A stretch of DNA of 64,000 nt from Azolla caroliniana. Taxonomy: Eukaryota; Plantae; Polypodiophyta. The DNA is taken from the NCBI GenBank assembly GCA_043228905.1, contig JBHGNT010000010.1, forward strand, positions 6,076,001 through 6,140,000. The letters are read 5' to 3'. This document shows positions 1 to 64,000 of this stretch, piece after piece. The notes beneath the pieces are model-generated. The model did not search any database. It worked only from the letters and a program-made list of their open reading frames with translations, and had not been told where the DNA came from. A program made the translations under genes and the position numbers. How positions within the stretch are numbered: position 1 is the first letter of the stretch; every line of letters starts with the position of its first letter.

Positions 1-110
1 ACATTTAAATACTAAAAACTATGGAAAGCACTTACATAGTAGAGCTAGTTATCTTGTAAAGCATTGGTTGTTTCATGATTCAATTGTATTGGAGGTGACA
101 ACTGTTGCAG

Positions 111-761
111 GATCAAATACATTGGCTCTTGCAGCAAGCGTATGAAATGAGATTAGCGGTAGAGCCTCTTCACTGATTCAAAATTATATCTTTTATTGCA
201 ATTGATTTGATATCTTACTATTGTTCTTCTTTTATTTTATTGTGGCGGGGGGGAGATGTTTCTTGCAGACATACAGGTTAATTGTTCCACTCTCTGGACG
301 ATCCTGGTTTGTTTTGGATATCTCATCTAATGCTGACATTATCAATTATTTGACTGATCCGCATGTAGAGCAAGAAAAGGAAGGTGAGGTCAAGAAAAAT
401 ACGTTTCTAGGGTACTCTGGCCTTTCAAGTTTTAATACCTTAGTAAGATTCCTATATTTTTTGTCCAGGTATGGAATGGCGGCATTCATGTTGTGTTGCA
501 ATCAGCACATCATTACAAGGCTCTGGGCTATGGAGGGAACCTGGGCTGCATGATATTTATGAAAAGGTATACCTGTTTATGAAGATTGGCTTGGTATATT
601 TTCATATTCAGAGGTAAAATGCATCCATACCAACCATACTGATTTTGTTGTGGAATGATTTTTCACTGAAATAGGTACAATCAGCTGTTCTCAAGGGACC
701 TTACTTATCCAGAGAGAAGATGGAAGCTCGCCCAATAGTAATAACACAAGAACGTTTCTAG
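111..761 (+). CDS. 3' exons (111-158, 269-383, 469-566, 675-761) of a 26S proteasome non-ATPase regulatory subunit 5 (PSMD5/S5b)-like ARM-repeat chaperone; 5' part lies upstream of the window
   Basis: GT-AG introns join in frame to give DQIHWLLQQAYEMRLA-TYRLIVPLSGRSWFVLDISSNADIINYLTDPHVEQEKE-GMEWRHSCCVAISTSL...EK-VQSAVLKGPYLSREKMEARPIVITQERF*. This resembles the C-terminus of plant PSMD5-like proteins (recalled similarity). Confidence 0.75.
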
Positions 762-2548
762 AGGGAAGGTATTCCAGTAATAGCACATCCAATTTTATAT
801 CTTCTAGCTCTCTCTCTATGTCATTGCATGTGTGTGATGGATCTTATGAGTGTTCTGAATGGTTGAATCCTGAATCTGTTGTGTATTTATACCCGAGGCG
901 CTATGTTCCACCTTAATGCACCATCCTAGCACATGGCACAAAAGTAAAGAAGATGGGTTATACTACTATGAGCATTATGTTCTGCCACCTGTAGGTAATA
1001 AATCCAGTGCATCTGCAATTTCCCATTTTGAATCAGTCTCAAGATCACAAACCTAATTTGACACTGTTGACCAATGCAAAGAAAAAAGAAAGAGTGTAAT
1101 GTGTTTTGTCTGTGAGGATGTATAGAACAATTAGCATTGAGCATGAGTACCATGAGACTATTCAGCTATGTCAATATTTCGATACCTTACTTCAGTTCAT
1201 CCTTTTTTGAATATGGATCAGAAATGCATCTCATTATTGTTTATCTATGTGAGGATGGCCTGTTGAGCATCTCTTGGAATAGTGATCTTGAAGTGCACAA
1301 GTTATTGCATACCTTAATTTTGCTTTCAAAGAAACCCACATGGTAGTTCATAGACTTGAAATCCAAAATCAACTCAAGAATTGCCAGGGAGATTTGAAAA
1401 AGGTGGCTATGCATGGCAGTTATCTATGTGTGCATTCAATTTTATATTGCCATATATTATTATCTATTCTGTTGGGACATAATTAATGTTAATTCATTTA
1501 TTACTTTATGACAGGTTTTTTCACCATATATCTGACTATTTGGTGTCTGATGGATGACGGAAATCAAGATGTATGTTGATTATGTTGTGTGGAAATCAGA
1601 ACTTAGTAGGCAATGGATGTACAGATGAACTAATATTTGATTGCTCATCAACAATCTGGGTTTAGTCCAAAATTAATGTCTTTCATCATAAACTCGATAG
1701 TTTTAGTATGTCTTTCATTGTCAACAATCTAGGTCTGGAACTTTTGGTAATGTTTGTGTGTCTCGACATAGTTTAAGTATGAATTATATTTGGTTGAAAG
1801 CAAGGAAAATAGCACAAGCTGTGATGAGTTAAGAACATAGATGCTAGCCTCAAGTTGGAACCCTGTGATGAGCCTGTCTACCTAATTTTCTTTCAATTCA
1901 GAGTTTCATCTTGAGGATATCCAGCGATACGAAAAGTTTGGTTAGTAGGTTTGTCTGTTCCTGGTTGCATCAATCGATGCCAAGTAAAAGTATGTAACTT
2001 GGCATAAATACTAGCAAACAATTGTTCATCACTGAATATTTCATTTCTCACATCTAAACTACATAAACACACAAATTTTATGGCATTAAGGTTTGAATGT
2101 GTGAATATTTAGCTTAACAGAGTTCATTAAGAATGTGCAAGGTAGATGGTACAGAAGTAAAATGTTGCATCTTTAACAACTCGTAGCTCAGTTTATTCCC
2201 AGTGTTTGAGACATTGGTTGATATCAACTTCAATTTGATCTCCTTTCTCATTACTGTGGTTCCACATACAACGAACAATTAATTCACTTTAATAATAATA
2301 TGATCTTAAAACTATGGTTAACATTCCAAGTAAATCCTGCTACAGAACTACCTATAATTGGATATTTTGATAAATACTTTTAATTAAATGTTTATACAAC
2401 CAACTACTTATGTAATTTCCATTGCTTTGGTAGTACATATGTTAATGCTCCTACAATCAACTGCTCATGTAAAACATTTTCCATTGGTTTTGGTGTTTTA
2501 CTTATTTGGCTGTGTTTTCTCACTTTTTGTACGATTAACTAGTTTTGA

Positions 2549-2684
2549 TACGATTTGCATATCTTCAAATATAGTTATGTCTTGATCAAATATTATTTCA
2601 ACGTCAATGATTGGTTTACGATTTGCATATCTTCAAATATAGTTATGTCTTGATCAAATATTATTTCAACGTCAATGATTGGTT
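2549..2684. repeat. Perfect 68-bp tandem duplication
   Basis: tacgatttgcatatc...caatgattggtt at 2549-2616 and 2617-2684. Confidence 0.95.
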
Positions 2685-3699
2685 GTTTGCTGGCATCTTT
2701 AAAGACGGTGTCCTCTTTGGGTCAGGAATCACATTTTAAACGGGATAGTGATTGAGTACTTACTATTTTAGAAGCTATTTTAGAAGCACTTTTTATAAGA
2801 CTTTTATGAAATGCCACGTCTGAACTTTGATGATGAAAAGATAAGTCTGTAGCCAATATTAGCAGCCATTATATAACTTTGTTCTCCAAATCTCCCTACC
2901 TCATATGTATTGTCCCTTCTCCATATTTAGTTGGATGATTGATCATTTTAATTGTAAGGTAAGAAGTAGACACGGTCAATCATAATGAGATGTGATACCT
3001 CTAGCAATATGATGAACCTCAATAATGTTTTAATGTTTTTATAATGACTAGGCCTCAAGTATGGTTATCAATGTAATTAAAAGTAAAAGAATACCAGGTA
3101 CCGTCCAATATCCATTACATTAATATTGTATGGGTTGTGAGAATGTGAAGGAGTACCTTTCCAATAAAGAAAGTGTAGGACCCGGGAAGAGAAGCTCAAC
3201 GAAATAGCTTTTATTGAACCCTCCAAGAAGGATAAAGCATTGCAACAATTTAATATGCCTTTATGGAGCCCTCCAAGAAAGACAAAGTATGGCGACAATT
3301 TAATGTGCATCCTAGCCTTCGAAAATTTCCTCTTCTTCCCATAATGTACCCCTTGATCGGTAAAGAAATGATTTCACCCTCAACAATAAAAGTAAAGAGA
3401 TAAAGAGGTTATGCTCTCTATTATAACTACAAAACCTCTACACAAATGGCTTTACCCTTTGACAATGCTTCTACATACAAATGGTTTCAGACCCCTTTTA
3501 AAATGCTTCTACTTTGGACTAGTAACAAAATAGTGCCTTGCCTTGTGCAAAAGAAGCTATCACTTGCCTCATAAATCGTCCTATTATGAAACTATTATGG
3601 GAGTGCCTTTAGAGATAACAAAGCTCAAACAAAACACATTCATAAGTACCTCTGGGATCATGAACATTTTAAGCTTTCAGATAGAGCAACACAATGCTT

Positions 3700-3887
3700 A
3701 TAATTATGGCTTCCCATTATAATGATTAAAAACTAGGAAAAGTAAATGAATTACACTCCCATGAACCATTTACATAATTATAGCTTCCTATTATAATGAT
3801 CATTATAATGATTAAATTATAAGCTTCCCATTATAACGATTCAAAACTACAAAAAAGTAAATGAATTACACTGCCATGAACCATTTG
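3700..3887. repeat. Imperfect AT-rich tandem repeat (two ~70-bp units plus partial copies)
   Basis: gcttcccattataatgatt...aaaagtaaatgaattacact.ccatgaaccattt occurs twice, with extra cttcc.attataatgat partial units between. Confidence 0.75.
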
Positions 3888-3975
3888 CAAAAGAGAAATA
3901 GCGAAAGAGATTGGATATCCCAACCTGGCCTATATTATATGACGTATGTACATATGTGTCATGGCTTCGGGTTTA

Positions 3976-4728
3976 TCATCTTTGAACCTGCCCAACATCA
4001 TATTGATGACAAGGTTTATCTGTGTCCTTGAGCCTCTCGCCAACACCCTCGTGACAAGGTTCACCATTACCATCAGAGTCACTTACATTACAAATTGCAT
4101 AGTTGAGGGAACTATCATCGCCACGAGGAGGGGTCATAACACAAACATGCCCATACATGTCACCTGTGGTGTGGACACATCCCTCTAGGGGAGCTTCGAC
4201 GGCATCCAAGGGAATCACGAGACCCTCTCGCAACTTCTCTTGCACACCCAAAGGCACACCGCGGGTCGAGATCTCGGGAGAATGATGGTTATGTTGTCCA
4301 TGAAGGTGGTCATCAGCTATAAGGGTGGTGGGATTAGCCATAGCCATAACCGACAAAGGAGGAGGATGTGATGCATTCGATGAAGGAGCTCCGAGTCCGT
4401 GGGTATCCGTCAAGAATGTCGAAGGTGTGAATGAAGACTGGCCGCCACAAGTGCCCGAACATTGAGAAGGATTCAAATTGTAGCCGATACCGACATCTTG
4501 CTGCGGCAAGACTCCGCGATTCACTGTCTTCCCTTGATCATGAAGACCTCCACCATATTCACTAGTCATACTCCCTCCTTTACCTTCAAAAGAAAAAGAA
4601 GAAGAAGAAGAAGGGGTGGGAGCATGAACTTGCATGCCTTTCTCGGAGATGGTCATGCCATGGAGACCACGAGCATGGTTTGAGTTACTCTGTGTTGGTT
4701 CTGCTGGTTGCATCTGAGCCATGGCCAC
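3976..4728 (-). other. Intronless 250-codon ORF of unknown function, possibly a decayed mobile-element fragment
   Basis: ORF track; more GC-rich than flanks; Ser/Gly/His-rich with no recognisable domain. Confidence 0.3.
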
Positions 4729-5512
4729 CCCTTCAATTAACCCTTGTCCTGTTCTTCCTGGTCATGCTTCCTTCCGTTAATATATAACAAGAATTCATGA
4801 TCTTTCCAATTTGGGACTGATCTACTAGAAGCCATCCAGTGAAGGTCTCAAACAATGGAGAGATTAGTGCCAAGGATGGCACCCTTTGGAGTGCCCACAT
4901 TCTTCAAAGAGTCACGATGAATTCGTCCTTCCACACTTGGACGGAGAGCATTGTGTCAATCTCGAGGGTTTTGGGTTGATGCATGGGAGAGTACAACCAC
5001 CTCTTGATCGTGCTGTACCCTAACTTACACATTAATTGAGGTGTCGTTCCTTCCGAATCAAAATATAATTCTTGTTTTACCACAAGCAACACTTGATGCT
5101 AGGAAGACCTACACAGATGAACCCATGGTGTTGTAATCTGAATGAGGAAAGTAGAGTAACCCTAGAGGATGTTCCAAACGAGTTTTGGCAATGCCAAATT
5201 TACAGAAGGTTTGGACATCGATAATTACAAAGATTACCTTGTTCATCTATCAATGGGTATTTGTTTAGGTGGTTCAATTGCTGCCATATAACACTCCTCT
5301 TACACTATCGAGCTTACTTTTCTCAAGGGGTAAAAGTTATGGCATAGTTGGCAAAAGCAATGCTCTTTTTGAATGGTGAACAAAGTGAAGTGGTCTAATA
5401 TGTCCATCTATGAGAGTTTTGCCACTATCTAATGTGGTTTCTTTGTCCCTTAAAGAGTTGTAATTGCAATGATTGACATTGCAACATCTTTACGGACTAT
5501 ATCTAACATGAT

Positions 5513-5744
5513 ATAGCCCTTACATTAGTGACAACAACATTGCTCAAATAGGTGGACCACATGTGACAAGTGTGAAAAACGTCATTTACAATCCATCAAA
5601 GCATACCCCTGTATATGAGACCAATTCATGATAGCCCTTACATTAGTGACAACAACATTGCTCAAATAGGTGGACCACATGTGACAAGTGTGAAAAACGT
5701 CATTTACAATCCATCAAAGCATACCCCTGTATATGAGACCAATT
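5513..5744. repeat. ~118-bp perfect tandem duplication
   Basis: atagcccttacattagtgac...gagaccaatt starts at 5513 and at 5631. Confidence 0.95.
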
Positions 5745-6328
5745 AATTCATACATTTATGCAACTGATTGCAAAAGTACCTCTTTTTCTAATACCAGATG
5801 TTTTTCAATAACCTATATGCAACAAGAGATCTAGATTATCATTAACCTCAGCATTCAGACAAATTTGGTTAAGACATACTACATTCCAATGGCTTAATAC
5901 AAACAAATATAGATTATAACCACTCATTGAGACTCACAATATTATTTCTTCATATTATATTTTTTATATAATCATTCACTGAAACTTGCACTTTTTTCTT
6001 GCTATGACTTGAATTAAATAAAGTCGTTACCATCCATGTCAACAACTACAATATATTAAACAAAGCCCTGCATTATGGCATTTGCAACTTTCCCATGTCT
6101 CTATTGTTCCTTTTGATCAGAATTCTGTTCTAGCTTATTGATCAGATATCATATCATTCACCATTGGTAACAAATCTATGCTTATTGTGAAGTTGTCAAA
6201 AATGTAATTTGTGAAAAGGGTGTCATTGTTTCAAGCATGCAAATTTTGATACAATTGCTAATGTGTCAATGAATTACATGGAAACAGTAGCATATCGATA
6301 AAATGATGATATAATCACAATTCATAAA

Positions 6329-9163
6329 TTAGTATACAAAAGGTATAATTGCTTTACGAGATACAGGATAGTTTTCAAACTTTGCCTTGTACCATTTGTG
6401 TGTTTCCACAGCAGCTATCCAAAGGTTTACAACCTGAAAAGACATGAAACCAACACAGATTTGCAAACTTAGTGATGACTCAACCTTTACAAACAAATTA
6501 GAAAAAGATAGAGACTAAGGATCTCACAGAGATATAACACTAGTGAGAACAACTGTTCTTCATAAAGAGATTTAGGGTCACTATTTTACGACTTGACATA
6601 GCTTCCATTTTTTCTAAGTTTAAAGGCTCAATAGAACAATGAGAGAAACAAAGAGGTATAAAAATAGCAACTGAAAGGCCATAATGGAGAGAATAAGCTT
6701 TTACCACAAATGTGAATAATAACCAAGTATCTAGGTTTCGACCCCCCTTTGCCATAACAAAGCTGAAATACATTACCTGCAATGAGAAAGTTTACCCAAA
6801 GTCAGTGCCAATACATACAACCCAATTTTCTCCACATAAAATGTTCTTTAAAAGTGAATATGGGATTTCAACACGTGTCTTTTCTTGTAAATAAGAGCTT
6901 TCATCAATACTTACAAACTCCGCGAAATAATGTGCCGCTGAGACATATTCAAACCAATCACCATATGGGATCTTGTAAACATGATTGTCGGCTTTCTTCG
7001 ATCTTAAAGAAGCCTAGAAAATGAAACAAATGAACACACAAAAATACCCATTAAGTTCCTGGGTATTCACTACAACACCCTTATATTTCCATATATTACC
7101 ACCCAAATGCCCCTCCCCAGTACAAAAATAAGCATTTTAAACTCACCAGAATCATATGGCACCGGTACTGATGAAACCAACCCCAAAAAAAAAGGACACT
7201 GCTTAACCAACAAAGCCAACCTATCTCAAATAAGGGTTTCCATCCATAAAATTTGATTTCAATTTCATCATGCCTATGGGACATCAGCCCTTGTAATGAT
7301 TTCATGAGAAATTCAACTCCTCCAGGAAATAATGACAAAGGAGCCGAGATATAAAATCTGCATAGCCACAACAAAAATTTATTGTTATGAGCAAAATAAT
7401 TCAAGCTCTTGGAAACAATGATGATGGAACCAAGATGGACATACATGCCAACTTCTGTTGCAATATTTATGATACATATAAAAACATATTTATGTTTGAG
7501 TTAACCACTGTAACAGCTTCCCCACAGGACCATCTTTTCTAACCATTTTCAGCTTCCATTCACTATGTTCAACAAAGCTGAAGGTTTAGACCAATTAATA
7601 ACTAGCTAATATATGGGTGTTAGCCTACGCAACACCATTACTGCTGGGGCTTGGCTCCCGAACTAGGCCTGAACTAGGCCTCACATGGCTCTTCTTAAGA
7701 GCTTAAATCCTCACAGGCTCTTTAATTCCTGATCATACAATTATAGAAAAAGATGACGGATGACAAAAACGTTGATAGCAACAAAGGCCAACCAATAAGG
7801 CATGTGTGTAGTATAATACAGCACATTATTTGTAACTTCTCCTCAAAAAGATGCTAAGTGAAAAACAAGACCTGAAAGAAACACAGTTAATGTAATGAGC
7901 TCAGAAGTGCTAGGACAAATTCAAGTAAATTAAACTACAGCTTAGAAGAGAAGAAGATGTCACTCCAGGACTTAACACAAAACAAGACCAGAATGAAACT
8001 CTTGGATAACATGCCTGTATTACAGCTCAAAAGACAACAATATTGAATTTGGCTCACTAGACAAGGCATGAAAACATGATTGGATTTTCCAAAGAATCAG
8101 AATTAAATCTTTGCGTTCACCTTAGTGAATTATACTAATTGCAAACTCCTTGTGCTTAGTGAAATCTGTCAGAGACACAGACACTCAAAACAAAACAATT
8201 TATACTAGATTTGGATGATGTTTTATGACCTGAAACATACACTGCATCAATACCTAGAGAAAATAAATCAAAGTTTGATGTTTGATGTTTGATGTTTGAT
8301 GTTTGATGTTTGATGTTTGAGAGAATAATTCGAGTTAACGAGTGATATTTGAGAGGAAGCTCTCATTGGTTAGTGGCATTCAAGAGAATTATTCACCTTA
8401 ATAGAGCACTGTTTAAGAGAATAGCTCACATTATTCCACAGAAATAAGCAAATATATGCATCCTGGCAACGGCACTGAACTTCGAAACAAACGTGTCTTC
8501 ATATAGCCTTCTCAAAACCTGCAACTCGAAAAGAAACAAGAGCAAAACAGTCCTCCAGGCCTCTTCACTTGTCATCTTGAAATCGCCCATAAAACTAGGC
8601 ATGAGGAAGATGTAGGCAAGCATCATTAGGAGAAGCAAGCCATTAAAAAGAGACCCCGTTATATAGAAATGCACAAAGAGCCTCTGTGGGATAGTGAATT
8701 TCTGCAACATCAAAGATGTTATTTCAGTAAAATACATCTTCCCTTAGAGTACCAAATTTTAAATGGGCATTTATGTATGTGTGCATATGTGTGTGTGTGT
8801 ATGTATGTGTGTATGTGTGTCTGTTTGTGTGCATGTCTATATTTATGTATGCGTATAGCTGTATGCATGGATGTGCCTATATTTGCATGTTTGCATGCAT
8901 GCATCTATGAATGTATGTATGCACGATATACATATGTATGTATCAAGAAAAATGAGAGATCCTGCATGTATGCATGTATAGAGAGACGAAGAGAGGCTTA
9001 CAGGAGGAGGCGATGAAGATGAGTGTTGAACCAGTTTTCCTCTGGAGAAAATGGGCTTTAGAACGTCTTGGAGAGGGGAGGGGAAGAGAGAAAACAACAT
9101 AGTGATGGTGAGGGTTATGAAAATGAGATTGGGAACAGATAGTAGAAACAAAGCACCCTCCAT
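6329..9163 (-). CDS. PPRD: Polyprenol reductase (SRD5A3/PPRD, steroid 5-alpha-reductase family); 6 coding exons 9163-9002, 8701-8430, 7357-7147, 7013-6915, 6776-6705, 6433-6329
   Basis: All introns GT-AG with consistent phases. Motifs [65 protein letters not shown] and [25 protein letters not shown] are typical of plant polyprenol reductases. Confidence 0.92.
8274..8320. repeat. (TTTGATG)n heptamer microsatellite in PPRD intron 2
   Basis: About 6.7 perfect copies. Confidence 0.95.
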
Positions 9164-9558
9164 TACAACCTTTCAAGAAAAAACAGAGTTTGTGCTAAGC
9201 CCAAACAAATTGATCATATCTTTCATATGTATACATACATATATCAATATAAAGATTTGCTACACACACTTTGCTGAATTACCCACCAAAAGTAATACAA
9301 AATTGGATTGATTGGTTTATGGGAACAACTATTGGAAGTCAGAGATCTTGAAACAACCCTGCTCTCCTTTCTATAAGTGAGGGGGGTATCAAGCTTCGTA
9401 TTGTTTTCTGGTCACATTTGGTCACTTCCAGAGAGTAGTACATGGATCTATCTATGAATCCATTCACCCTAATCTCTCTCTTTTTCCGGGAACAAAAGAC
9501 AACTATAGGTAGCTCAAAGACAAACGATCTTTTGGATCTCAATCAATGACACGTAGAC

Positions 9559-9680
9559 TCAATAAGAAAGATTACATTGTTCTCCTCCAATCATGCACTC
9601 TATCTCTATCTCTATTTTTTCAATAAGAAAGATTACATTGTTCTCCTCCAATCATGCACTTTTATCTCTATCTCTATTTT
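9559..9680. repeat. ~61-bp tandem duplication
   Basis: tcaataagaaagattacattgttctcctccaatcatgcact... at 9559 and 9620. Confidence 0.9.
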
Positions 9681-9816
9681 CTTTTTTTGTTTGGTAATTC
9701 GCTTACCCTATTGGTGAGTTGTTACACTACAAGCCACTATGTCTTGGGTTGAACCCATGACCATGCACCTGGTCTCCATTGGGCAACCTTACCAACTGAG
9801 CTACATCCATCTGAGC
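9680..9816 (-). mobile_element. tRNA-derived SINE-like element
   Basis: The minus strand reads tagctcagttggtaag (A box) ... catgggttcaaccc (B box) ... A-rich tail. It is flanked by tatctctatctctattt at 9663-9679 and 9817-9833 (possible target-site duplication (TSD), but low complexity). A related copy lies at 24057-24126. Confidence 0.6.
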
Positions 9817-10237
9817 TATCTCTATCTCTATTTCTCTTCATCGCTCTTGATTTTAATGGAAGTCACTAAGTAAGTGAACCCAAGTTCGATCCCGTGTCCC
9901 AATTGATAACCGATCAATTAGAATTATTCTATTTAAGCAAAGGGTCAGCCTTCAGGAAAAGGGACTGAATCCATGATTGATCAGGGCAAAGGAGACTTTT
10001 TTGTGCAATCCTTTTTTCTGTGCGGGTCCCATTGGTCATGACACATGCCTATTGACGAATGTAATAAATCATTATAAACATCTGCAATCTATCCCTCTCA
10101 TCAATGACCTGTTCACACACAAAGAGAGAGAGAGAGAGAGAGATGAATACCAGGAATTCAAATGTCTTATGGGGGAGATGAAGAGACCCACTGGGGCCGA
10201 CCGGAAGGGTGAAGAAGAAGAAGATGAAGAAGAAGAA

Positions 10238-10254
10238 GGGTTTAGGGTTTAGGG
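10238..10254 (-). promoter_or_regulatory. Telo-box-like AAACCCTA motifs inside a CTT-rich tract; probable 5' UTR/TSS region of PPRD
   Basis: gggtttagggtttaggg between GAA repeats; a candidate minus-strand donor lies at ~10150 and an acceptor at ~9170 just before the PPRD ATG; site-II-like GGCCC motifs at ~10705-10727. Confidence 0.4.
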
Positions 10255-10766
10255 AAGAAGAAGAAGAAGAGGGAAGTAAAAACCATGTGAGGTTTCTCTA
10301 TCTTCTCCTTTTCTTTCTGTTGTATGTATCATGTGATGTATCATGTATGTAGCACACACACTACATACATGTCTGTTATGTGGGTTCCTTTTCTTTGGGT
10401 TGGATTAAGGTTAAGGGTGAGGGTGAGGGTGAGGGGGAAGGAGTCCCGACAAAGAGATAAGTACATGTGTGCGTGTGCGTGATTCGGCTTTCGTCGACAA
10501 ATCTGTTCTAGCAAACCATATCGATGTGTAGGTGCCATGGAATACAGACATTGTCAAGTGAGAATTCTCGTTTATGTATTATTCTTGACATGATTCGTAC
10601 ATTAGGGTGAAGGGGGTGGGGGGGGGGGGGACTCCAACACTAATCTTGATTCAGATCCCCTCGTGGGCGTGTTACTTTGCCCTAATCCCATCCAATCCAA
10701 TCTTTGGCCCCCCAGCCCGTAGGCCCATGGGTATGGTGGTCATATGTTTTTTGTATGGATATGTTT

Positions 10767-10866
10767 NNNNNNNNNNNNNNNNNNNNNNNNNNNNNNNNNN
10801 NNNNNNNNNNNNNNNNNNNNNNNNNNNNNNNNNNNNNNNNNNNNNNNNNNNNNNNNNNNNNNNNNN
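10767..10866. other. Assembly gap (100 N, true size unknown)
   Basis: Run of exactly 100 n; removes the 14-3-3 start codon and roughly the first 30 codons. Confidence 0.99.
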
Positions 10867-13644
<2,778 letters not shown>

Positions 13645-16499
13645 TTTATTCCTAAAAGAGGACATTTGTGCGTTTGTTATGATCCGTACGTAGCATGCTT
13701 TTTTCAAGCTGTTGGTAGGAACTGTATTGATAAAAGTTATATTTATTTAGCATCTGTCTCCCTCTGCATATGCAATAGTATTACACGGTCATGTCAAGAT
13801 AGGTTTGGCAGTTAACATCACAGCAACAGTGTAATACTGCCACCTGTGAACACACATTTTTGACCTGTCAAATTTAGCTAATGTATGTTCTAGTGTATAT
13901 TTTTCTTCATTTGAAATAGAGATATTAGTTGCATAATCATGTAATTTGGACTTGGCCATGCATCTTGATTGTATTCTAATAACGTAAGGTGATGATTACA
14001 ATCCTTTGGTCTTAACACAGTTTCAAGAAGTTAAAGCAGTTATCTGTACCTTGAACTCACCTCAAACTTGTTATCTGACCTCCGTTTATATTTTCATGAA
14101 ATCAGTTATTGTACATGCCAACAATACAGTCATGAGATAATAATATGCTGTCAATAACATATATTTGTGTTATTAATTGTGTGTCAAACTACAGCGTCGC
14201 CTGTAATTGTTTCTTCATTTCATCTTTACAAATGTTGCTACATAAACTGCAGATGTGTTTCCATAGGACTCCCCTCTTGGGTGGTATCCCTCTTTGGAAG
14301 ATACTTTTTGATAGGGATATTTTGGCAGCTGTTATCATAATGGTAGCCACTGAGTTGTAATGGCTGCAAAATGCTTTGTTTTCTCAAGTCATGTGAAGAG
14401 TGCTGCCTCATTTGCATATTTTAGTAAGAGCATGCTGAGTTGCTATATTCCTAATGTACCTCTGAGTGCATGGTCATGAACAATTCCTTTAAAGCTCTGT
14501 ACCAAGTTTGTGTGCATGATTGTGAACCATTTTGCAAAGCCAATCACTGGAAAGTTGGAACAGGGTCAACAAGAATGTTTTCTTGATTCCCAAATATTTA
14601 TTAACTCCATACATGTTAACCAACCTAATAGCTTGGTAAATATTTTGTGAAAATTGGAAGGCGGTTGCACAATCAGATACAAATGTACCAATCTTCCTGT
14701 AGTTCTTTGTGCATTATTGATATCTGTTATCAGGTGCATTTTTTCTCACAGCTGGCTCAAAATTCATCAGCTTGTCTCAAAAGGTAGCGATCCACCCCTC
14801 TCGAGCTTACCTAAAGTTACTCCTCACCAAATCTCAGAAACTAGCATTAAAAAACTATGACTATGTACAGAATGTATAGGTTATAGCTACTTTGTATCAC
14901 GAAACAAAAGCAAAGAATATTTCAATACTAGAGACTGTCATGCATCCAGGTTATAAAAATTTGAAGTCCCCTCTTCCTCCAATTCTCTCTTTTGTGACAT
15001 AACTGAATTATATTTAGGAGTTATATTGCGAGGAGAATTTATATTTAGAGGAGGTTTCCAAGATATCTTCTTCTGTGCTCCATATGCTTGATTACTATAT
15101 TCTCAACGGGTACCTATGTGCGTGCATGGTTGTGAATTATGCCATCAAGTTAATGATGAGGGTTGAGGGAAATGCTTGATTGATTCCAACTAATATTGCT
15201 TATAGACTATCTCTTTTTCCATGGATACTTTTGAGAAAATATCCAACATCTCTGCTTCTTTGCATTACTTAGAGAAAGCTTCCAATATACATTGATCGAC
15301 TTGCTAGTACCTTTGTCAAACAGAAGCCTTAATCTCAGAAAACCACTACCCTTAAGGGGTATGTTTATTGTGGGTTTTGTTTGAAATTTTCAACAATACA
15401 CCATGCATCAAGGTAGTCACATCCATTAGACTACCGCCTTAACCCAGCAAGCCTTCAAATGGAGGCCTTTTTGCCAATCAATAGAGAAATTGACATCCAC
15501 CACCTTGATGAATATCCTGATATTTTATTCATAGATACTATGTTTATGAGGTAGAAGTTGTGGAATAATTGAAGACATGAAACTTCAAATAGCCAATGCT
15601 TAGGGGCCTTATTGTTTATTCCTTACGAAGTAAGAGTGACGAGACATTTTCAAGAGGAGACATAAGAGTGTAGTTGATTACAAATTTATTTGTGATTTGG
15701 AGCAATCACCTCATGGTTTAATCTTGATCTATGGACAAACCCATCCATGGAAGTGTAGTCGAGATGAAAAAAGTCTTTGGAATACATAGCTGGCGAGTTC
15801 TTGGAAATGAGTTCTATTAAAAAATGATCAGGAATGCAAAATTGTGGCCTATGATTTGAACTACAAAAATATTGTAGAAGGTTCCAAAGTGCCTCGAATG
15901 GCCTACAATTTATGTGCAATTCACATCAACAAGATGCAAAGTTATACCATTGATGGTGAACAACTCACATTACCCCCCAATTGATTGGAATTCACATCAA
16001 CATGAAAATGAACATTATCAAGACACAATGTCACTAATAATGTCAACAACTTTCTTGACAATTTGTGCAATTTCTACCAATAAGATTCAAAACTAAATAT
16101 ACAAATGTAACATTTCTCTACAATTGATGTGCATTTCACATCAATAATATAGAATGAATATCTTTACACTTCATACTGAATATAATAATTTGTGCCAACA
16201 AGACATAACACCATTACACTTGATACTAGATAGTGAATATAATGATCTACATTAACAAGACACAATGCAATGAAAATACAACCTATGATAATAGTGTATA
16301 TGATAATTCACATCAAGGAGACACAATATCGCTACTGTTGGTAGGTCATTCATATTGATGAGACACGATGTTTCCCTTTCAAAGGATGGTCCATTTCATG
16401 ATATGAAATGTTCACATTCTTCAGAATTCAACTCTAATAGTTTTTTATTTGTATTGATCAGAGATTACCGCAACATTTTCATCCTCATGTAACAATATG

Positions 16500-17471
16500 C
16501 CATAAATAATGGTTTTTGGTGCAAATGAAGGACGTACGTAATTTCTATCGCTCAAGAGAATATACATGATATCGTAACATAGAGTTGGCCCACGAGTGAC
16601 ATTGTTATTCCAAAGACTGATAGATAGATTATTATGTTGTTCATCTAGTAGAGAGCATTGAATTTCTTTGCAAAAAGAATTATTTATGTCTTCTTGTTTA
16701 TTGTGTTGGCTAGGAAAGGAGAAATTGCACTCCTAGTTTAATCACTAGTTTCATAATTTGGGAGTCAAAGAGGTGGAAGATGTAGTTGAGTATCTCGCAG
16801 ATTTTTGGACTTTGTTAAATTGTGACAATTGTTACACAACTTGCCCGATTATGGGTTTTATTTGACAACAAGTATAAACTATAACATTGATGCAAGGTAC
16901 CTATACAAACTGAAGAATAATGATAGATTGATTACCATTTCTAGGGTTAGACGTCATTGAGTTTGTTTTATGGCTATCATCTAATGTTGAGCATGAAAGG
17001 AAGATATGTAACTCTATTTATGAATGGCATTCTAAATTGTCACTTATAACAAAGTTCTTAATTTGGAGAGTATTAATTGGGGGTTTTCCTTTTGGGGTTA
17101 GCCCTAAAGAGATGAGGACATGCAACATGCAATTGCTTCTTATGCACTATTCAAGTCAATTTCATCGCTTATGATAAAGGGTGACGAGATGGAGATTATT
17201 TTCCTCTTTTTGAGATGTTGGAGATTGCATTATAATTGGTGTGTGCAATGTTTTTGTATTTAATGGTAGGAATGTAGTTAGAGAATATGTACAAAGGTTG
17301 ATGCAACAATTTTGTTTATTGGAGCAAGTTTGCATTCTTTCCTCAATGGAGTGTTTGTCTTGGTTATTGGTGATTTACTATGTTTCACTATATGTGCAAC
17401 AATGATCACACTCAATTGTGGTACTATGGTAGTGTTTTTCACACACAATTATTAATATAATTGTATGTTTT

Positions 17472-17505
<34 letters not shown>
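16500..17505 (+). mobile_element. Older 5'-truncated LINE copy (3' ORF2 and UTR remnant) ending in (GA)n; left edge approximate
   Basis: 16708-16810 aligns by eye to 23012-23120; the 3' end ttattaatataattgt.tgttttca+(GA)n matches 23970-24028. Confidence 0.75.
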
Positions 17506-17528
17506 AAGAGTGGAGAGGGGAAGATTCT

Positions 17529-17662
17529 TTTCTCAATGGAGTGTTTGTCTTGGTTATTGGTGATTTACTATGTTTCACTATATGTGCAACAATGATCACA
17601 CAATTGTGGTACTATGGTAGTGTTTTTCACACACAATTATTAATATAATTGTATGTTTTCAT

Positions 17663-17702
<40 letters not shown>
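17529..17702 (+). repeat. Near-perfect duplicate of the LINE 3' end (17339-17505) with its own (GA)n tail
   Basis: ctcaatggagtgtttgtcttgg...gtatgttttca repeated. Confidence 0.9.
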
Positions 17703-17706
<4 letters not shown>

Positions 17707-17986
17707 GAGAGGGGAAGAAAAAGCGAAATTGTTTTTATTGTTGCACTCTCTATCAGTAATGGAATTGAGCATAAAGACATGTGTTGGAAAGCCCTCGATT
17801 AGAGCTTCGTAACGAGATATAGAAAGTTAAAATTGGTGGTCTGTGTGAGAAGCAACGATTAAAATAAGGAATCTTGTGTTGTTGGCATCCACATACTCAA
17901 CACACATTGGGGGTCTTCGATTGTATTCATCATCTTCGACCTCTTCAATCGGGTGAGTTTCAGTTGTCTTTCTTGTTCATGGAAAA

Positions 17987-19438
17987 TTGTTTTTATCCCG
18001 GATCACTATCACATCAAGAATAATGGATATAAACATGAATTCCTCTCAAATAGTGGGGGACATTGATATGGAAACAATTGATCCAAAAAAGAGTAATGTG
18101 ATGGTTGAATGTAATCGTGAAAGGGAAGACATTGGAAGCTCTAAGCGGTTTAAGGGCATTGAGGAAATTAATGAGAAAAAAGCGACATATGCCGAAGTAA
18201 TACATGCAGATGAGGTTGACAAGGATAATTGTAATTGGGATACTTTATGGGGAATTGCCAATACCTTATTGTCTGATATTGTGGAAGAAAATGAAAATGC
18301 AACGAAAGAGTGCAATGATGAGGATGTGCATGATGTGGATGTTGATGCTAAGGTAGTGTTGCAATCTTTTGATGTATTCTATGATCCTGCAGTTATATTA
18401 TTTTTTACTGGGAAACTTCCATACATTAATTGGATTAAACAATGGTTGAACACAATCGTGTCACCAAATTGTGTTGAAAATATATATGCAGGACCACGAG
18501 GGTTTTATGATGTAGTGTTTCATTCACCGGAACATCGAAGTGCACTGTTGGCTAAAGTTCCAGTGTTTTTTGATAAACGATTGGTGCATGTAATGCAATG
18601 GTCCCCTGTTGTGGACTATCATGCTTTGTTGAAACAAGAATGCCCTGTTTGGGTAACAGTGGATTGTAAGCATGCTTTTTTATGGCCACTTTTACCAGAG
18701 TTGATGAGTCAAATGGGTAAAGTGTTGGTATCTCCACATGCAAATGCTACAAATAAGTGCAGATTTTGTGTGTTATGGGATACAAGTCGTAAGAGGCTAG
18801 GATGGGTGCATATGAACACACATGGAATGAAAAGACTTTGTTTTAAATTGAAGTGGGAGACATTTGCAGGTCATAGTTTTGGATGTGGTGAATGGGGTCA
18901 CTTTATGGCGGAATGTCATCGTCATTGTCCTTCAACTATAGAGGTTCCTAATGAAGGGAATGGTAAGGAAGGAGTTGGGAGAGATGTTGGTGTGTTAGAT
19001 ATGGTGGTTGTTATGGATGAAGGAACATCATCTAGAGCAGGTTATAAAGAGGTTTCACTTCAAGGTTTGGACCCTAAGAATAAGGGAACTCAATCTATGG
19101 ATATGGAAAAACAAAATTTGGTGGTTATAGATAAGGGGAAAAAACCGTTGGATAGAACTAGTAATGATGTTGTTGTTAAAAAGGATTGGCATCAGGTTAA
19201 TGGCAAGTTGAAAGGCAAATAAATGAATATGCAACGTAATAGTTTGCCCACTACTCGTGAGACCACTTGGAAAAGTAATTTAGGAACTAGGGAGGGTCCT
19301 CGAAAATTTCCTTGGCAAAGACAATTTAGGGATAAGGGATTACCCATTCACCTTCAATTTGATTCATTGGGACAGGTTGTAAATTCATCGAATTCTCGAG
19401 GTTTTCGTCAATGCAGCATTGGAACATGCTTTGACTAG
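17987..19438 (+). pseudogene. LINE ORF1 (RNA-binding-like region plus degenerate zinc knuckle GCGEWGHFMAEC), in-frame stop at 19220-19222
   Basis: ORFs 17987-19222 and 19223-19438 are in the same frame, upstream of the endonuclease ORF. Confidence 0.75.
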
Positions 19439-19474
19439 TTTCATGACATCGGCTGCTCTATAGGAACAAGTGCA

Positions 19475-20049
19475 TGTCACAGACACGACTGTCACGCTTC
19501 CAAACAGGCGGCCGTAATGGGGAGAATAATGTCACGGACATGACAACAGTCATGTCAAGATTCGAACTCTTCACCTCTTGTATATAATCAAATGTTATGA
19601 TCTAACCAACACATCCAAATACATAGTCATGTTATATATATCTTAGTATATTATTACTAGATTATCTATTTCAAGTTGTATGAGTTTTTAGAAAGTTTTA
19701 GAACTAGGAGGTTCTAGAATATTCTTCCAAATATTCTCGAGAATATTCTAATGCATATACTTCAACTCGCAGTATAAATACTTGTAACTTCCTTAGTCCC
19801 TTTCAAGGGATTAAACGCCAGTCATTGACACATCAATCTAGTATTCTCGTTTTGCCCCGTCTTCTCTCCTTGATTTACATCTCTCTTTATGCTCTTGTAT
19901 TGTTCCTAGCGTCCTAAGTTCCTCATCTCGTTGCTCCCAACTTCCCGAGTTTCTATCCCCATCATGTCGAGTTCCACGTTCGTAACCTTATCGATCGTAG
20001 CCTCGTCATCTGTGCTTTGTCATAGTCTAGGGTTGGTGTGTCTGTGACA
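19475..20049 (+). mobile_element. Solo LTR (575 bp) of a chromovirus-related Ty3/Gypsy family inserted in the LINE
   Basis: 12-bp terminal inverted repeat tgtcacagacac/gtgtctgtgaca; 5-bp TSD GTGCA (19470-19474, 20050-20054); TATA at 19773; shares tgtcaagattcgaactctt with the LTR at 50327 and aacgccagtc with the LTR at 32807. Confidence 0.9.
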
Positions 20050-20074
20050 GTGCACCCATAACATTATTGACTGA

Positions 20075-23000
20075 ATGAAAGTGGTAACATGGAATGTGAG
20101 AGGGGCACGTTCTCCTCATAAGAAGTATATATTATGGCAAACTTTATTAAGTAAAGAATGGGATATATTATGTGTAGTTGAGCATAAGTGTCATGAGTTA
20201 GCAGGATCCACAGTTCATTTGCATGGATATTCATCATTCTATGCAAGACATCTTAATAATCATTATTCAGGTGTGGTATTAATCGTGCGGGATAAGTATT
20301 TTCCTCAGGTGGTGCATAATGATCCTTATGGTTGGTTTTTGGTTCTAGAAATCACTTTTTTTGGCGAGGTTGTGTGGGTGGTTGGGATTTATGCCCCTAA
20401 CCAAGCCACTCAACGTATTGCATTACGGGGCTCACTTCGTCAAACCCTATGTGTGGGCCATCCAGGATTACTTATGGGTGATTTTAACATGTGTGTTGAT
20501 GCATCTCAATCTACGTCTGAACATTCGATCATGGATGATCCTGAGCAACTTGCTTGGGATTCATTGGCTATGGAAGTTTTGAAGTTGGATGTTTGGTCAT
20601 GGTTGCATGGGACTGATCCAGGTTTTACTTTCCAATCCGCTCAACATAGACAAACATGGAGTTGGTTAGATAGAATGTATGTGATGCACAATGATTCTTT
20701 TTTACCGACATCACTTCGTATGGCAATTTTACATGATGTAGGAACTTCAGATCACTTTCCTATTTGTTTGGAGATTTGTGGTCATGCAATTGACATGTAT
20801 AAATCCTTACTTGGAAAGCCTCCATTACGCTTTAACTCTTCTCTTTTGCTTCAACCTCACTTTGATTCTCTCATGGAGCAAATTTTGGTAATTTTTTCAC
20901 AAGAAGTGAATCGTAAAGGACTTAAAGCATGGGATATCACATTATGAAATATTAAGATCGTTCATCGTATGTATGGAGTAACTAATGCTCAACGAAGAAG
21001 AGGCGTTCTCCTAAAATTCTCACAAGTTCTCTCTAGGTGTAATGCATTATTGATATGTGAACCTTTAGATGAGGAGCTTTTGGATATCCAAAGTCAATTG
21101 CCTGTTATTATTTCTCAGTTGCAATGCCAAAGTTATCGTTATGCGAAGATGCGATAATTGAGGGATGGACTCATAGATAATCAATGTCAATCCCATTTGT
21201 TTTTCCAAGCATTACATCCTACTTATACTCGATCTAATGTGGTCAATGTGAAGCAAGGTGATGAATGGATAGTGGATCCTACTAAAATAATTGACATATG
21301 TGTTCATTACTCTAAGGAGTTGATTGGCCCACAATTGTTAATGACAAATGAGGTGAGTAGAGCACGTCATGAGTTTTATGATGTGGTTAGATGTATTGTG
21401 CATGACCTCATTAGTCATGAATTGGATGCAGATTTCACTGAGGATGAGGTGGACATAGTTTTAAGGCATCTTCCTAGTGGTAAGAGCCCTGGTTGGGATG
21501 GCTTGACAAATGAAGTTTTTAAGCGATATTCACACATTTTAAAGGGGCCCTTAACTTTGATGTTTCAACATTCTTGGGATTCTGGTCATATGCCTCAAGC
21601 TTGGAAGGTTGTTCTAATTAAATTAGTTCCTAAGGTGGTATCTCTAGAGTCATTTCATCAATGGAGACCTATTTCTTTGATGGGGGGGTTGTATAAGATA
21701 TTTACAAAGGTCTTGGCAAATAGATTACAAAAGTATTTGCCAAAGTTGATACATCCCGCCCAATATGGTTTTATTGCAGGTAGGAATATATTGCATAATG
21801 TGTTGAATGTTCAAATGGCCATGGATTATGCTCGAAACACTCATCAAGAATTGATTATGGTGCAATTAGATTTGGAGAAAGCTTATGATCATGTTAATTG
21901 GCCCTTTGTTTCTGGGTCAATGCATACAATGGGCTTTGGACCTTGTATGTCTCGCCTCATATTTTTTTTAGGACAAGATACGGTGTCTCGAGTCATGCTT
22001 AATGGAGGAGTTACATCAGATATTTCCCTTACAAGATCCGTTTGTCAAGGATGCCCTATTAGCCCGTTTTTGTTTGCTATTGTTACTCATCCCTTGTTAG
22101 TGATGCTATCAAGGCTTGCAACAAATGGTGATATTGTGGGTCTACACCTTCCGTATGGAGGGCAACTAGTTGCACAAGCTTTGGCTGATGATTCTTTCAT
22201 ATTTCTACAAGCCTCATGAGAGAATCTTGAGAAAGGGATGCTTGTATGGAACCAATTTGCATTGGTTTCCGGATTACATATTAATTGGAGGAAGTCTAGT
22301 CTCATATCATGTATTGAAAGGGATTTGGAATGTTTAGGATGGCAAGGATCCGTGGTGAAGAAAGGCTCTATTTTCGGCACTTGTGCTATCCATTAGGAAT
22401 GAATATTACAAATGGTCAATTGATTGAATGGATGTCTAGTAAGTTGAGGGACAAGTTCATGTATTGGAAATCACAATTTTGGCCATTTCATGTACGTTTG
22501 AAGGTTGTACAATGTATTATGGAACCTATGATATTATATTACTTGCCAATGTTGTCGTGGACAAAGAAGACTTTGCATTCTATTTTGAAACCTCTTAGAT
22601 ATTTGTTGTGGAAGAAAAGTGATAAGATGGGAATCACTTGGGTTGCATGGAATCATCTAGCAACTCCTAAGCGTTTGGGGGGAGTTGGAGTATTGAACTT
22701 ATCTAAGCATATGATGGCTCGTAGATTTTCATTATTACAAGACATGTGTTCAAACTCACAACCATGGATATCTATTGTTCAATATTTCATTGAGAACAAG
22801 GGTTTAACACATGGGAGGACAACAATTAAGGCTTCATGGTGGCAATTACTAAATGGATAAATTTCACTTAGGATTCCGGGCTCTACATGTGTTCAACACT
22901 TGGTTACCTCATGGCAAGAAGCACTCTTGTTATGTGTATGGAAACCATCATCTAGTAGAGAGCATTGTAATTCTTTGCAAAAAGAGTTACTTGTCTTCTC

Positions 23001-23902
23001 GGTTATTATGTTGGCCAGGAAAGGAAAGATTACGCTCTTAATTTAATCATTTGTTTCGTTTGGGGGTCAAAGAGGTGGGGATATAGTTGAGGCTCCATCT
23101 CAAAGAATTTTGGAGTTTGCTGAAGCATGACAATTATTACGCATTCCGCCTAATTATGGGTTTATTTGGCAACAACTACGAAATATTCCATTGATGCAAG
23201 GTCCCTTAGCTTTACAAATAGGAGAACAACCGTGGATTGATTGGTGTTTAAAGGGTCAAACATCGTTGTTACAAGTGACTACTAATCTTTTGTATCATTG
23301 CTCTGTTGAGTCTCTTGGATGGTTATCATCTAAGGTTGAAGAAGAATGGACATTACACAAATTTGATCATGGGTGGTGGCAATCTTACAACGTAGTTGGC
23401 ATTCTAAATTGCCACTTGTAACAAAGGTTTTCGTTGGAGAGTTTTGATTGGAGGATTGTCTTTGGGATTAGCTCTAAAGCGTCGTGGACTAGCAACGGGT
23501 AATTGCTTTTTTTGCACTGTTCAAATTGAAGATAGTACTCATCGATTTATACAATGTTTGATTGCTTCTCAGATTTGGAGTTACATTTCTCAAATTTGGC
23601 AAGTTTTATCACGGTGTTATTTGACACCTAGACAGTGGGTGTTTGCACAATTTACATAGGTGAACCCAAAGTCAGAGATGGAGATTGTTTTTCTATTTTT
23701 GAGATATTGGGGATTGTGTCATAATTGGAATATGCGCAACACTTTTGTATTCAATGGTAGACATGGAGTGAAAGCATATCTACGAAAGTTGAAGGGAGTA
23801 CTAATTTCGCAATTTTCTTTATTGGAGCAAATGGAAATCCTTTCCTCGGTGGAATGTTTGTCTTACCTATTGGCAATTCAACATGTTCCATTACCCATGT
23901 AG
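20075..23902 (+). pseudogene. LINE ORF2 (APE endonuclease, RT, zf-RVT), disrupted by stops and frameshifts
   Basis: TWNVRG, MGDFN, WLDRMY and SDHFPI (endonuclease); KSPGWDG, WRPISL, QYGFIAGR, LDLEKAYDHV, QGCPISP and ADD (RT); CFFC...HRFIQC (zinc finger). Confidence 0.92.
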
Positions 23903-23995
23903 TGTAGTGTAGTTAGTGGGTGACCATACTTCATGGTCACACCCATTGTAAGTAGTGTTTTTTACACACATTTATTAATATAATTGTGTGTTTTC

Positions 23996-24032
<37 letters not shown>

Positions 24033-24056
24033 ATATAATAGAGAAGTGAGGAAATT

Positions 24057-24122
24057 GGGTTTCGAACCCAAGACACAGTGCTTGTAGTGTTATCGACTTA
24101 CCACTAGGGTAAGTTAATTATG

Positions 24123-24126
<4 letters not shown>
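24057..24126 (+). mobile_element. Partial copy of the tRNA-like SINE-type repeat seen at 9680-9816
   Basis: gggtttcgaacccaagacacagtgcttgtagtgtt...accactagggtaag resembles the reverse complement of 9700-9757. Confidence 0.6.
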
Positions 24127-24156
<30 letters not shown>

Positions 24157-24159
24157 AAC

Positions 24160-24411
24160 GCTTTTGTATTCGATGGTAGACATGTAGTGAAAGCATATCT
24201 ACGAAAGTTGAAGGGAGTACTAATGTGACAATTTTCTTTATTGGAGCAAGTGAAAATTCTTTCCTCGGTGGAGTGTTCGTCTTGTCTATTGGCAATTCAA
24301 CATGTTCCACTACCCATGTACTGTAGTTAGTGGGTGACCATATTCCATTGTCACACCCATTGTAAGTAGTGTTTTTTACACACATTTATTAATATAATTG
24401 TGTGTTTTCAC

Positions 24412-24441
<30 letters not shown>
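24160..24441 (+). mobile_element. Short 5'-truncated copy of the LINE 3' end between (GA)n tracts
   Basis: Highly similar to 23740-24028; preceded and followed by (GA)n. Confidence 0.9.
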
Positions 24442-24446
<5 letters not shown>

Positions 24447-25011
24447 TGTCCTTGGTGGTAAAATATGACCTATGGGACCAAAACGGAATAATTTGTTTTG
24501 CACAGTATGTGTGGAATGGAGTAACAACTAAATATTTAAGAATTTTACTAATAAACATGGTAATCAAGATTGCATATTGAGATTGAGAGGAATATGTATA
24601 GGGGGTGGACCAGATTGAGAGTGTATGGAAAGCAAGCTCAAATGTGGTTGAATGGAGTGCATTGTATTACTCTTGACTCCCAAACTTATGCAAGGCATAA
24701 TATACATAGTTGACAAGTCTCCTATCATGGGTATGAACAAAATTTATCCCGTTGTAGTTTGTACCACAATATTCTACACACGACGATAAAAGTGTGAGGG
24801 TTAACTGAGAGTGTAAAGAAGGGAGGATTACTTTTAATCCTAGGGATTGAGACAACCCGTAACTATCCTCATTAGACACGTTATTTGACTACGTTGAGAC
24901 TATGATCTTGTGGTGAACAAACTCTTGTGAAGGGCATGCACTTGTACTAGGTACGACTCGATGCCATGGTGGTGGTATTGGATCTCATTCAAGGTTCAAG
25001 TCCGTCTCGAT

Positions 25012-25257
25012 CCCTTCGCTCAGGGGTGGTCGAGTGGATCGACACCCTTCTTTCTCTCTCTTTCTCTTTACTATCTATCATTTATTTCCTTTTCTTATGC
25101 TTACATTAGAAATAATCTCTAACATCTCCGGACACCCTTCGCTCAGGGGTGGTCGAGTGGATCGACACCCTTCTTTCTCTCTCTTTCTCTTTACTATCTA
25201 TCATTTATTTCCTTTTCTTATGCTTACATTAGAAATAATCTCTAACATCTCCGGACA
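25012..25257. repeat. 123-bp perfect tandem duplication
   Basis: cccttcgctcaggggtgg...catctccggaca at 25012 and 25135. Confidence 0.95.
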
Positions 25258-26449
25258 TGTGTTCCATTGCTCCGTCTCACAATGAAGAGAATGTGAGCTA
25301 ATTCATAAGGAAGCAATAGTGTGAATGGCAAACAAAGGGATAAGGTCTAGCATGTATAAGTGATATGAGCTATCCGGAACCAAATATTTTGAGGTAGTAT
25401 GTGTGGAGTTGCAATAATGAATGTTGATGTTCAAAAAGATTACTAACGAAACTTGTAATTGAAAGTGCATATTATGATTGTGAGAGAAATGTGTATGGTG
25501 TTTGACATTTTACTAGCAAATGTTGCAATTTAGAGTGCACATTGTGTCAGGAAGAGAAATGTGCGTGACAATTTACTAGTGAACGTTGCAATTTTAAGTG
25601 CATATTATGATAATAGAAAAGCGTGTGTGGACAGAACCAATTGACAATGCGCGCGCGTGTGTGTGGCTCAAGATGGAGTTTGGTATGGGTCTTATCTCTT
25701 ATCATAACCAGGATAGAAAGGAAAGCATTGGAACTTGGGCACAAAATTACAACATAGTTAAACCTCACTTTTGGGAATATTGTGGTTAAGGGGAGGAACA
25801 ATGACTCTTTGGATGAGACCTAGATTATATCCTAACCTTCTTTCTCTCCCATCCCTTTATAATACAAAAGTAGTTCCCCAATTAGACACATATGAGATTT
25901 TCTCTATGCACAAGGATGATGATGCCAAAGAGGGGATGCTTCTCCTTTGCGTTCACAACATGATTTTACCTATGGGTTCTTACTCTTAGGGTTGTGCTAG
26001 TGCAATAAACATTGTTTTTTTCAACATGATTGCCATGCGACGTTTGGAGTTTAGCACCCACACAACTTTTCTTTATTTAGACCCATAAGGAGCACCACGA
26101 AATCAAAATTTTTTAATCAAACTTGCAATGTTTTTGCAAACTTGTACTAAAATATGAACCTTTGATTACGATGGCGTTGGAAGGGCCAAGGCGGGAATCA
26201 GAGTGTAGTAAAGTACATACACACCGATTCCAGAAGCAGGTGCAATGCAGGAGGCAGGCAACATGGTTGTGGCCGGGCGGGCTGTACAGAGGGCCATTTG
26301 TTTTTCCGAGAAAGAGCACGTGAACCATCCTTCGGCGCGAGAGTGAGTGTGTGTGTGGATGGCCATGCTCTGCTGCCCGGACGGCCTTCAGGTGTGAAAC
26401 CAAAATTGAAGAGAAGGCCAGGAGGCTCTGTCTGTTGGTCGTTAGTTAC

Positions 26450-26472
26450 AACAACAACAACAACGAGAGGAG

Positions 26473-26507
<35 letters not shown>

Positions 26508-26764
26508 GTCTGTCTCGCAGTTATCCTTTTCTTTTCCGCCTCCTTTCCCTCACCGCTCCATCATCTCGATCAGGATTCAGGTTCTCACACACATACACAC
26601 ACACACACACACACACTCTCTCTCTCGATCGATCGATCTATGGATGTGTTCCTTAGCTGTTTTATGTCCCATTTGTCATCTCCTGTATTATCCATGTGTA
26701 TGTATGTATGTATGTATGTATGTATGTATGTATGTATGTATGTATGTATGTATGTATATATGTC

Positions 26765-26795
<31 letters not shown>

Positions 26796-26800
26796 ATGTA

Positions 26801-26837
<37 letters not shown>

Positions 26838-26841
26838 ATGT

Positions 26842-26879
<38 letters not shown>

Positions 26880-26880
26880 T
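26450..26880. repeat. Compound microsatellite cluster (AAC, CT, CA, TATG, TG) in the probable 5' UTR/first intron of the SSNA1-like gene
   Basis: Seen directly; explains the spurious MYVC/HTHT ORFs. Confidence 0.95.
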
Positions 26881-27978
26881 CAAAACCTTTTCAATCTCCC
26901 CTCTCCCCTTTTTTCTTGACGGGAATTTCTCTTTTCTTTGCAGAACTGGTCACGGATTCCAATCTCCTGGAGTGAGGAATGATGACTAGAATGATGTTGA
27001 TGGCGACAAAGATGTCGATTATCGTCGTCGCGATGGCGAGACAACCATCTTATTGAGGAGGTATGAAATGAATCTGGTGTTCTGTTTTGAAAATGAATTG
27101 AAGGAGCATGATTGTGTGGTGAGATAGTTAGTATAACTAACCAAAGAACTCATGTAGTCTTTCCATTCGTTGTTGTACGTATTCGATTTAATGAATCTTA
27201 ATATCAAGGTTCTACCTTGGAAAAGATCATCTGAAAATTATAGTTGTGCATTCATAAAAACTGTAGATGGTGTAAACTTGATATGCACATATACCAAAGG
27301 TTCATTTGGGAGCTTCATACAGTATTTTTAATCAAGCCACATTCTGTCTTCCCTAATTTTGGTAGCTTTCCTATTACGTGGTGAGCATATCATTGCCATA
27401 ATATTAAATTGAGTCAAATTGACATGATAAATAATGATACATGTAGCGAGATAAAAACCTATCTAGCTTTCAACAGACCAAATGGCCTAATTGGCTTTCA
27501 AATTATGATATAAGTGTAATAGACATCCAAACACGTTTAAAATAGATCAAACAGCCTAACTAGCTTTCTAAATGTAATAGGCATCCAAAACCATGCATAA
27601 GGTTCATGGTAGAGAATTGCTTTCATCACATTTGAATTTAATTCCTTGATTGACAACTAATACTCTTTTAGTACATACTTTTTGGTGCCATATGTTGCGA
27701 AGGTTAAAGGGTCGATCACAACGGATTCCTTAGGGGCCTCGACGAGTGAGCGGGACCTGGGTGCCCAATACCACCAATCAACTGGCAATAGCAATCACAA
27801 GCCGAGCAAGTTATCGAGTAGCGGTGGTGACCGCTCTCGAAGTAGTCTAGATGTAGGTGGTAACAGTGGAGGCGGAGGTGGACCTTTTAACATCATTGGC
27901 ACTGGTAATAGGGGCGTAGGTCGCCTCCACCAACACCATCTCCATCGCTTCAATGATCCATATCGTTGCCCTGTCCAT

Positions 27979-28658
27979 ATGACTGGTCGTTCCTCTGGTA
28001 TTGGTGGTGGTGAACTCGAAGATTACACCATGGAGCTCATTCAACGTATGTTTTTCTTCGCTAAGTTACTTATTTAAACATTTAATCTATACTGTGTACG
28101 CATGTGTATGTAAGTACACGCACTGGATGTGAAGTGAAATTCACATCAACAACAACAATTTGATGTATGTATTTATTTGTTTTCTAATGCCTTCCAACCC
28201 TTAACCATTCCTATCTTAGCATTAATTGGCATTCATGAAATCGTGTTGCGATTCAAAAACCTTTTTACAATCAGCTTTAATTGTTTCAAGATAACAGGCA
28301 TTGAAGAACTTCGAGAGAAAAGGGATGAGATCACAAAAATGCTTCAAAGTGAGGAAGAAGAAAAAACCAACATTCAAAAGGATCTTGTCCTTCTGACTAA
28401 GAGACTCGCAGAAGTTGATGACAGTTTGTCTCGAAAGTATGCATATATAAATGATTATGACAGAACAATTGAAGATGTCGAGGCTGCATATGGAAAAGTA
28501 TAATTATTTCCTTTGTTCTGTTAAGAGGTCCTTTGTTTCCTTGTATAGTTTGATTCGTATCTGAAATTTGATATAATTTTGTGCAGATCCTAGAAAGCTC
28601 TCAAGCATTATTACATGTTCTGAAGAGTGAAGCTATACAGATCGCCAATAAGAGATAA
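27979..28658 (+). CDS. SSNA1: SSNA1/NA14/DIP13 coiled-coil centriole/flagellar microtubule protein, 112 aa; exons 27979-28045, 28298-28497, 28587-28658
   Basis: Spliced product MTGRSSGIGGGELEDYTMELIQRIEELREKRDEI...EEEEKTNIQKDL...LSRK...YDRTIEDVEAAYGKILESSQALLHVLKSE. It matches the family pattern IEEL..KR.E...EE.EK..LQ...D.TI.E.EAAY.KILESSQ.LL.VLK.E. Confidence 0.88.
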
Positions 28659-29620
28659 ACTCCATCTGAAAAGGGATTTTGCAAAATCTACTAGGTTTTC
28701 AAGAGATTGTATGCATAGTATGGTGAAACATGTCACCTTTTTCTTGGGTTTCCTTTTCTTTCAATCTTGCTTCTTTACAATGAGGCAAGATGCATTCGTA
28801 ATAGAGGTCTCATATTGAAGACTGTGAACATGGATAAAAATAAGTTCACATATCTTACCCAAATATGAGCACAAAAATAGATCTATTTCATATTAATTCT
28901 CTCTGTTTCAAAGTGTGGTTTACTAGAGGGTAGGGCAATACTGATGTAACTGATTAATTCCGTAACTAATTTATGACCAAAACCCACCCACCTGAATTAC
29001 AGAATCAATCACTGTTTTCAATTTCAGAACAAATAATTAAAGAGAGGATCATACCTACGAAGTGTTAACAAGCAAAGCTTCTTTAATCTTTAATAGGTCC
29101 AAATGTTGAAATCACAAAAATTATATAATGCTTTGTTATAGACATCTTTTTGTAAAAGGCCACCATGTCTTCTTGCTTCTATGATCACTTTTTTATTCTA
29201 TCCATTTCATTCAATATGACTTTATTTCATAGTTCCACTAGCTGAAATTAAATTGATCTTCCATCTCAGATCACAGTACACTACATTTTGCTTGTCAAAT
29301 ATTCAGACAACATAAATTCAATGGGATTTTCGAAAGCATGTTTCATAGCAGAACCATTAAAAAGAGTAAAATCAATATCCATAATTGTTTACACTAGCAA
29401 ACACAGTTCAATATCTAAATGACAATTTGAGGTTTGACGCAAAAAGAGATTACATTTCTAAATTTAGATGTTAATTTACGGTATGTTCAACATTGAATTG
29501 TATGTTATGAAGCTCTATATTGGTCCCTGCGAAAAAGTATTGTAGGCAATCCTGAAGTGTTGTAACATCTATTTTTTTAACATCGCATCCTATCAATTTG
29601 ACTGAAAGATGATAGATCAA

Positions 29621-31128
29621 TCATTCCTCTACAATTGCGAGGATATCATTGTCCTTGTAAAGCACATACCTGCAGAGGAAGGGAGAAGATTAAAACCAGA
29701 TTACAAAAATAATTACACAGTTTGTTAGTCAACACTATCAAATCTCAAAGCTTTCTAACAACCTATCTTTAGTCTTGTTAGCTGAAATATTAGGTTAACT
29801 ATCACATTGATGAGCTTTATTTGCAATGGCATACATTTCTAAATGACATGCAACTCAATACAATGTGGGTAAGTTCATTTGATGCGCGCATTCTATGAAT
29901 GATTTAGTGCAGAGTTCTTTCTGTAATTGATGAATTCACAAGGGAAGACAAAGATACATACTCTTCTTCACCAAGCTTCATTTGGTTTCCTCCATATTCC
30001 GGAAGCAATACAGTGTCACCTTCTTTCACCACTATAGGTATAAGCTTTCCATCAGAACCCCTCCCACCAGGCCCTACTGCAATAACTTTTCCAGTATTAA
30101 CCTGAGTAGAAAATGTCAAAACTTTCCACTCAGAATTCAAATAAGTGCATGTTTCAAATCTATCCAAACTAACTCAGCATACAATTGAAGTATGAATACC
30201 CAATGTCAGTAATACGATTGTGAAAGTGTATTTCTACAATTGGTAGCAATAATTTTATGAGACAGTCCCATAACATTAATAAATAAGATCCCAACCATTA
30301 CAGATCTGAGAATGATCGAGCCTCGGGTAGATAAGAAATTCCATTTCTGATGGAAACAATGAAGGTTAAATAATATGCCATGATCAATCACGCTAAATAT
30401 CCCTGGCTCTGAAAACCCCATGAATATTGCTATGACAGGCATCAGTAATAATGACGAACATTTTCAACATTATCAAAAGTTATAGTCATTATCATCAGAA
30501 TGGGAAAATGAGAAAAAGTTTGGCTTAATAATGTGTCTTGCATTCTTTAGTTGGAGGAAGAGATAATTCCAACGATTCCATTCATAATCAACGAGCATCA
30601 ATGATGATGATGCGCTTATTCATATACCTTTCACATTTTACTAAAGTACGGTATTCACGATGGAGATCCATTGATTTGGCACTCAGAATAGAACAGTATT
30701 CCAACAGGCATAACAATGAGGGTGCAGATGGTTTACAGCGATTTAGCAATCAGACTTCAACAAAGTATCCAACTAATGATGAAGTTCTATTAATGTCGCA
30801 TTCAGGTATTGAGCGTGTATTCCATTAGGTAACATAGAAGAAGAAGAAATAACGATGATAAACCCTAATTAGCAGGTTTTGGACGATGAAGAACCATTGA
30901 TTACTTAGCACCTAGGAATATGGTTTATCCCATTCCTTATATTAGTGAAGAATACAATGCAAACAATATGGAATCAAAAAAAAGGAAAGGAAAGGAAAAG
31001 AAAAGGCTGACCTTGGATGCAGAAGCTGATTCAGGAAGTAAAACTCCACCTCCAGACTTGGTAGGGGCGACAATCTTCTGCACGAGCACTCGGTTGAGCA
31101 AAGGGATGAGCTTCTTCGCCGAGGCCAT
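29621..31128 (-). CDS. CPN10: 10 kDa chaperonin (mitochondrial-type Cpn10/HSP10), 101 aa; exons 31128-31012, 30101-29962, 29669-29621
   Basis: KLIPLLNRVLVQK, TKSGGGVLLPE, GKVIAVGPG, VKEGDTVLLPEYGG and YKDNDILAIVEE*; GT-AG introns in frame. Confidence 0.95.
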
Positions 31129-31859
31129 AGCTATGAGAGATGAGAAGCAAAAAAACACAGAGAGAGAAAGAATATGTTCTTCTTTGTTCTGCAAGGATTT
31201 TAGGGTTTATTTCTGTGCAATGGGGAGGAGGGGGTGGGGGGAGTGTGGTTTCTAGAAGGTCCTATTTTGTGTGAAGGTTTTACATAGGTTTCCATTTATT
31301 CCAGATGTAGCCCCCCAACACTTTCTTAGCCGAAACTTCAAGTTTGATCTGAAGTTACAAATGTATACATACATACATGGCAGTCGGCATTCGGCCGAAT
31401 CTTCAAAGGTAATGTCGGAATTTAGCCTGATTCGGCTAGTCCGGATCATGTGTTGTTCGGGTCGACTTGTCCGGGTCGACTTGTCCGGGTTGACCGGAAT
31501 GGCTCGTTCGGATTGGCTTCCGGCCTTTGGTCGTCTGTCGGCTTCTTGCTAGTGCTTGCTCCCTTGCTCCCCGTTGGATTCTCGATTTGTCTTCGGCTTT
31601 GCCCGCCTATCGATCTTCTCCTCTCCAATCAACATCCTCGCACTCGACTGCGTCTTTTCCCTTTCGGTTGTCCGTCTACTTCGCCTTTGCCTTTTCGGCT
31701 TGTCCGCCCGGACCGATCTTTGACTTACCTGCCACGATTGTTTGTTCAGCTCTCTTGTGCTCGGTCGCTTATTGTAGTCCCATGGCATTGTTCTAGGAGT
31801 GGCTTTGTTAGGCAATCGGGAATGTTCACCTCGGTGTCGATCTTCCGAACTGTAAGGTG

Positions 31860-32163
31860 TTTTGCGCTCTGAGTCGCAATAGATGGTCTGTGATGGATGG
31901 TCGATTCGGCTTGTCGCCGAAAAATCGGCCAATAGTCGGTGCAACCAGATTGCTTCCTTAGTTGCTTCTGATGCGACTATGTATTCGGCCTCTATGGTTG
32001 ACAAGCTCGTGCACTCTTGCAATTTCAACCTCCATGATATGGCGATGCTACCATAGGTGAATATATAATCTGATGTTGACTTCCGATTGTTCGGATTACA
32101 GGCATAGTCAGAGTTTGTATAGCCTTCGACTTCGGTCAGATTGGCCAATCCGAAAGTTAGTTG
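31860..32163 (-). mobile_element. Old Ty1/Copia remnant, RNase H part (continues from 43496-44360)
   Basis: GYTNSDYA...RKSTSDYIF...ISWRLKLQECTSLSTIEAEYIVASEATKEAIWL. Removing the inserted element and one TSD restores ...DVQL/TFG... Confidence 0.85.
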
Positions 32164-32435
32164 TGGCAGGAACAGTACGCTCCCTATATGCAACGCTCGG
32201 CCACAACCGAGCTTAGAATCATCCACAGAAAAACGGGAAATAAATGCACGACACAAAGAAGAGAAGGGTACACAGGATGTTTACGTGGAAAACCCCAAAC
32301 TAGGGAAAAAACCATGGCAGCCCACACGCTGCAAACTATCACTATGTTAGAATGTACAACAGTGAGTTCACGGAGGCAACGACCTCGTGCTCACGATCTT
32401 CGCCACATGCGGCTGTTTCAACAGAGGCAACGACC

Positions 32436-32478
<43 letters not shown>

Positions 32479-33307
32479 ACACGGTTACACGCTCTCTCTC
32501 TTCTTGCACCAACAAGAATAACAACAACTGTCTAAAAGTTTGCCCTAAGTCATATTTATACTAATATGACTTTTCGGCTATTTACAAATATAGCCATGAT
32601 GGACTCTTAGAAACATTATTTACGAATATGTCGGTTCTCACCGGGTCTGCACTGCACCATCTGGCTCTCCGTAGCTGGGTACTCCTCATCCGGTTCTCAC
32701 CGGGTTTGCACTATCTAGCTCTCCGTAGCCGGGTACTCGTCATACGGTTTCCCATCCGGAGGGACCTGTCTCCCAACAAACTCCCCCTTCACTCCGGCAT
32801 GGGGTGTGTCATGGCAAGACTCGAACCCATGACTTTATGCTACATGGGTCGAGCTCTTACCATTAGATTAGGAATTGTATTTTGTAGGATATTATTTTTA
32901 TTTATACTTTATCATAGAAAATTGATGTATATTCCAGATCTGTCTGGAACATTCTAGAAGCTTCAAGATTATTCCTAAAAACACTATAAAAGGAGGCACA
33001 AGGCATTGTTTTGAACCAAATTGGTTCAACGCCAGTCTTAAGCCTCTTAGCCGCTTGTACTTATCTTTTCACATAATATATAGCTGCTGTCATCATCTCT
33101 CTCATTCTCGCTATCTCTCTCTCTCTCTCCTCTTCTCACTTCCTCTCTCGGGAATCTTACGCAGTCCCGTCCTCTTAGTACTAATAGTACTGCTGTTCTT
33201 AGTACTAATTCCATCTCTGTTTTAGTACTATTCCTGACAGTTTGAACCAATTTTTCCTCTAGCCTACTTGTCACTCTCCCTCATCCTCCTACCCTTTTCC
33301 CTATACT

Positions 33308-34465
33308 ATGGCTACTGTTAGCGCCCAAGAATACCAATCCGTTTTCTCCGAGCTACAGTGCCTAAAAGAAAAGTTTGTTGCCCTGGAACAAGAAAACCAA
33401 CGGCTGATAGGGGATCTGCAACAAATCGCTCTAGAAAAACAACAAACACAACAACAACATGGGGAGTTAGCGTTACGGGTACAACAACTCGAAGCAGCGT
33501 TGCAACAACAAGGATCCAGTCCCCAAGGATTTCATAAAGAGCCCAAGATTGGACTTCCTGTGAAATTTGATGGAACGCGTTCGCAATTCCGGGGATTCCT
33601 TAATCAGGTACGCTTAGTCATCCAGATGCATCCTTCCCGATATCCCACTGATGCATCTCGAGTCGGCCTAATAGGCACGCTACTTAGCGGCTCAGCCTTG
33701 GCATGGTTTGCTCCGCTTCTAGAAAAACAATCACCTTTACTTAATAACTTTGAAGATTTTATTGGTGAGTTTAAAGCCTGCTTTGGAGACACCGACAGCA
33801 TCAGGACGGCGATCAACAAGATCCGGCGATTGCGTCAAGGCGATCGTCCAGCCTCTGCCTACGCGGCGGATTTCCGCCTACTTGCTTCAGATATACCCTG
33901 GGATGATCAAGCACTAATGGAGCAGTTTCGCTATGGCTTGCGAAACAATGTCAAAGATCTACTTCTAACTTTCCCCGAAGAACCAAAGTCTCTTACGGAG
34001 GCAATCAGTCGAGCAGTTCGATGTGACAACCGCCTTTTTGAACGGCGTTCAGAACGTCAATTACAGATACCACGCTCTAGGCCAGAGCCCACTTACGCCG
34101 CAGTCGCGGCTAAACCGTTTGCACGAGACACACCTCAAGCAAATACTTCGACACCGATGGAGATCGATACCATGCGTCGACGTGGCCCGTTATCGGAAGA
34201 AGAAAAGCAACGACGACGTGCCAATCGATTATGTCTTTATTGCGGTGGACCAGGACATATCGCCATCAATTGTCCCCATAGGCCAAGAAGACAGGTAAAT
34301 CAAATCGTCGCCTGTACTAAACCCGAGTCAATTCTTCCCTTTGGAGTGTCTGATAGTATTAATAGTACTAATAGAGTGTCAGATAGTATTCATAGTACTA
34401 ATAGCCCAAGTATCTCAAATAAATTTGAAATCCTTAGTCAATTAGATGAAGAGTTAAACGATTGA
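33308..34465 (+). CDS. Gag of chromovirus A (coiled coil, capsid, CCHC knuckle), intact
   Basis: PVKFDGTRSQFRGF, LRQGDRPASAYAADF, TPMEID and CLYCGGPGHIAINC. Confidence 0.93.
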   Translation: MATVSAQEYQSVFSELQCLKEKFVALEQENQRLIGDLQQIALEKQQTQQQHGELALRVQQLEAALQQQGSSPQGFHKEPKIGLPVKFDGTRSQFRGFLNQVRLVIQMHPSRYPTDASRVGLIGTLLSGSALAWFAPLLEKQSPLLNNFEDFIGEFKACFGDTDSIRTAINKIRRLRQGDRPASAYAADFRLLASDIPWDDQALMEQFRYGLRNNVKDLLLTFPEEPKSLTEAISRAVRCDNRLFERRSERQLQIPRSRPEPTYAAVAAKPFARDTPQANTSTPMEIDTMRRRGPLSEEEKQRRRANRLCLYCGGPGHIAINCPHRPRRQVNQIVACTKPESILPFGVSDSINSTNRVSDSIHSTNSPSISNKFEILSQLDEELND

Positions 34466-37400
34466 GTCCAGCCAAAATAGGAGCCATTTGGTTGGACAGC
34501 AGCCCTAGATCTGTACAGCCCATTAGTGGTTCCATTCCTTCCAAGCAAGTTAGCAATGTGTTCCTAGCCCAAGTCATTGTTAGTACTAAAAGTACTCCCC
34601 CAGTACCCGTCCTAGCACTTTTAGATTCCGGAGCTAATTCCTGTTTCATGGATCGAAATTTTGCCCAAGCTTCTCAGATATCCTTAAGAAAACTTCCTTG
34701 TCCCGCATCTGTAGTGGTCATTGATGGTCGTCCCATTGCTTCCGGGAATATTGTAGAAGAATCAGAACCCATTCAAGTTGTCCTAGGTAGTTTTGTGTGT
34801 ATAATATCATTTAATATAATTAGTAGTCCAGAGCATCCCATTGTCCTAGGATTACCTTGGCTTGAATTACATAATCCAGCCATAGAATGGAGAACAAGAG
34901 AAGTCCGATATCGACCACCCCAAGAATCAACTCACCGAGTTTCGACCATTTCACTCCATCAACTACGCGAAGAAGGACCCAAGGAGGCAATGTTCCTATT
35001 TGCCATATCAGTACATCCTTCTAGCACTATTAAGAAGGACTCCTCAATACAACTTCCGGCAAAATATCATCCTTATGCCGATGTATTTGACAAGGTAAAA
35101 GCCGGTACCCTTCCTCATCACCGTCCCTATGACTGTCCCATCGATTTACAACCAGGAACTGAGCCACCATGGGGACCAATTTACAACTTGTCACCCACCG
35201 AGTTAGAAGTCCTTCGAGCCTACATAGAGGAGAACTTGGCAAGCGGGTTCATCCGTCATTCGAAATCTCCGGCCGGTGCACCCATCTTCTTTGTCAAGAA
35301 GAAAGATGGCTCACTTCGTCTTGTCGTTGATTACCGCGGATTGAATAAAGTCACCATCCGGAATAGGTATGCACTTCCTCTTATATCAAGTCTTTTAGAG
35401 CGAGTTAATGGTGCCAAGTTTTTTACTAAAATCGACCTACGAGGAGCGTATAATCTCGTGCGGATCCGACCGGGAGATGAGTGGAAGACCGCTTTTCGCA
35501 CGCGGTATGGGCATTTCGAGTATACTGTTATGCCGTTTGGCCTAACCAATGCACCCGCAGTCTTCCAACACATGGCAAATGATATATTCAGAGACCTCTT
35601 GGATATCTGTTTGATCATTTATCTGGATGATCTGTTGATTTATTCGAAGACCCAGGAAGAGCACGATTCTCATGTACTATTAGTACTAAAGCGACTCCGC
35701 GAGAATGGTCTTTATGCCAAGCTAGAGAAATGTAGCTTTGACTGCAAGCAAGTGGAATTTCTAGGCTACGTCATCTCCTCAAAGGGCATCGCCATGGATC
35801 CAACTAAAATCCAAACTGTACTAGAGTGGCAAATTCCACGGTCGGTACGAGATGTACAATGTTTTCTAGGCTTTGCTAACTTCTACCGTAAGTTTATACA
35901 GGATTACTCGAAGATTATTTTACCTCTCACACAACTTACGAAGAAGGGCCAAGCATTTCTTTGGTCCATCGAAGCAGATATGGCTTTTCGGCATCTTAAG
36001 AAAGCCTTTACATCAGCACCGATTCTAGCTCATGTGGATACAAGCAAACCATTCATCATGGAGGCCGACGCATCAGATTTCGCCCTCGGTAGCATCCTTT
36101 CTCAACAAGGCGATAAAGAAGAGTTGCATCCGGTGGCTTTCCATTCGCGCAAATTCAATGTCGCAGAAATCAACTACGAAATACATGACAAGGAGTTATT
36201 AGCCATCGTGGATTCATTTGTACAATGGCGGCATTTCTTAGAGGGCTCTCCACATCAGGTCATTGTCTTTAGCGATCATAAAAATCTTGCTTATTTTCAG
36301 AACGCTCGCGTACTAAATCGACGGCAAGCTTGGTGGGCGCAATTCCTCACGCGTTTCAACTTCGAAATCACGTATCGACCGGGGAAGCAGCAAGGAAAAG
36401 CAGATGCGCTATCACGGCGTTCATATCTTGCACCTCGTCCTGGTGACGCAACATTTGATAATCAAAAGCAAGTAATCTTGGGACCAAAACGATTGCACAC
36501 GACGCGGATTTTTCACACCCCGATGGATTCACGGATTACCGATGACATACGTGCAACCTTGAAGACGGATAGTTTTGCTCAAGACATCCTGGCGCACATT
36601 GATACTTCTCGGGCATCCTGTTCTCAGTCTCAACAACCAGGTATCGACTACCGACAATTCGAATATCATGATGGTTTGTTATTCTTTAAAAAGCGCGTAT
36701 ATGTCCCCGATTGCTCCTGTCGCCTTCAAATCGTCCAACATTGTCACGACACCCATACGGCGGGACATTTCGGTAGTACCAAGACGTTGGAGTTAGTGCA
36801 GCGATCTTTTTGGTGGCCCCACATGCGCCGTTTTGTCGACGACTACGTTCGGACCTGTGATGCTTGCTGCCGAGCAAAGATGCCACGACACCATCCATAT
36901 GGCTTGTTGGAACCTTTACCAATTCCAAGTAAGCCATGGCAGTCTATTTGTCTTGATTTTATTACAGATATGCCGGTCTCGAAGGGGTTCGATGCTATCC
37001 TAACTGTCGTCGATCGATATACGAAGATGGCACATTTTGTGCCATGTACTAAAGCCATCACTAGCGAGGAAACCGCCACTCTTGTTATGCGTGAGGTATT
37101 TCGGCATCATGGCCTACCAGACAGTATTATCAGTGACCGAGGCCCGCAATTTGTCTCCAAATTTTGGTAGCATCTCTTCAGGATGCTCAAGGTCTCCTGC
37201 AACCTCTCCTCCGGCTACCATCCGCAAACTGACGGACAGGCGGAACGAACAAACCAAACGTTGGAGCAATATCTCCGGTGTTTCCTGAATTATCAACAGG
37301 ACGATTGGGCCGAGATTCTCCACTTTGCGGAGTTTGCGTATAATAATGCTATTCACTCCTCGACTCGGGTCTCCCCATTTCTCGCTTATACCGGTTTCCA

Positions 37401-38034
37401 TCCTCGCTGGTCGGTGATCGACACTCCGGAGCTACCTACCAACCCTCGTGCCGAGGACCATTTGGAGAGGCTACGCAAGATCCAGATGGATCTCTCTACT
37501 CACCTTCGTCATGCTCAACACACACAGAAGACTTATGCGGATTATCATCGGATTCCCTCCTCTTTTGCCATCGGAGATCGAGTATGGCTCTTACGTCGTC
37601 ACATCAAGACTACTCGACCGTGCGACAAGTTGGATTATCGACGACTCGGTCCTTTCCGTATTACGGGGAAGATTAATGATGTCACCTTCCGCCTGGATCT
37701 CCCTCCGCAGCTTCAGATACATCCGGTTTTCCATTGTTCTCTTCTTGAACCTTATAAAGCAAACACCATTCCCGATCGTGTGACACCACCGCCGCCCCCG
37801 CTGGAGTTGGACGCCGGCCCGGAGTATGAAGTTGCTTCCATCCTCGATTCCAAACTTGTTCGCAACAAACTTTATTACTTGGTCGATTGGCTCGGTTATA
37901 GTCCGAGCGAACGTACTTGGGAACCCGTCGAGAATGTTGCCAATGCACAAGATCTTCTTGCTGATTTCCACCGAAAGTATCCGGACAAACCCAGTCCGCA
38001 GTTAGCGCCGACTCGTTCCACTCGTCGTCTTTAA
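34453..38034 (+). pseudogene. Pol of chromovirus A (protease, RT, RNase H, integrase, chromodomain) in the -1 frame; one nonsense codon at 37168-37170
   Basis: LLDSGA, YLDD, EADASDFA, HHCC/DFIT/SDRG/GQAER integrase and EYEVASILDS...YLVDWLGY...TWEP chromodomain. Confidence 0.93.
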
Positions 38035-38481
38035 GGGGGAGATAGTGTCATGGCAAGACTCGAACCCATGACTTTATGCTACATGGGTCGAGCTCTTACC
38101 ATTAGATTAGGAATTGTATTTTGTAGGATATTATTTTCATTTATACTTTATCATAGAAAATTGATGTATATTCCAGATCTGTCTGGAACATTCTAGAAGC
38201 TTCAAGATTATTCCTAAAAACACTATAAAAGGAGGCACAAGGCATTGTTTTGAACCAAATTGGTTCAACGCCAGTCTTAAGCCTCTTAGCCGCTTGTACT
38301 TATCTTTTCACATAATATATAGCTGCTGTCATCATCTCTCTCATTCTCGCTATCTCTCTCTCTCTCCTCTTCTCACTTCCTCTCTCGGGAATCTTACGCA
38401 GTCCCGTCCTCTTAGTACTAATAGTACTGCTGTTCTTAGTACTAATTCCATCTCTGTTTTAGTACTATTCCTGACAGGGTG

Positions 38482-41400
38482 TCTTACTAGTCCAATCCTC
38501 TTCCGGCATGCATCCAGCTTGTCGGGTATCAGCACTTTGGTCAGCATATTTGACCCGTTCTCGGCCGTGTGGATCTTCGTCAGCGCGAACTCCTAGACAT
38601 CTACTCTTTCCCGGATCCAGTGATACCTTCGCTGGATATGCTTCGTCTGGGAATGGTAGGCCACATTCTTAGCAATGTGGATGTCACTTTGACTCTCGCA
38701 ATAGAGTCGGTATTCATCTTGCCGGATACCGAGCTCTCCGATGAAGTCCTTCATCCATAATATTTCCTTGCCGGCTTCCACAACCGCCATGTACTCCGCC
38801 TCCGTGGTTGACAATGCAACTGTCTTCTGCAGCCTCGACTGCCACGAAACAGCTCCCCCTGCATATGTCATTACATACCCGGATGTAGACCGGCTGGTAT
38901 CCACATCAGCCGACATGTCCGAATCGGTGAAACCATCAAGTTGAGGTTTTCCGGAGCCGAATCGGAGACACATATTTGAAGTGCCCTTCAAATACCGGAG
39001 TATCCATTTGACCGCATTCCAATGCTCCTTGCCGGGATTGCTCATAAACCGGCTCACCACTCCGACTACGTATCCTATATCCAGTCAGGTACACACCATT
39101 GCATACATCAAGCTCCCGACGGCAGAGGCATATGGAATCTTCATCATATCCGCCTTCTCTGCTTTCGTCTTCGGGCTTTGCTTACCGGATAGCCTACAGT
39201 TTGCCGGAAGTGTCGATCCGAGCGGTTTTGCATCTGACATGTTGAACCGGTGAAGCATCTTTGTCACATACTTCTCCTGTGACAGCCACAATTGCTTCAT
39301 TGGCCGGTTCCGGATGATATGCATCCTCAACATCTGTCTTGCCGGACCCAAGTCTTTCATTGAGAAGGTCCAGTTGAGAGCCTTCTTCAGCATCCGTATT
39401 TCGACTTGGTCCCGTCCGACGATCAACATGTCATCCACGTACAGAAGGAGTATCAGGAAGTCTCCTCCTTCGAACTTCTTCACAAACACGCAGTGATCGG
39501 CCTGCGTCTTGTGGTACCGTTGATCGGTCATGAAGGAGTCGAACTTCCGGTACCATTGTCGGGGAGCCTGCTTCAGTCCGTACAGGCTCTTCTTCAACCG
39601 CCATACTAGGTGCTCCTTCCCTTTCTCCACGAATCCTTCTAGTTGCTGCATGTAGATCTCCTCTTCGAGGTCGCCGTGAAGGAATGTCGTCTTCACGTTC
39701 AACTGTTCTACCTCGAGGTTCATGCTTGCCGCTATACTCAGCACCGTCTGGATGGAGGTCATCTTTACTACCGGGGCAAATATCTCGTCAAAGTCCACGC
39801 TACCATTGTCGGGGAGCCTGCTTCAGTCCGTACAGGCTCTTCTTCAACCGCCATACCAGGTGCTCCTTCCCTTTCTCCACGAATCCTTCCGGTTGCTGCA
39901 TGTAGATCTCCTCTTCGAGGTCGCCGTGAAGGAATGTCGTCTTCACGTTCAGCTGTTCTACCTCTAGGTTCATGCTTGCCGCTATACTCAGCACCATCCG
40001 GATGGAGGTCATCTTTACTACCGGGGCAAATATCTTGTCAAAGTCCACGCCCTTTTTCTGCTGGAACCCCTTCACCACGATCCTGGCTTTGTATCTCGGG
40101 GGTTTCCGGCATCTCCCGGTTTCAACTTGTACACCCACTTGTTTCGGAGTGCCTGCTTTCCTTTCGGCAACTCCACCAATTCGTACATATGGTTCTCATG
40201 CAGGGAATCCATCTCATCCTGCATGGCACTTAACCATTTGCGGTTGTGGGTGTCATCCTTCGCTTCTTCGAAGCTTTCCGGCTCCCCCTCATCAGTCAAC
40301 AGAACATGCTCTGCATCCGGAAATCTCTGGGACGCCCTTCTCTCTCTGAGAGGATATCTCCGTCTTCGGGCTTCGGTAACCGGCTCCTCCATTTGCTCTT
40401 CATCCGAATCCGATTCGGGGTCTTGGCCGATTCCGGTTTCAACTTCCTCCACTTCTTCTTCAGCCTGTTCGGTATCCTCACCGTAACCGGCTGGTCCCTC
40501 GAGTGCTAACCGGTCTCTTGCCGGTTGGGTCTGCTCATCGTAGAGTCGATCCTTACCGGTCGACTCGGAGTTCATTATCTTCTTCTCCGACTCCCAGTCG
40601 ACGAGCGTCTTGTCCTCCATGAAGATAATATCTCGACTCCGGAATACCTTCTTGTCGACCGGGTCCCACACTCAGTAGCCGAACTCATCGTCGCCGTAAC
40701 CGAGGAATATGCATGGCCGGGTCTTTGGATCTAACTTTCCTCTCTGGTCCTTAGCTACATGCACGTACGCGAGACACCCGAACACCTTCAGATGCCAGTA
40801 GGATACTTCCTTACCGATCCACACTCTCTGTGGTGTGTCTCCGTCCAAGGGTACTGAGGGTGATCTATTTATCACATATGTCGCCGTCGACAATGCCTCA
40901 GCCCAAAACTTCTTGGGTAGTTTTGCATGCGCTAGCATACTCTGGACCCTCTCCATTATGGTCCGGTTCATCCTCTCGGTCAGTCCGTTTAGTTCCGACG
41001 TCTTTGGCACAGTAAATTCGAGCCGGATTCCCTTCGAGCGACAGTACTCTGCGAACTGCCCCCGGTATTCTCCTCCGTTATCTGCTCGAACTGCCTTCAG
41101 CTTCCGGCCAGTTTCTCTTTCCATTCTCGCGTGGAGCTCTTTGAAGACGGATAGCACCTGATCCTTCGTCTTCAACGGTGTGGCCCACAGCTTCTGGCTG
41201 TGGTCATCTATGAACGTCACGAAGTACTGCGCTCGGGCATGTGACTTCGTGTCTACTTGACACACATCCGTATGCACCAACTCCAGTGGTGCATTACGTC
41301 TCATCGGTGGCCTTGGTCGGAAGGAGGTCCGGTTTTGCTTACCGGCCAGGCAATCAGTGCACTTCTCCAAGTGCACGTTCTTCACTGGAATGAGGTTGTC

Positions 41401-42759
41401 GTCTGCAAGCCTCTTCATCCCCTTCTCGCTCATATGACACAGCCTCTTGTGCCATAGCTCACCGGCAGTGTCGGATGCCACGTTCACTTCTTCCGGACAT
41501 AACCGGGCATTCATCAGGTACAATGTGTTGACCTTCCGGGCCCGAGCCACAATCAGGCTCCCTTTGTTGAACTTCATGACACCGTTCCGGATGCTACCCG
41601 TGTAGCCTTCATCATCTAGCCGGCCGGCTGATATCAGGTTCAGATGAACCTCCAGAACGTGTCAGACATCCTTCAACAACAACTTGCATCCGGTTGGTGT
41701 TGACAGCCACATGTCTCCTATGCCGACAATTCGGCATGTACCTTCATTCCCCATCCGGACACAGCTGTGATCACCGGCTGAGTAGGATGAGAAGCATTTC
41801 CGGTCTGGGGTAAGGTGGAACGACGCTCCGGAGTCGACCACCCAGGTCATCTCGTCGCCGGCAAGGTTTATCTCACTCTCCTCGGTGATGAGCATCAACT
41901 CTTCTTCACTTGCCGTGATTGCCGTCGTCCCCTTCTGGTCCGTTCCCCTCCGGTCTTTACCGTTCCGGTCCGGTATCCGCTTCGAATCGGTACCGTCGGT
42001 TTCCTTGTCTTTTTGGAAATGCCGACAGTTCTTTTGGAAGTGTCCTGGCTTGCCGCAATAGAAGCAAGTAGGCCTCCCCCTTGACTTTGACCGTGTCCCT
42101 GACTTTTCCTGGTTCTGGGGAGTACGGTTTCTTTGTCTTCCACGTTCCAATTTGGTAAGGAGCGCTTTGGGGTCGGAGCTCGTATCTTTATCTTTCCGAC
42201 GCGCCTCCTCATCTAGCAAGCTTGACTTTACTCTTGCTAGGGATAACCGTTTCCCTTCCGGCCCGGCGTTGCCCAAAGTGACAACCAACGTCTCCCAGCT
42301 ATCCGGGAGGGAACCGAGTAGGAGTAGCGCTAGTACCTCGTCGGCGAGAGGTACTTCCAATGATGTTGCCTGGTGTATCAGCCTTTGGAAGGCATTCATG
42401 TGCTCCGCCATGCTGGAGCCATCTTGGTACCAGAGTCTTACTAGCTTCCGGAATACTGAAACCTGATTAACAACATTTTTGTTTTGAAACATTATGCCGA
42501 TCTTCTCCCAGAGCTCATGAGCCTTGCTCTCTTCATTGAAGTTGTTGTATAGACTCATGTCGATGAAGCACCGAATGTACGCCGTTGTCTTCATGTGCAT
42601 CACCTCCCATATTGCGGCGTCGATTTTGTCCAGTCTCTTGTCCCCGAACTGGACCGGCAGCCAGAGGTCTTTAACCACGAGCATGTCCCTCATCTTCGAC
42701 TTCCACACCGAATAGTTGGAGCCGGTGAGCTTGAACATGCCTCCCAACGAGTCGTCCAT
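38482..42759 (-). pseudogene. Copia gag-pol polyprotein with stops, frameshifts and an internal duplication
   Basis: CFYCGKPGHFQKNC knuckle, WVVDSGASFH protease, LWHKRLCH/VHTDVC/ADNGGEY integrase, KSLYGLKQAPRQW/YVDD RT and SRSTSGY/STTEAEY RNase H. Confidence 0.93.
39551..40050. repeat. 250-bp tandem duplication inside the Copia RT region
   Basis: taccattgtcgggg...aagtccacgc at 39551-39800 and 39801-40050, with several substitutions between copies. Confidence 0.93.
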
Positions 42760-43062
42760 TTTCTGTGTCGTTTCGCTCTGATACCACTTGACAGGAACTA
42801 TACGCTCCCTATACGCAACGCTCGGCCACAACCGAGCTTAGAATCATCCACAGAAAAACGGGAAATAAATGCACGACACAAAGAAGAGAAGGGTACACAG
42901 GATGTTTACGTGGAAAACCCCAAACTAGGGAAAAAACCACGGCAGCCCACAGGCTGCAAACTATCACTATGTTAGAATGTACAACAGTGAGTTCACGGAG
43001 GCAACGACCTCATGCTCACGATCTTCGCCACAGGCGGCGGTTTCAACAGAGGTAGCGACCTT

Positions 43063-43096
<34 letters not shown>

Positions 43097-43495
43097 CACG
43101 GTTACGCTCTCTCTCTCTTCTTGCACCAACAAGAATAACAACAACTGTCTAAAAGTTTGCCCTAAGTCATATTTATACTAATATGACTTTTCGGCTATTT
43201 ACAAATATAGCCATGATGGACTCTTAGAAACATATTTACGAATATGTCTCTTCATCCGGTTCTCACCGGGTCTGCACCATCCGGCTCTCCGTAGCCGGGT
43301 ACTCCTCATCCGGTTTTCATCGGGCCTGCACCATCCGGCTCTCCGTAGCCGGGTACTCCTCATTCGGGTCTCACCGGGTCTGCACCATCCGGCCCTCTGT
43401 AGTCGGGTACTCCTCATACGGTTTCGGCCTCGGCCGAGTTTGTTCATCAACACTGTTCTTCTCCCTTCCCATCCGGAGGGACTTGTCTCCCAACA

Positions 43496-44360
43496 AGTTG
43501 TACATCTTCGGTTCCTCGCAAATAGCTAAAGATATTCTTGATAGCTTCCCAATGCATCCATCTAGGTTTGGACATATACCGACTGACGACCCCTACCCCA
43601 TATGCAAGGTTAGGTCGGGTCGCCACCATTGCGAACACGATACTCCGTACGACCGATGCGTAGGGTACTTTCCATTGAGCTCTCTCTCCTTATCAGTCGA
43701 AGGAAAGTTCCTATTCGTTAATCGTGTTGATGTTGGGGGCGGAGTTGGTGCGGACTTAACATTCTCCATGTTATACCTTCTAAACACCTTCCAGATATAA
43801 TCAGACTGGGAGAGTCAAAGAGTCTTTGTCATCCCATTTTGCTCGATCCTCATGCCAAGATATGTTAGACTTGTCCGAGTTCCTTCATCGAATATTTATC
43901 ATGAAGGCTCTGCTTTAGTCTTTTGATTTATTCTTGATTGTTCCCGACAATCAGCATATCGTCAACATACAAGATTCGGTAGATCCGGGACTCATCGGTC
44001 AATAGCCGGATGTACATGCATGCAGAGTTTGACCGGTTGTAGCCAAGCTGCCAGATGTAGGTATCGAATGTCTTATACCACATTCTTAGCGCTTGCTTGA
44101 GGCCATATAGGCTCTTCTTTAGATTGCACATGAGGTGACCTTGCTCCCACATTTCCATGAAGCCGACTCATTGAGACATATAGATGTCTTCATCTAGATC
44201 TTCGTGAAGGAAGGCTGTTTTGACATCTAGCTATTCAAACTCTAGTTCTTCCGTCGCCATGACCCCGAGAACGATCCGAAGGGTGGTCATTTTGACTACC
44301 GGTGAGGTTTTTGTTTGAAACCTTTGGCGATGAGCCGAGATTTGTACTTGGGTCGGTCGG
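43496..44360 (-). mobile_element. Old Ty1/Copia remnant, RT part
   Basis: KYKSRLIAKGFKQ, LKKSLYGLKQALRMWY, LYVDDMLI and ATRPNLAYGVGVVSRYMSKP..HWEAIK; heavily frameshifted. Confidence 0.88.
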
Positions 44361-44988
44361 AACCTAACACACGCTTGTTAGTTGGTTTGAGTCCATCGAT
44401 CGGCTCAGTTAGTTGACCGATATTTCTTGAACCGTCATCAGCAATCCTATTGGATGATTCGCCCTTGCAATAGGATTTCGGCAATGTAGAATAGTCTTCC
44501 CCTTCTTCGGGATTGATTGACAGAGGTGTTGATGCCTTGGCTGGCTCGACTCTATGTGTTGGTCGATACGTTAGTCGATTTGGGTGAGTTGGTCGATTCG
44601 ACTCTGTGTGTTTCAACTTTGCCATTTTAAGCTTTGCCTTGGTTAGACGATTTGGCTCTTTCCGATCGTTATCCTTTGGTGTTAATAATTAGGTAATTAA
44701 GCAAGGGTTAATTAGTACCTAATTATGTGATTAAGTTAAGCGGAAGATTAAATGATATGTGTGTGAGAGGAAGAGAGAGAGCAGTGCACTTATGAGCAAC
44801 AAAGATGGGGGATGATTAACTCTATATTAAATTAGCATCATCAAATACAAAAATACCCACAATGAGGTATATATACAACTCATGTGCAACGGTGCACATG
44901 TGTGAGTAGAACATAGGTACAAGGATGTGCGTCGTATATATTCACTATACTTGGTAGTGGAGGATCTTGATCGTATCCCCACTTACGT

Positions 44989-45700
44989 TGTTGTGGAGAT
45001 TCACAGCCATAGTGAGAAAACCGGGGCTGCTAGGAATATTGGCGGGGTGCGGCGTGAGCACTCACCCTTGTATAAACGTGTAGGATAATGGAGGTGTCTT
45101 TATGGGACCAAATAAGAGTTAAGTTGGGATAGAGAATCCCATGTAATACGGGATTTATCCCACATTGCTAGGCACCTCCCTCCTTGTGCTATAAAAGGAA
45201 GGGAGGGTCCCTTGTAAAAGGGTTGCCCAGTTTGAGTTAGGGGGGTATACCACTAATTGGTCTAAAGTATGGTAGCTTTTCTCTTCTTTCTTTCTTTCTT
45301 CCTTCCTTCCTTACTTTCTTCAGGGTTTTATCTAGGTCTTCTACTTTGTCATCATGTGGTTTGAGTCTTCGTGTCTGTTTAGGGTTTAGTCTAGTTAAGA
45401 GCTTGTATGTCCTAAGGGGTTTTCGCTTCTGCTTTGTCTTCTGTGCAAGACCCCGCTCGGTGCGATGAGCTTGAGAGCTCCCCGATCGGCGGCTTGGCAC
45501 CAGACTGCTATTGTAACCTAACTTCCCTTAGTCTGGCTCGAAGTCAGAGTTGTATCTTGCTCTTATCCATATATAGTGAAGTTCTATACATCTGTGTTTG
45601 TGTCTGCGTCTTCAGAGTTTCTTCTTTCCTTTACTGTACATAAGTAGCATGTGTTGAGCCGGTGTTGCACGTATGCTCTCTCTCTCTCCCTCTCTCATGT
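44989..45700 (+). mobile_element. Diverged LTR-like sequence, family X copy 1 (right edge uncertain)
   Basis: Starts tgttgtggag; shares catagtgagaaa, aatcccatgt, ctataaaagg and gtgcaagaccc blocks with the copies at 50017 and 57135. Confidence 0.65.
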
Positions 45701-45727
45701 TAGATAGCCTCTACTACGCATCCAGAA

Positions 45728-46654
45728 TTGCTCAGGTTTGCGCCACAGCCGGCGCAGGCAAGACCGGACAGAGTCGGTCTCCTAGCATCCATCTCTTCCA
45801 TCTTTGGTGAACCCGATGTGAAAGGGCGGCAATGGAGGATGGAGTTGGAAGACGAAGACTTCGCGGAGTTGGTGGCCGAAGTGGTGATGGAGCTTGGACG
45901 AGTGATGATGAGACGAGAAGCGGCGCAGCAAGCTATTGAGCGAGTGGTCGAAAGAATCAGCAGTTTCAACGGGGACAAAGTCCCATTCTACTTGGAAGCC
46001 TACAACGCGAAAATGGAGGTGCGAGCTATGGACGAGGTGTTGAGGTTGGAGTTCTTCCGTTAGGTTGTCGCAGACTGTATGCAGGCGGAAGTAAAGGAGC
46101 TCCGAAAGGCTCAGAGTTCGTGGGGGGCCTTCAAAGAGGCGCTCCTGTAGGCATACAGAGGACGGCTGAAGAGCCGGGGACGACGCGAATTCGACTAGTG
46201 GGTTGCATCGGGGACGACCCACCGGGGCGCAACGAAGGCGTTCGGAGAGTTCGAGTGGCAGCTTGCTCGGCTCCAAGAGCAGGAACAGAGATGGGTGGGG
46301 ATGGACAAAGTCCTTTTGTTCGTTAGGTTGATCGACCAAGCGGAACGGGAGGCCATCAGAATTGAGCTCGAAGACGATGACGGAGCGAATGGCCTTACTG
46401 AGGACTGGTTGGATGAGGAGCGGTCCGTGAAAGGTAAAGGGAAGGTAACGCGCGACGGTGCGTCATCACAACAAGGATCAGGCACGCAACAAGAAAGATT
46501 GGCGAAGCTTCATGTCGAGGCCCTAGTCCGGGAAGTGTACAAGGCTCTGAAGGAGATGGTCAACGAGCTGCCCTCTTTGCATGGGAAGAAAGTTCGGGCA
46601 GAAGATGGTCGAGGGTACGGAACGAGTCCGGACTCGGAGGGATCGGCATCATAG
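45728..46654 (+). pseudogene. Degenerate retrotransposon gag-like region
   Basis: FNGDKVPFYLEAY...WGAFKEALL capsid-like motifs, interrupted by stops, directly after the LTR-like sequence. Confidence 0.55.
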
Positions 46655-46849
46655 CCGAAACTCCAGACATTGGAGAATCAAGCCCAGGTGGGGCTTGATC
46701 GATGATAGAGCGGATGCTTTTCACTGACACCAATAAAGGGTCAGTGGCCTCGGACAAGTCGTCGGGAGTCGTTTCAGAATCGTTATCCCCACATCTCATC
46801 CGGACACTCCAGTAGCCGGCCCGGTAGCCGACCCGGTAGCCGGCCCGGG

Positions 46850-48715
46850 AGCCGGCATGAGACCTAGAGAGAAGGAAGACGGCGGCGGGAGCACAAGAAG
46901 GGGGACGACAATGAGTCCGAGAGAAGTACTACGGAAGTAGAGGAACGAAGACCGGTCCTATGGGTCACCTCACACTGGGCTAGAGACTTTGGTGGTCGGC
47001 CCGAGAGCCGGCATGAGACCTAGAGAGAAGGAAGACGATGACGGGAGCACAAGAAGGGGGACAACGATGAGTCTGAGAGAAGTACTACGGAAGTAGAGGA
47101 ACGAAGACTGGTCCAATGGGTCACCTCACACCGGGCTAGAGACTTTGGTGGTTGGCATCAGATATGACGTAAGACCAAGATACTAACGGTGGTGGTAGGA
47201 GAACGAGATCCAGTAATGCAGAGAGCAATCGGATGAGCCCAGATGAGAACCAGACGGAGCGGACTTCCGGATAACCGATCCAGAAGGAGAAGGAAGCAGG
47301 CCTACGGAGAGGCTGCGAACGCAGTACATTGGTACCACGGGAGAGGGTGCACCCTCTTGACATGCGGAGGAGGACGACCCGGGACAGGGTCGGGAAGGAC
47401 GAGAGGCCCGAGAAAGATCCTCCACACCGGGCTAGAGACTTCGGCGGTCGGCATTGGATCTGACATAAGACCAAGACATTGACGGTGGCGGCGAGGGGAC
47501 GAGGGCAACAACAACAGTGGAAGGCGAGTGGGGTCCGACGAGGGAACCGAAAGAGCGGAAAGGAGGTATAAGGTCAGGGACGCAGCCACGAACCAGAACT
47601 AGACCCGATCGACGGGGTCAGCAGAACGAAGACATGATGTGCTTGGTGCACAAGTCGGTGGCCTAACGGATCGTAGGCTCGAGAAGGATCCTCCACACCG
47701 GATCTAGAGACTTCGGCGGTCGGCGCTGTGATCCGACGTAAGACCAAGAGACTGACGGTGACGGCGAGGGGACGAAGGCAGTAGCAGCAAAGGCACCGAG
47801 CAACCAAGGCGTCACAAGGACAATGGAGGCCATGCGAGCCAAAGGACAAGGGTGACCCTGCATGGGTAGCTACCCAGAAAGCTACCAAGGACACCCAAGC
47901 GGAGAACGGTGTGCCGAGCTGGAAAGGGCACACCCGGAGGCAAATTGAAAGGCATGCGTGTGGCCACTAAGGGGTTGGGTAGCGCGCACGGAGGGGATTG
48001 ATGGTGACAAGGAGAAACGGTAAAGGCTGGTGATTGAAGTATGGGTCCTCCACACTCGTTCCCGAGTCTTAGGCGGTTGCGTCTAAGAACCAACGGAAGA
48101 CCTAAGAGACGGAAAGTGGTGGTGAGGAAGCGGAGGTCATGGCCAATAGAAGTGACGAGCGGAGGAACGAAGACCGGTCCTATGGGTCACCTCACACTGG
48201 GCTAGAGACTTCGGTGGTTGGCATCGGATTCAATGTAAGACCAAGATACTGACGATGGCGGCAGGAGAACGGGACCCGACAATGCAAAGTGACAGACGGA
48301 CCTGGACGAGAACCGGACGGAGTGGACTTCCGGATAACCTATCCGGAATGGAGGAAGAGGCAGGCCTACAGGAAGGCTGGAACACCCAAGCGGGGAGCAA
48401 TGTGTCGAGCCGAAAAAGGGCACACCCAAAAGTGGAATAGAAGACGTGCGCGTGGCCATTGAGGGCCGAGGTAAGAGCATGGGGAAAGACCGGAGTTCGG
48501 CACAGGCAGTGCTGAGCGAAGGAGGAGAGCAGACTGAGCCTCTCACAAGGCAAGTCGAAGGTAGAACGACACACGGAGGTGCCAGGACGGAACCACGAGC
48601 GTTGAACAGATTGCACGGGTCGGTGGCCTCAAGTGAAGAAGGCCAGAGAAGGATCCTCCACACCGGTTCTGGAAACTTCGGCAGTTTGGCCATCGCGGCA
48701 ACGTAAGACCAAGGA
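46850..48715 (+). repeat. Imperfect repeat array: six copies of a ~55-bp core in variable-length units
   Basis: cacacyggKctagagacttyggyggtyggc, followed in most copies by taagaccaag, at about 46971, 47127, 47423, 47694, 48193 and 48659. Confidence 0.85.
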
Positions 48716-48794
48716 GAAGAAAGGTGGCGGCAAGGGGACAAAGGCAATAGCGAACAATGGCACCAAATGAGTAATCGGAAAAGAAGGTGAACAA

Positions 48795-50016
48795 ACTTGC
48801 ATCAAGAATGTCTTGCACGTGCCCACAATAACGAAGAATTTGGTCTCAGTCGTCCAAATCGTGGAGCAAGGCATGCAAGTCCGCTTCAACAACGAAGGTT
48901 GTTTCATCGAGAAAGATGGCCGACTCATAGCCAAGGGATGGGAGAGATGCCCAAATGTTCATCCTCGAATCGAACGAGGTGAAATCGGCAATGGACGCTA
49001 AAAGTCTCAAAACTGAGACAAGCATCGAGTTGTGGCACAAGAGAATCAGCCACATAAACCTCCAACGGCTTCGAGCTATGCAAACAAAGGGAGTTGTCAT
49101 CGGACTTCCAACATTTGAGTCGAAACGAGTAGACCGAGTATGCGAAGCGTGTCAACTCGGCAAATAACATCGACTCCCATTCCCGAAGGAGAGCCACATG
49201 AGCAAAGGCCTCCTCGACATCATACACTCGGATGTATGGGGACTGGCTCAAACGCCGATGATTGGCGGATGCCGATTCTATGTCACCTTCATCGATGACT
49301 ACTCGCACTAAGTGTGGATCTTCCCGATGAAGAAGAAGAGCAAAGTGTTCTCCCACTTCCAAAAGCTCAAGGGGCAAGTCGAAAAAGAAACCGGTTGGCA
49401 GATTCGATGCCTACGATCGGATGGAGGAAAGGAGTACTTCTTCGACGAATTCACCTCCTACCTCCAAATTGAAGGCATTCGAAGAGAATTCTCGTGCTGA
49501 CACACCCTCCAACAAAATGGAGTCGCCGAAAGGAAAAATCGGCAAATACTCGAGGTAGTGCACACACCATGATACATGAGAAGCACATGTCGAATTTCTA
49601 TTGGGCCGAAGTGGCATCCACGGCCGTCTATCTCATGAATCGATGCACCACTAATGGAGATCATGAGCTAACTCCATACGAGCTCCATGTCAGAAGGAAG
49701 CCGATCCTGTCGCACCTCAAGGTTTTTGGAAGCATTGCGAATGTACGCATCCCGATCGAACAACGAGAGAAGCCCAACGCGATGTCGGAGGAATGTATTC
49801 TCACATGATACTCGTCCAAGAAGAAGGCATACAAGTGCTACAATCCTTCTACCTGAGCGGTTCGTGTAAGTCGAGACGTACTCTTCGACGAGTCCGCATC
49901 CTGGTACACACTAGCGACAACTTTGACTTCGACTCTGCTCAACCCGGAATCTGCCGAACAAGAGGTAGAAAATGGAGATTTCTTCGAACACATGTTCAAA
50001 GAAAGTCTGATTACGG
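48795..50016 (+). mobile_element. Decayed Ty1/Copia GAG-pre-integrase and integrase fragment
   Basis: VLHVPTITKNLVSV, LWHKRISHINLQRL, VCEACQLGK, LRSDGGKEY and WAEVASTAVYLMNR; ends abruptly at the next LTR. Confidence 0.88.
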
Positions 50017-50729
50017 TGTCGTGAAGTTTCCAGCACATAGTGAGAAACCGAGAGATATCGGAAGAATCGGCGGAGTGCACCATGTGCACTTACCCTTGTA
50101 AAACGTGTGAATAGTAGGAGTAAAATCGGGACAGAGAATCCCATGTGAGTTGGGATTTATCCCACATTGTAACGCATCCCTCTCCTTGTTCTATAAAAGG
50201 AAGGGATGGTCCCTTGGAGAGGGGTTGCCCATTTTGAGTTAGAAGGGTATACGACGTAGGTCTAGGGTTTGGTAGTTTTCTTGGTCTTCATCTCGTTCTT
50301 ATTCTTAGGGTTTCTACTTTGGTCTTTGTCAAGATTCGAACTCTTGACACGACCATGTTATAATCTACTATTATGAGTTAACCAAGATATCTAGTACTAG
50401 TTATGTATGTAATTGGTCCTTATTATTTTGCTAGCATCATGTGCTTAGTTGCTCCCTTGTAGTATTTACACTTGGCACATGCATGCATACCTACATGCTC
50501 TATTGTAGATTCACATGTGTGCAACAAGTATGCATGCCATGTAGTATAAATAGAGGAGTTCACCTTGAAGGAATTCAAGGTGAACAACACCAGTTATGGA
50601 GTCTTTCCTTTAGTACTATCTTCTTTCTTGTCCATTTGGTTATCTTCTTGGTTGTCTCTTGAGTTTATGATCCGTGACAGTTTGTTCACCTTCCCATCCT
50701 CATAGCTCTCCCTCTCATAAGCCATAGCT

Positions 50730-51746
50730 ATGTCCGACTCAACTAGTGAGTTAGGCCAAATAATGGTAGCCTTACGACAACTACAGCTTGAAAATGAAGC
50801 TCTTCGAAATTCTTTACAAGAACTTCAAGTCGGTACCTCCCTATCCTCACAACCCCCGAACCCTAGTCTCCCACAACAACCTAACCTAGAGCCCGATCTT
50901 CTACCAACATCTAGCCTAGCTTCGTCACAGTTTCTTGAGCCTAAGGTTAGCCTCCCAGAAAAATTTGATGGAACGAGGTCGCGTTTCCGAGGGTTCATCA
51001 ACCAAGTTCGACTTATCATTCGGCTACAACCTCAACGTTATGGAGATGGTCTTCGACAAGTCGGCCTTGTGGGCACCCTTCTCTCCGGTCCGGCCCAAGC
51101 TTGGTTTGCACCATTGGTAGAAACCTCATCACCTTTATTGGAGGACTTTCCCGCCTTCCTCGCCGAGTTAGAGGCCACATTTGGAGAGACGGACCGATGA
51201 CGTACAACTCTTAACAAGATTTATGCACTCGAACAAGGTTCACGTGCAACTTCGGTCTATGCTTCCGAATTTCGACAACTAGCATGCAACGTCAATTGGG
51301 ATGATCAAGCTTTAGCTGATCACTTTCGCCGCGGTCTTCGAAGCAATGTCAAGAATCTTCTCTTAAACTTTCCGGAGCCCACCTCGTTATCCCAAGCGAT
51401 TTCACAAGCAGTCCATTGTGACAATCGTCTTTTCGAATTTCGCCAAGAAGAGCACCGGACTTGGGTTCCACCTCATTCACTTCCATGCCACGCCCCGGTC
51501 ATACAACCCCAAGCATCCTCACACTCGCCTACTTCGACAGATGCTCCTGTCCCCATGGAAATTGATCAAGCCCGATTTCGGCCATTGACTGATGTTGAAC
51601 GACAATTTCGGCGGGTTAATGGCTTGTGCATGTATTGTGGCGCCTCCGGTCATGTCGTTCGCCATTGTCCTAGGAGTACTCACCCACAATTCCATCGAGC
51701 TAACGGACCCCAACATCCGGAAAACGACATCGTTCGGTTGCAGTAG
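50730..51746 (+). pseudogene. Gag of chromovirus B with an in-frame TGA at 51198-51200
   Basis: PEKFDGTRSRFRGF, PMEID and CMYCGASGHVVRHC; clearly homologous to the gag at 33308. Confidence 0.92.
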
Positions 51747-54700
51747 GGGCCATGCAACTGGACATCTCCTGTCGCCCACATTCTCTTGGTTACATTGCCG
51801 GACCATCAAGCAATTTCACATTGGAGGTATGGCTTTCGTTTAACTCTAGTTCCATTCAGTCTGTTGCTTTACTTGATTCTGGGGCATCTTCTTGCTTCAT
51901 CGACGTCGCGTTTGCCCAAGCACATGGCGTACCTGTCGTTGGCCTCTCAAAACCCATTCCAGTTGAAGCCATCGACGGGTGCGTCCTCTCGTCAGGTGCA
52001 ATTACTCAAGCTACAATCCCATTAGGGCTTCGGGTGGGCTCACACCAAGAGGAGCTCACCTTTTACCTCATCGCATCTCCTCGACATCCGATCGTCTTAG
52101 GACTAACGTGGTTGGAGGCGCACAATCCAATAGTGGATTGGTGCAACCGCTCGATCACATTTAGCAAGCGAAGATGCTCGTGCAAAAGTATGAAGGTAAA
52201 TTCAGTTTCCTATCCTTCGGAGACGGTCGACTCCGAATTGACTACCCCATCATCCGTCCAGGATGGGTTTGTTTGTGGCGCCATTTCTAACACACTCCAT
52301 GTTATTCCCGAAAAATACCAACACTTCTCCGACGTATTTGAAAAATGTAATGCTGATCGGTTGCCTGAACACCGGCTCTACGACTGTCCGATTGATCTTC
52401 AAGGAGGTGCGTGTCCACCCTTTGGTCCTCTATATGCGTTGTCTGCACCAGAGTTGAAGGCCCTTCGTGTGTATCTCGATGAGAACCTCGAGAAAGGCTT
52501 TATTCAACCTTCTAAGTCACCAGCCGGGGCCCCCATTTTATTTGTGAAGAAGAAGGACGGCTCTCTACGCTTATGCGTCGACTACCGAGGTCTCAACAAA
52601 CTCACTGTGCGCAACCGCTATCCGCTACCTCTGATCCCTGAACTCCTTGATCGGCTCCGAGTTGCACGTGTCTTCTCCAAAGTTGATCTGCGTGGAGCGT
52701 ACAATCTAGTACGCATCAAGCCGGGGGATGAATGGAAAACCGCATTTCGAACACGGTATGGGTATTTCGAATACAAGGTAATGCCTTTTGGTCTTACTAA
52801 CGCTCCCGCAGTTTTTCAACATATGATGAACGATATTTTCCGGGAATATCTTGATCTTTTTGTTGTCATTTACCTCGATGATATTCTCATTTTCTCGCCA
52901 AACATGGAGGAGCACACTCGCCAAGTCCGATTAGTTCTTGCCAAACTTCGCGAGCATGGCCTTTATGCCAAAGGCGAGAAATGCGAGTTCGACCGTACCT
53001 CGATCGAATTTCTGGGCTACATCATCTCGCCCACTGGCATCACCATGGATATGAAGAAGGTCTCTGTCATTCAGGCGTGGGCGACTCCAAGGCGACTTAA
53101 AGATGTGCAATCCTTCCTCGGCTTCGCGAATTTTTACCGTCGCTTCATCAAGGGGTTTTCCACCCTAGCACAACCTCTTATCGCTCTCACCCATAAACGC
53201 ACTCCATTTTTATGGACCTCGGAGGCACAAAATGTGTTCGACTCACTCAAACACGCATTCATCACTGCCCCGGTGCTGCTACATGCCGACCCCACAAAAC
53301 CCTTCCAAGTTGAAACCGATGCCTCTGACTTTGCCATTGGCGCCATCTTATCCCAAGCAGACGACAACAACCTAATGCACCCAGTGGCTTACTATTCCCG
53401 AAAATTTACGGCATCCGAAATCAATTATCCCATTTACGACAAGGAGCTTGCTGCTATCATTGCTGCCTTTGAAGAATGGCGACCCTACTTGTCTGGCGCA
53501 CAACATCGTGTCCAGGTAGTGACTGATCATAAAAATTTAGTTTATTTTTCCACCACTCGTACTTTGAATCGAAGGCAGGCCCGTTGGTCGACATTTCTCG
53601 TCGACTACGATTTTGAGATCGTATTTCGACCTGGTGGCCAACATGGGAAGGCTGATGCCCTTTCTCGCCGAGCTGACCTTGCACTCCGCCCTGGGGATGC
53701 TGCTTATGCTCAACAATCTAGACGTTTGTTGAAACCCGACCAATTGCATCTGTTTGCCACTTGTATGTTGCAGGATGATTCTTTACTCCAACAAATCACT
53801 GATGCATCCAAGACCGATGCGTTCGCCAACGAGATTCGAGATAGTCTGCAAAACCCCTCCAAGGCGACCAAAAGGAAGGATCTTGACACCTTCACCATAC
53901 AAGAGGGTTTGTTGTTCCGAGATCATCTCTTATACGTCCCAGAGGGCCCATGTCGCACCCGGGTGTTGCGGGAATGCCACGATGACCCACTTGCAGGTCA
54001 TTTCGGGGTCGCGAAAACCCTCGAGCTAATCTCTCGAGGGTATTGGTGGCCACAACCATGGAAGCTGGTCAAAGAATACATAAAGAGTTGTGAGGTTTGT
54101 GCTCGCTCCAAAGCCATTCATCATCGGCCATACGGCTTACTACAGCCGCTTCCATGTCCTCGTCGTCCTTGGGCCTCTATCTCTATGGACCTGATAACTG
54201 ATCTACCCTTGGTCAATAGCTATGACTCGGTGTTGGTCGTTGTCGATCGGTTTACGAAGATGGCTCACTTCACTCCATGCTCCAAAACCATTTCCGGAGA
54301 AGGAATGGTGCATCTCCTACTCAACAATGTAGTACGCTTGCATGGACTCCCCGATGATGTCATCTCGGATCGCGGACCCCAGTTTGTCTCTCACTTCTGG
54401 CAGCGCCTGCTACAAACTTTAGGCATCTCTGTCAAGTTGTCCTCCGCTTATCACCCCCAAACTGACGGGCAAACGGAGCGTGTCAACCAAATCCTTGAGT
54501 AGTATCTTCGGTGCTCGGTTAGTTACCAACAAGATGATTGGGTCAACTTACTTTCGCTCGCGGAATTCGCCTACAATAATTCTCTCCATGCATCGACTGG
54601 CGTCACTCCCTTCTTTGCCAACTACGGTTTACATCCTCGCTTCAACATTTCCCTTCCTACCACTTCCGTGAACCCTTCAGCGGAGGATCGTGCCCGCATT

Positions 54701-55300
54701 TTGGAAGAAGTACATCATGATTTATCCTTGGAGCTTAGTCTTGCTAGTGAACGATACAAGAAGCAGGCTGATCGCCATCGATCTTCCACTCCACACTTTG
54801 TCGTTGGCGACATGGTCTGGTTGTTACGTCGACACATCTCTACTACTCGTCCATGTGCGAAACTTGATTACAAGAAGTTGGGACCATTCCGTATCATCGA
54901 GTGCATCAATCCCGTCGCCTTCCGGCTCGCCCTTCCATCCCACTTCCGAATTCACGATGTTTTTCATGTCTCCCTCCTCGAACCCCATTATGCTTCACAA
55001 CTCCCAGGACGTCAAGCCCCACCACCACCACCTGTGCAATTGACGACAGGGGAGGAATACGAGGTCGACCAAATCCTTGACTTGCGTTGGCACCGTCGAC
55101 ACTTGCAATACCTCGTCCTATGGAGGGGTTACCCCATGTATGAGGCCACATGGGAACCATCGGCAAATTTACAAAATGCCCCAGAGGTCGTCCAAGATTT
55201 TCATCACCGATATCCCCACAAACCAACGGCCGATTTGGGAAGGAGGCGTAAGAGGGGGGATAATGTCAAGATTCGAACTCTTGACACGACCATGTTATAA
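51719..55300 (+). pseudogene. Pol of chromovirus B (protease, RT, RNase H, integrase, chromodomain) in the -1 frame; in-frame TAG at 54500-54502
   Basis: LLDSGA, YLDD, ETDASDFA, SDRG/GQTER and EYEVDQILD...YLVLWRGY...TWEP. Confidence 0.93.
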
Positions 55301-56126
55301 TCTACTATTATGAGTTAACCAAGATATCTAGTACTAGTTATGTATGTAATTGGTCCTTATTATTTTGCTAGCATCATGTGCATAGTTGCTCCCTTGTAGT
55401 ATTTACACTTGGCACATGCATGCATACCTACATGCTCTATTGTAGATTCACATGCGTGCAACAAGTATGCATGCCATGTAGTATAAATAGAGGAGTTCAC
55501 CTTGAAGGAATTCAAGGTGAACAAAACCAGTTATGGAGTCTTTCCTTTAGTACTATCTTCTTTCTTGTCCATTTGGTTATCTTCTTGGTTGTCTCTTGAG
55601 TTTATGATCCGTGACAGTCTTCACCCTATTCCGTTTTAGGGTTTCGTCTTGGTTTTCTTCTGCTTCCTCTTCCCCTTCATGTTTGTTTAGGGCTTGCTTC
55701 TGCTCGGTCTCCTGTGCAAGACCCCGCTCAAGGCGACAAGCCCGTGAGCTCCCCGATCGGCGGCTTGGCAGCAGACTGATGTTGTAACCTACCTTCGTCT
55801 AGCCTGAAGCCAGGGTTGTATCTTTTCCTGTAATATATATATATATTCGTGTTTGTTGTGCATATCGGTGTATTTGGTGGAGTCGGGAGAAGAGCCCCTT
55901 GTTTCTTGTGTATAAGAGTCGGTGTAGCACGCATGCTCTCTCTCTCTTCTCTCTCTCTCTCTCTCTCGTGTTTGGTTGCTTCCGGGACGCGTCTTCTCGG
56001 CATCCCTTCCTCTCTCGTCCGACACCCCCGTGGTCCCACCCCTTCTACACACACGTGCGAACTGTGTGCGAATGTCATGGAAGGTGACAAACTCCCCTGT
56101 GTCGAGGCCAGAATACCATCACGCAG

Positions 56127-56669
56127 CTAGTTCATCGAGGGATAGCGTAAACTCGGCAATTTTTGAGGCCTCGATTTCGGCAGGCGAGAGTCACTGGGTT
56201 GAGTGGTTGGCCTGCTAGGTGGACACGAAGGCACGGACGTGCGACTCCGCGTCGAGGTTGTCGGTGTATCGTAGGTAAGGATACGACATGGTATCGAATT
56301 CGGAGTCTTTCGGTAAAGCCAGAAAAGGGTTAGGGTCAGGGTGGGTGACCTCTGGAGGGCTTGGTGGAGAGGTTGGTGTGGACTCGACTCGCGACCGAGT
56401 AGCAGGTGGCGAGGATTGCAACCGGTGAGCCTCCGATGTTTTTGGGAAGGACTAGTTCGTGACCGCCGAGTCGGAAGTGCCTTCGACTGGCTCAGGGCAT
56501 CGACCAAATGGCCGAGACCGCTTGGTGCGATTGGGCGCCGTGATGGTGGCTGAAGGTTGTCTTCAACGTAGTTCGTTGTGATCTCACAGCTGTCCCACCA
56601 GGCGTGCCAAATTGTGTTAACCGTTCTGTCGGAAACACCTTCGATATGCCTACGAGTTATCGGTATCAA
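56127..56669 (-). pseudogene. Degenerate gag-like fragment, antisense to the flanking LTR-like sequences
   Basis: The YPYLRYTDNLDAESHVRAF motif resembles retrotransposon gag N-termini; frameshifted. Confidence 0.4.
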
Positions 56670-57134
56670 GGGAAGTGTAATCGTGAAGACTTGTGCACGA
56701 GGGTGTCGTTAAGGGAAGAACACGGAGAGCATACCCGGAATAGAGCCTCGGTCGTATACGTAGTTGAGATCTTAGAAACGACGACACACAGGCAAAAACA
56801 ACAAGAGCTAATAGATATGTATTACTGTAATAGTTAGCGATGTTTATAAACAAACACGGCTCACAGCCGGTAGCCTTATAAAGCTCCTATATCTATGAAA
56901 CAACCTCGCCTAGGTTCTGGATATCTCTCATTGCCGAGGTACACAAACCTCGGTTTATATACTCCTTTTCCTTCATACAGCGTCGAGCGGTCGGCGGACT
57001 GTGTGGCTCGAAACTCGGCGTTTTACCTAACTCTCCCTTACCTACTCGCCTTACTTCCGGTGTATTACATTTAACTAATTTCTATTTTACCCTATGGACA
57101 ACAACCGGTGGACGTGCGGTTTGGTGGGGGCGGA

Positions 57135-57845
57135 TGTCGTGAAGTTCCTGGCACATAGTGAGAAACCGGGAGATATTGGAGAGATCAGCGAGGTGCAACA
57201 TGTGCACCCATCCTTGTAAATTTGTATAGGGAATAGGGGCGCCTTTATGGTGCCGAACGGCAATAATTACGAGACAAAGAATCCCATGTATTGTGGGTTT
57301 ATCTCACATTCCACACGACCCTCACCTTGTTCTATAAAAGGGAGGGCGCGCCCTTTGTATAGGGGTTCCCAGTTTTTCGCTTGGGTTCCAATTTTGCTCT
57401 TTCTCTCTCTTCAGACTCTGTCCTGATTTGTATGCTTTAGGGTTCACAGAATTCCCCTCTACGGATTCAATTGTTGTTACTATGTAACATAACACAACAG
57501 TTTTTGTTCCACTTCTGTTTCTTCTTCCTTTCGTCTTGTTCTCTTTTCTCTATTTCTGTTAGGGTTTCTGTGTGCCCTTTTTGAAGGTCTTCCGTTCTGT
57601 TGAAGATGTGAGTTCATGTGCGTCTCTGTGTGTGTGTGCGGGTGTTAAGGTGTCTTCGTTGTCGTTCGTGGTGAACTACGCACTCGGTTGTCTGGTAGCA
57701 AGCTCCCTCTTCTCTAGTGTGCAAGACCCACAGGAGATGGCGAGCTGAACACTCCTAGTAGGCGGTTCAACAGCAAGAGGTGGTCGTTCAAGAAAAGGGG
57801 CGTGCCCTGCACGAGGATCTCGTCGCGCGTCTGAGCTTGGGTGCT
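57135..57845 (+). mobile_element. LTR-like family X copy 3, interrupted by a Copia and resuming at 63418
   Basis: Starts tgtcgtgaagtt, preceded by PPT-like ggtgggggcgga; same conserved blocks as copies 1 and 2. Confidence 0.65.
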
Positions 57846-60800
57846 TGTCGAATACAAATGTATAATGGACGTATTCACACTATCCTCTTAGAGAGCCCAA
57901 GTTCGGGCTATTTCTGTAAATAACATAAAGGGCAGTTGCCCTAAGTGAGTCACTATATAAAGTGACTTTGTGACCCTTTGTAAAGGTTGGTTGTTCATTG
58001 TTGTAACGGTTGCCCCTTTATGAATATAGATATATTCTTTGTGCCTCTCTCTCTCTCTGTACGTAATTTGTTCTTGCCTCTCTCATACGCAGGTATTTTC
58101 TTCCTCACAGATTCATACTGTGTGATCTCTTCCGCACTGATGGCCTTGTTCATTCCCTACATTTGGTATCAGAGCTTGGATGTCCTTCATCCCGCTGTCG
58201 GCCTCCATTCGAATCTTTGGATCACAACATTCTGTTTTTTTTTGTTTTGTATTTGAAGAAACAGAGAAGAGAGAAGAAGAAGAAAAACGAGGCTTGCATC
58301 TCATCGCGTTAGATCATCTTCGCTTGGAGTAAGCCAGCCGGTTGTACTCTGTTCCTCGTGATCGTAACCGCTCGAGGTGAAATCCCCTTGTGCAAAATTG
58401 ACACGATCGTGCTCGACTCAGTTAAACGGCATCCGAACAGGTCACCGAACGCTGCTCGCTGCCCGTTGTAACCACTCGGTGCAGATCGGTCTCAAGACAA
58501 CAACCCCAATTCATGCTTCATCCAGCTGATCGACATTCAGGAGGATCAATTGGATCCGTCTCTCTCATCGCTGCAGTCACCCGAAGCAGAATCGGTCCAG
58601 ATAATCGGTTTCAATAATCGGTATTTGGCATATATATTCGGAAGCGAACCGGGCTCACTCCGACTCGGTAACATTTGGGAAGACCAGTCGGTTCTGTCCC
58701 TTGAGTTACCGGAGTCAATTCGAGCAAGTTCAACAATACATATATCCGAAACCGAACTGACTTGGGTTCAAATTCGACTAGAACGATATCGGGTGAGCCG
58801 ACCGGCTGCACTCCAACAAGGTTCGTAGTCAACTCCGAACCGAGCTTCATCAACCGAAACCGAATCTGATGGCATCAACATCCGGGTCATCAGAAATGAG
58901 TCTAAGGAGGTTCGACGGTTCGAACTTCAATTTTTGGAAGGAGCAAATGCAGGACTATCTTATAGTCAAGGGTCAGATTGATCCGATTGAGAATGAAACT
59001 GCTCCAGAAATATACAAGGCAAATGAGTGGCAGAAGCTGGACAAAATCGTCTGCGCCACGATTCGGATGCACCTGTCGGAGTCAGTGTACTTCACAGTGC
59101 AATCGTGCACGACAGCCTTCGAACTTTGGAAGAAGCTGTCGGAAACCTACGAAAAGAAGGTTGCCTCAACGAAGATGTATTTGATCCGGCGCCTTTACAA
59201 CCTGCGGATGAAAGACTCCGATTCGGTTCAGGCACACCTTAATGAGTACGAAATTTTGAGCTCCCAAATCTCGTCACAGGGGACGACAATCGAGGATGAA
59301 CTCAGAGCAATGATACTCATGAGCAGTCTCCCCTCCTCTTGGGAAACCTTCGTTACAACTGTGTGCAACGCTTCTACGACTGCCATCAAGTACTCCGAAG
59401 TCACAAGTGCAATCCTGATTGAAGCAGCTCGGAGAAAGTCTTTCACCAAAGACTCAGCAGAAGAAGCCTATGTAGTACAAGGTTCGACCGACCGATCGAA
59501 CAACCGGGGAAGAAGTTCTTCCCGACCGCCGACAAATCAGTGAAGCCGCAGCAAGTCCCGAGAAACCCGAATCTGCAACTACTGCAAGAAACCGGGACAC
59601 ATCAAGGCCGACTGTCGGGTACTCAAGTCAAAGACAAACAAAGCTCAGAGAGCTGATCAGAGGAGTAACCGACATGAGGAAGTCAACTACGTCGGCTCTT
59701 TAGCCGAGATATTGACGACCGACCCGAACATATTGTCCATAGAGAATCCAGTCGAATCAGAAGTTCTGCTTATGACTGAGGAATCGAGCACATGGCTTCA
59801 GGACTCGGGCGCGTCGTATCACGTGACACCTCATCGATCACAGTTTTGGCAATATTCGGACCGGCACTCCGACTCAGTTCGAGTCAGAAATTCGCAGCAC
59901 TGTGCTATCATCGGAATTGGCACCGTAGAGCTCAACCTTCCGGATGGCTCTACACTCGTACTACACAATGTCCGACACGTTCCTGAGCTCTCACGACCCT
60001 TGATCTCAGTCAGACAACTTGATGAAGCTGGCATCCGTGCTGGTTTCTCATTAGGAGGGTGGACACTCCACAGAGGGAACCTCCTGCTTGCTAGAGGACC
60101 AAAGGTACACTCATTGTACCCTTTGTATGTCACACTCAGAGAGGGTGACTTATTTCTGGTAGATATCCCTATGTCATCCTTATGGCATGGACGACTTGGA
60201 CACCTCAGCAAGACCGGCATCACGCACCTATCCAGAGCCGGATACATCCCGAAACTCTCCTTCTCGGACCATCAGTTTTGCGAGCATTGCCAGTACGCCA
60301 AACAGGTAGCCGCATCACACCCGACATCAGCACCAAGAGAGTCAAGCCCGCTCGATTTGGTCCACTCGGACGTCTGTGGCCCGATGCCACATCAGTCACT
60401 CGGTGGTGCTTCGTACTTCGTCAGTTTCATTGACAACTCGACTCAGAAGGTGTGGGCTTACCCCATCAGAACCAAAGATCGGGTGTTTTCGATCTTCTCA
60501 GATTGGCTCACAATGGTCGAAAACCAGACCGGTCGGAAACTGAAGTGTCTCCAAACCGACAATGGAGGTGAGTTCAAATCTGATGAATTCGTCAAATTTT
60601 GCCGAGAACGCGACATTAGACGTGAATATACGGGACCATATAGTCCAGAGCAGAACGGAATCGCAGAACGCATGAATCGGATGATTCAAGAACGGGTTGT
60701 ATCCATGCTCCAACACTCCGGACTGTCAGATGGCTTCTGGGCAGAGGCTCTACTCACGGCAGTACACATAATCAATATGTCGCCAAGTAGACATCTAGGA

Positions 60801-63245
60801 CTTAAGATACCTCAGGAAATATGGACCGACAGAAAGCCGAATTATGATAAGCTGAGGATTTTCAGTTGCGAGGCATACGCCCTCATACCGAAAGACGACC
60901 GCTGAAAGCTCGAACCGAGATCAAGGAAATGTGTTTTCCTCGGGTACAGACTCGACGGCGAGATTGGATACCGACTCTGGGACCCCGAACACAGGAAAAT
61001 CATCCGAAGTTCGGACGTCGTGTTCAATGAGTCGACTATGCACAAAACAGCCGAAAGGCCTATTGACGTCCGAAGGGTAATATTTTCCGAAGTGCCAACC
61101 CTTCATGACGGCCCAGCACACAACACGAGACCGGTTTCACGGGTAACTAACTTCTCTCGCACCGAATCCACAGATTCGGCACAGCCGAATGGCTCGGCTT
61201 CCGACCATCCGACATCGACACCCGGTGCGACCAATCCAGTCATACCTCGAAGATCTGAGAGACTGTCGCAACCTCCTGAGAGGTACTCTCCCGGAATTTT
61301 CTTCACCAACGCCAGCGAACCGACGTCCTACGAAGAAGCATCGGCAGCTGCCGATTCAGCCACCTGGCATCTGGCAATGGAGTCGGAAATGCACTCAATC
61401 CGCACCAACAAGACTTGGGATCTGGTCGACTTACGGAAGAATCGACGTGCTCTTCCTTGCAAGTGGGTCTATAGACTAAAGGAGACGTCCGACTCGACCA
61501 CCCCAAAGTACAAGGCCAGATTAGATGCGAAGGGATTTCGACAGGACTATGGCGTCGACTTCAATGAAATCTTTTCACCAGTGGTGAAAATGACAACCCT
61601 TCGTTTCATGCTCGGTGTTGTGGCCGCCGACAATTTGGAGCTGATTCAGCTTGATGTGAAAACGGCATTCCTCCACAGTGATCTAGAGGAAATCTACATG
61701 GAGCAGCCGAAAGGCTTTGTGGCCACCGGTCAGGAACATCTAGTCTGCCGACTCAGGAAGAGTCTTTACGGCCTAAAACAGGCACCCTGACAGTCGGTCG
61801 GCTTCTCCAAGAGCGATGAGGACCACTGCCTCTTCACCAAAACAGCTCAAGACGGTTCTCCCGTCTTCCTCATCATCTACGTGGACGACATGCTACTCTC
61901 CGGTCGGCATACCGGAGAGCTCACCGAACTCGTTCGGAAACTACGATTGAAGTTTGCCATGAAGGACCTTGGTCCGACAAGACACATACTCGGAATGAAG
62001 ATTAGTTGGAATCACACCAAAAGACAGATTTTTCTGTCTCAAACCGACTACATCGGACATGTCTTGGAACGCTTCAACATGCAATCGGCCAAGTCTGCTT
62101 CCACCCCGCTCCCCATTCATCTTCGGCTTTCTCAGCGAGACTGCCCGACATCTGGTCCGGAGGGGGAAGACATGAAGTCGGTACCGTATGCACCGGCAGT
62201 AGGCTCTCTGATGTACGTGATGGTCGCGACACGGCCTGATATTTCTCACGCCGTAGGAGTCATCAGCAGATTTATGCACAATCCCGTTCGATCTCACTGG
62301 AACGCAGTCAAGCATGTGTTCAGATATTTAGCTGGCACAAAAGACCACGACATCCTTTTCGGTTTGAAGTCAACTTCAGGCGTAGCCGGTTACACCGACT
62401 TGGACTTCGCCGGCTGTGTGGACAGTCGCAAGTCAACAACCGGATATTGCTTTAAATTCGGCAATCTCGTGGAAGTCGAAACTTCAGGAGTGCACAACCA
62501 CCTCAATGACCAAAGCAGAATATGTAGCTGCCTCCGACGCAGCGAAAGAAGCTTTATGGCTCGGTCGGCTGGCGCACACGTTTCGGCAAGTCGACTCCGA
62601 CTCGGCTCCAGTTGTCTACAGCGACAGTCAGAGTGTTGTTGCTTTGTCGAAAAATCCGGTTCATCACAACGCCTCCAAGCATATCGAAGTTCGATATCAC
62701 TTCATTCGGGACTGCGTCATTTCCGGGAAAATCGGTTTAGAGAAGATATCCACAACCGATAATGTCGCAGATGGAATGACTAAGTGTCTTTCGGCAGACC
62801 GGTTCCGGTCTCTTCAGCAACAGATGGGCGTAACAACATATCGGTCCGGTTGAAGCCGGACATAGTGCAGGACAGTTTCGGACAACAGACATCGGTTCAC
62901 TGACGATCAACTTCAGCTTTTCCGACCCGACCAATTCGGTCTTCTATCTACAGATCATGCCGATTCGAACAAAACCGACCTGTCCGAGAACCTATGCCTA
63001 TACCTGTATTTTTTAGATAACCCATGTATACGCCCATTACGGGGGAGTGTCGAATACAAATGTATAATGGACGTATTCACACTATCCTCTTAGAGAGCCC
63101 AAGTTCGGGCTATTTCTGTAAATAACATAAAGGGCAGTTGCCCTAAGTGAGTCACTATATAAAGTGACTTTGTAACCTTTTGTAAAGGTTGGTTGTTCAT
63201 TGTTGTAACGATTGCCCCTTTATGAATATAGATATATTCTTTGTG

Positions 63246-63317
<72 letters not shown>

Positions 63318-63417
63318 CGTAATTTGTTCTTGCCTCTCTCATACGCAAGTATTTTCTTCCTCACAGATTCATACTGTGTGATCTCTTCCGCACTGACGGT
63401 CTTGTTCATTCCCTACA
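57846..63417 (+). mobile_element. Ty1/Copia LTR retrotransposon, full length but decayed; LTRs 57846-58161 and 63048-63417
   Basis: TSD GTGCT; PBS tggtatcagagc (tRNA-iMet) at 58164-58175; PPT gggggag; about 6 transitions between LTRs. Confidence 0.96.
58869..62853 (+). pseudogene. Copia gag-pol with stops, a short RT deletion (~61790) and a frameshift (~62465)
   Basis: FDGSNFNFW, CNYCKKPGHIKADC, DSGASYH, LVHSDVCGP, TDNGGEF, KSLYGLKQAP, YVDD, RKSTTGY and KHIEVRYHFIRD. Confidence 0.93.
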
Positions 63418-64000
63418 GTGCTCCTCGACCGGTCCCAGGATGCAGGCTCCCTTTTTCCCTCTCTATGTGGAACCGGCGTTGTGTGCGTGAGGCTGAGTTC
63501 TAACCGGTGTCGAAGAGCCGATCAAAACCGGGTGTATATGTGTACGTGCATGCGCGCGGGCGCGGTTAACCGGGCTGTGACCCGTGCCTGTTTTGGGCCC
63601 TTGTACATATGAACCGAGGGGCAGTGAAGATGAGTGCGCGTCTTCTCACTCCGTGGATGGTTATCGGTCGCAACCGAGAAGAAATCGGCAGTGCGGCAAG
63701 ATCCCAAGGACTCGAGCCTCCGACAACCTCCTCTCTCATGGTCCATGACCCCGGTGATCCCACCTGGATTCGACGTGCAAGTGCAGAATCCTATGACAAC
63801 GGCAAGGCCTAATGGGCCACAAGAGCCCCCACGCAACCCAAGCACGTCGCGGCCAAGTACGAACTTGGACAAAGGCAATGGTAAGATGCCTGAATACTAA
63901 GTCGATCACCCAGATGACATTGATTTGGATGTGTCGGCTCCCTCACTAGATAGTGAGTTCGGTGTACCCATCATGCGGACACCCGAAGTAAAGAAGACGC

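What the first reader, a model, noticed from the sequence alone, without database searches (positions are those of the whole stretch)
33011..33253. Chromovirus A lacks a tRNA PBS and appears to self-prime (Tf1-type)
Seen: just after the 5' LTR, where a PBS belongs, the sequence ttgaaccaattt (33242-33253) has no TGG tRNA-complementary start. It is the exact reverse complement of aaattggttcaa (33018-33029), which lies about 33 nt downstream of the LTR TATA box (32985), at the expected transcript start. Known: S. pombe Tf1 primes reverse transcription with the first 11 nt of its own mRNA. Inference: this plant element uses the same tRNA-independent priming, unlike the two Copia elements here, which have tRNA-iMet PBSs.
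Basis: partly seen in the sequence, partly recalled or inferred. Interest (0 to 1): 0.85.

Follow-up and report, generated by a model that had tools for sequence, protein, structure and literature searches.

The report
Self-priming Tcn1 retrotransposon in a fern
A young jumping gene in what is likely a fern genome has, in place of a tRNA docking site, 12 bases that pair exactly with a stretch of its own end repeat, so it likely starts copying itself with its own RNA, as shown for yeast Tf1 and already predicted for this family in mosses and clubmosses.

Summary
Observation confirmed: 33242-33253, two bases after the 5' LTR, is the exact reverse complement of 33018-33029, which starts 33 nt after a TATA box (0 of 20000 LTR shuffles reach 12 nt). 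The element is a young chromovirus of the plant Tcn1 clade (Tf1/sushi group); its RT core is about 83% identical, by hand count, to Selaginella SM-Tcn1. Self-priming is likely but not new: a 2019 survey predicted it for 83% of 1500 plant Tcn1 elements, and this scan noted the geometry in other genomes. The pairing is kept with different letters in a second chromovirus in the window, in SM-Tcn1 (4 of 4 changes compensated) and in 16 of 59 related loci. Start site and primer are unmapped; one common primer variant has no visible partner change. Two smaller points were not found in print: the host is likely a fern, where a PCR survey found no Tcn1; and the end of U3 can fold back on the primer in 5 of 5 close relatives from my calls (weakly in this element, degenerate in SM-Tcn1) but in at most 1 of 14 distant ones.

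The parts
32802..32806 (+). left target-site duplication GGGTG (right copy 38477-38481); element A sits inside the 3' end of a minus-strand Copia element
   Evidence: Copia domains
32807..33239 (+). 5' LTR of element A (433 nt, TG...CA)
   Evidence: one substitution and one 2-nt indel against the 3' LTR
32985..32991 (+). TATA box TATAAAA
33011..33017 (+). U3-side arm TTGAACC, complementary to primer bases 33023-33029 (same letters as the start of the PBS)
33018..33029 (+). predicted first 12 nt of the RNA, the putative self-primer
   Evidence: exact complement of 33242-33253; start site inferred from TATA distance, not mapped
33030..33037 (+). R motif CGCCAGTC after the primer; CACCAGT in B and L002, CACCAGTC in SM-Tcn1
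33200..33230 (+). predicted U5 stem-loop (33200-33208 with 33222-33230) just upstream of the PBS
   Evidence: mean pair probability 0.91; seven listed variants fall in the loop 33211-33221, none in 33201-33208 or 33222-33229
33242..33253 (+). primer-binding site, complementary to the element's own R start, no TGG
33308..34465 (+). gag ORF (385 aa), overlapping pol in another frame
34450..38034 (+). pol (protease, RT, RNase H, integrase, chromodomain), interrupted by one stop codon in the integrase (37168-37170)
37825..37977 (+). chromodomain with the three aromatic residues Y, W, Y in place
   Evidence: Pfam Chromo E 3e-14; sequence; cage positions as described in PMC3350952
38033..38042 (+). 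polypurine tract
38046..38476 (+). 3' LTR; holds the second copy of arm and primer at 38250-38268
50327..55616 (+). chromovirus B, a second Tcn1-like family (RT core 73% identical to A), target duplication GTCTT, LTRs 353 nt with 3 differences
50558..50587 (+). B: U3 arm 50558-50569, loop, and putative primer AAGGTGAACAA 50577-50587, 32 nt after the TATA box at 50545
50682..50692 (+). B: primer-binding site TTGTTCACCTT, exact complement of 50577-50587
   Evidence: 2 of 20000 shuffles reach 11 nt

Best explanation
Element A is a young chromodomain Ty3/gypsy retrotransposon of the Tcn1 clade in a likely fern genome whose primer site is the exact complement of 12 bases of its own LTR, and it likely primes reverse transcription with its own RNA rather than a tRNA. 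Shown: the anatomy, the complementarity, the clade, and the same pairing with other letters in relatives. Inferred: transcription starts at or very near 33018; bases 1-12 fold back onto the PBS 224 nt downstream beside a U5 stem-loop; the element's RNase H cuts after base 12, as in Tf1 after base 11; the freed 3' end primes minus-strand DNA. This copy has a stop in its integrase, so it would need that protein in trans. More speculative: the last bases of U3 pair with the primer sequence wherever U3 is in the RNA, which would hide the 3'-LTR copy of the primer and disarm transcripts that start upstream.
For: Exact 12-nt match at the canonical PBS position, 0 of 20000 shuffles. Folding of the predicted leader puts the primer:PBS helix at mean probability 0.91; 0 of 200 shuffles fold as well. 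Covariation: B has another 11-nt pair; L002 shares B's pair and L082 has a third; the published SM-Tcn1 sequence has a 15-nt match whose last 12 nt differ from A's primer at 4 positions, all 4 matched in its PBS (read by eye). One mechanical rule (ACA, 1-2 nt, at least 10 nt complementary to a site 29-36 nt after a TATA-like box) is met by 16 of 59 related loci with enough upstream DNA and by 0 of 59 control stretches inside pol (rule fixed). Clade: RT core 134 of 162 identical to SM-Tcn1 (hand count) against 57-65% for frog and fish, 60% Ustilago, 52% Tanacetum; A and B fall in a 99-supported group with vertebrate and fungal elements that leaves out the one seed-plant element and three Closterium elements (quick tree). 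PMC6317226 predicts self-priming for 83% of 1500 Tcn1 elements.
Against: Start site, cleavage and primer are unmapped. In four runs 22-43% of the summed contig depth reads C at 33022, inside the primer, and no partner change is listed at 33249; depth there falls from about 217000 (33230) to about 7000 (33254) in run X5 and three contig joints leave the stretch at 33248, so a hidden partner change is possible but unshown. Tf1 needs three duplexes (PMC10085805); the one downstream of the PBS is not predicted in A. 43 of 59 loci failed the rule (some have 8-9 nt matches or no TATA pattern; others were not examined one by one). In L051 the helix is not favoured by folding (0.02). Host tRNAs could not be searched.
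Confidence: 0.88

Rival explanations
1. The complementarity is real and conserved but serves RNA structure only (packaging, dimerisation, translation), or transcription starts upstream so that the U3 arm ties up the R start, and priming uses something else.
For: With a start 40 nt upstream the primer:PBS helix is predicted at 0.00-0.07 in all 4 elements tested; one Tf1 duplex is not predicted; the common 33022 variant has no visible compensation.
Against: The partner starts 31-35 nt after TATA in A, B and the loci that pass, and the PBS side starts 1-2 nt after the LTR end, the geometry of Tf1; no alternative primer site follows the LTR.
Confidence: 0.06
2. The PBS binds an internal fragment of a host or organellar tRNA, as Osser, Bryco and Bianca copia elements use half tRNAs; GGTTCAA resembles a tRNA T-arm (recalled).
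For: Half-tRNA priming exists in plants (PMC6317226). No host tRNA set could be checked: no genome is held and the window has 0 tRNA genes.
Against: Close relatives have unrelated PBS letters that each match their own LTR; a tRNA primer gives no reason for that. Half-tRNA priming was found only in copia lineages in that survey. Rfam finds nothing over 32750-33350, a weak test for 12 nt.
Confidence: 0.04
3. Chance complementarity in an A+T-rich LTR.
For: 10-nt matches arise in 41 of 20000 shuffles, and a loose scan of relatives gave many irrelevant 10-nt hits.
Against: 12 nt in 0 of 20000; repeated in B (2 of 20000) and in relatives at the same distance from TATA; 0 of 59 control stretches.
Confidence: 0.01

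Closest known systems
Plant Tcn1 clade of chromoviruses (SM-Tcn1 of Selaginella moellendorffii; REXdb chromovirus|Tcn1; PMC2864245, PMC6317226)
   Same: RT core about 83% identical to SM-Tcn1 (hand count); overlapping gag and pol; 5-bp target duplication; 5.67 kb (clade range 5466-9444); chromodomain with aromatic cage; LTR end, GT spacer, PBS starting TTG, primer ending CAA and the C(A/G)CCAGTC motif after it are shared with SM-Tcn1.
   Different: Host is likely a fern, whereas those papers report Tcn1 only from mosses and lycophytes. A has a perfect 7-nt U3 arm against the primer; SM-Tcn1 has at most a gapped, degenerate one (by eye).
Tf1 and Tf2 of Schizosaccharomyces pombe, Tj1, and the Tf1/sushi group
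   Same: PBS complementary to the predicted first 11-12 nt of the RNA, 2 nt after the LTR; RNase H domain present; a predicted U5 stem beside the PBS; chromodomain integrase.
   Different: Mechanism proven for Tf1, only inferred here; two overlapping ORFs rather than one; the third 'pretzel' duplex is not predicted in A; no U3 arm is mentioned for Tf1 in the passages read.
TAR lineage of plant Ty1/copia (Houba, Osr-1)
   Same: Predicted self-priming in plants (89% of 203).
   Different: Copia superfamily; separate origin.

Membership tests
Ty3/gypsy chromovirus | LTRs, order PR-RT-RH-INT, chromodomain at the integrase end | tested here: met
Plant Tcn1 clade | RT closest to named Tcn1 elements | tested here: met
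   134 of 162 residues identical to SM-Tcn1 (hand count), above every named non-Tcn1 protein tested (52-65%); SM-Tcn1 itself was not placed in the tree
Plant Tcn1 clade | Groups with fungal and vertebrate Tf1/sushi elements, not with seed-plant chromoviruses | tested here: met
   quick tree, support 99; only one seed-plant row and no named Galadriel, Reina, Tekay or CRM; the only named gag hits among the best 120 are from the fungus Cetraspora
Plant Tcn1 clade | Group I chromodomain with aromatic cage; 5-bp TSD; overlapping gag and pol; size 5.5-9.4 kb | tested here: met
   clade values
Plant Tcn1 clade | Host range as published: mosses and lycophytes | tested here: not met
   one host exon groups with three ferns at support 99; a described range, not a defining sequence feature
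Tf1-type self-primed elements | No tRNA PBS; PBS complementary to an LTR stretch, at least 10 nt, starting 0-5 nt after the LTR | tested here: met
   criterion from PMC6317226
Tf1-type self-primed elements | Pairing kept through compensatory change | tested here: met
   between families. Within the family inconclusive
Tf1-type self-primed elements | Three-duplex 'pretzel' around the PBS | tested here: inconclusive
   central duplex and an upstream U5 stem predicted, downstream duplex not; a 6-bp helix at the LTR end is broken by a majority variant at 33195
Tf1-type self-primed elements | The complementary stretch is the actual 5' end of the RNA | not testable with these tools
   only DNA contigs were laid; position inferred from TATA distance
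Tf1-type self-primed elements | RNase H cleavage releases the primer, found on minus-strand DNA | not testable with these tools
   needs bench work
tRNA-primed plant chromoviruses (Galadriel/Galahad, Reina, Tekay, CRM, Chlamyvir) | PBS starting TGG, complementary to a tRNA 3' end | tested here: not met

The most novel reading that the evidence does not exclude
Land-plant Tcn1 elements carry an 'anti-primer' arm at the end of U3. Transcription starts inside or just past this hairpin, so only correctly started RNAs have a free primer, while the copy in the 3' LTR and read-through transcripts from upstream promoters are folded shut. The arm follows the primer through three different sequences (A; B, L001, L002; L082, with one G-U pair), and the clade has also invaded and amplified in ferns.
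Probability: 0.3. Interest if true: 0.6.

Novelty: new member of a known kind. Interest (0 to 1): 0.3.

Why it matters
The main claim adds one more predicted case to a known mechanism in a known clade. Its value is as a test system: I found no experimental test of self-priming in any plant, and this family is young and abundant. A fern host would widen the range of a clade thought to have entered mosses and lycophytes from fungi. If the U3 arm is functional, it would answer a small open design question, how a self-priming element keeps the identical R copy at its 3' end and read-through RNAs from acting as primers, and give a start-site switch built into the RNA; start-site choice already gates Tf2 mobility by another route (PMC5341516).

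Tried and rejected
No whole genome is held, so no family-wide copy alignment and no host tRNA search. No RNA holder was listed among 24 runs: no evidence either way on expression or start site. Laying contigs could not link primer and PBS variants, which lie 224 nt apart, and cannot vouch for the U3 arm: the common variant at 33008 seen is missing, so rows near that edge are unreliable; one search shows 40 of 110 rows. The metagenome scan covered 2 of 64 parts and returned mostly distant (45-64%) elements; further scans of viral contigs with A's gag, B's RT and P0039 gave no new locus; a DNA pattern gave one unrelated match in a 52-kb viral contig, taken as chance. One search was a loose scan with index errors for loci lacking upstream DNA; counts come only. 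By folding energy A's own U3 hairpin is not special (-8.6 kcal/mol, 95 of 500 shuffles); by exact stem length it is mildly so (7 bp, 58 of 5000). The careful tree did not finish; the quick one is used. SM-Tcn1 was compared by eye only. Cluster look-ups gave no organism names for the closest element proteins. Rfam: 0 matches. Earlier scan notes on this genome or on Tcn1 and ferns: none. Supplements not readable and possibly relevant: Additional files 1 and 3 of PMC6317226 (per-element primers and sequences) and the .doc files of PMC2864245.

Full report
Observation. Element A runs from 32807 to 38476 between GGGTG duplications, with LTRs that differ by one substitution and one 2-nt indel. It carries gag, then an overlapping pol with protease, RT, RNase H, integrase and chromodomain, broken by one stop in the integrase. 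Two bases after the 5' LTR, 33242-33253 is the exact reverse complement of 33018-33029, with no extension either way and no TGG. The partner starts 33 nt after TATAAAA, at a C|A step. None of 20000 dinucleotide shuffles of the LTR offers a 12-nt complement. The two Copia elements have the ordinary TGGTATCAGAGC site.

What the element is. Over a 162-residue RT core A is identical to SM-Tcn1 of Selaginella at 134 positions (hand count of the supplement text), but 57-65% to frog and fish elements, 60% to Ustilago, 54% to Closterium and 52% to Tanacetum. In a quick tree of 67 RT-RNase H rows (32 of 98 loci, 33 of 120 proteins, chosen by hand to span the range) A and B lie in a group of 62 with support 99 that holds the vertebrate and fungal rows and leaves out the seed-plant and Closterium rows. 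The chromodomain keeps its three aromatic residues; size, 5-bp duplication and overlapping ORFs match the Tcn1 line of Additional file 5 of PMC6317226. A is a Tcn1-clade member of the Tf1/sushi group. The host is likely a fern: one SSNA1-like exon groups with Adiantum, Ceratopteris and Pteridium at support 99 (70 columns, one gene). The family is abundant in four coded organisms.

Covariation. Chromovirus B in the same window (RT core 73% identical) has the pair AAGGTGAACAA / TTGTTCACCTT, 32 nt after TATA and 2 nt after the LTR (2 of 20000 shuffles). L002 has the same pair, L082 a third one. In SM-Tcn1 the 12 nt that start 33 nt after TATA differ from A's primer at 4 positions and its PBS matches all 4 (by eye). 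Of 98 related loci, 59 had enough DNA upstream of RT; 16 met one mechanical rule and 0 of 59 control stretches did (rule fixed; several of the 16 are close kin, with about ten distinct primers). Against: 43 of 59 did not meet it. Within A's family the test is open: of 22 variant rows over 32985-33285 one lies in the primer (33022, 22-43% of depth in four runs) and none in the PBS, where cover collapses; three joints leaving at 33248 hint at, but do not show, a partner change.

How it most likely works. From a start at 33018 the primer:PBS helix is the dominant fold (mean probability 0.91; z -4.4 against 200 shuffles), next to a 9-bp U5 stem whose loop collects the family's variants. By analogy with Tf1, where bases 1-11 pair with the PBS and RNase H cuts between 11 and 12 (PMC7175516, passages), RNase H would free bases 1-12 as primer. 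Tf1 needs three duplexes (PMC10085805, passages); the one downstream of the PBS is not predicted in A. Start site, cut and primer are inferred, not shown. Confidence 0.88; rivals are a purely structural role (0.06), a tRNA fragment (0.04) and chance (0.01).

The U3 arm. 33011-33017 is complementary to primer bases 6-12. B, L001 and L002 have 9 primer bases paired in hairpins of 10-12 bp (0, 0 and 1 of 5000 shuffles), L082 a 13-bp hairpin with one G-U pair (0 of 500 by energy, 412 of 5000 by Watson-Crick run alone), A only 7 (58 of 5000; 95 of 500 by energy). L001 was added by hand and lacks its PBS. These five are all the elements from my calls with an RT core 73% or more identical to A and an LTR in hand, and they represent three independent primer sequences. 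Of 14 distant elements that meet the rule, only L091 has a partial arm. SM-Tcn1, closer to A than any of these, has at best a gapped remnant (by eye), which counts against necessity. In the 3' LTR context the arm is predicted to hold 7 of 12 (A) and 9 of 11 (B) primer bases at probability 0.93 or more. Moving the start 40 nt upstream drops the primer:PBS helix to 0.00-0.07 in 4 of 4; at 30 nt upstream it drops in 3 of 4, but also in 4 of 14 elements without an arm, so this measure is noisy. A gate on the primer is my preferred reading; a promoter palindrome, a polyadenylation hairpin or a snap-back by-product of reverse transcription are not excluded.

What is known. PMC6317226 (passages; Additional file 5) already predicts self-priming for most plant Tcn1 elements and reports the clade only in mosses and clubmosses. 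PMC2864245 (passages, section 7, supplement S3) found Tcn1 in no fern or horsetail among 26 by PCR. Also seen as passages: PMC3350952, PMC4600332, PMC3601003, PMC5341516, and, with nothing relevant, PMC8282616, PMC13469084, PMC12786077. The primary Tf1, sushi and Cryptococcus papers cited there were not read and could describe the U3 arm. Seven searches showed no report of Tcn1 in ferns, of a U3 arm, or of a bench test in plants; the library lacks most subscription papers, and fern genome annotations may list Tcn1 in tables I did not see. The scan has noted self-priming geometry in eight other findings on other genomes; these are unchecked notes and were not used as support.

Verdict. Real, correctly interpreted, and a new member of a known kind. 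Interest 0.3, carried by the likely fern host, the covarying U3 arm and the lack of any plant experiment.

Noticed in passing
SM-Tcn1, supplement S3 of PMC2864245, positions 392-406 and 499-513: The paper says it found no evidence of tRNA priming or self-priming in SM-Tcn1, yet its own sequence shows a perfect 15-nt complement between the LTR, about 30 nt after the TATA box, and the stretch 2 nt after the LTR. Read by eye.
   Followed up: partly
window 50327-55616: Chromovirus B, a second young Tcn1-like family with the same self-priming anatomy and a stronger (12-bp) U3/R hairpin; gag and integrase are interrupted by stops.
   Followed up: yes
window 33022: Common T>C variant (22-43% of contig depth in four runs) inside the putative primer with no partner change listed at 33249; unexplained.
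   Followed up: partly
window 32164-43370 (-): Copia element with tRNA-iMet-type PBS into whose 3' end element A inserted, close to its polypurine tract; its LTR region holds a 54-nt tandem repeat (3.3 copies at 43248-43423) and its pol a 250-nt direct duplication (39548-40047).
   Followed up: partly
window 57846-63417 (+): Second Copia element with tRNA-iMet-type PBS at 58164.
   Followed up: partly
window 17957-22860 (+): Broken L1-like LINE (DUF4283, endonuclease, RT).
   Followed up: no
window 10767-10866 and 10868-11270 (+): A 14-3-3 gene exon begins right after the window's only assembly gap (100 N).
   Followed up: no
window 28291-28500 (+): Exon of an SSNA1-like gene, used to place the host: 83-84% identical to three ferns, 77-79% to bryophytes, on a long branch of its own within the fern group.
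   Followed up: yes
window 44983-45558, 50011-50281 with 55696-55824, 57135-57375: Three diverged copies (70-81%) of another repeat; B inserted into one of them. Not classified.
   Followed up: no
L082-L088: Eukaryotic chromovirus contigs sit inside bacterial genome records (for example L082 in a cyanobacterial MAG): likely contamination of those bins.
   Followed up: no
L004, L006, L010, L014, L059: A group of relatives whose PBS has only an 8-nt complement, lying about 88 nt before the LTR end with no TATA box upstream; their priming mode is unclear.
   Followed up: no
L091: A distant element with a partial U3 arm (6 Watson-Crick pairs, 8 with G-U), absent from its sister L096.
   Followed up: partly
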